Source: Myxococcales bacterium
GTDB lineage: Bacteria; Myxococcota; UBA727; JABDBI01
Direction: 5' to 3'
NCBI GenBank assembly: GCA_947445025.1
Contig: CANFCB010000002.1
Location: forward strand, 18,802 to 82,801
DNA: 64,000 bases
Shown here: piece by piece, positions 1 through 64,000 of the stretch
How positions within the stretch are numbered: position 1 is the stretch's first letter
How the letters are laid out: each line of letters begins with the position of its first letter
Program-made: the position numbers and the translations under genes
Notes under the pieces: generated by a model
What the model was told of the DNA's origin: nothing
The model's input: only the letters and a program-made list of their open reading frames with translations
The model's database searches: none

Positions 1-2247
1 ATAAATTCGCGGCCAAGCCAAGGTGTTTTTAATATCACTTTTACGCCCCCAGAATAAACCTAAATCAATCTGGGTGGTCCATTGCAACATAGATCCAAAT
101 AGATTGGATTCATGAATCTCTGCGCCGACAGAGAAAAGTTTGTCGGTGCTAAAGCCTAAGGAAAAATCAACCGTTAAAGAAGGCTTTTCTGTAACCGAAA
201 GTAATATCGATACGCTGTCTTTATTTTCATATAGATAGCGATGATTAATGCGCGAGTATAAATTAGTTTGTCTGAGTTTAGCTATACCTTCTTCTAATTT
301 CGCCACATTTAAAGTAGTATTAGGCAAAAATAAAGGTCTTCCTATTTGCCTGATCATGACAGAATTTTCGGTGGCAGTATTGCCGTCAATTAAAATTTGA
401 TTGATGTGAAATTGTTGATTCTCTTCAGGTGGATTTAGATAAAAAAGCAATGTATTGCTTGAACCATTTTCAATTGTTTTGCTGGTGATTTTTGCGTGCA
501 GATAGCCATTAGAGCGATAGACATCTAGAATGCGATTTTCATCGTCGGTAATAAAGTGCTTTAGGTAAGGACTTTTTTTGCAAATTGACGTTGATGTTAA
601 ATTCTGATCATGATTTTTGTGAGCATTTTGGCAATTGGATAGCAAAGGAAGAATTTGTGGCAATAGCGTTGAATCGCCATTTTCAATAAAAAGTTCTTGA
701 ATAGTGTATTTTTGACCTGGATTAATTTGGTGCCATATATGTAGTCCTTCTTGAGTGACTCTTTTTTCGGTTTTAATTTGAACATCGCGGTAGCCTTGAT
801 TGATGTAGAATAAATTTAATTTAGCGACATCAGCGGCAAGCCCAGTGTCATCAAAATGTCCAGAATTAAAAGCGGATCTTGGTAAGACAGTTAATGGTAC
901 TTCTTTAAAAATCCATTGATCTGAAAAAAGCGGATCGCCCGTAAAGCTAATTTGCGTGACTGTTTGAGGGTTTTTTGGTGATATAAAAAATTTGAGGTAG
1001 ACAATTTGATCTTGAATACTATCTTGTTCGGTTGTGACGTTGGCTAAAAGATAGCCTCTTTTTGCTAAAACAGATTTTATATTAGCGATAGAGTAAGCAA
1101 TTTCTTTTTCATCAAATTTGCGCGTATTCGAAAAAGTTAGAACATTTTGCAGTTCATTGATAAGAATGGTTTCGTCAGCCGGCAGCGAAGCGCCCGTGAA
1201 AGACGTATTGAATAGTCTGGAAAAAAACTCGACAGCAAAAAAGTTTCTAAAAAATAAGCCAGTTGATGAAAGCTGAAGCGTTTGCCCTTTGTCAAAAATA
1301 AATTCAGCAATGATTCGAGGTCCCAAGTCGACATAAACATTAATATCAAGGCAGCGCGCGGGTGGTTTGATGGCATTTTTTTTAAAAGTATTTAACTGCT
1401 TAGCTGTGGCTCGGCATTTTCTGGGTGCATGTGCGTCCAAGGGATCAATTAAGGTTTTCTGTGTTGAGATAGATGCTGTGTAATACCCTTTTTGATCTAA
1501 AAAATTCTGAAAATATTGAATCGCTTCTCTTTCGCGTTCACGAGAGTAGCAATTGAATCCACCCATACCAATCGCTTCAAAAGTATCGCGAAAGTTGCGA
1601 CACATATTGCGAAACATGCCTTTTATTTTTGCTTGATCGAAAGTGAGATTAGGAGATAGCGTTACTTGGTTAACTCGTCGAAATGTACCACCATCTATAT
1701 CAATAATGATATCAAGAGTTGCGGTGTCAAGAATTGGTTTGTAGTCAAGCGTGACTTTTGTGTCAAAATAACCCTGTCTTTCTAGAAAAGATGAGACGGT
1801 CTTTTGGATGACGCCCAGCTGAGTTTCGCTATTGGCTGAATCAATATCTAAAGATTCACCAGGCTGAACGGTTAATCGCTTGCGTAAATCCTTTTCTAGC
1901 AAGATGACTGGTAAATTTTGAATGAGGATTTTTCGCAGAATAGGAATTCGTTCTAGTTGACATGAGAGTAAAACGCCATCTTGATTATAAATAAAATGAC
2001 AAGAAATTTGCTTGTATATTTTTAAGGAGCCAAGTCGATTTTTTGCTAATTCGAGGGCGTGATTGTCTGCTTTAACGTGCAGTAGTTCCGATAGATATTG
2101 CTCTAAATCGGTGTTTTCATTTTTATCAATAGGCAGGTTTACCGTCGTCTCTATCCTGGTAATCAACAATGTATTTGCATCGATAGATGCAGAAATTGTG
2201 GGAACTAATAAGCACCCAGTACAAATAAATAAAAGCACAAACCGCAT
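1..2247 (-). CDS. bamA: Omp85/BamA-family outer-membrane protein assembly factor (signal peptide, POTRA repeats, onset of beta-barrel); 3' end runs off the window
   Basis: Absent from the ORF track because it has no stop inside the window. My own minus-strand translation from ATG 2247..2245 stays open for 749 codons to position 1. It starts MRFVLLFICTGCLLVPTISASIDANTLL. POTRA-like units include RKILIQNLPVILLEKDLRKRLTVQPGESLD, ISFTGDPLFSDQWIFKEV and INQILIDGNTATENSVMIRQIG. The barrel onset reads EKPSLTVDFSLGFSTDKLFSVGAEIHESNLFGS. The ATG overlaps the tamB stop (TAATG). Confidence 0.8.
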   Translation of the reverse strand, partial: MRFVLLFICTGCLLVPTISASIDANTLLITRIETTVNLPIDKNENTDLEQYLSELLHVKADNHALELAKNRLGSLKIYKQISCHFIYNQDGVLLSCQLERIPILRKILIQNLPVILLEKDLRKRLTVQPGESLDIDSANSETQLGVIQKTVSSFLERQGYFDTKVTLDYKPILDTATLDIIIDIDGGTFRRVNQVTLSPNLTFDQAKIKGMFRNMCRNFRDTFEAIGMGGFNCYSREREREAIQYFQNFLDQKGYYTASISTQKTLIDPLDAHAPRKCRATAKQLNTFKKNAIKPPARCLDINVYVDLGPRIIAEFIFDKGQTLQLSSTGLFFRNFFAVEFFSRLFNTSFTGASLPADETILINELQNVLTFSNTRKFDEKEIAYSIANIKSVLAKRGYLLANVTTEQDSIQDQIVYLKFFISPKNPQTVTQISFTGDPLFSDQWIFKEVPLTVLPRSAFNSGHFDDTGLAADVAKLNLFYINQGYRDVQIKTEKRVTQEGLHIWHQINPGQKYTIQELFIENGDSTLLPQILPLLSNCQNAHKNHDQNLTSTSICKKSPYLKHFITDDENRILDVYRSNGYLHAKITSKTIENGSSNTLLFYLNPPEENQQFHINQILIDGNTATENSVMIRQIGRPLFLPNTTLNVAKLEEGIAKLRQTNLYSRINHRYLYENKDSVSILLSVTEKPSLTVDFSLGFSTDKLFSVGAEIHESNLFGSMLQWTTQIDLGLFWGRKSDIKNTLAWPRIY

Positions 2248-5200
2248 TATTGTTCCATTACCCTAAATTTAAGGCGAAGATCTTCTCTGGTATCGATGTC
2301 TGTGGCCTCTGTCGCAGGCGAGAAAAGCATGCTTTCTAAGAAAAGTTTTTTGCCAAAGGGCAGATGATCAAAAAGCATTAATTTTAATTTTAGATCCTGG
2401 AAATTAACATTGGAGGCGGTTGTTCTTGCCGTTCCTTCAAATTCAAGTCTTGTATTCAGCTGCCACTGTACCTGAGTGACAATTCCTTCTGCCTGAAGTG
2501 CGCTACCGATTAGAATACGTGTGCCTGTATAAGACGAAAGCATGTCTTCTAGCATTTCCGTGCCACCGTTGCTGACGCCGATTAGTAATAAAAGTAATCG
2601 GTCACGATCAAAAGTTTTATCACCAGAAAGCGTTTTAATATTTAATTTCATTTGCTCAAGATTACCCTTAATACTTAATTCCAAGGTGGTATCTTCGGAT
2701 AAATTAAAACGTTTTTGGGGGAGATCGGCGTAGGCAAAAATACTGATTTGCGGATCAATGAAGCGGCCAGGCGTATTTTTAAACAGTATAGAAGTTGAGG
2801 GAATCTCAAAATAAAGCAGTGGAAATTTAAAAATTCCTTCTGATATATCAACAGCACCAATCAATCGAGGCGATGCCAACGTACCAATTAAATGGAGATT
2901 CGCCGTTAACTGGCTGTCTATGAAGAATGCCGACATTTGTGTTTGGGCATGAAATGAGGATGCGGCAATTTTAACATCGACCAGGACTGGCCAAAGCCAC
3001 TTAGGCAGAGTAAGCTTTCCCATTTTTTCAGAGGATAAAATAAAGTTTTGAAAAGTAAATTTTTTAAATAAATAACCATCGCTAATATTAATTTTTCCAG
3101 AAAATAGGTCTTTTTTATCTTGGCTGCGCAGGGAAACATCAAGATTAATTTCCATCCAATCTCTTTGCTTTCTTAAAACAATTTCATTGCCCTGTAATTG
3201 CAAATCCCAGAATGCAAAACTGCTTTGGTTAGGTTGGTATCGTGTATGCAATATGGCCATTCCATTTATGTAGGCATGGCCATCTCCAATCATCATATCA
3301 ATTTGATCAAACCATAAAGAAATAGTTTTTTCTCTTTGATTGCTTTTAAAATTAATTTGACCACGGTTGAAAATTATATCGTCGAAGATAGCGCCTGGTT
3401 TCAGGAAGGCGCCTTTGTCGGGGATAATGTAGCCGTCAATGAAAGGACTCTTCAAGGTGCCGCTTAAGTGTAATGCACCAGTTGCGAGACCGGCAGCTGT
3501 TGTAAAAAAGGGAGCGAAGTATTTTGTGAAGATTAAAGGGATTTTACCGTCTAAGTTTAGTTTTAATTGAGAGTCAGAAGCAAAACCGCTGACCGACAAT
3601 TGGCCATTGGCAGATGAGAAAAGGGCAGGGGAAAGAAATTCAATGGCGTTGTTATGAAATTGAATTTGGGTTTTTTCTTTTAATTCAATGGGCGCAAGTC
3701 CGGGCATGGCAATCGCCAGCGAATCAATATCGGCATGCCCTTTAAAGATAAGTTTATCTTGCTTAGATTTTTGTGCTAGCCGCGTATGGATCGCAAAATT
3801 AGCATCAACAGAACTAAAATGATTTTTAATAAAACGAATCCAGCGCTCAAGCTTAGTCATATTGAGCCAACCGTCGATTTGTAAATCGTAATCATGGCTT
3901 TGGTTAAAAAGTCCATTGATAGACACTTGCAAGCGATCGCCACCACTTAAGGTCGCCGCGAGCTGTCCTTCTTTGATGCTAGTATAGAGAAGCAGCGGTC
4001 CAGCAGAGACCCATTGTTTTTCTAAACGCAGTGTTTGGTCATAGGTCGTGATGTTTTCTTGATACTGAATATCAGGACAGGTGATTTTAGCTGTAATGCT
4101 GGGTAATTTGAAAGAACCGTCCACTTGCACTGCCCCAGAAATTTTTCCTTGCAAAGGCATGGTGAAAGAGGCGGGCAAAGATGTCCACGGCAATATAGAA
4201 ATATTGTTTAAATCCACTTCGGCACGAATTTTTTCGTGAGCAATATCAATGGTCGAGCGATAAAGAATGGAGGCGTCTCTTTGTACTAATTCTCCGCTTA
4301 ATTGGATAAATGGCTTATGGGTGGGATCATACCAAACAAAAGTTTTGCCGTGTCCAATTAACTGTTTTTTCCAGGTGACATTTTGAAGACTTAGGTAACC
4401 TTGAACTTTTGGTTGGTCAAAATTATTGCTGATTTGTAAAGATCCTGAGGCGGTAGCGGTTAAGCCATATTTGCTTAAACTGGGGAGACCTTCGAGAGAC
4501 AATTGGTGTAAAAATAGCAATCCTTGCAAACTTTTCTTAACTAAATTGATGGTGACTAAGGGAGCACTTATGTCGCCGTAAGGCATATGCGCTTCCATAT
4601 CTTTTATTTGAATTTGATTGTCGCTGTATTTGATGGTCGTGGCGATTTTAGGAAAGAATAAATTTTTTATATGCACATTGGATAGCTGGGTTTTTGCTTG
4701 CAGGTCTGGTTGTTGCCAAGTTCCCAAGATATTGATCTGAGCATGAAGATGGCCGCTGATTTTAGAGTGCAGGAACGAGGGGAATGGTATTTGGTCAAAA
4801 GAGGCATCGCGGATTGTGAATGCACCTCGTATTGGTTTATTATTTCTTGTATCAAAAGACAGATTTCCCAGAACTTGCCCTCTTGCTAGTGTCCCTGCTA
4901 TGTTTTCAAAGATGACAGCGTGCTTATTGATGCGTAGTGCAGCTGATAAATTTTTTCCCCAAGTCGCATCTTTTTGAAAGGTATTTAATAACAGCTTGGC
5001 ACTAAACAAAGATTCTTTTGGAGGTCCTGTCAATTGGCCTTTGGCGTGAAACCCCCTTAGGAGAATATCTTTAGGCATTTTGGTGTAAAAAAGATGCGGG
5101 GTTTGGGCATCGAGAGCGAGCTTTAGTGCTGAATTTTTTGTAGTTAAATCGATACTGCCGCTGACATTTAAATTTAAGTCACTACTGATCAAAGTCGCCT

Positions 5201-6374
5201 TCACAAATTCTAATTTTTTTTGCGGCGTCAGAATCAAATTTAAATCAAGGTGAGATGTTGGAACCTGAAAATCGTAGCTAATTAAATTATCAACATCCGT
5301 ATTGGCATGAATTTGGATGGGGGAATTCTCAGAAATAACGCCTGAAACATCTAATTGTCCTGACAAAACAGCATCAGCCTCTAGGTCAAACTTAATTGTT
5401 TTTCTGAAATTTTTAAAGGGCAATCGATGAATGTGAGAAGCTATTTTTATGGCACGTGTGGCTAGGTCAAACGTGCCTTGCGAAGTAATAACTGCGCTGT
5501 CATTTAGCTCAAGTCTGCCGTTTTTGAGTAAGACCAGCTTGGTGTTGATTTCTAAATCTAGGACAGCCCTTTTAATAGACAGATCAAAAATTTCGAGGGG
5601 ACCTATCTGAGATTTAATCAGAAATTGGTGTCCATGAAAATGAATGCTGCCCTGCACCTGAATAGGAGTGTCAAAAATTTTCGCTGTTAAATTTTTAATT
5701 TTTAAAATTTGTTTCTGATAAGAGGCATTTTCCAGAAATAGGGTTTGGATATCCCATTTTTTTTGCTCAAAAGAGAAGTTTCCTTGTCGACTTTTTAAAG
5801 ATGCAACGTGTATTTCTGCTCCCTGAGGGCTTAACTTGATCTGTCCAGAAGCAAAGATTTGATCAAAAAAAAGTTGTGGCTTTTTTTCATTTATCCACGA
5901 CAAACGGCCATTGCTGATTTGGATATGATTTAAGTCAATCAGCGGAAGTGAACTGTTGTTTTTTTTTATTTTCATTTTTGCGAAAATGCGAGCGAGATTG
6001 AGTTCTCCATTTTCCGTCGCCAGATTGATGCTGGGGTTTTCTGCTGCAATGGAATCTGCTTTTATTCTTCCAATAAACAAAGAGAGCAAAGACAGATTAA
6101 TGGTTACTTTTTTGATAGCAATAATTGTCTGTTGCTGTTGATCTTGCAGGTTGAAATTATTAAAGATCAGAGTACTCGGTGGTGAAAAAGTGACTTTTTC
6201 GGCTTTGATCGTTCCGTTGATATTTTCATGAATGGTTTTAAGGACCAAATCCGGAATCGATTGATTTAAAATATTAAAAAACGGATTAGCGACGAGAGGG
6301 TGCGAGAAGGTGCAAAACATGACTGCCCATATCCACGCCTTGATGAAAAATAAATAACGCATTGAGGGTATCAT
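2247..6374 (-). CDS. tamB: TamB/AsmA-like translocation and assembly module protein (1375 aa)
   Basis: It has an N-terminal signal-anchor (MRYLFFIKAWIWAVMFCTF), a very long beta-rich repetitive body and a DUF490-like C-terminal end. Its size and its position immediately upstream of an Omp85 gene fit TamB. An alternative start is M5 at 6362. Confidence 0.8.
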   Translation of the reverse strand: MIPSMRYLFFIKAWIWAVMFCTFSHPLVANPFFNILNQSIPDLVLKTIHENINGTIKAEKVTFSPPSTLIFNNFNLQDQQQQTIIAIKKVTINLSLLSLFIGRIKADSIAAENPSINLATENGELNLARIFAKMKIKKNNSSLPLIDLNHIQISNGRLSWINEKKPQLFFDQIFASGQIKLSPQGAEIHVASLKSRQGNFSFEQKKWDIQTLFLENASYQKQILKIKNLTAKIFDTPIQVQGSIHFHGHQFLIKSQIGPLEIFDLSIKRAVLDLEINTKLVLLKNGRLELNDSAVITSQGTFDLATRAIKIASHIHRLPFKNFRKTIKFDLEADAVLSGQLDVSGVISENSPIQIHANTDVDNLISYDFQVPTSHLDLNLILTPQKKLEFVKATLISSDLNLNVSGSIDLTTKNSALKLALDAQTPHLFYTKMPKDILLRGFHAKGQLTGPPKESLFSAKLLLNTFQKDATWGKNLSAALRINKHAVIFENIAGTLARGQVLGNLSFDTRNNKPIRGAFTIRDASFDQIPFPSFLHSKISGHLHAQINILGTWQQPDLQAKTQLSNVHIKNLFFPKIATTIKYSDNQIQIKDMEAHMPYGDISAPLVTINLVKKSLQGLLFLHQLSLEGLPSLSKYGLTATASGSLQISNNFDQPKVQGYLSLQNVTWKKQLIGHGKTFVWYDPTHKPFIQLSGELVQRDASILYRSTIDIAHEKIRAEVDLNNISILPWTSLPASFTMPLQGKISGAVQVDGSFKLPSITAKITCPDIQYQENITTYDQTLRLEKQWVSAGPLLLYTSIKEGQLAATLSGGDRLQVSINGLFNQSHDYDLQIDGWLNMTKLERWIRFIKNHFSSVDANFAIHTRLAQKSKQDKLIFKGHADIDSLAIAMPGLAPIELKEKTQIQFHNNAIEFLSPALFSSANGQLSVSGFASDSQLKLNLDGKIPLIFTKYFAPFFTTAAGLATGALHLSGTLKSPFIDGYIIPDKGAFLKPGAIFDDIIFNRGQINFKSNQREKTISLWFDQIDMMIGDGHAYINGMAILHTRYQPNQSSFAFWDLQLQGNEIVLRKQRDWMEINLDVSLRSQDKKDLFSGKINISDGYLFKKFTFQNFILSSEKMGKLTLPKWLWPVLVDVKIAASSFHAQTQMSAFFIDSQLTANLHLIGTLASPRLIGAVDISEGIFKFPLLYFEIPSTSILFKNTPGRFIDPQISIFAYADLPQKRFNLSEDTTLELSIKGNLEQMKLNIKTLSGDKTFDRDRLLLLLIGVSNGGTEMLEDMLSSYTGTRILIGSALQAEGIVTQVQWQLNTRLEFEGTARTTASNVNFQDLKLKLMLFDHLPFGKKLFLESMLFSPATEATDIDTREDLRLKFRVMEQ

Positions 6375-6493
6375 GCCTTAACCTGACAACTAATTCTATT
6401 TTTGTCGTAAATTTTCTTGTAAGGCAACAAAGAGTCATTTATGAAAAGCAAAAAGCATGTTTGCTTTTATTTTTCACAAGGAGAATCTAGAAG

Positions 6494-7114
6494 ATGATGA
6501 CGGCCAGAGACTCGTTGCTGCATGAAATTCTGACTCTTACTAAGCGCCCCTATTCCAAACTTGCAAAAGCAAATATTGCTAAGGTGTTGACCGGTTACCG
6601 TATTCAGGCAAAGCCCAGCTTGGTTTTGCTAGAAAAAATGACGGCTCGCGAAACTTTGCAAGAAAAGGTTCTAGAAGCGTGGCAAATTTTAAACGCTTCT
6701 CGTCTGGAGTATGACATTAAAGAAGCCATCGACGACTATCGGATGCAATTTAAACAAAACACTAAAAATAAGAGCACCAAGGAAATGGGCTTAGTACAGG
6801 CGACTAGAAATGCTGCTAATGTAGACGGCAACGCTGGTCTTCCTAAAAAAAAGGCGGTGGTTATCTCTGTGAGCCATAGAAAAGACGGAGGTCCAATCGC
6901 GGGCGGTCCTAAAAAACGCCAATACGCTCGTAGTGAGTGCCCTAAGTGTCACAGCATGGGGGTGGTTTTGGCCCGGGCATCTTGTGGCGATGGATATTTT
7001 TCTTGTATTTATTGCGGCTTTCAAGCTTATCGAGGTAGATTAGATTCAGAGCTGGATCTGCCTTTAGCTGCAGAGCTTTTAGGGCGCCGCTTCGATGAAG
7101 AGAAGGAAGTCTAA
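6494..7114 (+). CDS. hypothetical protein with C-terminal Cys4 zinc-ribbon (CPKC...x17...CIYC)
   Basis: 206-aa ORF with an RBS-like aaggaga upstream. The N-terminal half is helical and the middle is basic and Gly-rich. The C-terminal segment reads CPKCHSMGVVLARASCGDGYFSCIYCGF. I recognised no family. Confidence 0.5.
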   Translation: MMTARDSLLHEILTLTKRPYSKLAKANIAKVLTGYRIQAKPSLVLLEKMTARETLQEKVLEAWQILNASRLEYDIKEAIDDYRMQFKQNTKNKSTKEMGLVQATRNAANVDGNAGLPKKKAVVISVSHRKDGGPIAGGPKKRQYARSECPKCHSMGVVLARASCGDGYFSCIYCGFQAYRGRLDSELDLPLAAELLGRRFDEEKEV

Positions 7115-7136
7115 GACATAGGATAGGTTTTTAAGG

Positions 7137-8780
7137 ATGCATGTATTTTCTAAGCAGTGTCGATTTTTTGGGATATTGCTTTTACTTTTTTTAAGTAATT
7201 GTAAGTGGACCGAGCAGCAAAATGTAAAAGGTCGCTTTGCCGTCGACAGCAAAGATGCCTTTGTTTTGCTTTTTAGCACGAATGTGCGTGGTTATATCGA
7301 GCCCTGCGGCTGCACCAGTGATCCTTTGGGCGGATTGGATCGATTGGCTTTTGTTGTACGCGAAGCACGTCAAGCGTTTCAAGACCGCCTGCTATTTGTA
7401 GATGGAGGGAATCTTTTTTTTGATTCTACTAAAAAGCAGGCTGAAGTTGATTTATGCCAGGATGAGGCTAAACTTAATATTTTGCTTGCAACTTATCAAA
7501 GCTTAAAAGTTGCAGGGACGCTGCCAGGACCTTTTGATGAGTCTCGTGGTGCGGCGTTCTATCATTCTTTTTTACAAAAGTATCAAATTCCTGTTTTGAA
7601 TGAAATGCCCAGGCCTGGACAAATTTTAGATCAATCCGGCGTCAAAATTGGGTTGATAGGGGTGAGTTCAAACATTGATTTCAGCAAGGAAGCGCAGCGG
7701 TTAAAAAATGAGGGAGCTCAGATCGTTGTGGTAGTGGCGCAGGCACATACGTCAAGTGTGCGGACTTGGTTTCAAGGTGTAACGGATGTTGACATCGTGA
7801 TTTTAGGGCAAGAGATGAGCGAGACACCAATGCCTGCAGAGTTGTTATCTGAGCAAGGACCCTGGTTGGTCTCTGCGGCAATGCAGGGTCAATATTTAGG
7901 TGTTGTTGAGTTTAGAAATATATCTCTTAAAAAGACCGGGCCTTGGCAGATAGATGACAGATTGCATAAAAATGAAATGCGTTCTCGTTTATTGCAAAAC
8001 CGCGCCCAATCTTTAAAAAAACAAATCAAAGATGCGGCGTTAGCAAGACGATCTTTTTTAGAAAAGCAACTGCGTAGTATCGAAACAGAATTAATTAACG
8101 AAAAAAAAATGCCAAGCAATCAGGTCGAAATACCAGGACCATTTTTCAAATTCAGAGCGATTGCGCTTCATAAAGAAATTACACCGTTGCCAGAAGTGCA
8201 AAAAAAACTATTGGCTTATGAGAAATCAATCCCCCATTTGGTTTCCAAGTGTGAAGCAAACACGAATTGCCAGCCTGTAAAACCTGGCGAGCCTACTTAT
8301 GTGGGTGTGCAAACTTGCAAAAATTGCCACCTCGCTGCTGTCAATGTTTGGGAAAATGCGGTAGTGGAAATGGCTGGCAAAAATGAAAAAGGTTTGCCTA
8401 TTAAACAAAGATCTGGGCACTCTTTAGCGTGGTCAACTTTGGAGAAAAAACATAAAGCGACTGATCGAAATTGCATCGGGTGTCACAGCATCGGTTTCAT
8501 GGAGCCTGGTGGTTATTGCAAAGTCAGCGAAATCGATTTTCGCAAAAATGTCCAATGCGAATCTTGCCATGGGCCAGGAAGTTTACACGCGTTAAGCGGT
8601 GATAAAAAATGGATTAAACGCGAGGTTCCCGAAAGTACCTGCCGCACTTGCCATCATGTGCCACATATTGAAACCACAGCAAGCTTTGTTTATGAGGATA
8701 AACTCAAATTGATTTTAGGCAAAGGCCATGGCGAAGCGTTGTTGATGCGTCTCAATCATGGTTCGGCAAAATCGCAATAA
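7137..8780 (+). CDS. secreted tetrahaem c-type cytochrome with an N-terminal degenerate 5'-nucleotidase/metallophosphoesterase-like domain
   Basis: Signal peptide/lipobox-like LLLLFLSNC. Four CxxCH motifs lie in the last ~150 aa (CKNCH, CIGCH, CESCH, CRTCH). The N-terminal LLFSTNVRGYIEPCGCTSDPLGGLDRLA...LLFVDGGNLFF resembles the 5'-NT fold, but the D/H metal ligands are not evident. Confidence 0.75.
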   Translation: MHVFSKQCRFFGILLLLFLSNCKWTEQQNVKGRFAVDSKDAFVLLFSTNVRGYIEPCGCTSDPLGGLDRLAFVVREARQAFQDRLLFVDGGNLFFDSTKKQAEVDLCQDEAKLNILLATYQSLKVAGTLPGPFDESRGAAFYHSFLQKYQIPVLNEMPRPGQILDQSGVKIGLIGVSSNIDFSKEAQRLKNEGAQIVVVVAQAHTSSVRTWFQGVTDVDIVILGQEMSETPMPAELLSEQGPWLVSAAMQGQYLGVVEFRNISLKKTGPWQIDDRLHKNEMRSRLLQNRAQSLKKQIKDAALARRSFLEKQLRSIETELINEKKMPSNQVEIPGPFFKFRAIALHKEITPLPEVQKKLLAYEKSIPHLVSKCEANTNCQPVKPGEPTYVGVQTCKNCHLAAVNVWENAVVEMAGKNEKGLPIKQRSGHSLAWSTLEKKHKATDRNCIGCHSIGFMEPGGYCKVSEIDFRKNVQCESCHGPGSLHALSGDKKWIKREVPESTCRTCHHVPHIETTASFVYEDKLKLILGKGHGEALLMRLNHGSAKSQ

Positions 8781-10206
8781 GCTGCCAGAGTAATTGAGGG
8801 AGCATTCCAGTAGCAATAAGCACTACTGCACATGAAAAAAGAAAAACAGTGTGCTTGGTCGGATGCAGGCTGCTAAATTCATAATGTGGCGATTTGGCAA
8901 ATAGAAAGACAGCTAATCTGGCGACGGGTGCAGTGCCAATGATGATGCTGAGAATCATGATAATCCCACTTAAAAAATATTGATTTAAAAATAAATTTTT
9001 TAATGCCGACATGCGAATATAAAATCCCAGTGTTCCCGGAACACCCACCAGCGAAGAAAGACTGATAAGCCAGGCCGTGATGATGAAAGGGTGTTTGCGG
9101 CCTGCGCCTGCATAATCTTCCCAGGTCATCTCTAAGTGTGCGGGGATTTTTAAAAAGTTTAGACCCAGAATAACACCGGGGATGGCAACAGCGACGTTGA
9201 CGAGAAACATGAAAAACATGAAGGGAGTGGCCTGGCTGAGATTCGCATTTGCGAGCGTTAATGTGAGCCATAATCCCGGCTGCAGCATGAATAAGTAGAC
9301 AGCCATGCGGGCAATGCGCCTTTGATCAATGGCCATGAATCCCGGAATTAGCATAGAAAGCATTGCAAAAAAACCAAGAAAATTCAAAAGTATCGGAGAA
9401 GCATTGCCTGCGATTTGATTGGCTTCAATCATGCGCAGTAAAATTATGCTGCCGGGGATAAAACTACCCATGGCAAATGCCGTAGATAGATAAGAAGAGG
9501 TTCCGTCAAGATAATCGATGTGAAACCAAAAAAATGGGGCAACGTCAAAAAAAGAGAGGACTAAAATCCAAATAAATGACCAAGCTATTTTGCCTAAAGT
9601 GGCATTCAAAGGATCGTTGATGGCGTTGGCAATTGAGGCAAATTGAGTTGAACCAGAGCAGAGGTAAGAAAAAGCAATTGCCGTGGCCATGCTTAAGAGT
9701 AAGAAACTCGCCTTTATGAAAATTTTGGCAGCTACCTCAGATCCCAATTGGTGGTAATTATCAAAAGCAGCAAGAGCCATCATGATCAAAGTCCACAGAC
9801 TGACACAAATAGTAAAATATAAAATATCTTTCAAGGTGCACATGACGATAACAAGTAAGAGCGCAACCAGGAGGAGCGCATACTTTTCGCCGCGTTCTTG
9901 ACGTAAATCACGTGATTGTAGCATGCTTAAAATTAAGCAGAAAAGCGCCATGAGGCAGGAAAAGAAAATAGCCCATTTGGCAGCTTGGTCGAAGGCAAAA
10001 ATTGGATTTGAAAAGGAGACTGGTGCGCTTAAGCTGTAAAGGGCAACGCCTGCAATTGATAAAAAAGTCAGCAATGCAATATGAGGTTTATTTCCTATTT
10101 TTTTAAAGCCTTCTTGGACGCCGGCACCCTCTAACAATAGGCATAAAACAGCACTTATTAGCAATGTTACCGATGTCACCAATAGTGGCGTTGGTACATT
10201 TAACAT
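8752..10206 (-). CDS. nuoN: NuoN-like antiporter-type membrane subunit (divergent, 484 aa)
   Basis: Polytopic protein and last gene of a J-K-L-M-N-ordered operon. GEKYALLL resembles the NuoN GEYYALLL motif and SEVAAKIFIKASF resembles SxEAAxKYFxxGAF. The TM7-8 motif PxHxWxPDxxEGxPTPxS is degenerate (APFFWFHIDYLDGTSSYLS). The start overlaps the upstream stop (TAATG at 10204-10208). Confidence 0.6.
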   Translation of the reverse strand: MLNVPTPLLVTSVTLLISAVLCLLLEGAGVQEGFKKIGNKPHIALLTFLSIAGVALYSLSAPVSFSNPIFAFDQAAKWAIFFSCLMALFCLILSMLQSRDLRQERGEKYALLLVALLLVIVMCTLKDILYFTICVSLWTLIMMALAAFDNYHQLGSEVAAKIFIKASFLLLSMATAIAFSYLCSGSTQFASIANAINDPLNATLGKIAWSFIWILVLSFFDVAPFFWFHIDYLDGTSSYLSTAFAMGSFIPGSIILLRMIEANQIAGNASPILLNFLGFFAMLSMLIPGFMAIDQRRIARMAVYLFMLQPGLWLTLTLANANLSQATPFMFFMFLVNVAVAIPGVILGLNFLKIPAHLEMTWEDYAGAGRKHPFIITAWLISLSSLVGVPGTLGFYIRMSALKNLFLNQYFLSGIIMILSIIIGTAPVARLAVFLFAKSPHYEFSSLHPTKHTVFLFSCAVVLIATGMLPQLLWQLIAILPNHD

Positions 10207-11591
10207 TAGGCACCTGTGTTTAAAAAGTAAGTTGAACTAACCAAGCATAAAAGTAAAACAACAGCGAAGGACGCCCAAGCATTTTGAAGAGAGGCGAGCT
10301 TGCGAGGCCTGTATCCTAGGAGTGATCTTCCAGTTGTTTGTGGATCAATGTGGCGAAAGTAATTTTGTATTAATGCGGTGATTAATAGTAAAAAGATGAT
10401 GAGCCAAAAACTGATGTTTAGAGCAGGAGAAAGCAGCGTTGATGAAAATAAATCCATATAACCAAGCCATAATGCAGTGCCTATTCCAAGGCCTGGCAAA
10501 GGAAACCAAAGTGCGAGGCTTGCCAGCCATAGATGATTAATTGTTGTGTCAATTAATTCGTGTTCCAGCTCCCAAAAAAGCAATTGTCCGACATAGAGCG
10601 TAAAAGAGGCGCAGATGACGGCACAGAAAAGCATTAAGATGGCAGCTCGAGAGGAGGCATCATGGTGGGGATCGAGGACAAAATTGATAAAAATAGCATT
10701 GTAAAAAACCAGCAGAGAAAGTCCAATTTGTCGGCAATCTTTTTCTGTAATTATCCACAAAGCACTAAAAAAGCTGCTGGCAAAAACCAAAATGGTAACC
10801 ACTGGGCTGCAAATAAATGCCGGCTGATAAAGATGCAGCGTATTTTTGATAGAAAATAGTAAGGCTGCGCCGGTCGGAATTATAAAAGCAACGTATAAAA
10901 TAATGATGGTAATGGAACTGTTTTCGAACATCGTGCGTGAGAATGGTGCAAAAAAAGGAATTAGAAGCCGTGTTAATGCGGGCGCTAATGCTATCCAATA
11001 AAGATAATAGCCAGCAACAAGCCAAACTGATTTGGGCAAAAATAAGACGGCAATTGAAAAAATATCAACTGTTAAAAAAAATAAACTGCTGACAAGAACA
11101 GCATTTCCTTTTTCAGAACCACCATGGCGAGCGCATAGAAAAAGAAATAAACATACACTTAAATTGGCTGTTATGATGGAAACGGCAAGAGTTGATGATA
11201 AAATGGTCAGTGTTGCTAAAGCGAGCAGCAATAAAATTATGACAGAGAAGGATAGTCCTTTATTTTCTGTGATACGTTTATTTAGAAAAAACAGACTAAA
11301 AAGGGCGAACCAAAGCGCTAATAATAAGACGAATTGAATTTGTCCTAAAGATAAATCGAGAACATTATCGTCAAGCCATAAAGAATAATTAAGCCGCCAG
11401 GTGAGCCGCTGTTCGCTTGAGAACAGGATGTGACCGCATTTTAGCAGAAAAGCGAGCCATACCGTTAAGACCGTTGTCGTAATTTGCCTCACAGATGTCA
11501 TGTCAAAATGTGGAATTCGTGAAACAAATATTGCTGAAAAAATAGGTATAATGACGAGTACAAGCAGCAGGTTATTGTCTGACATTGTCAT
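10206..11591 (-). CDS. nuoM: NuoM-like antiporter-type membrane subunit (divergent, 461 aa)
   Basis: Polytopic membrane protein at the M position of the operon. RHGGSEKGNAVLV occupies the place of the WGGxxRxYAAxKF motif. The central TM7-8 motif is degenerate (LLIPFFAPFSRTMFENSSITIIILYVAF). Confidence 0.5.
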   Translation of the reverse strand: MTMSDNNLLLVLVIIPIFSAIFVSRIPHFDMTSVRQITTTVLTVWLAFLLKCGHILFSSEQRLTWRLNYSLWLDDNVLDLSLGQIQFVLLLALWFALFSLFFLNKRITENKGLSFSVIILLLLALATLTILSSTLAVSIITANLSVCLFLFLCARHGGSEKGNAVLVSSLFFLTVDIFSIAVLFLPKSVWLVAGYYLYWIALAPALTRLLIPFFAPFSRTMFENSSITIIILYVAFIIPTGAALLFSIKNTLHLYQPAFICSPVVTILVFASSFFSALWIITEKDCRQIGLSLLVFYNAIFINFVLDPHHDASSRAAILMLFCAVICASFTLYVGQLLFWELEHELIDTTINHLWLASLALWFPLPGLGIGTALWLGYMDLFSSTLLSPALNISFWLIIFLLLITALIQNYFRHIDPQTTGRSLLGYRPRKLASLQNAWASFAVVLLLCLVSSTYFLNTGA

Positions 11592-11594
11592 ATT

Positions 11595-12785
11595 TTAAAT
11601 TCCTGCGTAGTAAATCAGTAATAGAGTTAAGGCCAGTAACACAACTGTAATTGCTTTTTGGGCGCCGCCGGCATTTAGTAATCTTAAAACGATTCGTACA
11701 AAGGCGGCAAGGATTTGTGGGATTTGTATCCACAAGATATAAATGGTTGGTGCAATAATCTCTCTGGTAAAATAGGCGAGGGAACTAGTTGTTTTTAAAT
11801 AGATTTTTTCCATTAAACTATCGACTCTCCAGCCAGATAGAATCAAAGACCTCCAGAGGGATTCCTCTTTTATTGGTGCATGGTTTTCCAGGGCTCTCCA
11901 ATTAAATAAAAATGGAAAAAACATGCATGTAACTAGCATAAATACTAAAGCAACATTGGAGTGGTTGGTTAAGGTGGCGATATAAAAAAGAGAGATCCAC
12001 AAAAACGCAAGATTGGTACGCAGAGATAAACTGTTTTGACGAAGAAAAACGCTGATAAGAGCGAACAAAGCTGAAAAAATATAAAGTATAGCAAAAATTA
12101 ATTTCAATTTTTCCGGAATTAAGAAAAATAAATTACTTTTGACGAAAAGAATGTAACTGCCAAAACCCATCGAAAAGAAATAAAAAGTGCGTGCGGCAGG
12201 AGAGATGAAATGCAGGTGAGATTGCAGTGAAGTTGTGAGTATTAAAGGAGATGTACGTATGAAAATACCGAGGAGAAATAAGGATGCGCATATGTCAATT
12301 GAGATATTCAGTCGCCAAGCAGTAATGCTAAATAGTAGCAGCAAGTCGCTTGAGCGATGCCATAACAGTATTGATGTCAAACTATCTGATTTATATGCTT
12401 GACTGCTAAAGAAAAAAGGAATGCTGGTGAGTAAGCCAGATAGAATAGTGAGAGTGACCGTCACGGTGATGTGATTTGAAAATAAAAGACTGATCAGACA
12501 AGCCTGTACCACTAAAAACAAGACCACGGCTTTATGAAAAATTTGCCTAGGGATAAAAAACAAAGTGATGCCACCGCCAAAGGCTAAGGCGACGCTTAAG
12601 TAGTTCCAAGGTGGCCAGTGACCACTTACACTTATTTGACTACATAAAATTAAATTAAGTAAACAAATAGAAACAATAAAAATTTTATTTTTAAAGGTTT
12701 TGAAAAGTCGAGTAGTGATGGGCGCTAAAGCAGCGGCGAGAAGATATAATCCAATCACTACCCATAGATTGACTGATGTTGTCAT
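11595..12785 (-). CDS. nuoL: shortened NuoL-like membrane subunit (396 aa) retaining a C-terminal lateral-helix/TM16-like end
   Basis: It sits between the K-like and M-like genes. ILLWHRSSDLLLLFSI resembles FIVNRIGDFGFLLGI. The C-terminal GWRVDSLMEKIYLKTTSSLAYF...LLNAGGAQKAITVVLLALTLLLIYY resembles the NuoL HL helix plus the last TM. It is about 200 aa shorter than typical NuoL. Confidence 0.5.
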   Translation of the reverse strand: MTTSVNLWVVIGLYLLAAALAPITTRLFKTFKNKIFIVSICLLNLILCSQISVSGHWPPWNYLSVALAFGGGITLFFIPRQIFHKAVVLFLVVQACLISLLFSNHITVTVTLTILSGLLTSIPFFFSSQAYKSDSLTSILLWHRSSDLLLLFSITAWRLNISIDICASLFLLGIFIRTSPLILTTSLQSHLHFISPAARTFYFFSMGFGSYILFVKSNLFFLIPEKLKLIFAILYIFSALFALISVFLRQNSLSLRTNLAFLWISLFYIATLTNHSNVALVFMLVTCMFFPFLFNWRALENHAPIKEESLWRSLILSGWRVDSLMEKIYLKTTSSLAYFTREIIAPTIYILWIQIPQILAAFVRIVLRLLNAGGAQKAITVVLLALTLLLIYYAGI

Positions 12786-12791
12786 AAGGGT

Positions 12792-13100
12792 TTAACCACG
12801 CAGCTGCCTCATTTCATCAATATTAAGAGTCCCTTGGTTGCGATAGATAAAAATAACCAGACCACCTGCAAGCATCGTTTGCAGTGAAAAAATAACGATT
12901 AAGATTAGAGCGAGCGAAATGGCTTTGATACCGCCATGCTCTGCAAAGCATGTGGCAAGGAAAAGAATTATTCCTAGAAATGCGACATGTAGGCATAAAG
13001 AAATGGCAAGTATGCTACGACGACACAACGCACCACAAATTCCTAAAATGACCAATGAGCCAGATAGCATTAATAAAAGATTTAGCGGCATTTGCTGCAC
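12792..13100 (-). CDS. nuoK: NuoK-like subunit (102 aa) with both conserved membrane glutamates substituted
   Basis: It aligns colinearly by eye to E. coli NuoK (RR after TM1; C-terminal NIDEMRQLRG versus NIDSVSEMRG). E36 aligns to His (SLCLHVA versus IGLEIM). E72 aligns to Gln (FSLQTML versus AAAEASI). Confidence 0.8.
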   Translation of the reverse strand: MQQMPLNLLLMLSGSLVILGICGALCRRSILAISLCLHVAFLGIILFLATCFAEHGGIKAISLALILIVIFSLQTMLAGGLVIFIYRNQGTLNIDEMRQLRG

Positions 13101-13157
13101 CTTACTTTAGGTTTCATTTTGTTTTACCTAAAAAGCAGAGTTAAAGTCCATCATTGT

Positions 13158-13661
13158 TTATGGCAAACTCCTGTTTTTATCTTGCCGAATGAGCAAGAGC
13201 GTACTGATGAAGATAAAAGGGCTCAAGGCAAGTAGCAGGAAAATAGCAAAAGCATATTCGGTTTGAAAAAGTTTCACGAGCATTTTGATGTCGATAGGCG
13301 TAGGACTGATTTTGAAAATATGGAAGGCAGGGATAATCATGGCGAGGTTCGCTGCTGCATAAAAAACCACAAGCACAAAAAAGAATTTGCCAGGCATTAG
13401 CCGTCTGGGGGATTTCTGGCTATTTTGCGAGCCCAGGAGAAAAAAGCTATGTAGCAAAACCAATGCGCTGGTAGTCCCTAAATGCCAAAATAACATGGCA
13501 CTTAAAATCTCTAATCCCATCATGTACAAAAGCCCGCAGACGCTAAAAATGACCATCAACAAAGATAAAATAGCATATAAAAAATTACGAAAAAATATCA
13601 CGCCCATGGCGCCGCTCAGTGTCAATGCGGTGAAAAGATACTGTAAAAGGTTTAAGTTCAT
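13158..13661 (-). CDS. nuoJ: NuoJ-like membrane subunit (divergent)
   Basis: Five-TM protein and first gene of the operon. NFLYAILSLLMVIFSVCGLLYMMGLEILSAMLF resembles NPVHALLYLIISLLAISGVFFSLGAxFxGALEIIVY. The likely start is ATG 13661; the ORF track extends to 13691. Confidence 0.6.
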   Translation of the reverse strand: MNLNLLQYLFTALTLSGAMGVIFFRNFLYAILSLLMVIFSVCGLLYMMGLEILSAMLFWHLGTTSALVLLHSFFLLGSQNSQKSPRRLMPGKFFFVLVVFYAAANLAMIIPAFHIFKISPTPIDIKMLVKLFQTEYAFAIFLLLALSPFIFISTLLLIRQDKNRSLP

Positions 13662-13727
13662 GTTAAGCCCCCTTTTCATGGTGAATATCATCGTACAGGA
13701 TACTTGAAAATCTTTAGAGGAAAAACA

Positions 13728-14012
13728 ATGATTTTTGCAGCGGCAGAAGTTCGAAAATTAGCGCGCTTAGCAAGATTGTCGCTGAGCGATGAAGAAGTAA
13801 GCAGTATGCAGCATCATCTGGGCGAGGTCACCAAGTATGTGGATAGCTTGCAAAAAATAAATGTTGATCAAGTTGAGCCTATGACGCACGCTGTGCCTTT
13901 AGATTTGCCGCTTAGGGTCGATGAAGCAAGGCCTGGTGTTGGTCGTCTCGGTTTAGTTAGCTCGGCAGGCTATGAAGATGGGCTTATTAAGGTGCCTAAG
14001 ATTATCGAATAA
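13728..14012 (+). CDS. gatC: Asp/Glu-tRNA(Asn/Gln) amidotransferase subunit C
   Basis: VRKLARLARLSLSDEEVSSMQHHLGEVTKYVDSLQKINVDQVEPMTH is a typical GatC sequence. An RBS (agagga) lies before ATG 13728, and the gene is immediately upstream of gatA. Confidence 0.9.
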   Translation: MIFAAAEVRKLARLARLSLSDEEVSSMQHHLGEVTKYVDSLQKINVDQVEPMTHAVPLDLPLRVDEARPGVGRLGLVSSAGYEDGLIKVPKIIE

Positions 14013-14025
14013 AGGATTTTTAAGT

Positions 14026-15492
14026 ATGCGTGAAACAAAACCAGAAACATGGTCATTACCAGAGGCGGCTGCTCGACTTCGATCAGGCGAGATTTCTAGT
14101 CGTGAATTAACCATCAGTTGCTTCAAGCGTATTCATGAACACGATGGCAATATCGGCGCTTTTCTTTGTCTGACTGAAGCGTCGGCGTTATTGGCTGCAG
14201 ATGCCTCAGATGAACGTCGAGAAACCAAACAAACTCTAGGACTTTTGGACGGTGTCCCTGTTGCCGTCAAGGATATGATACTAACAGAAGGGGTGCCCAC
14301 CACTGCCGGCAGTAAAATTTTAGAAGGATACAGGCCTCCTTATGATGGTACTGTGGTGGCTAAATTGAAAAGCGCGGGCGCGGTTATGATGGGCAAATTA
14401 AATCAGGATGAATTTGCCATGGGTTCTTCGACGGAATCAAGCGCTTATAAGCTCTGTAAAAATCCTTGGGATTTTTATAGAACACCAGGTGGATCCTCTG
14501 GTGGTTCAGCCGCTGCAGTTGCTGCAGGTTTTGTTTTTGGAACTTTGGGAACTGATACCGGTGGATCGATTCGGCAACCCGCTTCATTTTGTGGCATTGC
14601 TGGCATCAAACCAACCTATGGTCGTGTCTCTCGTCAAGGCGTTGTCGCCTATGCTAGTTCCCTTGATCAAGTTGGACCTTTTGCCAAAGACGTTAGTGGT
14701 GCAGCCATAATGTTGCAGGCTATAGCCGGTCACGATGCGCGTGATTCGACTTCTGTCAAACAAGCTGTGCCCGACTATTTGCAGGCTTTGACCGGTGATG
14801 TTAAGGGCCTCAAAATCGGCATTCCCCGTGAATATTTTATCGAAGGTTTGGATGCTGAAGTTCGCGACTCAGTGCAAAAATCCATAGCCGCTTTACAAGC
14901 CAGTGGCGCTGAAATCATAGACGTGTCTCTGCCTCATACCGAACATGCCGTGGCGACTTATTATGTGATTGCCACAGCAGAGGCCGCGTCTAATCTCTCT
15001 CGCTACGATGGCGTTCGTTTTGGTCCCCGTCTAGGTGATCAAAATGGTTTATTGTCTATGTATGAAGAGACGCGCGGGCAACTGTTTGGTCCAGAAGTAA
15101 AAAGGCGCATCATGCTCGGAACTTATGTTTTAAGCGCTGGTTACTATGATGCTTATTATTTGCGAGCACAAAAAGTGCGTCGTCTTTTTGCCGATGACTT
15201 TAAAAATGCCTTCCAGAATGTTGACGTCATTGTTTGCCCAACCACGCCGACACCAGCCTTTGGGATTGGTGAAAAAAGCGATGACCCTCTGCAGATGTAT
15301 TTGAATGATATTTTTACCGTGAGCGCCAATCTGGCAGGTTTACCTGCGATGTCGTTGTTAACGGGTTTTTCTAAGCAGGGTCTGCCGCTGGGTACACAAA
15401 TTATTGGTCGTCCTTTTGACGAGTCAACTTTAATGAATGCCGCATTTGCTGTGGAGCAAACGCTCAACATAGAACGTGATCTGGGTTGGTAG
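14026..15492 (+). CDS. gatA: Asp/Glu-tRNA(Asn/Gln) amidotransferase subunit A
   Basis: Amidase signature [14 protein letters not shown]...[16 protein letters not shown]. The N-terminal ELT..C..RI motif is present and the length is about 488 aa from ATG 14026. Confidence 0.95.
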
Positions 15493-15507
15493 TGAGGGTT
15501 TAAGGCT

Positions 15508-15861
15508 ATGGAGTTGGAACAGAGTTGTATATTTTGTAAAATCGTCCGCCAGGAAGTGCCCGCAAAACGCATTGCCGAAACAGAAAATGTTCTGGCTTTT
15601 TTTGATATCAATCCGGCTGCCCCGACGCATATTTTGCTTATACCCAAGCTGCATATTGCTTCAGGTAACGATTTAAATTTGGCACATGGTCCATTGCTGG
15701 CTGAAATGATTCTGTTGGCAACTGATCTGGCCAAACAACAACAAATCGATGGTACGGGATTTCGTTTGGTGTTGAACACGGGCCCTGCAGCTGGACAGTC
15801 CGTAGATCATATTCATTTACATCTATTGGGGGGACGTGAAATGGGATGGCCTCCAGGCTGA
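15508..15861 (+). CDS. HIT-family (HinT-like) nucleotide hydrolase
   Basis: CIFCKIV N-terminal motif and the histidine triad HIHLHLLGG; 117 aa. Confidence 0.9.
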   Translation: MELEQSCIFCKIVRQEVPAKRIAETENVLAFFDINPAAPTHILLIPKLHIASGNDLNLAHGPLLAEMILLATDLAKQQQIDGTGFRLVLNTGPAAGQSVDHIHLHLLGGREMGWPPG

Positions 15862-15960
15862 TGCAAATTGAGCGACAGATATCCGATGAGATGTTGTGAT
15901 GAGCACGCTAAGACTCTTTGACACATTGTTGTTTTGATCGCTCACTATTTAGGGGATACG

Positions 15961-17538
15961 ATGGTCGTTGACTTAAGACATGCTGGACTGAATGAGGCCG
16001 AAAACGTACTGAGCAATCTCTCAGCGTCTTCTTTGACGGAGCATGCTATTAAGCGCGAGGAAGGGTGTTTAAGCAGTAAAGGCGCTTTAGTGATCCGGAC
16101 CGGGAAGTATACGGGTCGATCTCCCAATGATAAATTTATTGTGCAAGATGAGACGACGGAAAAGTCAGTTTGGTGGGGCAAGATTAATAAGCCCATTTCG
16201 CCAGATGTATGCCATAGACTTCGCCAGCGCATGCTTGATTATTTAAAAACATGTGACTTGTTTGTGCAAGATAGCTTTGCCGGTGCAAGTCCCAAGCATC
16301 GCCTGCGGGTTCGAGTAATTACCGAGAGAGCATGGCATGCTTTGTTTGCCAAAAACATGTTTATCGATCCTGCAAAGGCGGATCTTGCTGATTTTGTACC
16401 TGAATTTACTGTGATTCATGCACCAGGATTTAAAGCAGATCCAGCGAGAGATGGCACTAATTCCGAGGCTGCCATTATTGTCGATTTTTCTCAAAAACAG
16501 GTTCTGATTTGTGGGACAGAATACGCTGGCGAGATTAAGAAGAGTATTTTTTCTGTGCTCAATTATTTGTTGCCTGCCAAGAATATTTTAGGCATGCATT
16601 GCTCGGCTAATATTGGATGCGATAACGATGTCTCGATTTTTTTTGGTTTAAGTGGCACAGGTAAAACCACTTTATCTGCTGATCCTTTGCGTCAATTAAT
16701 TGGCGATGATGAACATGGTTGGAATGACGAGGGCGTTTTTAATTTTGAGGGTGGCTGCTACGCCAAAGTGATTCGCTTAAGTCCCAAGGACGAGCCCGAA
16801 ATTTTCAAAACTACGCAAACCTTTGGTACCATTTTGGAAAATGTGGTGGTGCATCCAGAGACGCGTGAGCTTGATTTGCAGGATGATCGCTACACGGAAA
16901 ACAGCAGAGCCAGTTATCCCATTTCTGAAATTTCCAACGCTTATATGCCTGGGCTTGGCGATCACCCAAAACATATCGTTATGTTAACGTGCGATGCTTT
17001 TGGCGTTTTACCGCCGCTGGCGAAGTTAACCCCTGAGCAAGCCATGTATCATTTTATCAGTGGCTATACAGCAAAAGTGGCCGGTACTGAGCGTGGTATC
17101 ACAGAGCCAGCGGCGGTATTTTCCGCGTGTTTTGGTGCACCTTTTATGCCGCGCCATCCTCACATCTACGCAAAGATCCTCGGTGAAAAAATTGCTCATC
17201 ACCAGGTTGATTGTTGGCTGGTCAATACCGGTTGGACGGGCGGTCCGTATGGCGTGGGAAATCGGATGAAAATTTCCTGGACGCGTACTTTGATATCTGC
17301 GGCACTGTCAGGGGCTTTAAAAAATACCAAGTTTGTTGATCATCCATATTTTAAAGTGGGAATGCCTACGGAAGTGGCCGGAGTGCCTTCTGATATTTTA
17401 GATCCTCGTCGTGCCTGGCCTGATGTGCAAGCCTATGATGAGCAAGCAAAACGTCTTGTGCAGCTATTTCAAGCTAATTTTAAAGAATACGAGCAAGATG
17501 TCAGCGCAGATATTTTATCGGCTCAGCCAGGATTTTAA
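15961..17538 (+). CDS. pckA: phosphoenolpyruvate carboxykinase (ATP)
   Basis: GRSPNDKFIV, the kinase-1a motif FFGLSGTGKTTLS and IGDDEHGW are present. The size of about 525 aa is typical of ATP-type PEPCK. The likely start is ATG 15961, preceded by aggggata. Confidence 0.95.
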   Translation: MVVDLRHAGLNEAENVLSNLSASSLTEHAIKREEGCLSSKGALVIRTGKYTGRSPNDKFIVQDETTEKSVWWGKINKPISPDVCHRLRQRMLDYLKTCDLFVQDSFAGASPKHRLRVRVITERAWHALFAKNMFIDPAKADLADFVPEFTVIHAPGFKADPARDGTNSEAAIIVDFSQKQVLICGTEYAGEIKKSIFSVLNYLLPAKNILGMHCSANIGCDNDVSIFFGLSGTGKTTLSADPLRQLIGDDEHGWNDEGVFNFEGGCYAKVIRLSPKDEPEIFKTTQTFGTILENVVVHPETRELDLQDDRYTENSRASYPISEISNAYMPGLGDHPKHIVMLTCDAFGVLPPLAKLTPEQAMYHFISGYTAKVAGTERGITEPAAVFSACFGAPFMPRHPHIYAKILGEKIAHHQVDCWLVNTGWTGGPYGVGNRMKISWTRTLISAALSGALKNTKFVDHPYFKVGMPTEVAGVPSDILDPRRAWPDVQAYDEQAKRLVQLFQANFKEYEQDVSADILSAQPGF

Positions 17539-17576
17539 TTTTAATTGGGCACTGTATAGGGGGATATAGTTAGGCT

Positions 17577-18536
17577 ATGGAAATAGTAACCATTGGAACT
17601 CCGCTACTCTGGGGCAGCTTTACTTTATTCGTTCTGGTTATGCTGGTCCTTGATCTGTATGTATTTCATCGCAAAGCGCATGAAGTTAAAATGCGCGAGG
17701 CCATTGGTTGGACAGTTTTTTGGATCGGTCTTGCTGTCATTTTTAACCTTGGTATCTGGTATTGGTTTGGCGGAGAGCGGGCGCTTGAATTTCTTGCTGG
17801 CTACTTCATTGAAAAAGCACTTTCCGTCGACAATCTCTTTATTTTTCTCGTGATTTTTTCTTACTTCTCTGTGCCCAAAGCATTGCAACATCGCGTGCTA
17901 TTTTGGGGAATTCTGGGCGCTCTAATTATGCGCGGAGTCTTTATATCTTTAGGCGCGGTGCTCCTGCAGAGATATCATTGGATCATTTATCCTTTTGGCA
18001 TTCTGCTTATTTGGACAGGCGTTAAACTCCTGATTCAAAGAGCAAGAAAAGTTCACCCGGAAAATAATTTTGTTGTTCGACTTTTCAAACGCCTCATACC
18101 CATAACCGCCGATTACCGAGGAGAAGCCTTCGTAGTAATCGAATCCGGACGCAGGTATGCAACTCCGCTTCTTTTGGTTCTGCTAACAATTGAAATGACG
18201 GATCTAGTATTTGCTATCGATTCCATCCCGGCTATTTTCGCGGTTACCTCTGATCCGTTTATTGTCTATACCTCGAATATTTTTGCCATTCTTGGTCTTC
18301 GCTCACTCTATTTTGCGCTTGCCGGAGTGATGGGAAAATTTCACTACTTGCGGGTTGGACTCGCGCTAGTGCTTACATTTGTCGGAAGCAAAATGTTGCT
18401 GGGCGGTGTCTTCAAAATCCCTATTGTGGTTTCGCTGGCCGTTGTTGTTACACTTATCGGGGGCTCGATTATCGTGTCATTGTTATTTCCCCCAGTCCAA
18501 CCACCACTGCCTGTTCACCCTCCAGATCCCGAATAA
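17577..18536 (+). CDS. TerC-family integral membrane protein, copy 1, with Pro-rich C-terminal tail
   Basis: YFIEKALSVDNLFIFLVIF and TDLVFAIDSIPAIFAVT are the paired TerC DN/DS motifs. The tail reads PPVQPPLPVHPPDPE. Confidence 0.9.
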   Translation: MEIVTIGTPLLWGSFTLFVLVMLVLDLYVFHRKAHEVKMREAIGWTVFWIGLAVIFNLGIWYWFGGERALEFLAGYFIEKALSVDNLFIFLVIFSYFSVPKALQHRVLFWGILGALIMRGVFISLGAVLLQRYHWIIYPFGILLIWTGVKLLIQRARKVHPENNFVVRLFKRLIPITADYRGEAFVVIESGRRYATPLLLVLLTIEMTDLVFAIDSIPAIFAVTSDPFIVYTSNIFAILGLRSLYFALAGVMGKFHYLRVGLALVLTFVGSKMLLGGVFKIPIVVSLAVVVTLIGGSIIVSLLFPPVQPPLPVHPPDPE

Positions 18537-19354
18537 CTTACATCGAACGCTTCCATCATTTCTGAGACATTTTGGAAGCGATCATTAGGATTTTTTTGCA
18601 TGGCCTGAGTTATAATTTTTTGCAATTCGGGGGATTTTCCTAAATAAGAATCATTCATGACGTCGGGCAATTGGTTTAGCTGCTTAGCTAAAATATGATC
18701 GGCGGTCCCTCCGCTAAAAGGTTTTTGGCCGGTTAGTAAAAAAGCGATAACGGCGCCAAAGGAATAAATATCGGAGCGAATGTCCGGTTTACTTTCTTTT
18801 AAAATGCGCTCTGGAGCAATATAGCCGGGCGTGCCCCAAGGTTTTTTATCAAAATTATTCCCAGTAGCGTAGATGTCTTTAGCTATATCAAAATCAATAA
18901 TCTTGATGAGAGGGGCTTGGTTTTCTTGATGAGTTAGCAAAATGTTGGATGGCTTCAAATCAAGATGGGCGACGTTAGCTTGATGAATATGGATTAATCC
19001 GAGACTGATTTGTTCAATAAAGGGCCAAATGGTTTTAAAAGGAAGGCCGATGCTTTTTGGAGTAATGCGATTTAAGTGAACCCCTTCTAAAAATTCCATG
19101 ACGATGTAAACAATATTTTGCATTTGTCCTGAGTCAATAATGCCTATGATATTAGGATGGTTTAATCGATTTAAAATTTGCACTTCGCTAACAAAATGTT
19201 CTAGGGCAACAGGGTTTTGCGCATCAAAAATCTTAAGAGCAACATAAGCCTTGCTTTTGTTGTGTTGTGCGGAAAAAACAAGCGCCATTTTTTCAGAAGG
19301 GCTCATTTTTTTTATGAGTCGATAGTTGCCGATTAAATCACCAGATTTTACCAT
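18515..19354 (-). CDS. eukaryote-like Ser/Thr protein kinase, kinase domain only (279 aa)
   Basis: VALKIF (catalytic Lys), HLDLKPSNILL, DFDIAKD and GTPGYIAPE are present. No additional domains were seen. The 3' end overlaps terC copy 1 by 22 nt (convergent). Confidence 0.9.
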   Translation of the reverse strand: MVKSGDLIGNYRLIKKMSPSEKMALVFSAQHNKSKAYVALKIFDAQNPVALEHFVSEVQILNRLNHPNIIGIIDSGQMQNIVYIVMEFLEGVHLNRITPKSIGLPFKTIWPFIEQISLGLIHIHQANVAHLDLKPSNILLTHQENQAPLIKIIDFDIAKDIYATGNNFDKKPWGTPGYIAPERILKESKPDIRSDIYSFGAVIAFLLTGQKPFSGGTADHILAKQLNQLPDVMNDSYLGKSPELQKIITQAMQKNPNDRFQNVSEMMEAFDVSYSGSGG

Positions 19355-19461
19355 AAAGACCTTCCTCCTATGTACATTGGCTGAGATAAATTCTTTTAGT
19401 CAATCATCTGGGGTGTTATTTGTGAATTGACATGGGGGTTTGTCTACCTTAAATTCAATTC

Positions 19462-20655
19462 ATGTTTGGCATTTTAAAAAAAAATATCGAGACGAGCTGG
19501 GAAGATCATCGCCAAGCTCTATTAGCCGCTTTTTCTAAGATTATCGTTCCTGAATTTAACCAAGATGTGGTGAGTCTTGATTTGATTCGAAACATGGAAA
19601 TGAAAAATGGAAAATTGGTCGTCGAGTTGGTGTTGCCAACTTTCGCTTTGCGCTCTGAACGAGACTGCGCTTTAGCGGTTAAGAAAGCTGCCATTGAGCA
19701 ATCACCTCATTGCCCAGATGTGGAATTAAACGTCTATGCTGATGTCAAACCAGCAACTAGCAAAAGCATCTATCGGGAAAATGTTGCCGATGTCAAAAAC
19801 GTTATTTTAGTGGCTTCTGGTAAAGGTGGTGTGGGCAAAAGCACCATTGCTTCCAATTTGGCGGTGGCCTTGTCAGGTTTGGGTTGCCGGGTTGGTTTGC
19901 TTGATGCTGATGTGTATGGGCCTTCCATTCCTATAATGTTTGGGGTCGCACAAGATACAGAAGTGCAAGGCTTTTCCATAAAAGGCAGTGACGAAACTTT
20001 CATGATGCCGATTGAAAAACATGGAATCAAGCTGATGAGCATCGGATTTTTGGTCGATACCGCGTCGGCTATGATTTGGCGCGGCCCTATGATTGCGTCG
20101 GCATCCATGCAGATGTTTTTTAACGTGGCCTGGGGCGATTTAGATTATTTAATTGTTGATTTACCACCGGGAACAGGCGATGTGCAGCTGACAATTTCTC
20201 AACGTGTAGCCATTGCTGGCAGCGTGGTCGTCTCAACGCCGCAGGATGTGGCGTTAGCAGATGTGGTACGCGCCAAAGCCATGTTCGATAAAGTCAACAT
20301 TCCGACTTTGGGCGTTGTCGAGAACATGAGTTATTTTATTTGTGACGGATGTGATAAACGCCATGAAATCTTCACATCCGGCGGTGCCAGATTAGCTGCA
20401 GAAAAACTGTCGCTACCATTTTTAACTGAGATCCCCCTAGATCCATCTGTTCGCCAAGGAGCAGATGAGGGTACGCCATTATCTGCTAGTGCTGCAAATA
20501 AAAGCCCGGCCGGAAAAGCTTTTCAAGCCTTGGCTCATGAAGTAGCGACGAGATTAGCCTTGGCCGCGAAGAAGCCTCCTGTGCATGTGCCCACAAAACC
20601 AACTGCTGCAGCGCCCATCAAAAGCGTTAAAAAAGGTCTTACGGTTCTCTCGTAA
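19462..20655 (+). CDS. Mrp/ApbC/NBP35-family Fe-S cluster carrier ATPase with N-terminal DUF59-like domain
   Basis: Deviant Walker A ASGKGGVGKST, the CDGC motif in FICDGCDKRHEIF, and a basic Pro/Ala-rich C-terminal tail. Confidence 0.9.
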   Translation: MFGILKKNIETSWEDHRQALLAAFSKIIVPEFNQDVVSLDLIRNMEMKNGKLVVELVLPTFALRSERDCALAVKKAAIEQSPHCPDVELNVYADVKPATSKSIYRENVADVKNVILVASGKGGVGKSTIASNLAVALSGLGCRVGLLDADVYGPSIPIMFGVAQDTEVQGFSIKGSDETFMMPIEKHGIKLMSIGFLVDTASAMIWRGPMIASASMQMFFNVAWGDLDYLIVDLPPGTGDVQLTISQRVAIAGSVVVSTPQDVALADVVRAKAMFDKVNIPTLGVVENMSYFICDGCDKRHEIFTSGGARLAAEKLSLPFLTEIPLDPSVRQGADEGTPLSASAANKSPAGKAFQALAHEVATRLALAAKKPPVHVPTKPTAAAPIKSVKKGLTVLS

Positions 20656-20692
20656 AGCAAAAATGGGTATAAGCGTTTTGGAGGGATTTTTT

Positions 20693-21532
20693 ATGTTTGA
20701 TTTGCAACGCGCCGATGGTGCACTGGTCCAAAAGGAATCCACTTTGCGGCGTTTTATGCCTTATTTGATGCCCAGACGAAATGATTCGGTGGTTTACTTC
20801 GAGCAAACGGTGGATGTGACCAATGTGCTTAAGTATTTAAGTGATTTAAAACGCAAAAATAACGAACAAGACGTTACTTTTTTTCATGTTTTTTTGGCCT
20901 GCCTGGTACGGACACTGTGTCAGTGGCCCAGGATGAATCGTTTTATCTCCGGCGGAAAGATATATCAGCGTGGCGTCGTTGAGATTTCCTTTGGCGTCAA
21001 AAAAAAGATGCAGGAAGATGCGGGGGTGACGGCTGTCAAAATGCAATTTGCAGCGACGGACACGGTTTTTGATATATCCAGAAAGGTCAACGAAAAAATA
21101 AATGAAGGTCGCAGTCCCAAGTTGACATCGTCTGAAAAAGAAATGTCTATTGTTACTTTTTTGCCGGGATTTATGATCCGTTTTTTATTTTGGTTGCAGC
21201 GTGCACTCGACAACTTGAATTTATTGCCAGCCTTCATGACAAAAAATGACCCACTGTACGCTAGTGCTTTTATAGCTAATTTAGGCAGCCTAAAACTGCA
21301 TGCTCCATTTCATCACTTGTACGAATACGGCACGGTTTCTCTGTTTGGCGTGCTGGGAAGAATTTATAAGGCTCCAGTGGTGAACGACGCTGGTGAAATC
21401 GTTGCGAAAGATGTGGTTTTAATTCGTTGGAGTCTTGATGAGCGCGTCACCGATGGATTTTATGCATCCCAGGCTTTTGTTACTTTTGAAAAGCTCATAC
21501 AAAATCCCGCTATTCTTGAAGAAGCCCCGTAA
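20693..21532 (+). CDS. stand-alone 2-oxoacid dehydrogenase E2 catalytic-domain-like (CAT-fold) acyltransferase homolog
   Basis: It is colinear with the E2 catalytic domain (RRFMPYL..., FFHVFLACLVRTL, ANLGSL...). The C-terminal motif is WSLDERVTDGF where E2 enzymes have DHRxxDG. No lipoyl or E3-binding domain is present. An RBS (ggaggga) precedes ATG 20693. Confidence 0.6.
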   Translation: MFDLQRADGALVQKESTLRRFMPYLMPRRNDSVVYFEQTVDVTNVLKYLSDLKRKNNEQDVTFFHVFLACLVRTLCQWPRMNRFISGGKIYQRGVVEISFGVKKKMQEDAGVTAVKMQFAATDTVFDISRKVNEKINEGRSPKLTSSEKEMSIVTFLPGFMIRFLFWLQRALDNLNLLPAFMTKNDPLYASAFIANLGSLKLHAPFHHLYEYGTVSLFGVLGRIYKAPVVNDAGEIVAKDVVLIRWSLDERVTDGFYASQAFVTFEKLIQNPAILEEAP

Positions 21533-22076
21533 CTTCTTGTCGTAGGCTGGAATCTGTCACGAAGCTCCCGCGTGTGGACCTGGTAATAGTAATACTGCCT
21601 TGTTTTTTAAGGCCACGCATCTCGATGCAAAAATGCTGTGCTTTGATGACAATCATGAGCCCTTTGGGCTTTAAGGCAGTGTGCAAGATATTGGTGATTT
21701 CTTCCGTTAGATTTTCTTGCAGTTGTAATTTTTGCGAACAAGCATCAATAATTTGCCCGAGAGTACCAAGTCCAATAATGTTTTTATGGGGCACGTAAGC
21801 AATATCGACGCTGCCAAAAAAAGGCAAAAGATGATGTTCGCATAAAGAATGAAATTGGGTTGCTTTCAATATGACTAATTCTTGTGAAGGCGCTGGCAAT
21901 AAAGAGTTTTTGGCGATTTCAGCTATGGGTATTTGATTGCCTTTGGTAAGCTCCGCTAAAGCTTGCGCCACACGTTTAGGTGTTTCTTTTAGGCTTGGCC
22001 TGTTGATATCCTCGCCAAGACAGTTTAGCGCTTGGCGAATCAAAGTTTCTAATTGATTTTTTGAATTTTTTGTCAT
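21510..22076 (-). CDS. folE: GTP cyclohydrolase I
   Basis: SLCEHHLLPFFG and AQHFCIEMRG motifs; 188 aa. Confidence 0.9.
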   Translation of the reverse strand: MTKNSKNQLETLIRQALNCLGEDINRPSLKETPKRVAQALAELTKGNQIPIAEIAKNSLLPAPSQELVILKATQFHSLCEHHLLPFFGSVDIAYVPHKNIIGLGTLGQIIDACSQKLQLQENLTEEITNILHTALKPKGLMIVIKAQHFCIEMRGLKKQGSITITRSTRGSFVTDSSLRQEVTGLLQE

Positions 22077-22091
22077 GTTTTTGTATGAACT

Positions 22092-22568
22092 TTATGGCGT
22101 GATTATTTTCTTAAAGTTCCATTGTCCTTTTTTATTTAAAATGTCTGACCAATCTAAATCTGCTTCAAGCAAAGCAGCGCTGGCTGTGCCAAGCTCGAGG
22201 GCTTTTGTCGAAAGCCATGTTGCAAGAGCTTCTGCGGTTGGGTTATGACCTAGCAGCATAAGGGTCTGGCTATCGCTTGCTTTGGTTTTTATGAGAGTTA
22301 AAATTTGAGCAACAGTGGCGTGATAGAGTTCATGTGTAAAGATAATAGGAACCTGGCCTAAGATAGGCGCACTCAATTTCCAGGTTTCCTTGGTGCGTTT
22401 AGCGTCACTGCATAACACTAAATCTGGAATCCAGTGTGCTTGGACTAACTGGTGCGCAGTTTTAGGCGCCTGTTTATTGCCCACTTCATCAAGAGGACGT
22501 TCATGATCAGCGGTCATGCTTGTTGGCAAACTTTGTGCGTGACGCATAATGATCAGTCGTTTTGACAT
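22092..22568 (-). CDS. sixA: SixA-type phosphohistidine phosphatase (histidine phosphatase superfamily)
   Basis: LIIMRHAQS (RHG-type motif), LLGHNP, and a length of about 158 aa. Confidence 0.75.
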   Translation of the reverse strand: MSKRLIIMRHAQSLPTSMTADHERPLDEVGNKQAPKTAHQLVQAHWIPDLVLCSDAKRTKETWKLSAPILGQVPIIFTHELYHATVAQILTLIKTKASDSQTLMLLGHNPTAEALATWLSTKALELGTASAALLEADLDWSDILNKKGQWNFKKIITP

Positions 22569-22582
22569 GATTTTCTCTTAAG

Positions 22583-24091
22583 TTAAGGCTTCGATATTGC
22601 CACAAATATTGTGGCTTTTTGACGACGCAGCAGGATTCGTAACACTGCACCTTTTTTTGCTTTTTCTACGAATGAAGACAAGGCACCGGGATTCTTAATT
22701 GGTTGATTATTAATTTTGATGACCACGTCGTTGATTTCAATGCCCGCAAATGCTGCAATAGAGCGAGGATTGACCTGCACAATGCGTGCCCCAGTGACTT
22801 CTTTTTCTAAGTGCAGTTGGGTTTTGGCATTATCATCTAAGCTTGCAACAGTCAGCCCAATACTTTCAATAGCTGTGGTCTCTTCTTTTTTTGGCGCAGG
22901 GATTGCTTGATTAGGCTTCTTTTCTTTGGGCAATTCTTCTAACGTTAATTTAAACATGCCAGATTTTCCATCGCGAAAAACTTTAAAGGGAACACTTTTG
23001 CCGACGCCGGAAAGGCCAGCCATGACCTGCAGAGAGCTAGCATCTCTCACCATTTTGCCATCAAATTCGGTGATAACATCACCTGCTTGGATGCCGCTTT
23101 TGTCAGCAGCGCTCTTTGGCATCACTTCGCGCACCACGGCGCCATGGGTAAAGGGCAGTCCCAAAGCTTGTGCCAATTCAGGGCTGACATTTTCAATGCG
23201 AATTCCCATACCTGAACGTGATGCGTGTCCTTTGCTTTTGAGTTGCGGCAAAATTTGTTTAACCTGATCGATTGGGATAGCAAAAGCAATTCCTTGCCCA
23301 GCGGCGCTCATGGCGGTATTGATACCAACGACTTCTCCAGCTAGATTAAGTAAAGGTCCTCCAGAATTTCCGGGATTGATAGGTGCGTCTATCTGAATAA
23401 AATCAAAAAGCCCATTGCGACCAGAAGGGTGTACATCGCGTCGGCCACGGGCAGAAACAATGCCCATGGAAACTGAAAGTTCCAATCCTAAGGGATTACC
23501 AATAGCGATGGCAAAATCTCCTACGCTCAAATTAGTTGAATTGCCTAAAGGGATGACTGGCCAATCTTTTTTGTCACTTTTAATCTTAAGCAGCGCCACG
23601 TCAGTATCTTCGTCAGATCCAATTACTTCTGCATCATATTCTTTTAAGTCTGTTCCTATTTTAACTTTAATCGAAGTGGCGCCTTCAACGACATGGTTGT
23701 TAGTTAAAGCAAATCCCGACGGATGAATAATAAAGCCGCTTCCTTGTCCCTTGGTTTTCTGTTCATGCATTGGGCCTTGTTGTTGCGGACCAAAAAAGCG
23801 AAAGAAATCGCCAAAGGGGCCTCTTTCAAATCCTGGCGGCAGCTGCGCATTTTGTTGCTGGAACACGGATTCCGTAGTCACGACTAAGACAGCGGGTTCA
23901 ACTTTTTGCACCAAGGGAGCTAACGAAGGAATATTAATCTGGGATTTTTGAGCGTCTTCTGCCGATAGTTCCATCCAAAGCGCATCTTTACTAAAAAGGC
24001 TGGGGGACTTGCTAACAAAGAAGGCTGATGCGATAATCGTGACAAGTAAAAGAGGAGCGAGTTGCAAGACTGGTCGTAATTTGGTTTTCAT
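22583..24091 (-). CDS. htrA: periplasmic HtrA/DegP/DegQ serine protease with two PDZ domains
   Basis: Catalytic triad context TNNHVV, DVALLKI and GNSGGPLLN, followed by two PDZ-like segments. A signal-anchor follows the likely start ATG 24091, which has an aaggaaa RBS. Confidence 0.95.
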   Translation of the reverse strand: MKTKLRPVLQLAPLLLVTIIASAFFVSKSPSLFSKDALWMELSAEDAQKSQINIPSLAPLVQKVEPAVLVVTTESVFQQQNAQLPPGFERGPFGDFFRFFGPQQQGPMHEQKTKGQGSGFIIHPSGFALTNNHVVEGATSIKVKIGTDLKEYDAEVIGSDEDTDVALLKIKSDKKDWPVIPLGNSTNLSVGDFAIAIGNPLGLELSVSMGIVSARGRRDVHPSGRNGLFDFIQIDAPINPGNSGGPLLNLAGEVVGINTAMSAAGQGIAFAIPIDQVKQILPQLKSKGHASRSGMGIRIENVSPELAQALGLPFTHGAVVREVMPKSAADKSGIQAGDVITEFDGKMVRDASSLQVMAGLSGVGKSVPFKVFRDGKSGMFKLTLEELPKEKKPNQAIPAPKKEETTAIESIGLTVASLDDNAKTQLHLEKEVTGARIVQVNPRSIAAFAGIEINDVVIKINNQPIKNPGALSSFVEKAKKGAVLRILLRRQKATIFVAISKP

Positions 24092-24162
24092 AAAAGTTGT
24101 TTCCTTTTCGTGAAATGACTTATCATATTGTATTTTTTCCATATCAATTTCAAGAGGGATCA

Positions 24163-26229
24163 ATGCGTTCAACTTTTTTGATGTTCTTAATTTGTTTATG
24201 TTTTACTCCAGCTGTTGCGGTAAACGCCCCGTCTTCATGTCAGACCTACGAAAAAGATTTGAAAAAATATAAGCAGTGCGGAGATGGAATTTTATTAAAA
24301 TTGGCTACTTGTTATGACCAAGAAAATAATTGGGCAAAAGCCGCGCCCTTATTTCAACAGCTGCTTGCCAAGCCTTTGTATAAACAAAATATTAATTTTC
24401 TATATGCGCCTACTATGTATTGGCTGCAGAATGGTAAAGACGAGTGGATTGATTACATCAATGCTGTTTCGTATATTAAACCAGACACTCTCGATTCATT
24501 GCAACGAGAGAAGTTGGCAGAAATATGGGCGCTTCTTTTAAATACGCCAAAAGTAAAGACGCACGCTTCATTGATTGAAAACGCGCTTTATCAACTATAT
24601 GTTGAGTTGCCAGAGACAAAAGCTGCGGATCAAATTGCCGAGCAAGATATTGGGAAAAATTGGCAGTTAACAAGGTCTGAGGACGATGTTTTGGCGCGTG
24701 CCCGGGTTTTGATTTTACACAATCAAAACAGCAAAGTGATTTCAACGCTGCAACCATTGTCAAGCGTTGATATTACAGAAAATAATGCAGGGATTTGTGA
24801 GGGGCATTATTTATTAGGCAAAGCCTACCGCAATCAACGTCAATATGAAGATGCCAACAATTATTTACTTCGGGTCATAAAGTCTTGTGATGGGGATGTG
24901 AAAAGAAATGCTTTCTTTCTCGCTGCGCGTTTAGCCGCTATGCAGCCTAGTGATAAGTCGTTGGCCTTATTTGATCAGTTTTTAGCTGAGTATCCTTCGC
25001 ACTCTTATGCCGATGACGTGCTGCTATGGAAAATTACCGTTTTAGACCAGGTCAAAACCAACAAGGAAGTCAATGAAGCCTATGTGACGTTTCTGGAAAA
25101 ATATCCTGCTGGCGACATGGCGCAAAATGCGGTATTTGGTCGCGCTTTTTTCTTTGCCGCGCAGGGTGATTTTCCGCATGCCTTGGAAACGTTAAAAGCT
25201 TCAATAGACAGCGCTTCTAAATCGTTACCTGATCTGCGTGCCAACTACTGGTATGGCCGCTTTTTACTTTATCCCTCGTTAACTGCTTGGTATAAAAATC
25301 CAGACCTAGAACAAACCCAGCAAGGACTCTTGGTGTTGCAACTTTTATCTGTCGAATATCCTCACACGTATTACGGTTATTTAGCAGGACGGTTGGTGGC
25401 TGGAATCATTAACGCAAAAAATGTCCCTGCCGCAAAAATAAAACCGCAAAAAGCAGTGCTTTCAAAAAACATTGCGTTAGAAAAAAATGTGAATTTTCGC
25501 CAAGCCAACTGCCTGGCTGATGCAGGCTATCAGGATGAAGCTTTTATTTACGTAGATAAAATGATTCAAGAAATGACCTCTACCGAAGATCGCATGGCTT
25601 TGGCACAGTTATCTGGCAAATTGGGAAACCCGAGTAAAAGTCATCAGGTGATGCGCCAATTAGGCATGGCATTTCCCTTCGCATTCGATATCCGCACTAA
25701 AATTTTACCGTGGCAATTAGCTTTTCCTAAAGCATACGATAAAGAAATTAATCAAGCAGCGCGGCAAGCCCATATGTCTCCTCCTTTGCTTTTCGCTATT
25801 GCAAGAGAGGAGAGTGCCTTTGATAAGCGCGCGTTATCATGGGCAGGGGCTAGAGGTCTTTTTCAATTAATGCCAACTGTAGCGTCCGCACAAGCCGCCA
25901 AACTTAAAATAAAGCTTGCTTCTAATGAGGAACTTTTTCTGCCAGAAATAAATGCAGATCTGGGGGCAGAACATTACATGGAACAATTGAAAAGTCTTGG
26001 ACATCCCTTGTTGGCAATCGCTGCATACAATGGCGGCGCTGGTAGTGTTCGAAAATGGCTAAAAAAAATGCCAGTATCTTCTATGCCCGTCGATATTTTT
26101 ATTGAGCAAATTCCATTTGAGCAGACAAAAGGCTATGTTAAAAAAGTTTGCAACGCTTGGATGACTTATGTTTGGCTGGATAACGGCCTTGACCAGCCTG
26201 ATTTTTCTCTGAGTGTACAAAAACGGTAG
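24163..26229 (+). CDS. slt: soluble lytic murein transglycosylase (Slt70-like: superhelical TPR-like N-domain plus SLT domain)
   Basis: The SLT catalytic motif is AREESAFDKRALSWAGARGLFQLMP, followed by AAYNGGAGSV. A signal peptide (MRSTFLMFLICLCFTPAVA) starts at ATG 24163. Confidence 0.9.
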   Translation: MRSTFLMFLICLCFTPAVAVNAPSSCQTYEKDLKKYKQCGDGILLKLATCYDQENNWAKAAPLFQQLLAKPLYKQNINFLYAPTMYWLQNGKDEWIDYINAVSYIKPDTLDSLQREKLAEIWALLLNTPKVKTHASLIENALYQLYVELPETKAADQIAEQDIGKNWQLTRSEDDVLARARVLILHNQNSKVISTLQPLSSVDITENNAGICEGHYLLGKAYRNQRQYEDANNYLLRVIKSCDGDVKRNAFFLAARLAAMQPSDKSLALFDQFLAEYPSHSYADDVLLWKITVLDQVKTNKEVNEAYVTFLEKYPAGDMAQNAVFGRAFFFAAQGDFPHALETLKASIDSASKSLPDLRANYWYGRFLLYPSLTAWYKNPDLEQTQQGLLVLQLLSVEYPHTYYGYLAGRLVAGIINAKNVPAAKIKPQKAVLSKNIALEKNVNFRQANCLADAGYQDEAFIYVDKMIQEMTSTEDRMALAQLSGKLGNPSKSHQVMRQLGMAFPFAFDIRTKILPWQLAFPKAYDKEINQAARQAHMSPPLLFAIAREESAFDKRALSWAGARGLFQLMPTVASAQAAKLKIKLASNEELFLPEINADLGAEHYMEQLKSLGHPLLAIAAYNGGAGSVRKWLKKMPVSSMPVDIFIEQIPFEQTKGYVKKVCNAWMTYVWLDNGLDQPDFSLSVQKR

Positions 26230-26241
26230 CAAGTATTTTTT

Positions 26242-27126
26242 TTAAGAAATCTGTGGCCAAGATTGCAAAAATAAATGTTCAAGCACAAGCTGGGTGTTGC
26301 CATGCGCTTTTAGATCCGTTTGAGCTTTTTCTAAAACTGCTACCAGTGCTGTCATCTGTCTGCGATTTAGTGTGAGCGGAGAAGATGATTCAAAACTGGA
26401 TTGAATCAACTCCATGATTGCAAATTGCAAGCCGGCTAATTGCGCGCGGACGGTTTCTTTGTTTTTAGCGAGTTGTTCGATGATGCGAAATCTTTCAGAT
26501 AAATCCGCTTGGTTAATTTTTTCAAAAAGCAACGCAGATTGCTGTGATAGTGTCTTACAATCAGCGGCGACGGTGTCGGGAAACAAGAGTCGTTGGCATC
26601 TGGAAGCAATGGTTGGCAGGACAGACTGCAGTGAAGGCGCCAGTATAATAAAAAAATGATTATTTTGAGGCTCCTCTAAAGTTTTTAAAAGTGCATTTGC
26701 TGCTTGATGCGTTAAATGGTGCCCGTCAATAATGATCCAAGCATGCGGCGTTTCATTTAAGTTTGACATATGTTGTTCATGCTTCAATGCGCGAATGGCA
26801 TCAATGCGAATTTCGGAAGAGGATGCTGTGTTCTTTTCGACGTTTTCTGGTTGCCGGCGTATTATTTCTGCTTCAGACATAATATAATGCAGATTTGTGT
26901 GATTTTTCTGGAATAATTGTCGACAATCGATACAAATGTGGCAACCTACGAGCACAGAGGCTGATGTCTTGGTGTTTTTACAAATTAGAGCCGCTGCAAT
27001 ATGAAGGGCCACTAATTCCTTGTCAGAAGAATGAGGTCCAAGTAATAGCAGGGCGTGCCCGAGTCGATGATTGTTCAGGGCGTTTGACAAGTATTGTGCA
27101 ATACGAGGTGGGATATCTTGAGGCAT
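26242..27126 (-). CDS. holB: DNA polymerase III delta-prime subunit
   Basis: GHALLLLGP precedes a degenerate P-loop. The zinc module is CHICIDCRQLFQKNHTNLHY. LLKTLEEPQ and TIASRCQ are present. The likely start is ATG 27126; the ORF track's N-terminal extension is not convincing. Confidence 0.85.
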   Translation of the reverse strand: MPQDIPPRIAQYLSNALNNHRLGHALLLLGPHSSDKELVALHIAAALICKNTKTSASVLVGCHICIDCRQLFQKNHTNLHYIMSEAEIIRRQPENVEKNTASSSEIRIDAIRALKHEQHMSNLNETPHAWIIIDGHHLTHQAANALLKTLEEPQNNHFFIILAPSLQSVLPTIASRCQRLLFPDTVAADCKTLSQQSALLFEKINQADLSERFRIIEQLAKNKETVRAQLAGLQFAIMELIQSSFESSSPLTLNRRQMTALVAVLEKAQTDLKAHGNTQLVLEHLFLQSWPQIS

Positions 27127-27380
27127 GAGAAAAGTCCATTTTAAGCAGAGTAAATATCTTTTTGTCATCATTATTGATGGAGTCAAGTCTGAATTTTTAG
27201 GAAAAAATTTAAAAGAAGTGAGGACAAGGACACAGTTGCGTAAAAAGGAAAAAATTACTGCTTCCAATTGCGCAATTGGGCAACTCTGTCCCTGCGGGTG
27301 TTGCACAACGAAAAGCACAGAAAAGAGGAGGAATAAAAAAATAATTTAAGATAAAATTTAAAACATAAGTACTTTAATTT

Positions 27381-27398
27381 ATTTGCAATTTTGCAAAT
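27381..27398. promoter_or_regulatory. 8-bp-arm inverted repeat ATTTGCAA-tt-TTGCAAAT in the long AT-rich region upstream of the histone-like gene
   Basis: Read directly from the sequence. It lies about 210 nt upstream of ATG 27608. It looks like an operator, but no binding factor is known. Confidence 0.25.
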
Positions 27399-27607
27399 TT
27401 GAATTTTTATTGCTCGCAAAAATTATTGATAAACTAATGAATCGGATGTCGCTAAAAGTAAAAGCTTTCTTGTGAAAAATAAAAGCAAGACTTGCCTCGA
27501 CCATAGGTGTGCTGTTGCGAGAGGATAGAGATTGAAAGCGGGGTGGCTTTAGCTACTTTTGCAACGAGCTCACCGGAGCTTCATCCGGATTTAAGGAGAT
27601 AAATACA

Positions 27608-28237
27608 ATGGCTGAAAAAGTATTGCGCACAGGCGTAGAACGTAAAAAAGGTTGGTTATATTACCTCGATAAAAATTTAAATATTTATCGCGCTAAGATG
27701 GTTCGGGGTGGAGAGAAGAAAAAGAAAGGCGAACACCCAGAAGTTGTCCAAAAAACCGACTTGAAACGTGATCAAAATTATCTTTATTATGTAGACAAGC
27801 AAGGTGATATTTCACGCGTTAAAGCAAGCCGCGGTGGAACTGCACGAAAAGGCAAGCGCAGACGTAAGACAGCTGCTCAACGCGAAGCGATGATGAAAAA
27901 GAAATTAGCAGCCAAGAAGAAAAAAGCTTTGGCTAAACTAAAATCAGCAGCCAAGAAAAAAGCTGCAGCAGCTAAGAAGAAAGCCGCAGCAGCCAAGAAA
28001 AAAGCTGTAGCAGCCAAGAAAAAAGCTGTAGCAGCCAAGAAAAAAGCCAAAGCCAAAGCCAAAGGTAAAAAGAAAGTCGCCAAGAAAAAAGGCAGCAAAG
28101 CAAAAGCTAAGAGCAAGGCACCTGCCAAAAAGCAAAAAGCTCCTGCCAAAAAGCAAAAAGCTGCGCCTAAGAAAAAGGCCAAGCATAAGGCGCCAGCCAA
28201 AAAGCCAGCCAAAAAAGCAAAACGTAAGGCTGCTTAA
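27608..28237 (+). CDS. histone H1-like Lys/Ala-rich nucleoid protein with a duplicated N-terminal YY(L/V)DK...RGG motif
   Basis: The C-terminal ~130 aa are AAKKKA/KAPAKKQ repeats, as in H1-like bacterial proteins (Hc1, AlgP and BpH1 types). The N-terminus has two copies of a ~33-aa unit: GWLYYLDKNLNIYRAKMVRGG and NYLYYVDKQGDISRVKASRGG. A strong RBS (aaggaga) is present. Confidence 0.8.
   Translation: MAEKVLRTGVERKKGWLYYLDKNLNIYRAKMVRGGEKKKKGEHPEVVQKTDLKRDQNYLYYVDKQGDISRVKASRGGTARKGKRRRKTAAQREAMMKKKLAAKKKKALAKLKSAAKKKAAAAKKKAAAAKKKAVAAKKKAVAAKKKAKAKAKGKKKVAKKKGSKAKAKSKAPAKKQKAPAKKQKAAPKKKAKHKAPAKKPAKKAKRKAA
27947..28051 (+). repeat. five tandem copies of a 21-bp unit (gcagccaagaaaaaagctgya) encoding AAKKKA(A/V); a second 2 x 21-bp repeat lies at 28121-28162
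   Basis: Units counted directly: 27947-27967, 27968-27988, 27989-28009, 28010-28030 and 28031-28051. Copies 3 and 4 are identical. Confidence 0.9.
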
Positions 28238-28266
28238 AGTTATAAAATAAAAATAATTTATTTTAG

Positions 28267-28299
28267 ATATCCCTCTTTTTTTAGAGGGATATTTTTTTT
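28267..28299 (+). terminator. Rho-independent terminator of the histone-like gene
   Basis: A 10-bp perfect stem (atatccctct / agagggatat) with a 6-nt T loop is followed by a run of 7 T. It starts 30 nt after the stop codon. Confidence 0.85.
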
Positions 28300-28358
28300 C
28301 TAGTGTTATAAAAAGATATCTTGTCATCTTGGATAAAAGTGCAGTTTCTGGATGTAGC

Positions 28359-29096
28359 ATGACCGTTTTTTCATTAAATATTTCGATGCAAAATCAATTA
28401 AATAATCGCGTTGATCGTCGTGAGCTTACGTACGAACAGCTGGTCTTATACTTAGATCATACCGATGCAGAGGTGCGTTCTGATGCTACTGAAATCTTAG
28501 GCTGTCAAAGAGAAGTAAAGGCTGTTTCTATGGTGCGATCTTTGCTGAAAGATCCTGAAAAGCAAGTCCGCATTCAAGCAGCTCTCGCGCTTATACGTAT
28601 GGGTGAAGAACACATATTGCAGGATTTGATGAAAAGCTTGGGTCATCCTGATTCAAACGTGGTGGTGGGTGCGGCTCTGACTTTAGGTCGATTAGAGGAT
28701 GAGCGAGCGACTTGCTCGCTGCTTAATGCCTTTGCCACCGATGATCCTGAAGTGGGAGCTGCGGTGGCGTGGGCATTGGGACAGTGTAAGAGTGCTTTTG
28801 CTTTACCGTTGTTGATTTTAGCTATTCAACATCATTTTGTGCCTGCCAATGCATGTGAGGCTTTGGGAAAAATTGGAGATGTGCGTGCGCTCCGTGTTCT
28901 TTTAGATGCCTTAAAGTTTCAAGATGAAGATGTGCGTGCTTATGCTGCTCGTGCTTTAAGTTTACTCAAGTTTGAAAAAGATTCTGATCAAAAAGAAGTT
29001 GTCGTTGCGGCTTTGCAAACTCTTTTACCAGATCGCTCGCGAAAAGTGAGGATGTGCGTGGCTGTTTCGCTATATCAATTGAATCACGAGGCATAA
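28359..29096 (+). CDS. HEAT/PBS-lyase-like repeat protein
   Basis: Repeated ~30-aa units of the type D..VR..AA.ALG......A...L...L.D are present (EVRSDATEILG, QVRIQAALALIRMG, NVVVGAALTLGRL, EVGAAVAWALGQ, DVRAYAARALS, KVRMCVAVSL). Confidence 0.75.
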   Translation: MTVFSLNISMQNQLNNRVDRRELTYEQLVLYLDHTDAEVRSDATEILGCQREVKAVSMVRSLLKDPEKQVRIQAALALIRMGEEHILQDLMKSLGHPDSNVVVGAALTLGRLEDERATCSLLNAFATDDPEVGAAVAWALGQCKSAFALPLLILAIQHHFVPANACEALGKIGDVRALRVLLDALKFQDEDVRAYAARALSLLKFEKDSDQKEVVVAALQTLLPDRSRKVRMCVAVSLYQLNHEA

Positions 29097-29101
29097 TAAT
29101 C

Positions 29102-29944
29102 ATGCTTTCTCTTTGTTTAGAAATTGGATTTGCGTTTGCTTCTTTCATGATTGGTATGGTTGTGGGCAGCTTTCTCGGTGTGGTTATTTCGCGTCTTCCA
29201 CTAGCTGATATGTCTATTATGTGGCCTCGATCGCATTGTCTAAATTGTAAGCGTACCATTGCTTATTATGATTTAGTTCCTGTTATTTCTTGGTGTTTTT
29301 TGCGTGGCAGGTGTCGACATTGTAAAGCTTCTATCTCTTGGCGACTCCCCTTTATTGAATTGGTCATGGGTGGTTTTGCTTTAGCGTTTTGGCTGCGCTT
29401 TGGTTTTCAGTTAGTAACATTGGAACTGTTTGTTTTTAGCGCTATCCTCATTGCGGTTGCTTTTATAGATATCGATACTTGGTCAATTCCTTTGTCTTTA
29501 CCTGTTTGTCTCATTGTGTCGGGACTTGTTTTTGGAGGTATCGATAGCAATGCATTATTTGGCGCACGTATTTTTGGGTGCGTTTTTGCTTTTCTATTTT
29601 TTGCTGCATTTTTAATTGTTTCGACATGGGTATTGCGGCGCATGGGTCGTCTGCAAGCTGATGAATTGGCGATGGGTTGGGGCGACCCCTGGTTACTAGC
29701 GGGGATAGGTGCATATGTCGGCATCCTAGGATTGCCCTATGTGGTTTTATTGGCATGTTTGCAGGGAATTGTCGCATTTTTAATTATTAAACCGCAAACA
29801 ACTCCCACAAAAGATGGTTGGCAGCCACCTGCACAAGCGATTGTGTTTGGCCCCTTTCTCGCCTTAGCAGGTCTTGAGGTGGCCTTATGGGGTCATGAAA
29901 TGACCAAGTTTGGTCAAGAATTAGCTATATTTTTTGGGAGCTGA
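29102..29944 (+). CDS. pilD: prepilin peptidase / N-methyltransferase family (A24)
   Basis: The N-terminal Cys cluster is HCLNCKRTIAYYDLVPVISWCFLRGRCRHC. Catalytic Asp contexts are AFIDIDTW and GWGDPWLLAGIG. The protein is polytopic. Confidence 0.9.
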   Translation: MLSLCLEIGFAFASFMIGMVVGSFLGVVISRLPLADMSIMWPRSHCLNCKRTIAYYDLVPVISWCFLRGRCRHCKASISWRLPFIELVMGGFALAFWLRFGFQLVTLELFVFSAILIAVAFIDIDTWSIPLSLPVCLIVSGLVFGGIDSNALFGARIFGCVFAFLFFAAFLIVSTWVLRRMGRLQADELAMGWGDPWLLAGIGAYVGILGLPYVVLLACLQGIVAFLIIKPQTTPTKDGWQPPAQAIVFGPFLALAGLEVALWGHEMTKFGQELAIFFGS

Positions 29945-29982
29945 TACAATGTTTATAGTGTAAACATAATGAGAATAATCCA

Positions 29983-30480
29983 GTGCGTTATTTGTTGGTT
30001 ACAATCGTTGTCTTAATCGTGAATGCTGTTGTCATGACAGCTGTTTACTTCTATGTATCCCATCAGATCCGCAGCAATGATCGTCAAGTGCTACAGCTAC
30101 AACAAGAGTTTAATCAATTTGGTGACTCTAAAGTCCGTGCAAGTTCTATGCTTTCAAGTGATGAGGCGCTAATAGCAAAGGAACAATTAATCCAGCAGCT
30201 TAAAACAAAACAAGGCTTTGAACCTCAATTACTCTCTACGGTATCTTTAGGTATTCCTAAAGAAGTATGGCTAACCGAGTGGATACAGACAGAGAATAGT
30301 GTTGTGCTTAAGGGGTATGCAATATCTAATGACGTCTTGGCTAGTTTCATCAATACGTTGTCTGAAAATTCGATATTTAAGACTGTTAGCCTCTCTTCAA
30401 CACTTCTTAAAAAAATAAACGATATGAATGTATATCAGTTTAATTTGCTGTGCGAATTGGCTGGAGGCAGTGATGATTAA
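29983..30480 (+). CDS. pilN: PilN-like type IV pilus alignment protein (no cytoplasmic PilM-binding N-terminus)
   Basis: An N-terminal TM and a coiled coil are followed by IPKEVWLTEWIQTENSVVLKGYAISNDVLASFINTLSENSIFKTVSL, a PilN-type core. It uses a GTG start, and the protein begins directly in the TM segment. Confidence 0.7.
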   Translation: MRYLLVTIVVLIVNAVVMTAVYFYVSHQIRSNDRQVLQLQQEFNQFGDSKVRASSMLSSDEALIAKEQLIQQLKTKQGFEPQLLSTVSLGIPKEVWLTEWIQTENSVVLKGYAISNDVLASFINTLSENSIFKTVSLSSTLLKKINDMNVYQFNLLCELAGGSDD

Positions 30481-31000
30481 GGGGACTGCTCGTGCCTCTG
30501 TTGTGGTGAGCGCTCTGGTTTCGGTATTTTTAACCTGTGTGGTTTGGGGCATTTTTTATTTTGGGTTTTTACGTGAAAAATGGAAATTAAAACAAAGAGT
30601 TGTCGCGCAATTAAGCAAACATGAAAAATTTCTGGCACATTTAAGTCATCCAGAAAACTCTGATGCCTGGAAGAATCAATCCGAACAAGCCATTCCGAAT
30701 AGTGCTGACATATCGGATTTATTAGAGGCGGTGTCGATGCAAGCGAATTTGTCGGGCATGGTGCTTGTAAATTTTGAAGAGAAGCCAGCACAAGCTTCGG
30801 GTTTAGTTGTTGAGATTCCTATCACGGTGACCTTGACTGGAAATTATGAAAATTTGATTCAATTCATAGAAGCGCTTGATGGCCTCTCTCGTTTGACGAC
30901 TATCAAAAATATGCATTTGGCTGTTTCCACTCTATCTCAGGATCATGCGGTGCTTTCTATTACGCTTACAATAGTGGCTTATCGGGGGCAATTGTCGTGA
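30473..31000 (+). CDS. pilO: PilO-like type IV pilus alignment protein
   Basis: A TM and a coiled coil are followed by EIPITVTLTGNYENLIQFIEALDGLSRLTTIKNMHL, a PilO-type core. The start overlaps the pilN stop. Confidence 0.7.
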   Translation: MIKGTARASVVVSALVSVFLTCVVWGIFYFGFLREKWKLKQRVVAQLSKHEKFLAHLSHPENSDAWKNQSEQAIPNSADISDLLEAVSMQANLSGMVLVNFEEKPAQASGLVVEIPITVTLTGNYENLIQFIEALDGLSRLTTIKNMHLAVSTLSQDHAVLSITLTIVAYRGQLS

Positions 31001-31554
31001 TTTTATTTAGGATATTTTTGATCTTGCTATTATTCATTGGTATGTCCTGCAAAAAAGCAGAAACATCCAACATTGAAAATGTTGTAACCGTTGATTTGCC
31101 TGAAAAAATAGAGTTTTCACCCTCAGGAAAAATGCCCGATAAAAATACCACAAAGCCTGTGTCTACTGGGGCGCCAGTTACACCTATTCCCGCAGCTTTA
31201 AGTGCGAAAATAATTCCTCAGAATACTGCCAAAGAAACACAGCCTCTTGATCAAAACATATCATTTCGTGACCCATTTTTAAGTTATTTATCTTCCGAAA
31301 GCGAAGTCCAAAAATATCAAGCCATAGAGTCTGGTTTGTTTAATTTTGAGATCAAAAATTATAAGTATGTTGGATTTTTAATGCAGAGCGGGGTTGGCTT
31401 GGCGTTGATTGAGGACCCAGCTGGGAATGGTTACACGCTGAAAGTAGGAAGTAAGATTGGTAGAAATAAAGGGCGTGTCGAATCCATCCGCTTTAATCAA
31501 ATTGTGATCAAAGAAGGACAGAATATATATACGACATTGAAGTTGGCGAACTAG
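30997..31554 (+). CDS. pilP: PilP-like pilot lipoprotein
   Basis: A lipobox (LLFIGMSC) and a Pro-rich linker are followed by FRDPF...YKYVGFLMQSGVGLALIEDPAGNGYTLKVGSKIGRNKGRVESI, a PilP beta-domain pattern. The GTG start overlaps the pilO stop. Confidence 0.7.
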   Translation: MILFRIFLILLLFIGMSCKKAETSNIENVVTVDLPEKIEFSPSGKMPDKNTTKPVSTGAPVTPIPAALSAKIIPQNTAKETQPLDQNISFRDPFLSYLSSESEVQKYQAIESGLFNFEIKNYKYVGFLMQSGVGLALIEDPAGNGYTLKVGSKIGRNKGRVESIRFNQIVIKEGQNIYTTLKLAN

Positions 31555-31565
31555 GGAGAAGTGAC

Positions 31566-32522
31566 GTGAACCAAATTAAGCTAGCGAATCTGATCTGGAC
31601 AATCGCTTTTGTTGTCCTGTTACCCATCTCGATTTTTGGACAACAATCGATCTTATTGCAGCCTGACGAGCAAGTCCAAATCATGCCCATGAATTTCCCC
31701 ACCGGTGCATCTTCAAGTTCTCCAGATGGCAGCGATTCATCTAGTGTTGCCCCGACTCCAGCCGTCACCGTCCCACTGCCTCCTTTTGTTCCTTTCACTC
31801 CGCTGCATAATTCTCAAAATGCTGTTAAAAATTTGTTGACGACGATTAAGCCTAGCCACAACGGTACTGCAATGGTTTTAAATTTAATTGTGATAGGCCC
31901 AACTCCACGTTTTGAAACGCACAGTCTACAAAATCCTGCGCGCTTAGTAATCGATTTATTCGGGGTGTCGATTAAAAAAACGCTTAAAAAATTGCAGCAT
32001 TTTAAACTTGGCACTATTCGTGTGGGCACGCATGCAGACAAAACCCGAGTTGTTGTAGATTTTATTAGCCAATCGACTCCCAACTACCGAATTTTGCCAT
32101 ACCAGCTTGGGCTTCAAATAAACCTTGGTTCTATAAGCTTAAGCCCTGCGTTATTTTTGTCTTCGAACGAGCGCGGTAATCCTCTTAGTCAATTGCCAGA
32201 TGTCGTTAAAAAACCAAAAAATCTAAAATCATTGCTGCCGCAGAAATTAATTTCGGTTGATTTTCGTGATGCCGATGTTCGCAATGTTCTACGTTTTATG
32301 GCAAAGGCAAATGGCCGCAATATTACTTTTGGAAATGATGTGACAGGGCAGGTGAGCATCCAGCTGAAAAACGTCCCGTGGACAGATGCGTTACACGCTA
32401 TTTTACAAGTTGCTAATCTAAACTACACGCAGTCAGGTGGAATTATTCGCGTATTTACCGCTGGTGCTTCTGATAAAGAGCGCGGTTTTAAATGCCAAGT
32501 TGTCTGCGATCAAGCCCACTAA
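31566..32522 (+). CDS. pilQ: PilQ N-terminal portion only (signal peptide, AMIN domain, N0/STN domain); secretin pore domain absent
   Basis: The AMIN-like segment is LNLIVIGPTPRFETHSLQNPARLVIDLFGV...IRVGTHADKTRVVVDF. The N0/STN-like segment is ISVDFRDADVRNVLRFMAKANGRNITFGNDVTGQVSIQLKNVPWTDALHAILQVANL. The ORF stops about 25 aa later, at 318 aa, whereas typical PilQ is 650-750 aa. efp starts 88 nt downstream. Confidence 0.7.
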   Translation: MNQIKLANLIWTIAFVVLLPISIFGQQSILLQPDEQVQIMPMNFPTGASSSSPDGSDSSSVAPTPAVTVPLPPFVPFTPLHNSQNAVKNLLTTIKPSHNGTAMVLNLIVIGPTPRFETHSLQNPARLVIDLFGVSIKKTLKKLQHFKLGTIRVGTHADKTRVVVDFISQSTPNYRILPYQLGLQINLGSISLSPALFLSSNERGNPLSQLPDVVKKPKNLKSLLPQKLISVDFRDADVRNVLRFMAKANGRNITFGNDVTGQVSIQLKNVPWTDALHAILQVANLNYTQSGGIIRVFTAGASDKERGFKCQVVCDQAH

Positions 32523-32610
32523 AAAAACAAGGATAGCCAACTGAGAGACCTTGGTGTAAAGTCATGAGGTCTTTTCTTTCTTATTAGTTGCTATTTACCT
32601 GGGAGTTTTT

Positions 32611-33168
32611 ATGTTTTCCACTTCAGATTTTCGTCGGGGGCTTCGTATTATGTTTCAAAATGAGCCTTACGAGATTGTGGAGTTTGAACATCATAAGCCC
32701 GGTAAAGGTGCGGCGATTGTGCGTACACGGCTTAAGAATTTAATCACGGGCCTGACCACTGATCCAACATTTCGTTCTGGTGACAAGGTCGAACGTCCCG
32801 ATTTGAATGAACGTGAAGTCCAATTTTTGTACATGGTTGATGGCATTTTCCATTTTATGGACCCAGTATCGTACGATCAGTTCGAGGTGCCTACCAAAGT
32901 GCTTGGCGATGCGTCTCATTTTTTAGTGGAAAGCATGCAGGTTATGCTGCTTTTTTATAATGGCAAAGCTGTTAATATTGAAATTCCTAACCATGTTATT
33001 TTGCAAATTGCAGAATGTGCTCCAGCTGTCAGAGGGGATACCGTAAGCGGCGCGACCAAACCTGCCAAGATGCAAACAGGTTATACTGCGCAAGTGCCTT
33101 TATTCGTGAACGAAGGCGACAAAGTAAAAATTGATACCCGAACGGGGCAATATGTTGAACGTGCCTAA
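32611..33168 (+). CDS. efp: translation elongation factor P
   Basis: MFSTSDFRRGLRIMFQNEPYEIVEFEHHKPGKGAAIVRTRLKNL carries a Lys at the KPGKG loop tip; 185 aa. Confidence 0.95.
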   Translation: MFSTSDFRRGLRIMFQNEPYEIVEFEHHKPGKGAAIVRTRLKNLITGLTTDPTFRSGDKVERPDLNEREVQFLYMVDGIFHFMDPVSYDQFEVPTKVLGDASHFLVESMQVMLLFYNGKAVNIEIPNHVILQIAECAPAVRGDTVSGATKPAKMQTGYTAQVPLFVNEGDKVKIDTRTGQYVERA

Positions 33169-33185
33169 TATCAATACCGCGAATT

Positions 33186-33416
33186 TTATAATGAGGAAAG
33201 ATCGATAATGATAACGCGCTCTTCCTCCACCACTTTATTATTTTTGCGGTCGCGATTTGGATATTCTTCCCAAACAGGCAGTCCGATCGGCAACTCCAGA
33301 GGGACTGATTCTCTGCGGTATCGTTCCTTTTCTCTTATCTGGCGAAGCTGCTCTTCAATGATCCAAATATCAGGAAGAACCGTATTGAATCGATACTGTT
33401 CAAATAATATGAGCAT
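33186..33416 (-). CDS. small hypothetical protein (76 aa)
   Basis: A perfect RBS context (aggagtaactATG) lies at 33416, and the charged helical sequence is plausible. I preferred it over the antisense 33208..33546 ORF. No family was recognised. Confidence 0.4.
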   Translation of the reverse strand: MLILFEQYRFNTVLPDIWIIEEQLRQIREKERYRRESVPLELPIGLPVWEEYPNRDRKNNKVVEEERVIIIDLSSL

Positions 33417-33542
33417 AGTTACTCCTAACAATAAGCTTACCTTCTTCGCTCCCTTAAATCCAATTATCCTATCGGCGAGCGCTATAGTAAAGGCGCCCCT
33501 GGCACTTTTATTTAAAAACACTTATGATTCAGATAGTAAGAC

Positions 33543-34661
33543 ATGACTAAAATAAACCTTTCCAATATGCCTGTTACCTTAGATGACCGCATCGAACAAT
33601 TGTTCACACGCAGCTATCAGTATGCTCAGCGCTTGCATCGCTCTGATTTAATAGGCGATATTGAGAAACTTTGGCAGGCTCTGACCCTGGAGCGCGCCGA
33701 TTCGCTCTCCTCGTATTTTAAAAATGCGGGTTTAAGGCGGGCATATCTGGGCTATTACATGCCCCTGTATGCTGCCAAAATCGCGTTATTGCTGCAGCGC
33801 CTGACCAAAGAGGGATTCTTGCCTGGCTTTGCGGAAAAGCCCATGCGTGTGCTTGATTTGGGAAGTGGTCCGCTGGTTGGAATTTCGGCTGCCAGGCTGG
33901 CTTTTGGACCTTTGAAGCGAGCTATTGCGGTAGATCGCGAAATAGGCACGATGAGATCAGGCTATGAATTTTTAAAGCCATTTATGAATGAAGAAGAGGC
34001 CAAACAAATTTTCTTGCGCCGCGCTAATTTAGGTGTGCTTAAGTCTTTTGATTTCCAGGAACCATTCGATCTAATTATTTTATCTCATGTGTTAAATGAA
34101 TTTGGCAGTTCTAGTCGATTTTTACCCAAGAAATTGGAAGTTATCCTGGCTGCGATAAATATGCTGGCTGATGGCGGCCGCATGTTGATTATGGAGCCTG
34201 GTAATCGGGTTTGCTCGCGCGATATCATGTCTTTACGCGATGCTCTATTTGAAGAGCCATCTGTCAGTATCCTGGCGCCTTGTACAGGTATTGACCAATG
34301 TCCGTTACTAAAAAACGCTACGGACTGGTGTCATGGGGAGCTTGACTGGAAACGGCCGGCAATTTGCGTTAAAATTGATGAAAAAATTGGTTTTGATAAA
34401 TCTATGCTGAAATATAGTTACTTGCTGCTTTCCAAAAAAGCAGAGCAACCCGAAGGCGTAAAAAATTGGCGCATTGTCAGTGGCAATATGGTTCATGAAG
34501 GTGTGGTCCGTCGTTATGCATGCACTCCTTCCGAATTGTTAACATTGTCACAAAGAGAAGTGACTTACAAATCCGTTTTAACGCCATTGGTCAGAGGAGA
34601 GTTGATAGCTGCAACTGATTTTGAGGGGCGCGTCCAGGTGGTAAACGAGAAGTCATTTTAA
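33543..34661 (+). CDS. Rsm22-like SAM-dependent methyltransferase
   Basis: SAM motif I is VLDLGSGPLVG, the post-I/II acidic residues are present, and the C-terminal Cys cluster is CTGIDQCPLLKNATDWCHGELDWKRPAIC, as in the Rsm22 family. Confidence 0.65.
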   Translation: MTKINLSNMPVTLDDRIEQLFTRSYQYAQRLHRSDLIGDIEKLWQALTLERADSLSSYFKNAGLRRAYLGYYMPLYAAKIALLLQRLTKEGFLPGFAEKPMRVLDLGSGPLVGISAARLAFGPLKRAIAVDREIGTMRSGYEFLKPFMNEEEAKQIFLRRANLGVLKSFDFQEPFDLIILSHVLNEFGSSSRFLPKKLEVILAAINMLADGGRMLIMEPGNRVCSRDIMSLRDALFEEPSVSILAPCTGIDQCPLLKNATDWCHGELDWKRPAICVKIDEKIGFDKSMLKYSYLLLSKKAEQPEGVKNWRIVSGNMVHEGVVRRYACTPSELLTLSQREVTYKSVLTPLVRGELIAATDFEGRVQVVNEKSF

Positions 34662-34712
34662 TTGCTTTTAAAATGTCTGGTATCTCAATCTGTTTTTGGG
34701 TATCGTTAACAA

Positions 34713-35765
34713 ATGGCAGAAAGCGGAGAAAAAACCGAAGAAGCGAGCCCTCAGAAAGTGCGTGAAGCCAGAGAGAAGGGACAAGTTTCTAAAAGTCAGG
34801 ATTTTGTTTCTGCAATTGTTTTTGTCGGCGCTTTTGCTGCACTCGCCGGTAGTTTAACAATTGTTGCCGAGAAAATGAGCGAATTTATTATAGCCTGCAT
34901 GAAAGCAATTTCACGTCCGGATTTAGATTTGGCTGCCAAAGAGATTTTAAATCAAGGTTTATATACTTGGGTTTTGGTTTCTTTGCCTGTTTTGGTGACG
35001 GCATTTATTTTAGGCCTGGCTGGAAATTATATGCAGGTTGGTTTTTTATTCACGACCGATCCCTTAATCCCCAAATTGGAAAAGCTAAATCCTATTCAAG
35101 GCATGAAGCAACTGTTTAGCGTTAAGCGCATGGTTGAAGTATTAAAACAAATCGCTAAATTTGCCATGGTTTCATATGTTGTTTACCAAGCCGTAAAAAG
35201 TGCCTTGCCCAATATCGTTTTGATGCAGCGTCTCGACTTGTTCTCTTCCCTGGGTATTATTGGTGGCATTATTAAAGATATTTGCATCCGCGTGGCTGCT
35301 TTGTTTTTGGTAGTGGCTGGTGCTGATTATTTTTGGCAAAGGCATGTTTTTAAAAAAAGCTTAATGATGACCAAACAAGAAGTGAAAGCCGAATACAAGC
35401 AATCTGAGGGTGATCCTGAATTGAAAGGTGAGCGCAAGAGATTAGCGCAGGAACTGATCATGCATGGTAGTCAACAGAACGTAAAAAATGCCGACGCGGT
35501 GGTGACTAATCCTGCGCATATTGCAGTTGCAATTAAGTATGACAAAGAACGAAAAACGGCTCCCATGGTCATAGCCAAAGGACTGCGTAAAAATGCGGAG
35601 ATTATCAGAGAGATTGCCAGAAAAAATGATATACCTATTTTAAGGAATGTCCCTTTGGCTCAAGCATTAAATAAACTGAATTTAGACGAAGAAATCCCTG
35701 AAGAACTTTATGAAGCGGTCGCTGAGGTTTTAAATTTTGTCTACGAACTTAAAAATAAAAAATAA
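34713..35765 (+). CDS. type III secretion export-apparatus switch protein (SctU/FlhB family)
   Basis: The N-terminus is GEKTEEASPQKVREAREKGQVSKSQD. Four TM segments follow. The C-terminal domain carries the autocleavage motif as NPAH (canonical NPTH) in VVTNPAHIAVAIKYD, and the protein ends in DIPILRNVPLAQAL. No other export-apparatus genes are adjacent. Confidence 0.85.
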   Translation: MAESGEKTEEASPQKVREAREKGQVSKSQDFVSAIVFVGAFAALAGSLTIVAEKMSEFIIACMKAISRPDLDLAAKEILNQGLYTWVLVSLPVLVTAFILGLAGNYMQVGFLFTTDPLIPKLEKLNPIQGMKQLFSVKRMVEVLKQIAKFAMVSYVVYQAVKSALPNIVLMQRLDLFSSLGIIGGIIKDICIRVAALFLVVAGADYFWQRHVFKKSLMMTKQEVKAEYKQSEGDPELKGERKRLAQELIMHGSQQNVKNADAVVTNPAHIAVAIKYDKERKTAPMVIAKGLRKNAEIIREIARKNDIPILRNVPLAQALNKLNLDEEIPEELYEAVAEVLNFVYELKNKK

Positions 35766-35796
35766 TGAAAGTTCAAAAAGTGAAGCGAGGTAGCAA

Positions 35797-36282
35797 ATGG
35801 AAGATGTAACCAATAAAATTGGCGCTAAAATCGAACAGTGGATCGAGCCACGGTCTGTTGATCTTGCGCAGGCGGTCAGCGACGGCTTGTTTAGTGAAGT
35901 AAAACCATCGCTGGCAAATTCCCTGCCGGCGGATATAGCGCCTTTGCCAGATTTTAAGTCGCTGCAATTAATTAGTGGGCGACTATCTCCAGAGTATTTG
36001 CGCTTAGGAGGTCCGATTAACACTACCCCCTTTGCCTCTTCTCCTATGGGGGAATATCATGATTACCATATGATAGCCGCCGTGGTTGAGCGCCTGCACA
36101 ATCCAAACGCAAAGCAGCTGGTGGCCCTATTGCAAAGGCCTTCCAAAGATATTTCCGAACGCGATAATAGTCATATGCGTGCTTCGCTCGCTCGTGAATA
36201 TAACATGGGTAATGTATTGGAAAGGTACTCAGGTTATATGGTAATAATTTGTGCTCAGAGTACACGCCATAAGGAAGGATAA
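35797..36282 (+). CDS. hypothetical protein (161 aa) between sctU and a T3SS chaperone gene
   Basis: The ORF has no TM and no recognised motif. Its stop lies 1 nt before the chaperone ATG. Its position suggests a T3SS substrate or partner, which is inference only. Confidence 0.45.
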   Translation: MEDVTNKIGAKIEQWIEPRSVDLAQAVSDGLFSEVKPSLANSLPADIAPLPDFKSLQLISGRLSPEYLRLGGPINTTPFASSPMGEYHDYHMIAAVVERLHNPNAKQLVALLQRPSKDISERDNSHMRASLAREYNMGNVLERYSGYMVIICAQSTRHKEG

Positions 36283-36283
36283 T

Positions 36284-36772
36284 ATGGTAAAGACGCCAGA
36301 GCAGCTCGCAGAATTATTACCGCAATGGGCTAAGGGTCAAGTCACCCTAAAAGAGATAAAAGGCTATACCGACGGTGAATTGTTTGCCATTGCCCGCATT
36401 GGTTATTTCTTTTTAATGCAAGGCAGAAATGAAGAAGCGCGCATACTATTTGAAGGTCTGGTCGCCGTCGATCCACACAATGATTATTACTACCGTGCGC
36501 TTGGTGTGATCTTTCAAAAGATAGGCGACAACGAGCGTGCGCTTCGCCAGTTTAGCTATGCGGTTCGCATTAATCCTGCTTCTCCTCATGCTTACGTGAA
36601 TCGGGCCGAAATTTATTTATCATTAGATCAGTATGCTGAGGCAGAGAAAGATTTGCGTCAAGCTTTAGAGCACATTCCCCCTCAAGAACAACAGCTTTCG
36701 CAAAAAGCCTGGGCGCTTTACCGTGTGGTTGCTGCGCAAAAAAATCTCAAAGAAAAAATGGCTAGCCTCTAA
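36284..36772 (+). CDS. class II T3SS chaperone, SycD/LcrH/CesD family (TPR), copy 1
   Basis: It is colinear with LcrH: TLKEIKGYTDGELFAIARIGYFFLMQGRNEEARILFEGLVAVDPHNDYYYRALGVIFQKIGDNERALRQFSYAVRINPASPHAYVNRAEIYLSL. An RBS (aaggaagga) precedes ATG 36284. Confidence 0.8.
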   Translation: MVKTPEQLAELLPQWAKGQVTLKEIKGYTDGELFAIARIGYFFLMQGRNEEARILFEGLVAVDPHNDYYYRALGVIFQKIGDNERALRQFSYAVRINPASPHAYVNRAEIYLSLDQYAEAEKDLRQALEHIPPQEQQLSQKAWALYRVVAAQKNLKEKMASL

Positions 36773-45042: not shown

Positions 45043-46106
45043 TTTGCTAAACTCAAATGAAGAGGGGGGTTATGGAAAATTTCCTGTGAAGGCGGCCCCA
45101 TACACGCCAAAGCAGTTTGTGCCTTGAGATCCATGACCAGGGCGCCGCAGGTTGCCACAGAGTGGCCAAGCTCTGGCTTAGGAGCAAGCGAGACATGGCC
45201 GAACAATTCGTACATATCGTTGCTTGAAGAAATTGGAGTATGGGGAAGTCGTTTTTCCAATTCCTGGTAGCGTGAATAGGTTGTAGAAGTTGATTTGACG
45301 GTGTGAGTTAATTGCATTTCCGCATCAAGGCAGTGATTGGTGTGAAAATGGGTTTTGTTACTTCCACGCTGGGTGATTTTCTTTTTGGTGCCGCTGGTTT
45401 CAATACCAAAAAAATCCTGTTTATCGGCGACGCAATAATGATGTCCTGACCCCAGTGACGCTTGTAAAATCAAATCGCAGCCTTGCTTAGCGCTGCTTTG
45501 TTTGAGAACTTTGCGTACCAGAGCAGGCCACACAATTCCAATTTTGGCATCGGTACTGTTAAGATTATTGATGCAAATGCCCACCGCATGATTATTCATG
45601 CCCGTCATGCCAAGGCAGCCAGCGATGCTGAAAAGCAGAATATCAGTTTCTCTGTTTCTTATTTTTAGTATCACAACATGGTCAATCGCTGAGCTGTCGA
45701 TATCCCATGTTTGTCCAAGCAAAGGGCCGCTTGCTGCTTTGCTATAAATAACCGAACAACCTTTGGCATCATCGCCGTCGCGGTGAAAATGGTTGGGACG
45801 TAAATCACGCAGATCAGTGTAATGGTTTAGTACAACAATCTCTTCAGGGCTAAGTCCGCTGCCTTCTGCTATACCCAATACTTCCAAGTATAGATCTTCG
45901 TCAAAGTCTTTCAAGATGGGCAGGTGGGCGCTGGCTATTTCTAAAACCTGCTTTTCAGAAGGAAAAGCCGCGTCTGTGCACATAAGCTCAAGGCGGATTT
46001 GTGCCATAGCGCGAACTTGATTGCGCAGGGTTTCTCCGTGAATTTGTCCGCAGCGTCGCGGATTGCTACTGTCTAATGCGAGTATAGGTGGTTTAGGATA
46101 TGGCAT
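45039..46106 (-). CDS. peptidase C45 / acyl-CoA:6-aminopenicillanic-acid acyltransferase-like Ntn hydrolase
   Basis: R(C)G..HGE is found near the N-terminus. The putative autoprocessing nucleophile is in DDAKGCSVIY. GQTWD and HTNHC motifs are present. An ATGA overlap links it to the downstream aminotransferase. Confidence 0.7.
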   Translation of the reverse strand: MPYPKPPILALDSSNPRRCGQIHGETLRNQVRAMAQIRLELMCTDAAFPSEKQVLEIASAHLPILKDFDEDLYLEVLGIAEGSGLSPEEIVVLNHYTDLRDLRPNHFHRDGDDAKGCSVIYSKAASGPLLGQTWDIDSSAIDHVVILKIRNRETDILLFSIAGCLGMTGMNNHAVGICINNLNSTDAKIGIVWPALVRKVLKQSSAKQGCDLILQASLGSGHHYCVADKQDFFGIETSGTKKKITQRGSNKTHFHTNHCLDAEMQLTHTVKSTSTTYSRYQELEKRLPHTPISSSNDMYELFGHVSLAPKPELGHSVATCGALVMDLKAQTALACMGPPSQEIFHNPPLHLSLAK

Positions 46107-49100
46107 GATTTAAAATCTCAAACCCGCGGTGCATTTCTTCTTTAGATACGTTAATGGCAGGACAGATAACAATACGATGGTTGCAGCCTAGGCCTAATTG
46201 TAAACCCGAAGCCGCGGCTTTTTTAATAACATGTTGGCATTGGTCTTGACTTTTCATGGTAAGTGTATGCCACAGTCCTTGACCGTGTCGAGGTAAAGGC
46301 CAATTGATTTGCCTAATCATATTTTCAAAATTAGTAGCATAGTTGGTTTTGAGGCATTCGTTAGCAACCAGTAAATGTTGATAGGTTCTCTTCATGGATA
46401 TTTCGTCGCCATCCCAGGTGGAAATCAAGGTGAGTGGTGTGGGGACGTAGTGCTGATGATCGACGAAGACGTGGCCTAGCTGAGCACCGGCATACCACCA
46501 AACCATGTTCGGTTTTACCAAGAGGCTGTCACTTTTAAAAATAGTTTTGCCACTTCTACCAAAAGCAGAAGCGGTCTCCACAAAAATAAGTGGCACAGAT
46601 GTTTCTTGTCGAATGGTATTTAGGCCATTTAAAAAATTATCGGAAACAAGGTACCCGCTTTTTTCTCCGATGAGTTCAATCACAATTCCTAAAATGCGAT
46701 CGCTCGAATAGCGCTTAATTTGGTTTCTAATTTCTGCTAAACTAGTGGCATCACTAGATTCAACCGGATGTTGAACTTTGGGCCAATCAAACCAGGTGAA
46801 GGGATTTTGATAATCACTTTCATCGCTGATACTTCTGGCTGCCGCAGTAGTGTGACCAACATATTGTCGTTTGAGTCCAATTACCACGTCACCAGCAGGC
46901 CTGCTAACTCTTAAAGATCTAAGACCTTTATCGACGACTTCGTCGCGACCAGATGTAAAGTAAGTATGCTGACAAGCTTTGGGCATGAGGCGTTTTAAGA
47001 GTTCAGCATAACGCACAAGGCTCGGGGTAACCCAATTAGAAAGTGTAAGTTTAGTGGCCACTGCCGATGTAAACATGCCATTTTCTATCGCTGCTTGTAT
47101 CTTTGGAGATTGCAGTCCTAAAGGCGCTTGAATAGAAGACGACCAGTCAATTACCTGCTTCGATATTGCCGCTAAGCTTTTAGCTAGAGCGCACCTAGGA
47201 TTTCTGAGGGGGATACGATAGTAAAGTGCCTTGCCGCCAGTATCGCCGTACTGATTCTGGTAAATAGCGACAGTATGTGCACCAAAAAATTGATTAATGC
47301 GGCTAATTTCTGGTGTAAAACCAACCCGATTACGGCCGGTCATAAAGTCGTATCTATAAGAGCCATCCACTTTTTTCATGGATCTCGCCAGATTTACCTG
47401 AGCTGATTTTAGCTTAAACCCAAAACCTTGTTTGCGTAATTCTTTACTGATAACTACGTTGGCAGAATAAAAAGTGTTATCAAGGCCGCGCATTTTGTCT
47501 TGCAAAGGACCATCTGTATGGCAGTGCTCAAGCGGTCCACCAATGGCGAAGCCTAAAATTTGCTTGCCATCAGGTGTTTTTTTAATCAGGATAAGACCAA
47601 GGCTGTCTTTTTGTGCAATAAATTCTTTTAAAAAACCCATGGAATCGCGACGTCCTAGCTCGTAAGTAGCATCTTCTAAATTTTTTATTTGATCTTGGTG
47701 CTCAGGCCAAGAATCCAAAGTCAAAACTTCAATGGCGAAGTCTTTTTCATCATGTCGTAAACTAAAAATCCCCCCACCACCTTTTTCTAAGGGGGAATTT
47801 GGCGGTGAGAGGGGGATCCAATCAGGAGCAACTTGGTCTGGGTTATTTTGTAAGAAGAGCAAGGCTTGTTTTAAGTTGTCGAAGAAGACGCTTAATTCTT
47901 TAGCAGTTGTCGACAAATTAAAACGAAAGCGCACTGTTTTTTCGCCGGCAATGTAAACCATAAAACCACGGTAGAAGCGCTGGTTGATGATTTGCATGGC
48001 AAGTGCGTGAGAGGGTAAATCAAAAGCAAAAGCATAGCCTTGATGACGGACATTAAGCACCAAATCGGGAAATTGTCTTGTTAAATCGAAAGTCTGCTTT
48101 TCAATTTCTAATTTTAAATTAGCCAAAAGCGCTTGTTGCTCCAGCATGGCTAGTCCTTGCAAGTATCCTCGAATAATTTGCACAACATGGGGCGCTGTAG
48201 GTCTTGAGTCTTTCCAGACCGATAAGCAAACACCAAGCTGCGCTTTTTTAGCTAGTGTGATGCAGTCGGGTCCGTCGAGGTTGCCGGCAGCATCGCGTAA
48301 TTGAAAATCGCTGTGGGCATAAAAAGGTCCGAGTAAACCAAATCCAGTTTGCACCTCGTCAAAGATGAGCGGCACTTTAAGGGCCCTTGTCAAAGCACGC
48401 AGACCATTAAAGAAACGCTTGCTTGCATAATTGTCGCCGCCTTCACACTGCATGGGCTCAATGATGACGGCGCAAATGTCGCCTTTTTGAATTTCGCTTT
48501 TTAGGCATTGCAAAGAATCAATTTCGGCTTGCAGTAAGGGGTCATGCGGCAAAGCTTGCGGACGTTCAGCTTTTGACCAGGCGGCAATCCATTCATAGGT
48601 AATCTCGGGTTCGTTTTCAAAATCACTTCGTTTGGGAAAAGGAATGAACGTCGCCTGGTAACCTATGAACTCAAACTGAGCGCGTTTTTGTGGATTGTAA
48701 GTTGCCTGCAAGGACATCAAGGTGCGACCATGAAAACTGCCCTCAAAAGCAATGATGCGCTTTCCTCCAGGTCCATTAAGCCTGCAAAGATCGAAGGCTT
48801 TTTCATTTGCTTCGGCGCCTGCCGAGGTAAAAGTTGCATGCTGTATGCTGGGACCTGCTTGTTGCAGCAAAAATTGCGAATATTTTTCTATCCATATTTT
48901 TGCCTCTGCGCTGTTTTCTGAATTGGCCAGTAAGCTTGCGGTTAAATCGCCTTCGGTGAGTGCCTTCAGATAGGGGTCTGCCTGAAAACCTAATCCCAGC
49001 GAGGCGATTTGGCTGGCGGCATCAAAAATAACCAACGGATCAGCATCGATGGAAGCAAGAAACGCTCCTTTGGAAATCCGCAAATCAATCACAGGTGTTT

Positions 49101-50907
49101 TCTTTTCCTTGGGAAGAAAATCGTCCTGATAAAGACGGCGCAGCATGGCTGTTGAGCGCGGAAATTTTTCAGAAGTTGGAATATTAATTTGAGCAGCAAA
49201 CGGTTTGATTAAAGAAACGAAACTGTCGTCATGTAACTTTTTTAAAAAAGCGCTCATATCGCGTAAAAAGACTTCAAGCTGGCTTTCTTCGGGAAGAGTG
49301 ATAACCGAATTCTTTTCACAAAATATCGACGCCCCACGAACGTCCTCGATGGGGATCTGGTAATTTTCCAGCATTTCCTCTAAAGCATGGCGCGCTACCA
49401 GTGTTGATAGCGAAATGTCGAGATTGTTTTTTTCTTTCTCAAGTAAATCTACCATGTTGGTAGGTACTTGAGTATGGCCGTATTCTAAATAGTTTACCGC
49501 GACCGGAAAAGTTGTGTAGCGAACCGCGTCGATGCCAGCCGCACGCTGGTTTCCGCTTTTACCCACACCGCCAAAGGGTTGTTCTCCATAGGCGCCATTG
49601 GTACTTCTATTCCAATTTAAAACACCGGAACGTGTTTGTTGATAATACCGCTCAAAGAAAGCCTTGTTTGCGGTAAAAACAGCATTGGATAAACCGTATG
49701 CGCTTTGGTTGGTTTTATTAATAGCCTCGTCAATGCCATCAATAATTTCAATGCATATGTCTGGGCCAAAGAGTTCGATGTCTAGGTATCCGGTGGCTGC
49801 TTGGCCTTTGCCTAAGTGTAGCGACGGCTCAACAAAAGCACCGCCACCCAGAAATTGACTTTTGACTAAAACTTCACAGCCGGAGCTTTCGGCATTTTTT
49901 AAGAGGCTGGTGAATCTGTCTTTGGCTGCTAGGCTTGCTAGTGGACCAAAAATAGTTTGAGCATTGGTTGGATCTCCAGGTTTTAAACTTTTAACAATTT
50001 TGACCAACGAATTAATAAAGCGATCAGCGACGGTTTTATCGACAAGGACACGACTGGTGGCTGTGCATCGTTGCCCCGTAGTCAAAAAGGCGCCTTGAGT
50101 AATTTCTGCCAGCGCTTGGTAGAGGTCGGCATCTTTTAAAACTACAGCAATGTTTTTACCGCCCATTTCCAGTGCTAACATTTTATGGGGTTCATCGAGG
50201 ATGGACTCGGCGAGCGCTCGACCGGTGGCATAACTTCCCGTAAATAAAATACCGCTAATCAAAGCATGCTTTGCTAGAGCTTTGCCTATATCGGCTTTGC
50301 CTTGGACTAGATTAAAAACACCGGCAGGAAAATTGGCTTCGTGAATACAGTCGGCATAGATTTCACCCACCCAAGGACAAATCTCGCTAAATTTAACCAC
50401 GACAGTATTGCCGGTAATTAGTGCCGGAATAACATGAGCATTGACGAGGTGTGCGGGAAAATTATAGGGGCCCAATACTGCCAAGACACCTTGCGCATGA
50501 TAGCGTGTTTCTCCCAGTATTCCTGCGGGTTTCTCGTTGCTCACACGCTTGATGCCGTGATTGGCCATGAGATCGATGCGCGCACTTAAATTTTTTGCTT
50601 CGCTTAAACTTTCACTTAAAACCTTCCCCATCTCGCTGGTAATGGCATGGGCCATTTGCTTTTCCTTTTGGACAAAAGCAGCTTTTAGACGCATCAGGCA
50701 GTTGAGGCGATCTGTCATGTCTAATGCGGACCAATGTGGCATGGCTTGGTGTGCAGATTTTACGGCGAGGTCGACATGAGCAAGTGCCGTTTTTGTTGTA
50801 AACACAGGCGAATAATCAGTAGCAGGATTAACACTGACAATTTCGCACTCGTCAGCATTCACAAACTGACCGTTAATAAAGTTGCCTTTTCCTCGATGAA
50901 TGGTCAT
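46093..50907 (-). CDS. 1604-aa four-domain fusion: AstD-like aldehyde dehydrogenase, class III aminotransferase, GNAT acyltransferase, degenerate class III aminotransferase-like domain
   Basis: aa 1-490 are colinear with succinylglutamate-semialdehyde dehydrogenase (GVLAVLGPYNFPAHL, LALEMGGKN, TTGQRCTATSR, GVLNWNR, PFGGVGKSGN). aa ~590-1010 form an aminotransferase (TSAGAEANEKA, GSFHGRT, IFDEVQTGFG, ITLAKKAQLG). aa ~1040-1195 form a GNAT (LRKQGFGFKL). aa ~1200-1604 resemble an aminotransferase but read IFVETASAFGRSGK and VWWYAGAQLG. Confidence 0.8.
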   Translation of the reverse strand: MTIHRGKGNFINGQFVNADECEIVSVNPATDYSPVFTTKTALAHVDLAVKSAHQAMPHWSALDMTDRLNCLMRLKAAFVQKEKQMAHAITSEMGKVLSESLSEAKNLSARIDLMANHGIKRVSNEKPAGILGETRYHAQGVLAVLGPYNFPAHLVNAHVIPALITGNTVVVKFSEICPWVGEIYADCIHEANFPAGVFNLVQGKADIGKALAKHALISGILFTGSYATGRALAESILDEPHKMLALEMGGKNIAVVLKDADLYQALAEITQGAFLTTGQRCTATSRVLVDKTVADRFINSLVKIVKSLKPGDPTNAQTIFGPLASLAAKDRFTSLLKNAESSGCEVLVKSQFLGGGAFVEPSLHLGKGQAATGYLDIELFGPDICIEIIDGIDEAINKTNQSAYGLSNAVFTANKAFFERYYQQTRSGVLNWNRSTNGAYGEQPFGGVGKSGNQRAAGIDAVRYTTFPVAVNYLEYGHTQVPTNMVDLLEKEKNNLDISLSTLVARHALEEMLENYQIPIEDVRGASIFCEKNSVITLPEESQLEVFLRDMSAFLKKLHDDSFVSLIKPFAAQINIPTSEKFPRSTAMLRRLYQDDFLPKEKKTPVIDLRISKGAFLASIDADPLVIFDAASQIASLGLGFQADPYLKALTEGDLTASLLANSENSAEAKIWIEKYSQFLLQQAGPSIQHATFTSAGAEANEKAFDLCRLNGPGGKRIIAFEGSFHGRTLMSLQATYNPQKRAQFEFIGYQATFIPFPKRSDFENEPEITYEWIAAWSKAERPQALPHDPLLQAEIDSLQCLKSEIQKGDICAVIIEPMQCEGGDNYASKRFFNGLRALTRALKVPLIFDEVQTGFGLLGPFYAHSDFQLRDAAGNLDGPDCITLAKKAQLGVCLSVWKDSRPTAPHVVQIIRGYLQGLAMLEQQALLANLKLEIEKQTFDLTRQFPDLVLNVRHQGYAFAFDLPSHALAMQIINQRFYRGFMVYIAGEKTVRFRFNLSTTAKELSVFFDNLKQALLFLQNNPDQVAPDWIPLSPPNSPLEKGGGGIFSLRHDEKDFAIEVLTLDSWPEHQDQIKNLEDATYELGRRDSMGFLKEFIAQKDSLGLILIKKTPDGKQILGFAIGGPLEHCHTDGPLQDKMRGLDNTFYSANVVISKELRKQGFGFKLKSAQVNLARSMKKVDGSYRYDFMTGRNRVGFTPEISRINQFFGAHTVAIYQNQYGDTGGKALYYRIPLRNPRCALAKSLAAISKQVIDWSSSIQAPLGLQSPKIQAAIENGMFTSAVATKLTLSNWVTPSLVRYAELLKRLMPKACQHTYFTSGRDEVVDKGLRSLRVSRPAGDVVIGLKRQYVGHTTAAARSISDESDYQNPFTWFDWPKVQHPVESSDATSLAEIRNQIKRYSSDRILGIVIELIGEKSGYLVSDNFLNGLNTIRQETSVPLIFVETASAFGRSGKTIFKSDSLLVKPNMVWWYAGAQLGHVFVDHQHYVPTPLTLISTWDGDEISMKRTYQHLLVANECLKTNYATNFENMIRQINWPLPRHGQGLWHTLTMKSQDQCQHVIKKAAASGLQLGLGCNHRIVICPAINVSKEEMHRGFEILNHAIS

Positions 50908-50930
50908 GAGTCACCTCAATTAAATTGAAA

Positions 50931-51971
50931 TTATTTGATCCATCTTGCCTTAATTTTGTTCGTGCTGTTATCTGAGGCTGTGCGTATTATCTCTTCGTTG
51001 ACCTTATTAAAATATTTATTATCAAAACTGGCGAATAAGAATGCGTAGTGCTCCCCGGCAAGCAAGGTGCTCAAGAGAATTGCCTGTGTTTCGTGGTGAT
51101 CTTTAATATAGTAACGTAGCAGTGCTTTATCGTAGACAATAGCGTATACTGTATCGTTTTCCAATTGAGAAAAGGCATTATCCATTGTATTCGCTAGGTA
51201 ATTGATTGTGTTAAAATCTTCATTGACTAAATCCGCGATGGCTTGATCCGCAACGACAACTTTTTTCCCATTTAACGACTGACCGATAAAGTTTTCCTGG
51301 GTGTTTTCTGTGTGTGTAAAAAAAGAGGTAAGGCTGGCAATAATCGATGCGTAAAGTAAACATCCAAACACCATCCATAGGCTGGCAACGATGCGCCCTT
51401 TCCAGTAAGCAGGAAATTTCATATAGCCATTGGTTGTCAATGTGGAAAGAGTAAACCAGATGCCTTCTGAAATGGCATCTTTAGGGTTAGCATGGAATTG
51501 TTCATTATTGGCTTTACGTTCAAAAGTCCAAATCAAAAATGCAGTCAGAAGAAAGAATAAAACTAAGATTATGGCGTAAAAAAAGAAATTTTTCCCAATA
51601 ATGTTCTTAACATGCTGCCAGTATGTGTGAGATTTTTGTAAGGTAGCAGCCCCCAGTTGCACGCGGTGATAAGGCTGGGTATAGGCAAAATTTTTGGCCA
51701 ACTCAGGCGTAACAGCAATCGGGCCAACTAGTAAGTCGACACTATGATCTTTGAGGGCTTGCAAAGCTTGCTCTAGACTGTCAAAATTCTTGAATTCGGT
51801 TTTTAGTTGCAGCCGTTCGGCAATGATGTTCCATAAACCGATGCTAAATCCGGTGACCTGGTTCTCTTTCCAGATTACATAAGGCGGATCGCCGATAGTC
51901 CCAACTTTTATTTGCTCTGAATTAGCGACAAAAGAAACAAATAAACATGAAAACAATAAAAAAAAGCGCAT
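50931..51971 (-). CDS. GluR0-like ligand-gated ion channel: periplasmic-binding-protein lobes interrupted by a 2-TM K-channel-like pore
   Basis: After the signal peptide, the S1 lobe is IKVGTIGDPPYV...DLLVGPIAVTPELAKNFAYTQPY. M1 is FFFYAIILVLFFLLTAFLIWTF. The pore is EGIWFTLSTLTTNGYMKF. M2 is IVASLWMVFGCLLYASIIASL. The S2 lobe is GKKVVVADQAIADLV...YAIVYDKALLRYY. The ORF track uses GTG 51986, which forms a GTGA overlap with the upstream stop. Confidence 0.75.
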   Translation of the reverse strand: MRFFLLFSCLFVSFVANSEQIKVGTIGDPPYVIWKENQVTGFSIGLWNIIAERLQLKTEFKNFDSLEQALQALKDHSVDLLVGPIAVTPELAKNFAYTQPYHRVQLGAATLQKSHTYWQHVKNIIGKNFFFYAIILVLFFLLTAFLIWTFERKANNEQFHANPKDAISEGIWFTLSTLTTNGYMKFPAYWKGRIVASLWMVFGCLLYASIIASLTSFFTHTENTQENFIGQSLNGKKVVVADQAIADLVNEDFNTINYLANTMDNAFSQLENDTVYAIVYDKALLRYYIKDHHETQAILLSTLLAGEHYAFLFASFDNKYFNKVNEEIIRTASDNSTNKIKARWIK

Positions 51972-51982
51972 CAAAATATCCC

Positions 51983-52342
51983 TCACCTAGCCGAAATGAG
52001 TTTTCCAAAGATGGAACTGACGATGCTGACCATTAAAGCACCTAAGAAAGTGGCCCAAAAGCCGTTCACGGTAAAACCAAATCCCATTTCATGGCCCAAA
52101 TAACCGGCAAACCAAAACATAATCATGTTGGCAATCAAAAGCCACAAACCAAGTGTTAGGAAAACAAAAGGAAAAGTGAAAAATTTAAAGATGGGACCGA
52201 TGACGGTGTTGACCAGGCCGGCAACAACGGCAATGAACACTATATCCCATCTGCTTTGAGCAGCAGTGGTAATTCCTGGAACCACGAGGATAGCGGCAAA
52301 AAAACCAGCAGCATTTACTAACCAACGCGCAAAAAATTTCAT
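51983..52342 (-). CDS. DUF360/YvlD-type (phage-holin-4-like) small membrane protein
   Basis: Four-TM pattern: LVNAAGFFAAILVVPGI..., VAGLVNTVIGPIFKFFTFPFVFLTLGLWLLIANMIMFWFAGYL. An RBS (ggag) lies 6 nt before ATG 52342. Confidence 0.65.
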   Translation of the reverse strand: MKFFARWLVNAAGFFAAILVVPGITTAAQSRWDIVFIAVVAGLVNTVIGPIFKFFTFPFVFLTLGLWLLIANMIMFWFAGYLGHEMGFGFTVNGFWATFLGALMVSIVSSIFGKLISAR

Positions 52343-52352
52343 ATAATCTCCA

Positions 52353-52751
52353 CTATTTAGTATGCTGCCCAAGATAGCGTGCATAGGCGACACTGTCCAT
52401 AAGTTCGTCTAGATGCTCAGGTTGTTTGATGAGGATTTTAATCATCCAAGCTTTTTCATAAGGATCTTGGTTGATGTCTTCAGGGTGATTGACCAAGGCT
52501 TCGTTTACCGCTACAACAACGCCAGCCAAAGGCGAAAATAAATCACTGACAGCCTTCACGCTTTCAACAGTGCCAAAAATTTTATCTTTCTCGACGGTTT
52601 TTCCTATTTCAGGCAATTCCAGGTAAACCACGTCTCCTAGCTGTTGTTGGGCATGATGGGTAATGCCTATGGTAACGACGTTGTCATCTTGTGCTGAAGC
52701 CCATTCATGTTCTTTGGTGTACTTTAAGTGAGCTGGTATATGTGCCGTCAT
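52353..52751 (-). CDS. gcvH: glycine cleavage system H protein
   Basis: YTKEHEWA, ITHHAQQQLGDVVYLELPEIG and the lipoyl-Lys context VESVKAVSDLFSP are present. An ATGA overlap links it to gcvT. Confidence 0.95.
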   Translation of the reverse strand: MTAHIPAHLKYTKEHEWASAQDDNVVTIGITHHAQQQLGDVVYLELPEIGKTVEKDKIFGTVESVKAVSDLFSPLAGVVVAVNEALVNHPEDINQDPYEKAWMIKILIKQPEHLDELMDSVAYARYLGQHTK

Positions 52752-53854
52752 GATAACTCCTTGGTGGCTTTCTTATAAAAAGGGATAGGGACGATTTGTG
52801 CAGGAATCAGCTGCCCTCTTATATCAACAGCAACTTCTGTTCCAGGGTGCATGAAAGTACCGTTAACGTAGCCAAGTGCGATGGCTTGATTCAAGTAGGG
52901 AGTTTGTGTGCCCGAAGTGACGATGCCAATGCGTTCTCCGGTTTTTGCGTGAATGCTGTAACCATGACGCGCAATTCCTTTTCCGATAACGCGTAGGCCA
53001 CAAAGTTTTTTTGCAATGCCGTTTAATTTTTGTTTCTGCAGCGCATCCTGACCTATGAAAGGGATAGTCTTGTTTAATTTAACAACAAAGTCGAGGCCTG
53101 CTTCTAAAGGTGTGGTGTCCTCGTCAATATCGTTTCCGTAAAGACACATGCCGGCTTCAAGCCTCAATGTGTCTCTGGCCGCGAGTCCACAGGGTATTAC
53201 GCCCCATAGCGCTCCAACTTTTAGGAGTGCTTCCCAGACTAGAGCGGCATCTCTTGCTGGCACATAAAGTTCAAAGCCATCTTCTCCAGTATAGCCAGTG
53301 CGTGCAATAATGGCATCTGTAGTTTGCAGTTCCAGATGCAGTTTTCCCTCGACAAAATGATAGCGCTTGAGAAAACCCAGCTCTTTTTGGCTAAGCGCAG
53401 CCACTAAATCAAGGGCACGAGGACCCTGAACCGCGATTTGCGCAAAATCATCACTGACATCTTTGGCGTAACTGCAATTTTCACGAATCCAGTTGAAATC
53501 TTTTTCTCGATTAGAAGCGTTAACGCAAATTAAAAATTTCTCAGCAGAAAACTTGCAAGCCACGACATCGTCGATAATTTTTCCCTCGGTGTTTAACATG
53601 GCAGCATAAAAAGCTTGGCCATTTTGCATTTTAGTAGCGTCGTTAGTTAAAAGGCGGTTGATATCTTCTTCTGCCAGAGGGCCCGCTATTAAAATTTCTC
53701 CCATATGGCTGACATCAAATAATCCGACTTTTTCGCGCACCGCCATGTGCTCGACTTTGTCGCCGCTATAACGTACCGGCATTTCGAAACCGCCGAAGTC
53801 TGTCATTTGTGCGCCCAAGCGAATATGACAATCATAAAGAGGGGTGCGCTTCAT
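52748..53854 (-). CDS. gcvT: glycine cleavage system T protein (aminomethyltransferase)
   Basis: MKRTPLYD...GAQMTDFGGFEMPVRY, DVSHMGE and ARTGYTGEDGFE are present; 368 aa. Confidence 0.95.
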   Translation of the reverse strand: MKRTPLYDCHIRLGAQMTDFGGFEMPVRYSGDKVEHMAVREKVGLFDVSHMGEILIAGPLAEEDINRLLTNDATKMQNGQAFYAAMLNTEGKIIDDVVACKFSAEKFLICVNASNREKDFNWIRENCSYAKDVSDDFAQIAVQGPRALDLVAALSQKELGFLKRYHFVEGKLHLELQTTDAIIARTGYTGEDGFELYVPARDAALVWEALLKVGALWGVIPCGLAARDTLRLEAGMCLYGNDIDEDTTPLEAGLDFVVKLNKTIPFIGQDALQKQKLNGIAKKLCGLRVIGKGIARHGYSIHAKTGERIGIVTSGTQTPYLNQAIALGYVNGTFMHPGTEVAVDIRGQLIPAQIVPIPFYKKATKELS

Positions 53855-53869
53855 ACTTAATCCTAAGTT

Positions 53870-54721
53870 TTAAGAAAGATGATGCCGGTATGCTGCAACA
53901 GTATTTTCTAGCAGCATGGAAATGGTCATGGGGCCTACACCTCCAGGCACCGGCGTGATAGCCGCTGCTTTGTTTTTGACAGCATCAAAATCTACGTCGC
54001 CAACCAGAGTGCCATCTTCTAGCTTATTGATGCCGACATCAATGATAACCACGCCTTCTTTGACGTCGCCTTCGCCAATTAGATGGGGGATACCCGTGGC
54101 GGTAATTAGAATATCTGCTTGTCTAGTATGTTCGCGCAAATTGCGCGTATTGCTATGGCAAATGGTTACAGTTGCATCGGTATTGAGCATCATATAAGCC
54201 ATGGGCTTACCGACGATTATGCTGCGTCCGACAATGACCGCGTGTGCGCCTAGGAGTTTGCTTTTGGATGCTTGAATCAAATACATGCAACCTTTAGGCG
54301 TGCAGGGGAGAAAGCGCGGGTGGCCTAAAGACAATTTGCCAATATTTTCCGGATGAAATCCATCGACGTCTTTGTCAGGATTGACCGCATAGATAACCAA
54401 GCTGGTGTCGATGTGCGCTGGCAAAGGTAGTTGCACTAAAATGCCATCAACCTCGCCCTGGTTATTTAACTCTTCAATCAGGGTGAGTAATTCCAATTGA
54501 GTAGTTTGAGTAGGTAGATCATATTTAAAACTTTTGATACCGACGTCATCTGCTCGTTTTCTTTTGTTGCGCACATAAACAGCACTGGCAGGATCGTTAC
54601 CTAGTAAGATGGTGGCAAGTCCTGGCGCTCTAAATCCTTTTTGCCGATAACTTGCGACTTCATTTTTTAGTCCATCGAGAATTTGGCGGGACATGGCTTT
54701 TCCGTCGAGAATCTGTGTCAT
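53870..54721 (-). CDS. folD: bifunctional 5,10-methylene-THF dehydrogenase / methenyl-THF cyclohydrolase
   Basis: ILDGKA, YVRNKRK, GILVQLPLP, VDGFHP, VVGRSIIVGKP and PVPGGVGPMT are present. Confidence 0.95.
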   Translation of the reverse strand: MTQILDGKAMSRQILDGLKNEVASYRQKGFRAPGLATILLGNDPASAVYVRNKRKRADDVGIKSFKYDLPTQTTQLELLTLIEELNNQGEVDGILVQLPLPAHIDTSLVIYAVNPDKDVDGFHPENIGKLSLGHPRFLPCTPKGCMYLIQASKSKLLGAHAVIVGRSIIVGKPMAYMMLNTDATVTICHSNTRNLREHTRQADILITATGIPHLIGEGDVKEGVVIIDVGINKLEDGTLVGDVDFDAVKNKAAAITPVPGGVGPMTISMLLENTVAAYRHHLS

Positions 54722-54744
54722 GCATCGTCACCTTTTAAAAACTT

Positions 54745-54779
54745 GAAAAAGCTGGCTACGCTGTCCATGCCGCTTTTTT
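54745..54779. promoter_or_regulatory. terminator-like hairpin in the 154-bp divergent folD / sulP-CA leader region
   Basis: The stem aaaaagc(t)ggc / gccgcttttt (10 bp, one bulge) has a 12-nt loop. T-runs follow it on both strands. It ends 25 nt upstream of the folD ATG on the minus strand. Confidence 0.3.
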
Positions 54780-54875
54780 TAGTAACATGCAATACACGTA
54801 GCACTAAGAGGTTTTGCGTTTTAGCCGAGAATCAACGTATTGTCCGAATGACAAATTATCGTAATAGCAACGTTC

Positions 54876-57134
54876 ATGAAAACAACTTATTTTCGTTTTG
54901 ATCTGGGCATTCGTTCTTTATTACCACAGTGGCGGTTGTTGATCGGAAAACTTTATTGGCGAGAAGATTTTTTTGCCGGCCTCACGCTTGCATTGGTAGC
55001 CGTTCCTCTGTCGCTGGCGATTGCGCTGGCTTCTGGTGTTGATCCGGCCATTGGGTTAATAACCGCGATCGTCGCCGGTATTGTTTGTGCTTTGTTCGGA
55101 GGAAATTCTATTTCTGTGAGCGGTCCTGCGGCTGCCATGGCAGTGATGGTTGGACTTGCCGTTGAAAAGTATGGAATGTCGGGGCTTATATTTATTGGCA
55201 TTATTTGTGGTTTGTTACAGATTGCTACTGGTGTATTTGGGCTAGGGCGTTTTGTTCGCTTGATGCCTATTGCCGTGATTGAAGGATTTACGGCTGGTAT
55301 CGGGGCCATTATTTTGATTGCTCAGTTGCCGCGAGCTTTCGGGTTGCCGGCTCCCAGTGAATCTCATACGATTGACGTCTTGGTTCATATAGGGACTTTG
55401 ATAGATGAAAGTAAGGGCGCTCCGGTTTTGGTTGCTGTGGGCGTTATTTTTCTCTTATGGATAATACCAAAAATATCGTCAAAGATTCCGTCGCCTCTTA
55501 TCGCCATTGCCGTCCCCAGTATGCTGGCAGCTTATTTTTTTGAAGGGCAATTGTTGCTGATTGGAGAGATTCCCAGAAGTTTGCCTCTTCCAAGCTTTCC
55601 GGTGTGGCCATCAGGAATTAGTTGGATTGAGCTGCTGGGGACAGCGGTTTTAATTTATGCTTTAGCTTCTTTGGAAACGCTATTGTCTTCGACAGCTGTC
55701 GACAAATTGGTGAGAGGACAGCATAGTGATTTAGACCAAGAATTAATTGGGCAGGGACTTGGTAATTTGGTTGTGCCTTTTTTCGGAGGGATTCCTGTGA
55801 CGGGCGTTATTGTTCGCTCGGCAACCAACGTCATGGCTGGGGCAAAAACCCGGCGTTCATCGATTATACATTCGTTAATTTTGGTGGCGACGGTATTGTT
55901 GCTGGCACCCTTGATTAGTCAAATTCCCATTGCTGCTTTAGCTGGTTTGCTTTTGTCTATCGCTGCTAGAATGATGAATCCGGAAAAATTTATTAATCTT
56001 TGGAATTTGTCTCGTTCAGATGCGGCAGTTTATGGCATTACTTTTTTGGTTATTGTATTTGTTGATTTACTGCAGGGTGTGCAGTGGGGATTAGTGGCGG
56101 CACTCGCTGTCGTTGCCCTGCAACTGGGAAGAACGCGGGTTCAATTTTATGGATCTGGCTCTGGTTCATCAGGTTCGTATCGCTTTGAATTGCAGGGACC
56201 ATTAACGTTTCTGTCTTCACTCAAAATAGATGAATTAAAAAGTCACGTAGCTGAGCTAGATGGAGGACGTGGAATTACTATCGATATGCATGCGGTCACA
56301 GAAATTGATGGCTCAGGTGCGGAGATGTTGCTAGAATTAATTCATGAACTGCTTGAACGCGGCCTTAAAGTTGCTGTCTTAGATTTACCAGAGAAAGAAA
56401 AGGCTTTCTTAATTTCGGCTGATTCTTCAGGAAGAATATCCAAGCTAATTGCTTCAACCGAGCAAGAGTTAATGCAAATATTGGAAGGAAGTATTTCAGG
56501 CGATCCGGCTTTAAGGCTCGAAAAGGGCCTGAATCGGTTTCTTAAAGATGAGCGGCATCGTTATAAAAAATTATTTGGTGAATTGGCCCATGGTCAGTCT
56601 CCTCATACACTTTTTATTACCTGTTCAGACAGTCGCATTCAGCCGAATTTGATGACATCGACGGACCCGGGCGAGCTGTTTATTGTTCGAAACGTAGGGA
56701 ATATGATTCCAAAGTGTGCAGAGGGTGAAGTTTTTGCAGAATCAGCTGCCGTTGATTTTGCCGTGGGTATCTTGGGTGTTCGCGAGATTGTGGTTTGTGG
56801 TCATTCGAGTTGTGGAGCGATGCAAGCTTTGCATGGTCGTCAAGAGCTACCGAGTAATCTAAAAAATCTAGAAGCTTGGCGAAAAGCTACGGTACAGAAT
56901 GAAGCCTATCATTCATTACCGGCAGCAATGCCGATTGACGAAGTAGCGCGTATTAATGCTTTGCATCAACTTGACAATTTGCGCTCCTATCCACTGGTTC
57001 GTGAGAAGGAGCAGGCCGGCGTTCTAAAACTCCATGCTTGGTTCTTTGAGATTGCCAACGGGGAAGTTGAAATTTGGTCTTCGGATAGAAAAAAGTATTT
57101 TAGGCATTCTGAGTCTTTGAAGATGAGAAACTAA
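54876..57134 (+). CDS. SulP/SLC26 anion transporter fused to a STAS domain and a C-terminal beta-carbonic anhydrase
   Basis: SulP TM core (DFFAGLTLALVAVPLSLAIALASGV..., VTGVIVRSATNVMAGAKTR). The STAS segment is YRFELQGPLTFLSSLKI...GSGAEMLLEL. The beta-CA part has PHTLFITCSDSRIQP, VRNVGN and VVCGHSSCGAM. Confidence 0.9.
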   Translation: MKTTYFRFDLGIRSLLPQWRLLIGKLYWREDFFAGLTLALVAVPLSLAIALASGVDPAIGLITAIVAGIVCALFGGNSISVSGPAAAMAVMVGLAVEKYGMSGLIFIGIICGLLQIATGVFGLGRFVRLMPIAVIEGFTAGIGAIILIAQLPRAFGLPAPSESHTIDVLVHIGTLIDESKGAPVLVAVGVIFLLWIIPKISSKIPSPLIAIAVPSMLAAYFFEGQLLLIGEIPRSLPLPSFPVWPSGISWIELLGTAVLIYALASLETLLSSTAVDKLVRGQHSDLDQELIGQGLGNLVVPFFGGIPVTGVIVRSATNVMAGAKTRRSSIIHSLILVATVLLLAPLISQIPIAALAGLLLSIAARMMNPEKFINLWNLSRSDAAVYGITFLVIVFVDLLQGVQWGLVAALAVVALQLGRTRVQFYGSGSGSSGSYRFELQGPLTFLSSLKIDELKSHVAELDGGRGITIDMHAVTEIDGSGAEMLLELIHELLERGLKVAVLDLPEKEKAFLISADSSGRISKLIASTEQELMQILEGSISGDPALRLEKGLNRFLKDERHRYKKLFGELAHGQSPHTLFITCSDSRIQPNLMTSTDPGELFIVRNVGNMIPKCAEGEVFAESAAVDFAVGILGVREIVVCGHSSCGAMQALHGRQELPSNLKNLEAWRKATVQNEAYHSLPAAMPIDEVARINALHQLDNLRSYPLVREKEQAGVLKLHAWFFEIANGEVEIWSSDRKKYFRHSESLKMRN

Positions 57135-57149
57135 TGATCCTGGTCGCTC

Positions 57150-57584
57150 TCAAAGTGGACCATAAAGATAAAGATGACCGAGATGGCATTCAGCTTCGAG
57201 ATATCTAGGATTACCGTCACGGTCTTTGGAAATTGGTAATTTTAAAGCTACGAGTTTTTGCGTGTACATAAAAGAAGCTTGTGTTAGAAGCCTGCCTGAA
57301 CTTTTAACTGTCAAATAATGAACGGGAGTCAAGCCTGATGCATGATAATTAGGGACTAAACTAATTTCAATATTTGCAACACCTAAACTTGAAATATCAA
57401 ATTCATAAGGATCTGACAAAGGTCCCCGATTATTTAAGTTGTATTTGACTGACTTTACAGTTCCAGTCTCATTCGAAATCGACATATTACATTCAAACGG
57501 TTTCCAAATAGCAAAAGCAGAAGTTGAACAAAATAAAACGCCCAAGAAAGCAGATAAATGAATTAAACGCGTGCACCAAGCCAT
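57150..57584 (-). CDS. secreted hypothetical protein (144 aa)
   Basis: Signal peptide LIHLSAFLGVLFCSTSAFA and an RBS (gaggta). No family was recognised. Confidence 0.5.
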   Translation of the reverse strand: MAWCTRLIHLSAFLGVLFCSTSAFAIWKPFECNMSISNETGTVKSVKYNLNNRGPLSDPYEFDISSLGVANIEISLVPNYHASGLTPVHYLTVKSSGRLLTQASFMYTQKLVALKLPISKDRDGNPRYLEAECHLGHLYLYGPL

Positions 57585-57759
57585 TTTTACTACCTCGCAT
57601 ATTTAACCAGAGATTAGTCCGCTGGTTATGAATACTAAGATTGATATACGCAAAGAATGGAATTTGGATTACTCTTCATTTCAGGTTTTGCAGTCGTTCA
57701 CGCCACCGTGGTTGTTATGAAAGCGTTGGCTCACTACTGTCCAGGCCGTTTTGAGGGAT

Positions 57760-58743
57760 TTAGTCCCTGTTCTGGTCTAATTTATCGTCGGGATCAGGCG
57801 GAGGAATGGGCAGAGGTGGCTGGACTGGAGGAAATAGCAATGACACAGCAATCGCACCCCCAAGGAGCACAGCAACAACAGCTAGCGAAACAACAATAGG
57901 GATTTTGAAAAAACCACTGATCAACATTTTGGTTCCGACAAAGGCAAGCACCAGCGCCAGACCTACCCTCAAGTAGTGAAATTTTCCCATCACTCCGGCA
58001 AGTGCAAAATAAAGTGCGCGAAGACCAAGCATGGCAAAAACATTCGACGTGTATACAATAAATGGATCCGACGTCACTGCGAAAATGGCAGGAATGGAAT
58101 CGACTGCAAAAATGAGATCCGTCACTTCAATCGTTACCAGAACCAAAAGGAGCGGAGTGGCGTATCTACGTCCAGATTCGATGACTACGAAGGCCGCTCC
58201 TCGGTAATCGGTGGTCATGGGTACAAAGCGTTTGAAGAGCCGAATAAGGAAATTGTTTTCTGGGTGAACCTCCGTTGACCGTTGAATCAGTAGCTTGACG
58301 CCTGTCCAAATAAGCAGCGCCCCAAAAGGATAAATGATCCAATGATATCTCTGTAGGAGCACGGCTCCGACGCCGATGAAGATTACCCGCATGACTAAGG
58401 CGCCTAGAATTCCCCAAAATAGCACGCGATGTTGAAATGCTTTGGGCACAGAGAAGTAAGAAAAAATTACGAGGAATATGAAGAGGTTGTCGATAGAAAG
58501 TGCTTTTTCAATGAAGTAGCCAGTAAGGAATTCGAGCGCTCGCTCAGCTCCAAACCAATTCCAGACACCAAGGTTGAATATGAGCGCAAGGCCAACCCAA
58601 AAGACTGTCCAACCAATGGCCTCGCGCATGCCAACTTCGTGGGCTTTGCGATGAAATACGGCTAGATCAAGCACCAGCATGCCCAGAACAAATAAAGTGA
58701 AGCCAGCCCATAATAGCGGTGTTCCGATAGTGACTATTTCCAT
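57760..58743 (-). CDS. TerC-family integral membrane protein, copy 2 (paralog of 17577..18536)
   Basis: It is about 85% identical at protein level to copy 1 by eye, including the PPVQPPLPIPPPDP tail. The real start, MEIVTIG, is at ATG 58743. The ORF track's longer N-terminus overlaps the upstream CA fragment. Confidence 0.9.
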   Translation of the reverse strand: MEIVTIGTPLLWAGFTLFVLGMLVLDLAVFHRKAHEVGMREAIGWTVFWVGLALIFNLGVWNWFGAERALEFLTGYFIEKALSIDNLFIFLVIFSYFSVPKAFQHRVLFWGILGALVMRVIFIGVGAVLLQRYHWIIYPFGALLIWTGVKLLIQRSTEVHPENNFLIRLFKRFVPMTTDYRGAAFVVIESGRRYATPLLLVLVTIEVTDLIFAVDSIPAIFAVTSDPFIVYTSNVFAMLGLRALYFALAGVMGKFHYLRVGLALVLAFVGTKMLISGFFKIPIVVSLAVVAVLLGGAIAVSLLFPPVQPPLPIPPPDPDDKLDQNRD

Positions 58744-58756
58744 AATCCGCAGATCC

Positions 58757-59431
58757 TCAAATTTGAGTTTTCTCGTCTTCAGCAACAAAGCAAGAATCGG
58801 GAATTTCACCGCTCACTTCCGCCAGAGGAAGGAATTGATTTTCGATGGGATTATAGGCGAAAACTTCGCCAGTTGGAATTTTATATATCCAGCCGTAGAG
58901 ATGGAGTTTTCCCTCAGCTAAACGCGCCGCAACGGCTGGGTGCGTACGAAGATTCTCGAGTTGCAAAAGAACATTTTCTTGAACGGCGATGTTTAAATGT
59001 TCGTCCTCAGTTCTGTCTGTGTAATTTTCATTCAACAGTTAACGCGTAGTCTCCGCATGGCCAAGCCATTTCGTAAGGGCTGGTAAATTGCGTGAAAGCT
59101 CCGGGTTCAAAACAGCTTTTATGGCACCGCAATTTGAATGACCACAAACGACAATGTGTTCGATCCCAAGCCCGGCGACGGCAAATTCAATGGTGGCAGC
59201 CTCTCCACCTACTAAATCTGTGTAGTTTGGAACAATGTTACCGGCATTTCTAAGGATAAAAATTTCGCCAGGCTTGGCCTGTGTGAGCATATTTGGGTTA
59301 ATACGCGAATCTGAGCACGTAATGAACAAAGTGTGAGGTGTTTGAGACGTTGCTAACCTGGCAAACAGTTCTTGATGCGTTCCAAAAACTTCTTGCTGAA
59401 ACTTGTGAACACCTTGGATGAGTTTTTTCAT
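58757..59431 (-). pseudogene. beta-carbonic anhydrase interrupted by an in-frame TAA
   Basis: The fragments 59431..59039 (PHTLFITCSDSRINP, LRNAGN, VVCGHSNCGA) and 59035..58757 (ENVLLQLENLRTHPAVAARL...LHLYGWIY) are in the same frame. Only a TAA at 59039-59041 separates them (reading ...GHAETTR*LLNENY...). Confidence 0.75.
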
Positions 59432-59454
59432 GTTTGTCTTTTCTCCTCAATTTT

Positions 59455-61007
59455 TTAAGCTACTTCTGAAAGATCGGTTGCTAAGTATTCTTTTTGCTGA
59501 CGAAATAACGGCGTACCATTGAGGTACTGGAGTTTATTCCAATCAAGGTGAACTCGTCCACCGCGCGCCTTGAAGTTTTTCTCCCAGTCGGCAATCACTT
59601 GTAGACTTGCGTGATCCACGTAATGAAACGATTCTAGAACAAAATGGACTTCACGGTGCGGAGGAATAGTACCAAGGGTGCGCAATAGCTTAGGCAATCG
59701 CAAGAAGGTCGCAGAACCCTCGAGAAGAACTTTGGTTTCAGACAAATTTTCTTCGCTGATGAGTTTAACGTGTAGATGGGTGAAGGTCCACACAATTTTA
59801 ATAATGGCTAATACGAATCCGAAGAGCACTCCTTTTAAAAGATCCGTCGTGACAATTCCTGCTACCGTAGCGAAAAAAATGTAGACCCCCGACTATCCAG
59901 ATCGTTGCAATGAGCGAAGGTCCTGCTTCATCAACTTGTAGCCAGTGAAGACAAGGAGTGCAGCAAGTGATGCGATGGGAATCAATTGCAGGACAAAAGG
60001 AGCAGTGGCTACGAGAAATAACAGCCAGATACCGTGAAGAATAGCTGAAAGACGCGTTCGTGCTCCAGCCGAAACGTTTGCCGAACTACGAACAATGACT
60101 CCAGTCATCGGCAAGGCGCCAAATAGACCACAAACTGTGTTACCAAGCCCTTGAGCGATCAGTTCACGATTGTAATCAGTGCGGCTACCTGTGTGCATTC
60201 GATCCACTGCGGTGGCACATAGAAGTGACTCCGCGCTCGCAATGGCGGCAAGGGCGAGTGCCAGTCCTACCATGTTCCACGACATCATCGATAACGCGTC
60301 GAAGTGGGTGAACGAAATAGTACCGAAAAGATTTTCTGGAATCGACACGTGCGCGGCTGAAAATCCTCCGATATTATAAATAAATGAAACAAAGGTCACA
60401 GCGATAAGAGCGCTGGGGACGACTTTGAATTTGGTAAATCGCTTAACAAACATTTCCCAGGCGATGAGAGTAGACAAAGTGAGTATACTCAGCATGGCTG
60501 CATCGTCATGGTTTGGATGAGTGAGGCCCTTCCAAATTGACTCTGGGATCGTGAGAAAGTTCTCAAGGCCTGAACCGCTAGGGCGTGCGTCGACCATGAA
60601 ATGGAATTGGCTGGCGAAAATCAACGCCCCTATGCCAGCGAGCATCCCATAGATTACGGCAGGTGGTACACATTGTAATAATGGGCCAAGACGTGCAAAA
60701 CCAAAGATGACTTGAAAGGCGCCTGCGAGCAAAACGATAGGGCCAAGTGCTGCAATACCGTGGTCTTGAATGATGGCCCATACGATCATCGTCAAGCCCG
60801 CCGCGGGTCCACTAACTTGAAGAGGAGAGCCAGCTATCATGCCAACGAGGATTCCTCCAACCATGCCGGTAATAAGCCCCGCAGCCGGAGGTGCTCCAGA
60901 TGCGATTGCGATTCCCATGTGCACAAGGGAAGCGCGACCAAAAACACGACTACGGAGGCGAGGAGATCGCGAGATCCATTTTGCTTGATCGAGTCTGTGA
61001 TCTTCAT
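59455..61007 (-). pseudogene. SulP/SLC26 transporter plus STAS with a 5' frameshift and an in-frame TAG
   Basis: ATG 61007 (ATGA overlap with the arsR stop) opens MKITDSIKQNGSRDLLASVVVFLVALPLC. The frame then shifts at ~60918-60923, and the conserved continuation MGIAIASGAPP lies in another frame. Further on, ...LRSLQRSG-TAG(59893-59895)-SGVYIFFATVAGIVTTDLLKGVLFGF... continues in the same frame into the STAS part. Confidence 0.75.
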
Positions 61008-61375
61008 GCTTCGCTCCCTTCTGGCGCCGTAGACCAGGCTATGCGCGCTTTCTTTGATGCATCTGCCACTTCTTGAGCTCGATCCGCTTCCTTCATGATG
61101 ATCTCAAGCCCAGCATCAAGCCATTCTGCAAGCTGAGGATAGCAGAGGCGATAGATTACGTGGCGCCCTTCTCGACGTTCTGTCACAAGATGAAGCAATC
61201 GAAGGCGATTGAGCTGTTGAGAAATGATCGGCTGGGCGACTCTCAGAGCAGCGGCCAAGGAGGCGACATCGCGTTCGCCTAACCTAAGTTCCTCGATGAT
61301 GAGTAAGCGTTGCGGGTGAGCGAGTGCTCCTAATAATGTTCCAAGTTCTCGGGCAGCTGTAAGTCGATATGGCAT
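61004..61375 (-). CDS. ArsR/SmtB-family transcriptional regulator (no obvious metal-binding Cys motif)
   Basis: LAHPQRLLIIEELRLGERDVASLAAALRVAQPIISQQLNRLRLLHLVTERREGRHVIYRL is a winged-HTH pattern. Confidence 0.85.
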   Translation of the reverse strand: MPYRLTAARELGTLLGALAHPQRLLIIEELRLGERDVASLAAALRVAQPIISQQLNRLRLLHLVTERREGRHVIYRLCYPQLAEWLDAGLEIIMKEADRAQEVADASKKARIAWSTAPEGSEA

Positions 61376-61385
61376 GCAACCTCAT

Positions 61386-61405
61386 ACATATAGATATCTG
61401 TATAT
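61386..61405. promoter_or_regulatory. imperfect 10+10 inverted repeat (acatatagat|atctgtatat), candidate ArsR operator
   Basis: 8 of 10 positions are symmetric and it is centred on AGATATCT. It lies 11-30 nt upstream of the arsR ATG, a typical location for ArsR/SmtB autoregulatory sites. Confidence 0.35.
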
Positions 61406-61570
61406 CTCAATACGACGATCGGCAGAGATTTGGACTTGCCGGACTAACAATTCTTGATGGAGGATCTCTTTTTTTGTTGAGCTTGTGCGTTTTGATTGCT
61501 GGCAATTGGCTGGCTTTCCAAGTTTTTGTACTCGCTTGATGCCGGGCATAAAACGTGACAGAAACGGGCT

Positions 61571-63124
61571 ATGAATAACAATAAAGTAGCCATTATTGAT
61601 TTTGGTTCGCAGACAACTCAGCTAATTGCCCGGCGGGTTCGCGAGCTTGGAGTGTACTGTGAGATTTTTCCGTGCACGGCTTTAAGTGACAGGATTAAAA
61701 ACTTTGCGCCGGCAGCGATTATTTTATCGGGTGGCCCAGCCTCGGTTGGTCAAAAGTTTTCTCCTAAAATGCCGCTGGGTCTAACTGATTTAAATAAACC
61801 AATTTTAGGGATTTGTTACGGAATGCAGCTTTTTGTAAGTGCCCATGGTGGCAAGGTGAATGCCGCCGAGCATGGTGAGTTTGGCCGCGCAGAAATCACC
61901 ACTTCTGCCGCTTGCTTGTTGTTTAAAGATTTGCCTGCAGATTTGACAGTGTGGATGAGTCACGGCGATCAAGTTGCTGATCTTCCCATTAGCTTTGAGA
62001 CCATCGCGCAAAGTGCTACTTGTCCGCATGCGGCGGTTTTTTTTCCGGCCGCTAAGTTTTTTGGTGTGCAATTTCATCCGGAAGTTGCGCATACGGCGGA
62101 TGGCAAAAAAATCTTAGCAAACTTTTTGTTTGAAATTGCGGGTCTGGTTGCCTCATGGGAAATGGGTTCGTTTTTGCAAGAGCAAAAAGATCGCATTCAA
62201 AAGCAGGTCGGAAAAAATCAAGTTTTAATGGCGCTCTCCGGTGGTGTTGATTCTTCAGTTGCCGCCACTTTGATTCATAAAGCCATTGGTGATCAGTTAA
62301 CTTGTGTCTACGTTGATACTGGTCTTGGTCGCTTAAATGAAACTCTGGATGTCGAAAATCTTTTTAAAGACCAGTTACATATTGATTTGCATATTGTTGA
62401 CGCAAAAGCCCAATTTTATGACGCGCTCTTGGGTGTGACCGATCCTGAGCAAAAAAGAAAAATAGTGGGCAATTTGTTCATTGATATTTTTACGCTGGAA
62501 GCAAAAAAGCGCAACCAGATTCAATTTTTAGGGCAAGGCACGCTTTATCCTGACGTCGTGGAATCTGTTTCAGCCCATGGCGGTCCCAGTGCCGTGATTA
62601 AAAGCCATCATAACGTAGGCGGGCTGCCTGAAGATATGCCTTTTCAATTAGTCGAGCCCTTGCGAGAATTATTTAAAGACGAAGTCAGGATTTTGGGATT
62701 ATTGCTGGGCTTGCCTAAAAAACTTATCGAACGACAACCATTTCCAGGTCCAGGACTCGCGATTCGTATTTTGGGAGAAGTGACACTAGATAGATGCCAG
62801 GTTTTGCAAAAAGCCGACTTTATTGTTCGTGAAGAAATTGACATGGCGATTGCGCAAAAAGAAATTCACCAAGTATTGTGGCAGTGGTTTGCTGTGCTTT
62901 TACCGGTGCGCAGTGTCGGCGTGATGGGCGATGGTCGAACTTATGGTGAAACCATTGCGGTGCGTTGCGTTGAAAGCATTGATGGCATGACGGCTGACTG
63001 GGTTGATTTGCCTAAATCAATCCTAGGCCGCATTTCCAATCGCCTGATTAACGAGGTCAGAGGTATTAGCCGCGTGGTTTACGATATTAGTTCTAAACCG
63101 CCTGCCACAATTGAGTGGGAATAG
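61571..63124 (+). CDS. guaA: GMP synthase (glutamine-hydrolysing)
   Basis: The GATase domain shows ILGICYGMQL and QFHPE. The ATP-PPase P-loop is ALSGGVDSSV. The C-terminus ends in KPPATIEWE. Confidence 0.95.
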   Translation: MNNNKVAIIDFGSQTTQLIARRVRELGVYCEIFPCTALSDRIKNFAPAAIILSGGPASVGQKFSPKMPLGLTDLNKPILGICYGMQLFVSAHGGKVNAAEHGEFGRAEITTSAACLLFKDLPADLTVWMSHGDQVADLPISFETIAQSATCPHAAVFFPAAKFFGVQFHPEVAHTADGKKILANFLFEIAGLVASWEMGSFLQEQKDRIQKQVGKNQVLMALSGGVDSSVAATLIHKAIGDQLTCVYVDTGLGRLNETLDVENLFKDQLHIDLHIVDAKAQFYDALLGVTDPEQKRKIVGNLFIDIFTLEAKKRNQIQFLGQGTLYPDVVESVSAHGGPSAVIKSHHNVGGLPEDMPFQLVEPLRELFKDEVRILGLLLGLPKKLIERQPFPGPGLAIRILGEVTLDRCQVLQKADFIVREEIDMAIAQKEIHQVLWQWFAVLLPVRSVGVMGDGRTYGETIAVRCVESIDGMTADWVDLPKSILGRISNRLINEVRGISRVVYDISSKPPATIEWE

Positions 63125-63139
63125 TTTTTTAAAAATTTG

Positions 63140-64000
63140 CTATTGATTCACTTTTAGCAAGCGCGCGACTCTGGTTAACAAGGTTCCTTGGATGAGCACT
63201 GAGGTTAAGACAATGAAGAAAACAATGTTGAAAATAATATTAGCTTGGGGAATTTGAGCAATTAAAGGAAACGTTGCTAAAATTATGGGGACGGCGCCTC
63301 GAAGTCCTGTCCAGGCCACCATGGTTTTCTCTCTGAAAGAAAGGACTGACAATGAAAGGACAGAGTAGACTGCCACTGGTCGTGCGATGATCATTAAAAA
63401 AGCGGCAACTAAGATGCCAACGAGGAACACTGAAGGCAGTTGTGAGGGGAAAATTTGTAATCCCAAAATTAAAAACATGATGATTTGCATGAGCCAAGCA
63501 AAGCCATCATGAAAGCGATATAAATTTGTTTTGTGATTAAAGTTTGCTTTTGCCATCATGAGGCCAGTTAAATAAATCGCTAAAAATCCACTACCATCGA
63601 GAGATGAGGAAATGCCGTAAGTTAGTAAGAGCAAAGCAACATTTAAAACAGGATATAGTCCGCTGTATTCTAGTTTAAGTTTATTAAAAATATAGGGAAT
63701 GAATTTTCCCATACTAAATCCTACCAAAAGACCCACGACCAATTGTAAAAAAAACATTAGCAGCAAGTCAAAACCGGAAAGATTTTGTGTGAGTATCAAT
63801 TCAATGCAGGCCAGCGTTAGAAAAATCGACATGGGATCGTTGCTGCCAGATTCAAATTCAATCAAGGTTTTAAGATGCGGATTCATAGCTACTTGTTTTG
63901 AACGCAAAACAGAAAAGACTGCTGAAGCATCTGTGGACGAGACGATCGCGCCTAACAGCAAGCTATGAATGAACGGCATGGGGATTATATAATAAGCAAA
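63140..64000 (-). CDS. CPA1-family K+(Na+)/H+ antiporter (NhaP2/CvrA-like), 5' end outside the window
   Basis: LLLGAIVSSTDASAVFSVLR and LIEFESGSNDPMSIFLT are present. The frame remains open upstream of the track's Met to position 64000. The protein ends right after the TM domain, with no RCK_C domain. Confidence 0.85.
   Translation of the reverse strand, partial: FAYYIIPMPFIHSLLLGAIVSSTDASAVFSVLRSKQVAMNPHLKTLIEFESGSNDPMSIFLTLACIELILTQNLSGFDLLLMFFLQLVVGLLVGFSMGKFIPYIFNKLKLEYSGLYPVLNVALLLLTYGISSSLDGSGFLAIYLTGLMMAKANFNHKTNLYRFHDGFAWLMQIIMFLILGLQIFPSQLPSVFLVGILVAAFLMIIARPVAVYSVLSLSVLSFREKTMVAWTGLRGAVPIILATFPLIAQIPQANIIFNIVFFIVLTSVLIQGTLLTRVARLLKVNQ

Follow-up and report, generated by a model that had tools for sequence, protein, structure and literature searches.

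A highly diverged NuoJ-K-L-M-N cassette, probably standing alone, in which the canonical proton-pumping residues are largely lost

Our results indicate that five genes forming an operon on the minus strand of a 64-kb stretch of DNA (the window; positions 8752-13691), arranged in the order J-K-L-M-N, encode what are, as judged by profile comparison, true but highly diverged homologs of NuoJ, NuoK, NuoL (truncated), NuoM, and NuoN, and that the canonical Glu/Lys axis of this membrane arm is largely dismantled. In complex I, Mrp, and Mbh, a chain of titratable Glu and Lys residues carries protons. The explanation that we favor, and to which we give about an even chance, is that of a non-pumping, repurposed membrane arm that acts alone, as Mrp does, or with a partner other than NuoA-I, and that serves as a structural or docking platform or as a passive conduit. 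Across the ~84 kb of one genome and the flanks in six lineages that were inspected, the arm probably stands alone.

An earlier note on this DNA had described five tightly packed genes in complex I order, and the open reading frames (ORFs) were found precisely at the positions it gave. The NuoJ-like gene (13158..13661; this and all following features are on the minus strand) encodes 167 aa from ATG 13661, although the mechanical ORF reaches 13691; this start lies 6 nt behind a GGGGG Shine-Dalgarno sequence and agrees with the gene calls in L001 and L043, which are also of 167 aa. The NuoK-like gene (12792..13091, within the ORF 12792-13100) encodes 99 aa from ATG 13091, which likewise carries a Shine-Dalgarno sequence. 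They are followed by the genes for the truncated NuoL-like protein (11595..12785; 396 aa, the length previously claimed), the NuoM-like protein (10206..11591; 461 aa with ~14 predicted helices), and the NuoN-like protein (8752..10206; 484 aa). The spacing is 57 to 66 bp between J and K, 6 bp between K and L, and 3 bp between L and M, while M and N overlap by ATGA. Upstream of the cassette, gatC is divergent, and downstream, a gene for a UshA-like/c554 cytochrome is convergent, sharing 29 bp with the N gene, so that nuoA-I or nuoH is adjacent on neither side, as the earlier note had stated. The 64-kb window and the ~10 kb past each end contained no further nuo genes. The cassette consists of five genes only, with no additional small membrane ORFs and no equivalents of MrpB, E, F, or G.

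The same five-gene cassette recurs, with the order maintained, in at least six lineages and down to ~27% identity, bearing out the co-occurrence that the earlier note had proposed to examine in relatives. The complete J-K-L-M-N order is present in the window, L006, L002, L004, L035/L036, and L047, partial cassettes are present in L045, L074, and L075, and two additional lineages on short contigs without flanks display the same gene order. In none of the six lineages whose flanks could be inspected was nuoA-I found beside the cassette, and the genes 3' of N vary between lineages. It is the cassette itself that forms the conserved unit. An exhaustive HMMER search of 1.84 billion proteins with the M-like profile recovered 36 representatives at E <1e-3, which range from 171 to 486 aa and are all without the canonical residues. 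The family is a rare and old one from uncultured bacteria. No account of such a module was found in the literature searched, in agreement with the earlier impression that it was undescribed.

The gene neighborhood bears on one alternative, in which the arm would anchor a new redox system in the membrane, with the neighboring periplasmic UshA-like/c554 multiheme protein and a small Cys-rich protein (both encoded within window 6494-8780) as its partners. The cytochrome gene is indeed placed tail to tail with the N-like gene in four lineages (the window, L006, L004, and L035/36), but it sits on the opposite strand and is not beside the cassette in L002 and L047. As TamB and gatCA are equally syntenic, the position of the cytochrome gene seems to reflect a gene order passed on by descent and not a functional link, and we consider this explanation very unlikely.

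The five proteins differ in how readily profiles recognize them. The N-like protein is recognized by Pfam (PF00361, 32.1 bits, over the cut-off of 21.5) and scores 109 bits against TIGR01770 NuoN (cut-off, 332.6) and 23.7 bits against MrpD; its family profile (A1) matches NuoN chains in the PDB (8e9g_N, 1.2e-24; 3rko_N, 5e-20), and hhalign against a canonical NuoN alignment gave a probability of 97.9%. The K-like protein also exceeds its Pfam cut-off (PF00420, 37.6 bits versus 26.1, residues 9 to 102), and its profile retrieves NuoK, MbhG, and MbsG chains from the PDB, with the NuoK chains at 3.5e-8 to 2.4e-5. The J-like protein falls below the cut-off (PF00499, 28.3 bits versus 33.2), but its five-sequence family profile (A7) matches solely NdhG/NuoJ chains in the PDB (6hum_G, 2.5e-9; 9g83_J, 1.4e-4).

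For the L-like and M-like proteins, the Nuo homology claimed earlier is obtained with family profiles, whereas the single sequences give no match in Pfam, NCBIfam, or PDB. With the profile of the 34-sequence M-like family (A8), the strongest PDB matches are NuoM/ND4/NdhD chains over the full length (6tjv_D, 3.8e-9; 8e9g_M, 1.2e-8; E. coli 3rko_M, 6.6e-6); the list is completed by NdhB (6hum_B, 3.8e-3) and by two non-significant entries, 7qhm_J (0.46) and MrpD (7qru_D, 0.6). One family member, P0058, matches PF00361 at 1.4e-9, the top 50 Foldseek matches of a low-confidence M-like model are complex I, NDH, and Mrp antiporter-like chains only, and the M-like and N-like families align with each other by hhalign at z = 4.4 over block-shuffled nulls. 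In the case of the L-like protein, a 7-sequence profile was also without match; with a 10-sequence profile (A9), E. coli NuoL was the sole match among 177,635 PDB sequences, a weak but specific result (6.7e-4) that aligns L-like residues 102 to 307 with NuoL 125 to 351. Within this alignment, R144 and D147 of the L-like protein correspond to NuoL R175 and D178, and D147 is invariant.

E. coli NuoL exceeds the L-like protein by 217 aa, and its region that bears K399 (TM12-15) has no counterpart in the latter, so that TM12-15 appear to have been deleted. We read the architecture as TM1-11, after which come an amphipathic helix and the last TM. The C-terminal part (residues ~295 to 396; 11598..11903) is predicted to form this helix and terminal TM: the secondary structure of a low-confidence AF2 model (pLDDT 43) has helices at 321-371 and 375-394, residues 295 to 372 combine a hydrophobic moment of 0.27 to 0.63 with low hydrophobicity, and every lineage retains a C-terminal motif, P...LRxx[HQN][NT]G, which takes the canonical form 'QTG' in the GC-rich L075. 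Placement of this motif on the canonical NuoL 'LRKIQTG' by hhalign was not significant (E 0.2), and a search of the PDB with the C-terminal profile returned no NuoL chain. The lateral-helix-like C-terminus that had been proposed thus stands as a predicted helix, anchor, and motif but not as a significant match, and the segment is read as a predicted equivalent of the lateral helix and TM16. Lengths of the L-like protein vary from 199 to 421 aa among lineages, and some forms of ~200 aa consist of little beyond the helix and anchor; these recall MbhI, a small subunit with the lateral helix and anchor only.

The residue losses were identified by aligning the profiles with chains from E. coli, M. 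smegmatis, and T. elongatus, and they hold across the families. At the NuoK, L, M, and N positions singled out by the earlier note, the charged residues are mostly not conserved, and the stretches it had quoted from the three antiporter-like proteins do lie at the true TM7-8 positions. The two membrane-embedded glutamates of NuoK, E36 in TM2 and E72 in TM3, are absent from the K-like protein; when aligned with NuoK from M. smegmatis and T. thermophilus, it has His38 and Gln74 (counted from GTG 13100) at these positions, the same residues that had been read by eye, and across five lineages the equivalents are H/H/H/Q/L and Q/Q/F/Q/I, respectively, with Q/L and F/I occurring in sister lineages. 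The TM5 Glu is gone from L, M, and N, and the TM8 Lys is gone from M and N. Compared with E. coli NuoM, the M-like protein has N143 for E144, R208 for K234, P239 for K265, and L376 for E407, and is thus without the TM5 Glu, TM8 Lys, and TM12 Glu, while the TM7 Lys is Arg208, invariant in 34 sequences. Compared with E. coli NuoN, the N-like protein has S136 for E133, F219 for K217, F249 for K247, and an invariant Arg398 for K395, and retains K158 as K161. In the profile alignment with E. coli NuoL, the L-like protein has a hydrophobic residue at the position of E144, Phe at that of K342, and, in the window clade only, R177 at that of K229. Most of the canonical pumping residues said to be lost are therefore lost; the exceptions are the NuoL R175/D178 pair and NuoN K158, which are kept, and NuoM K234 and NuoN K395, which are invariant Arg. 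Signatures of the fold are retained, namely the TM7 prolines, the TM12 breaks ('PGxGxG' and 'GVPGTLGF'), and the NuoL R175/D178 pair.

These retained features raise the possibility that the complex still transports ions, either as an Mrp-like system or as a uniporter or channel, by means of re-wired polar residues such as the Arg/Asp pairs, His229 and Asp231 of the N-like protein, and polar TM5 residues. The broken-helix signatures in TM7 and TM12 would fit this, as would conserved charges in or near the membrane (D176 and R208 in M, of which D176 is family specific; R144 and D147 in L; K161, H229, and R398 in N). The conserved charged residues of the N-like subunit further include D231, R258, and D294, and together with an invariant TWEDYAGAGRKHP loop these could support an ion path. 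Mrp itself (Mnh/Sha/Pha; PDB 6z16 and 7qru) demonstrates that such modules can function without a redox arm, being a free-standing complex of NuoL/M/N-like and NuoK/J-like subunits, and both Mrp structures, with their MrpD chains, appear among the N-like profile and M-like Foldseek matches. The C-terminus of the K-like protein, YRxxGTLNIDExRQLRG, is nearest to the MbhG/MbsG/MrpC type, with MbhG (2e-8) and MbsG (7e-8) of MBH/MBS (PDB 6cfw and 6u8y) as the best matches. Against this, only five charged columns are conserved in the 34 M-like sequences, which is not enough to form an unbroken hydrophilic axis, and Arg, the residue at the surviving TM7 and TM12 positions, does not shuttle protons. 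The L-like protein, moreover, shrinks to 199 to 200 aa in some lineages. The cassette differs from Mrp, a seven-gene system, in its affinity to Nuo in sequence and in lacking both MrpB, E, F, and G and the Lys/Glu/His chain that Mrp needs and that is conserved in MrpA and MrpD; it differs from MBH/MBS in the absence of hydrogenase or NuoB/D/H-like genes, and from MBH in that MBH has one antiporter-like subunit, with its charged axis preserved, whereas none of the three in the cassette retains it. We regard continued ion transport as improbable.

The massive loss of catalytic residues, along with the variable length of the L-like protein, could also be what is expected of a functionless complex I remnant decaying on its way to loss. 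In every lineage, however, the frames are unbroken and closely spaced, and family-specific invariant motifs and residues survive among lineages that are <30% identical. NG86 dN/dS values against the 71%-identical L006, which are approximate because dS is near saturation (1.1 to 1.9), are 0.12 for J, 0.07 for K, 0.17 for L, 0.22 for M, and 0.14 for N, and those of the neighboring genes are 0.08 (gatA) and 0.11 (cytochrome). These sequence comparisons argue that the cassette is not decaying, and we find a remnant scarcely credible.

The most serious competitor, which we consider possible but clearly less probable than a repurposed arm, is that the cassette encodes the only J-N subunits of a full complex I, with nuoA-I (possibly E-G) elsewhere in the genome, and that this enzyme passes electrons from NADH or another donor to quinone with little, no, or differently routed pumping. 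Several features are shared with the P-module of complex I (E. coli 3rko/7nyh, T. thermophilus 4he8, and M. smegmatis 8e9g): the gene order is the same, the J, K, M, and N proteins align collinearly with their counterparts from end to end, the NuoL TM4-11 core with R175/D178 is present, and the broken-helix motifs of TM7 and TM12 are found. A C-terminal amphipathic helix and last TM, like the clamp typical of complex I, are predicted in the L-like protein. NuoN is a better match than MrpD, split nuo clusters are common, and the DNA inspected amounts to only ~84 kb of one genome. In contrast, the glutamates of NuoK that link the Q site to the antiporter-like subunits are replaced non-conservatively, a pattern that resembles a relaxed surface in contact with lipid or protein, nuoA-I is not linked to the cassette in six independent lineages, and an enzyme of 14 subunits that does not pump would cost the cell more than NDH-2. 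The cassette further departs from the P-module in the loss of the TM5 glutamates, TM8 lysines, NuoM E407, and NuoL K342, in the apparent deletion of NuoL TM12-15 with K399, in Arg at the TM7/TM12 lysine positions, and in L and M proteins too diverged for Pfam detection.

Returning to the repurposed, non-pumping arm, we suggest that the five proteins would form a membrane-arm-like complex, that it may be clamped by the C-terminal helix that the L-like protein retains, and that fixed Arg-Asp pairs (R208-D176 in M and R177-D147 in L) may stand in for the switchable Glu-Lys pairs and keep the fold locked. As the structure models are poor (pLDDT 43 to 44), assembly, lateral helix, and Arg-Asp pairing are inferred rather than seen. 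Such a complex would have given up redox-driven proton pumping. If a nuoA-I set, divergent or canonical, is present elsewhere in the genome, the description of the cassette would change from a stand-alone module to the distal arm of a peculiar complex I. That most of the pumping residues have been lost while the cassette has been kept by selection suggests that it performs a job other than redox-driven pumping.

Our results show that the five minus-strand genes at positions 8752-13691 of the window encode a five-subunit derivative of the complex I membrane arm that is conserved and under selection. The J-K-L-M-N layout described in the earlier note was confirmed, with ORFs of 177, 102, 396, 461, and 484 aa in tight spacing. 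For the J-like and K-like genes, ATG codons at 13661 and 13091 (minus strand), each preceded by a good Shine-Dalgarno sequence, correspond to proteins of 167 and 99 aa. The L gene follows K after 6 bp, the M gene follows L after 3 bp, and M and N share an ATGA overlap; the cassette is therefore an operon. A divergent gatC-gatA pair lies on the upstream side, and on the downstream side a convergent cytochrome gene (7137-8780, plus strand), whose product joins a UshA-like metallophosphoesterase to a multihaem domain of the c554 type (NF041198, 202 bits; PF13435), overlaps the N-like gene by 29 bp. Just upstream of the cytochrome gene on the same strand (6494-7114) is a gene for a 206-aa protein with a C-terminal CxxC...CxxC that belongs to no family; synteny of both genes with the cassette extends to four lineages. 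No RNA families (Rfam) were found across the window, and a promoter and terminator scan gave a signal no higher than the shuffled expectation.

By profile comparison, all five proteins are true Nuo homologues, because Pfam and family-profile PDB matches cover J, K, and N and larger family alignments cover M and L. The K-like protein passed PF00420 (37.6 bits; cutoff, 26.1) and the N-like protein PF00361 (32.1 bits; cutoff, 21.5), while the J-like protein scored slightly under the PF00499 cutoff (28.3 versus 33.2 bits). PDB matches of the three family profiles were restricted to NuoJ/NdhG, NuoK/MbhG, and NuoN/ND2/MrpD chains, respectively. The N-like protein scored 109 bits with TIGR01770 (NuoN), far under the model cutoff of 332.6, versus 23.7 bits with MrpD, which points to descent from NuoJKLMN and not from Mrp or Mbh; the C terminus of the K-like protein is similar to the MbhG/MrpC type.

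The L-like and M-like proteins, judged against the domain libraries used, are among the most diverged Nuo homologues. Their single sequences matched nothing in Pfam, NCBIfam, or the PDB, and nothing significant was obtained with 7-sequence profiles (hmmsearch against the PDB) or with hhalign against the N-like family or canonical NuoL/M/N alignments from Thermoplasmatales loci. Local HMMs of archaeal NuoL/M/N likewise found no matches in the M-like family. An exhaustive HMMER search of 1.84 billion proteins (E below 1e-3) yielded 36 M-like representatives, and an alignment of 34 sequences drawn from these matched NuoM/ND4/NdhD in the PDB in a full-length, collinear manner (6tjv_D, 3.8e-9; 8e9g_M, 1.2e-8; E. 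coli NuoM, 6.6e-6). One family member, P0058, matched PF00361 as a single sequence. The M-versus-N profile alignment was better than 100 block-shuffled controls (z of ~4.4), this null being the sole route to an above-chance signal between the two. AlphaFold2 models built from four sequences per family were of low confidence (pLDDT of 44 for M-like and 43 for L-like); with Foldseek, the best 50 matches of the M-like model were all complex I, NDH, or Mrp antiporter-like chains, and the L-like model gave nothing significant (best E, 0.67). For the L-like family, a 10-sequence alignment searched against 177,635 PDB sequences had a single match, E. coli NuoL (6.7e-4; query residues 102-307 against NuoL 125-351).

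To our knowledge, the Glu/Lys axis of NuoK/L/M/N is regarded as defining and essentially universal in complex I, Mrp, and Mbh-type machines, and its mechanism is still under debate. In the cassette, the canonical proton-relay residues are gone or swapped for nontitratable Arg, and the antiporter-like folds are retained. The replacement of NuoK E36 by His and E72 by Gln (E. coli numbering) that had been read by eye held in profile alignments (H38 and Q74; Q or L and F or I, respectively, in sister lineages). Loss of the axis had also been proposed for all three antiporter-like subunits, and most positions are indeed replaced. In NuoN, E133, K217, and K247 correspond to S136, F219, and F249, and K395 corresponds to an invariant R398; in NuoM, E144, K265, and E407 correspond to N143, P239, and L376, and K234 to R208, which is invariant across 34 sequences; in NuoL, E144 is replaced by a hydrophobic residue, K342 by Phe, and K229 by R177 (in the window clade only). 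However, NuoN K158 (K161 here) and NuoL R175/D178 (R144/D147, with D147 invariant) are retained. The M-like family has only five charged columns, namely, D30, K/R161, D176, R208, and R/K219; D176 is family specific and lies in the TM6 region, to which D178 belongs in NuoL. D176 and R208 may form a fixed Arg-Asp pair in place of the switchable Glu-Lys pair. Fold markers that remain include the TM7 prolines and the TM12-break motifs PGxGxG (M) and GVPGTLGF (N). In the charged axis, the one trait that defines complex I, Mrp, and Mbh, the cassette differs from all three. That it is a re-wired ion transporter, with polar residues such as Arg/Asp pairs serving a changed path, is a weaker alternative.

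The L-like protein falls short of E. coli NuoL by 217 aa, and its C-terminal segment begins directly past the K342 position, a deficit that matches loss of TM12-15, K399 included. The earlier note had seen a lateral-helix-like C terminus in this 396-aa protein. The length stands, hydrophobicity is low and the helical moment high over residues 295-372, and the AlphaFold2 model (pLDDT of 43) predicts a helix of 51 residues at 321-371 and a terminal one at 375-394. The motif P...LRxx[HQN][NT]G and the hydrophobic helix after it are kept in every lineage, even in L-like proteins of 199 to 200 aa, and the motif carries the canonical QTG in a GC-rich locus (L075). A lateral helix is plausible but unproven, because the alignment of this motif with the canonical NuoL LRKIQTG was not significant (hhalign E, 0.2) and a C-terminal profile found no NuoL match in the PDB.

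Scans of genome contigs and metagenomes yielded cassette relatives as well as ordinary NuoN genes. The five-gene cassette, whose co-occurrence in related genomes the earlier note had proposed to check, recurs in the MAG titled Myxococcales bacterium nzgw263 (L006; 71% N-like identity to the window), in metagenome contigs L002 (45%), L035-37 (31%), and L047 (27%), in a contig recorded as Methanobacteriota archaeon (L004/L007, JABDBI010000020.1; 36%), and in part on four short contigs (L044, L045, L074, and L075). The L004/L007 contig carries TamB, GatCAB, and a Ser/Thr kinase besides the cassette, and it is a bacterial contig, probably misbinned or mislabeled. The near-identical strains L001 and L043 (99.98% identity) offered no usable polymorphism. 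Against L006, NG86 dN/dS was 0.07 to 0.22 for the five genes (compared with gatA, 0.08, and the cytochrome gene, 0.11), with dS near saturation. That the cassette is a product of decay, another of the weaker alternatives, was rejected: the frames are intact, dN/dS is low, and invariant motifs specific to the families persist (TWEDYAGAGRKHP in N is one example). The earlier proposal of a fossilised or repurposed arm is partly supported, in that the proteins are diverged Nuo homologues under selection with the axis largely lost.

The upstream neighbor is gatC in five lineages, and the downstream neighbor is the cytochrome in four. The possibility that the cassette anchors this cytochrome is also weak; the cytochrome is an unlikely partner because two lineages lack it beside the cassette and the lineages have no other downstream gene in common. 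At a distance of 6 kb from the cassette lies a gene for an Mrp/NUBPL-type iron-sulfur cluster carrier ATPase (19462-20655, plus strand; PF10609, 320 bits), with synteny in L004. In eukaryotes, NUBPL/Ind1 acts in the assembly of complex I, but the bacterial protein has a general role, and we therefore do not link it to the cassette.

Other genes in the window include a SulP permease-STAS-beta-carbonic anhydrase fusion (54876-57134, plus strand) and, nearby, a second SulP/carbonic anhydrase set (~58.9-61 kb, minus strand; contigs L040 and L041 were also covered), which in this strain is split into several ORFs. Its SulP (124 and 341 aa) seems recently disrupted, since it is intact (487 aa) in sister contig L040; its Pro_CA is split (92 and 130 aa) in both contigs. 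A 1,604-aa protein (46093-50907, minus strand) is an unusual fusion of an aldehyde dehydrogenase domain and two class III aminotransferase stretches, and a protein with SBP_bac_3 and Lig_chan (50931-51986, minus strand) resembles a ligand-gated channel of the prokaryotic ionotropic-glutamate-receptor-like kind. After pilN-O-P, a 318-aa PilQ-like ORF (31566-32522, plus strand) has AMIN, STN, and N0 domains without a secretin domain in the same ORF and may be split or truncated.

In agreement with the earlier note, which saw no adjacent nuoA-I, no further nuo-like genes were found in the 64-kb window or in ~10 kb past either end on the parent contigs, and in none of the six lineages with flanking sequence did nuoA-I adjoin the cassette. 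The main rival explanation is an aberrant complex I, of which the cassette encodes the distal arm and whose nuoA-I genes lie elsewhere in the genome; the search covered ~84 kb of one genome. We infer that the five proteins assemble into an arm-like complex that would not carry out redox-driven proton pumping. By analogy with Mrp, in which assemblies of such subunits can work without the Q-module, the complex most likely does the same. A further step, possible but somewhat short of probable, is that the redox part of complex I was discarded and the arm became an independent "dead" antiporter array with a new role. The proton path would then be filled in, the gating ion pairs would have become fixed Arg-Asp bridges, and the array might act as a structural platform, dock proteins, or organise the membrane.

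A literature search found no account of such a stand-alone axis-less arm, and the module appears undescribed so far, as had been supposed. If the reading as a "dead" array is true, these would be the first antiporter-like subunits kept by selection without the hydrophilic axis. Two protein families unrecognised by current domain libraries (L-like and M-like) are added. The family represents a natural loss-of-function series, in which fold and subunit order are retained, probably together with the lateral clamp, the axis is removed, and purifying selection still acts across deep divergence. It would separate structural from catalytic features of the arm, suggests that the arm can have a function independent of pumping, and provides a test of whether a distal module can exist without a Q-module in a living cell.

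Follow-up and report, generated by a model that had tools for sequence, protein, structure and literature searches.

The Channel Gene and Its Architecture

The window analyzed here, a 64,000-nucleotide stretch of a contig assigned to a Myxococcales bacterium, carries on the minus strand a GluR0-like open reading frame (ORF) at 50931..51986(-), which encodes 351 amino acids when it is read mechanically from the GTG codon at 51986. The likeliest extent of the gene is 50931..51971(-) (346 amino acids plus the stop codon): translation probably begins at the ATG codon at 51971, since two orthologs (P0002 and P0003) and an independent gene call (P0001) begin there, with MRFF... or MRLF.... An RBS-like sequence (GGTGAGGG) lies 8 nt upstream of this ATG. 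The upstream neighbor encodes a four-helix membrane protein of the PF04020 family (DUF360 / "holin 4_2"; 51983..52342, minus strand), and its stop codon is located 11 nt before the channel ATG. The downstream neighbor encodes a 1604-aa megafusion of an aldehyde dehydrogenase (ALDH) and a class-III aminotransferase (46093..50907, minus strand), separated from the channel gene by the 23 nt given in the first-pass annotation (50908..50930).

The order of domains claimed in that annotation (signal peptide, lobe 1, transmembrane helix, pore helix, transmembrane helix, lobe 2) is borne out by Pfam, by the AF2 model and by Foldseek. The predicted signal peptide occupies 51918..51971(-) (ORF residues 6–23, MRFFLLFSCLFVSFVANS), with an N-terminal helix at 2–19 in the model and a putative cleavage site at its end; the motif LFSC was rejected as a lipobox, since the Cys is not conserved among the orthologs. 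S1, the main part of lobe 1 (51627..51917, minus strand; residues 24–120), was delimited by the Pfam SBP_bac_3 match and by the GluR0 alignment, in which it matches residues 5–97 of GluR0 (1ii5/1iit, E = 1e-12). It is followed by the transmembrane helix M1 (51519..51593, minus strand; residues 132–156, ending with the conserved W153 and E156), which was defined by the DSSP assignment of the AF2 model and conserved columns, by the pore helix (51435..51485, minus strand; residues 168–184), which was defined by the model, conserved columns and a strain comparison, and by the inner helix M2 (51303..51404, minus strand; residues 195–228), taken from the AF2 model. S2, the main part of lobe 2, occupies 50934..51296(-) (residues 231–351).

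The SBP_bac_3 match spans residues 26–350 (1.3e-19) and is split by a Lig_chan match (residues 140–230, 9.5e-15), and by one to Ion_trans_2 (25.1 bits vs. a cut-off of 22.5); all three families score above their Pfam cut-offs. The AF2 model, which has a pLDDT of 93.4, places the three helices between two alpha/beta lobes, and the Pfam matches, the alignments with KCNQ2 and KcsA and the model all point to a module of M1, a re-entrant pore helix and M2 that is homologous to that of K+ channels. In Foldseek searches, the model matched the LBD-TMD chains of GluA1-4, GluN, and GluD (E ~1e-18) as well as the GluR0 core 1ii5 (TMt 0.79), and the best PDB sequence matches were the GluR0 cores 1ii5/1iit/2pyy (5e-16). 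Neither an ATD nor M4 is present: in the AF2 model the protein ends in lobe 2, at residue 351, without a third membrane helix after S2. A soluble SBP_bac_3 binding protein of an ABC transporter was rejected, since the two-helix pore insert is present and no ABC permease or ATPase genes were found in the surrounding 12 kb. The agreement between Pfam, the high-confidence model and Foldseek shows that the protein truly belongs to the GluR0/iGluR superfamily of prokaryotes. The accepted picture of the origin of glutamate receptors is based on GluR0: an amino-acid-binding protein was fused with a K+ channel.

The Ligand-Binding Pocket

The first-pass annotation held that the Arg contacting the alpha-carboxylate of the ligand had been lost, and this loss is confirmed by three independent alignments, all of which place Leu96 (codon TTG, 51699..51701, minus strand) in the Arg column; the motifs ISVTPERA of GluR0 and ISITAERE of the Nostoc GluR0, for example, align to IAVTPELA in the channel. 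This column is Arg in 138 sequences of the 153-sequence family alignment and, outside the query's own group, in 96% of 134 homologs, and Ger et al. 2010 (PMC2950845) reported the residue as invariant in all 22 of the prokaryotic channels that they studied. The clade to which the channel belongs carries Leu or Ile instead, and Ala or Pro at the lobe-1 Ser/Thr position, which in the present protein is Ala91 (51714..51716, minus strand; the position of GluA2 T480 in the alignments). The Ser/Thr pair capping the lobe-2 helix is replaced by Gln248-Ala249: the MAFFT and HMMER alignments of the G-S/T motif differ here by one residue, and the HMMER version was retained on the basis of the model, where the strand ends at residue 245 and the helix starts at 248. 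An apparent replacement of Gly by Asp in lobe 2 was dropped, since GluR0 itself has Asp at that position. Asp286, the S2 residue that pairs with the ligand amino group, is still present; Asp makes up 93% of this column, and the ortholog P0003 has Ser there. Tyr314, Pro89, and Asp247 are also retained.

The changes at Ala91 and Gln248-Ala249, in addition to that of Arg to Leu, strengthen the earlier claim that the canonical mode of alpha-amino-acid binding has been lost. If the channel has a gating ligand, this is unlikely to be a free alpha-amino acid held in the classical manner. Since this reading is based on side chains, an amino acid could still be bound through the backbone and through water. 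The proposal that the ligand is an amine or an N-acyl compound is pure conjecture.

The Selectivity Filter and the Pore Module

The filter segment (51414..51443, minus strand; residues 182–191) reads TLTTNGYMKF, as was first reported, and the alignment with GluR0 proposed as a check yielded neither a standard TVGYG filter nor a conserved Arg at the ligand position. In the alignment with KCNQ2, TLTTIGYGDKYP is paired with TLTTNGYM-KFP, which leaves a gap of one residue, and the KcsA pore can also be aligned. In comparison with the family consensus TTVGYGD, the sequence TTNGYM-K shows the substitutions V186N and G189M and the deletion of one codon, that of the Asp of TVGYGD; the residues concerned are conserved in the family at 90% (Val), 96% (the second Gly of GYG), and 95% (the following Asp). 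Along with G171A in the pore helix, where Gly is 98% conserved, three residues conserved at the level of at least 95% have thus been lost (G171, G189, and the filter Asp), and M2 carries S213A and T216I within the SSxTA motif of the family. The pore hallmarks W153, E156, F164, W177, T182, T185, G187, Y188, P192, G197, and W204 are kept, and 26 of the 33 family-conserved columns are retained. An assembly error was rejected as the cause of the deletion, since a second, independent assembly (L034) has the identical deviant filter and an intact ORF.

Since G189M and the deletion of the Asp remove the outer half of TxGYGD, it is a fair inference that the ion selectivity differs from that for K+; the replacement of the second Gly in GYG by Met, together with the deletion, could also simply close or collapse the filter. 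According to a published account (PMC9822992), TxGYG provides four ion sites and NaK, which has two, is non-selective. In NaK and CNG channels, as described there, a pore derived from K+ channels likewise has an altered outer half of TVGYG and fewer ion sites, and K+ selectivity is lost. Their filters (TVGDGN and TIGETPPP) differ from TTNGYM-K, and the channel does not belong with them at the sequence level.

Phylogenetic Position and Order of the Changes

The clade is small and comes from small-genome bacteria labeled as Myxococcota. It nests in the tree among sequences with a K+-type TVGYGD filter, and the filters form a graded series (TTVGYGD, TGVGYGD, TTGGYSD, TTNGYAD, and TTNGYM-K) on a supported clade (SH-aLRT 96 and 99); TTGGYSD is the filter of the TARA ortholog P0004, and TTNGYAD is that of the sister orthologs, including the one in G001. 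The relatives P0006 and G006, which also lack the Arg, retain GVGYGD and all the pore hallmarks. The Arg thus disappeared while these proteins were under constraint as channels of the K+ type, and its loss was not simple decay. The Arg was lost first, and the filter decayed stepwise afterwards.

A scan of genome contigs with the single channel protein gave no matches, the same scan with a three-sequence alignment gave only the G001 contig ("MAG: Myxococcales bacterium nzgw263"), and a clade-profile search of a set of 5.8 billion proteins yielded, as additions, no more than the G006 protein and two remote matches. The clade is really sparse in public data.

Ger et al. 2010 (PMC2950845) described "Group 2" channels which, like the present one, are prokaryotic, have the S1-2TM-S2 organization and lack the K+ signature in the P region; such sequences (e.g., ...GGCENK...) occur in the 153-sequence family set. 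Membership of Group 2 was rejected: both the Arg and the Asp are present throughout this group ("totally conserved," PMC2950845), whereas the present clade has no Arg, is nested among sequences with K+-type filters and has lost its filter independently and gradually.

Evolutionary Rate of the Pore Domain

An observation that was not made in the first-pass annotation is that the pore domain evolves about four times faster in this genome than in its sister. Pairwise dN amounts to about 0.2–0.3 and dS exceeds 1; since dS by region is saturated (>1 or undefined), omega gives only a rough indication of purifying selection, and relative-rate counts of amino acids were used in its place. The membrane domain shows 22 lineage-specific substitutions in this genome vs. 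5 in the sister (p = 0.0015), an excess that is also found relative to the neighboring genes (Fisher p = 0.014), whereas lobe 1 shows the opposite trend (6 unique substitutions here vs. 13 in the sister). The channel gene as a whole evolves about twice as fast as its neighbors (64% vs. 75–83% identity to G001). Between two near-identical strains compared over 9 kb, three of the five SNPs lie in the channel gene and two of these are non-synonymous, one of them in the pore helix, where residue 181 is Ser or Cys (S181C).

This roughly fourfold acceleration keeps alive the alternative, named in the first-pass annotation, that the transmembrane insert is only an anchor. In this main rival explanation, the pore is dead and M1-P-M2 serves only as an anchor and assembly module; the protein either survives as a (tetrameric) binding or sensor protein of the periplasm that is tethered to the membrane, or is at an early stage of decay within a shrinking genome. 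The restriction of the acceleration to the membrane domain, the higher rate of the gene, the losses of G171, G189, and the filter Asp, the changes in the M2 motif and the enrichment of SNPs all speak in its favor, the last of these fitting relaxed constraint as well as a new function. The ORF is nevertheless intact in two assemblies, most of the pore hallmarks are kept and the substitutions in the transmembrane helices are conservative. In the sister orthologs carrying TTNGYAD, moreover, the pore region is 72–77% identical, which is higher than in their own binding domains, and this argues that the altered pore still worked up to the recent past at least. We regard the dead pore as less likely than not.

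Genomic Neighborhood

G001, GCA_038920345.1 and two metagenome contigs of marine or other origin (39% identity) share the gene order gcvT-gcvH-PF04020-channel-megafusion, so that the adjacency of the channel and megafusion genes persists in four lineages, down to 39% identity. In most relatives at the family and order levels, the megafusion has no channel neighbor; one family relative has the arrangement gcvT-gcvH-PF04020-megafusion with its channel gene 220 kb away, and the ancestral arrangement lacked the channel gene. P0005, which has a similar filter, has no megafusion neighbor. The adjacency is lineage-specific. The functional link between the two genes, which had been proposed on the basis of their proximity, is weakly supported by the four lineages and is weakened by the wide occurrence of the megafusion without the channel.

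The gaps of 11 and 23 nt and the conserved gene order suggest that the channel gene is probably co-transcribed with this operon. No terminators were found between the PF04020, channel and megafusion genes, and the promoter and terminator counts were at the chance level. An Rfam scan of 50500..55200 detected no RNA elements, and no recognizable glycine riboswitch.

The tight operon and its conserved adjacency also lend some plausibility to the idea of a gated pore that takes up an amine or diamine in cationic form. This compound would enter down the membrane potential through a widened non-K+ filter and be degraded by the adjacent megafusion, C45 hydrolase and aminotransferase. The pocket has lost its only basic residue and kept Asp286 and Asp247, and eukaryotic iGluR pores pass polyamines. 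The megafusion, however, works in most relatives without a channel gene, nutrient uptake through a pore of the GluR0 type has no known precedent, and P0005 has a similar filter without the megafusion as a neighbor. This explanation seems to us very unlikely.

Discussion

GluR0 (Slr1257) of Synechocystis PCC 6803 is a K+ channel that is gated by glutamate and takes part in the K+ stress response; it has been expressed in the K+-uptake-deficient E. coli strain LB2003 (PMC13099474). GluR0 and its Nostoc punctiforme homolog have an architecture identical to that of the present channel, with which they share the S2 Asp and most of the pore-helix and inner-helix hallmarks. The overall identity is about 25–30%, and the differences are concentrated at the sites described above: Arg vs. 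Leu96, the lobe-1 Ser vs. Ala91, the lobe-2 Thr-Thr vs. Gln-Ala, and TTVGYGD vs. TTNGYM-K.

Based on these comparisons, we propose as the likeliest reading, at about even odds, that the protein is a GluR0-type cation pore of low selectivity that is gated by something other than an amino acid. A periplasmic two-lobed binding domain is interrupted by the M1-P-M2 pore module. In the clade, the canonical amino-acid grip has been dismantled (Arg to Leu or Ile, Ser/Thr to Ala or Pro, and the lobe-2 pair to Gln-Ala), and the Asp pairing with the ligand amino group has been kept. In the tip lineage, the K+ signature TTVGYGD has decayed to TTNGYAD, and the present genome has gone on to TTNGYM-K, a change that removes the outer sites of the four-site filter. 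The pore, if it conducts, would be weakly selective for cations, in the manner of NaK/CNG channels or eukaryotic iGluRs, rather than a K+ channel. The channel gene has moved into the gcvTH-PF04020-megafusion operon, and the constraint on its pore domain is relaxed or shifted in this genome.

It is hardly probable at all that the protein has remained a K+ channel gated by amino acids, as GluR0 is, in which the backbone amides together with Asp286 and Tyr314 would hold the ligand and the filter would prefer K+. Asp286, Tyr314, and Pro89 are retained, the fold is unchanged and GluR0 itself reportedly binds several amino acids (Chen et al. 1999; Mayer et al. 2001), but an Arg present in nearly all homologs is missing, four canonical contacts are altered together, and the second Gly of GYG and the following Asp are both gone.

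The ionotropic receptors (IRs) of insects and other protostomes likewise have an iGluR binding domain that lacks some or all of the glutamate contacts and has been re-tuned to other chemicals (PMC2924276). Unlike the channel, IRs are eukaryotic, have M4, co-receptors and iGluR-type cation pores, so that the likeness is an analogy and not a direct relationship; membership of these variant iGluRs was rejected, since M4 is absent and the protein ends in lobe 2. The clade might be a bacterial counterpart of the insect IRs, with a non-amino-acid, probably cationic ligand and a non-K+ pore, acting as the sensor or entry gate of an amine-catabolic operon, an extension of the proposal that we consider unlikely.

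In published surveys, the ligand Arg and Asp are invariant in the prokaryotic members of the family. The present clade breaks both the pocket and the filter hallmarks, and the succession can be traced: the changes in the pocket preceded those in the filter. Its five or six natural sequences make it possible to test what else the binding domains of bacterial iGluRs sense and how many filter changes are required to abolish K+ selectivity in a GluR0 scaffold, and they call for caution when the label "glutamate-gated potassium channel" is given to genes of this kind. If the comparison with IRs holds true, these sequences would be a natural series of intermediates leading from K+-channel pores to iGluR-type cation pores.

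Family, Fold, and Extent of the Gene

The open reading frame at 50931..51986(-) (351 aa in the ORF listing; residues are numbered from its GTG codon) proved to encode a GluR0-like channel, as proposed in the first-pass annotation, GluR0 being the prokaryotic glutamate receptor channel of Synechocystis. Pfam SBP_bac_3 (1.3e-19) covers residues 26-350 and is split by segments matching Lig_chan (9.5e-15; 140-230) and Ion_trans_2 (25.1 bits, cut-off 22.5); the NCBIfam matches, to the binding proteins GlnH and ArtJ and those of LAO type, all stayed below threshold. Among solved structures, those nearest in sequence were the GluR0 ligand-binding cores from Synechocystis (1ii5/1iit, 5.5e-16) and Nostoc (2pyy) and, for the membrane part, KCNQ2, KcsA, and the eukaryotic GLR, kainate, and NMDA subunits. 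From an alignment of 133 sequences, AlphaFold2 gave a model with mean pLDDT 93.4, in which two alpha/beta lobes are separated by M1 (132-156), a pore helix (168-184), and M2 (195-228). In Foldseek searches against the PDB, the model matched the LBD-TMD chains of AMPA, NMDA, and delta receptors (E about 1e-18), as well as the GluR0 core (TMt 0.79). These matches establish the family and the fold, and the topology is assigned by homology with GluR0, both termini of which lie outside the cell (PMC13099474).

The mechanically assigned GTG start at 51986 overlaps the stop of the upstream PF04020 gene (51983..52342(-)), which encodes a four-TM membrane protein. Since all the orthologues and the independent gene call P0001 begin at the Met at 51971, the product most likely consists of 346 aa. 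This ATG is preceded by a Shine-Dalgarno-like motif, GGTGAGGG, and the sequence upstream of the channel reads ...GCTAGGTGAGGGATATTTTGATGCGC. The gene is therefore probably 15 nt shorter than first annotated and does not overlap its neighbour.

Ligand-Binding Pocket

Homologues were collected by searching 1.84 billion proteins exhaustively, which gave 1441 matches at E < 1e-10. Their 150 best representatives were aligned with the query in MAFFT; in this first alignment the column of the carboxylate-binding Arg carries Arg in 138/153 sequences, and in a second one it does so in 96% of 134 sequences from outside the group of the query. The replacement of this residue by Leu, noticed in the first-pass annotation, was recovered as Leu96 in the HMMER alignment ('GPIAVTPELA' vs 'GPISVTPERA' in GluR0 and 'AAISITAERE' in Nostoc).

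The changes in the pocket go beyond this loss. In GluA2 numbering (after Armstrong & Gouaux 2000), the lobe-1 positions T480 (Ser/Thr in the family) and R485 (Arg) correspond to Ala91 and Leu96, and the lobe-2 helix cap S654-T655 (a Ser/Thr pair, Thr-Thr in GluR0) to Gln248-Ala249; the family Asp at E705 (lobe 2) and Tyr at Y732 are retained as Asp286 and Tyr314. Lobe 2 was placed by HMMER alignment to GluR0, a one-residue MAFFT ambiguity being settled by the end of a strand at 245 and the start of a helix at 248 in the model. In all, four canonical ligand contacts are lost. The orthologue P0003 has Ser at the Asp286 position, and other clade-wide signature changes are F36Y in the PPF motif and the disappearance of Pro from the D-x-P motif. 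The Arg and Asp were described as 'totally conserved' in 22 prokaryotic channels (Ger et al., 2010; PMC2950845), and our literature search yielded no description of Arg-less bacterial iGluR homologues. The binding domain would no longer grip free alpha-amino acids in the manner of classical family members, and the pocket, having lost its only basic residue and kept Asp286, would be compatible with a cationic ligand.

Selectivity Filter and Order of the Changes

The filter was also non-canonical, as initially reported: it reads TTNGYM-K vs the consensus TTVGYGD, in which Val, the second Gly, and Asp are conserved in 90%, 96%, and 95%, respectively. The Asp itself is deleted, leaving a gap of one residue in the alignment with KCNQ2 'TLTTIGYGDKYP'. 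An artefact at the filter or Arg site was ruled out by the identical sequence in an independent metagenome assembly (L034), which shows 5 base differences from the window in 9018. The K+ signature has lost its outer half; with only T-T-N-G left, at most the inner sites would survive and K+ selectivity would disappear, as reported for two-site NaK (PMC9822992). The ligand and selectivity proposals of the first-pass annotation (a ligand other than a free alpha-amino acid; selectivity differing from K+) are plausible, an amine or N-acyl ligand being conjecture, and the reading we prefer, at about even chances, is that of a weakly selective ligand-gated cation pore.

A maximum-likelihood tree built from 67 family members places the query among six representatives that form a clade (SH-aLRT 96), within which an inner clade has five members (99). 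The query's clade is sparsely populated: when a 5.8-billion-protein set was searched with a profile, essentially only the protein of the related genome G006 was added. The Arg site and filter are Arg and TGVGYGD in P0007, Leu and TGVGYGD in P0008, Gln and TTVGYGD in P0009 (from genome G003), Leu and MGVGYGD in P0006 and the G006 protein, Leu and TTGGYSD in P0004, Ile and TTGGYAE in P0005, Leu and TTNGYAD in P0002 (from G001, of the same genus) and P0003, and Leu and TTNGYM-K in the query. The Arg was thus lost first, in proteins whose canonical K+ filter and pore hallmarks were all still in place, which argues that its loss was not decay; the filter then drifted stepwise. Arg losses are sporadic elsewhere in the family: the unrelated P0131, with Leu ('IPSPELED') and a canonical TTVGYGD filter, lost it independently.

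Non-K+ P-loops such as ...AGGCENKSP..., which recall the eukaryotic QQGCDI pore loop, occur with the Arg retained in P0122, P0124, P0133, P0136, and P0151. These GGCENK-type members probably correspond to 'Group 2' in Ger et al. (2010), to which the Arg-less channel does not belong, since Group 2 retains the Arg.

Constraint on the Channel

The query holds 26 of the 33 columns conserved at >=85% in the family, typical members lacking 2.2 (95th percentile 6). Pairwise dN is 0.2-0.3 and dS is saturated. Both observations speak for continuing constraint, but change is unevenly spread along the protein. Unique substitutions, counted in a relative-rate comparison with P0003 as reference, number 22 in the window lineage and 5 in G001 in the membrane domain (121-230; binomial p = 0.0015), 6 and 13 in lobe 1, and 241 and 183 in seven neighbouring genes combined (membrane domain vs these genes, Fisher p = 0.014). 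Among the changes specific to the window lineage are G171A, which replaces a Gly conserved in 98%, G189M and the deleted Asp in the filter, and, within the 'SSxTA' motif of M2, S213A and T216I. Three of the five SNPs between the near-identical window and L034 strains fall in the channel gene, at 51445, 51915, and 51117, about 0.6 being expected by length. They comprise the pore-helix change S181C, E24D, and a synonymous change; the numbers are so small that this excess is only a hint.

The pore regions of G001 and P0003 are 72-77% identical, above their binding domains, so the TTNGYAD pore looks well constrained and the extra drift specific to the window genome. A tethered binding protein with a dead pore, towards which this drift points and against which the constraint in relatives speaks, is the main alternative, though the less likely one.

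Genomes of the same GTDB family (G005, G008, G011) are only 0.3-0.6 Mb at 87-91% completeness; the family therefore has strongly reduced members, which are probably host-associated. The window's own MAG is 1.09 Mb (completeness 73%).

Operon and Megafusion

The order folD-gcvT-gcvH-PF04020-channel-megafusion-C45 (AAT)-aminotransferase, in which the megafusion (46093..50907(-)) encodes a 1604-aa ALDH and class-III aminotransferase protein, is kept in G001 and GCA_038920345.1. The same folD-to-aminotransferase order is found, as far as the contigs reach, in two metagenome contigs carrying P0004, where the channel is only 39% and the megafusion 61% identical. The channel is a member of this operon, and co-transcription is likely since the gaps are 11 nt and 23 nt (the latter, stop-to-start 50908..50930, as originally given) and no terminator-like site was found at the channel junctions. 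An Rfam scan of 50500..55200 gave neither a riboswitch nor a member of any other family, and upstream of folD-gcvT-gcvH (54722-54875) there was none, glycine riboswitch included, even at E <= 1.

The functional link with the megafusion initially suggested is weakly borne out by the co-occurrence survey: adjacency is kept in the genomes and contigs just named, but the megafusion (open frames 1430-1925 aa) is present in most family/order-level relatives without a close channel homologue, and the enzyme clearly does not need the channel. In G006, gcvT-gcvH-PF04020-megafusion follow each other with nothing between, the PF04020 stop and megafusion start abutting (L033, G006:C2 5112-11244), which suggests that the PF04020 protein, not the channel, is the older partner; the single channel homologue lies about 220 kb from the megafusion. 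Since the megafusion also occurs without gcvTH or channel in G004 and G002, and P0005 and P0006 have no megafusion neighbour, the channel gene moved into the operon in one lineage. There is one copy per genome. Fusions of this ALDH-aminotransferase type, 1450-1925 aa long, are common across the family and order (L033, L030, L031).

A radical-SAM protein of 377 aa is encoded at 39303-40436(+), some 6 kb downstream of the operon and beside a HisKA_3/NarL two-component pair. It ends in a lysine-2,3-aminomutase C-terminal domain and may be EpmB-like or tied to amine metabolism.

Relationship to GluR0

A gate for amine uptake, with which the loss of the pocket's basic residue would agree, is improbable beside the weakly selective cation pore that we prefer. 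By sequence and fold, the channel descends from GluR0 and would work like it. Two of the sequence hallmarks that define GluR0, namely the Arg and the TVGYG filter, are missing. The channel is a real feature, an Arg-less variant of the GluR0 type.
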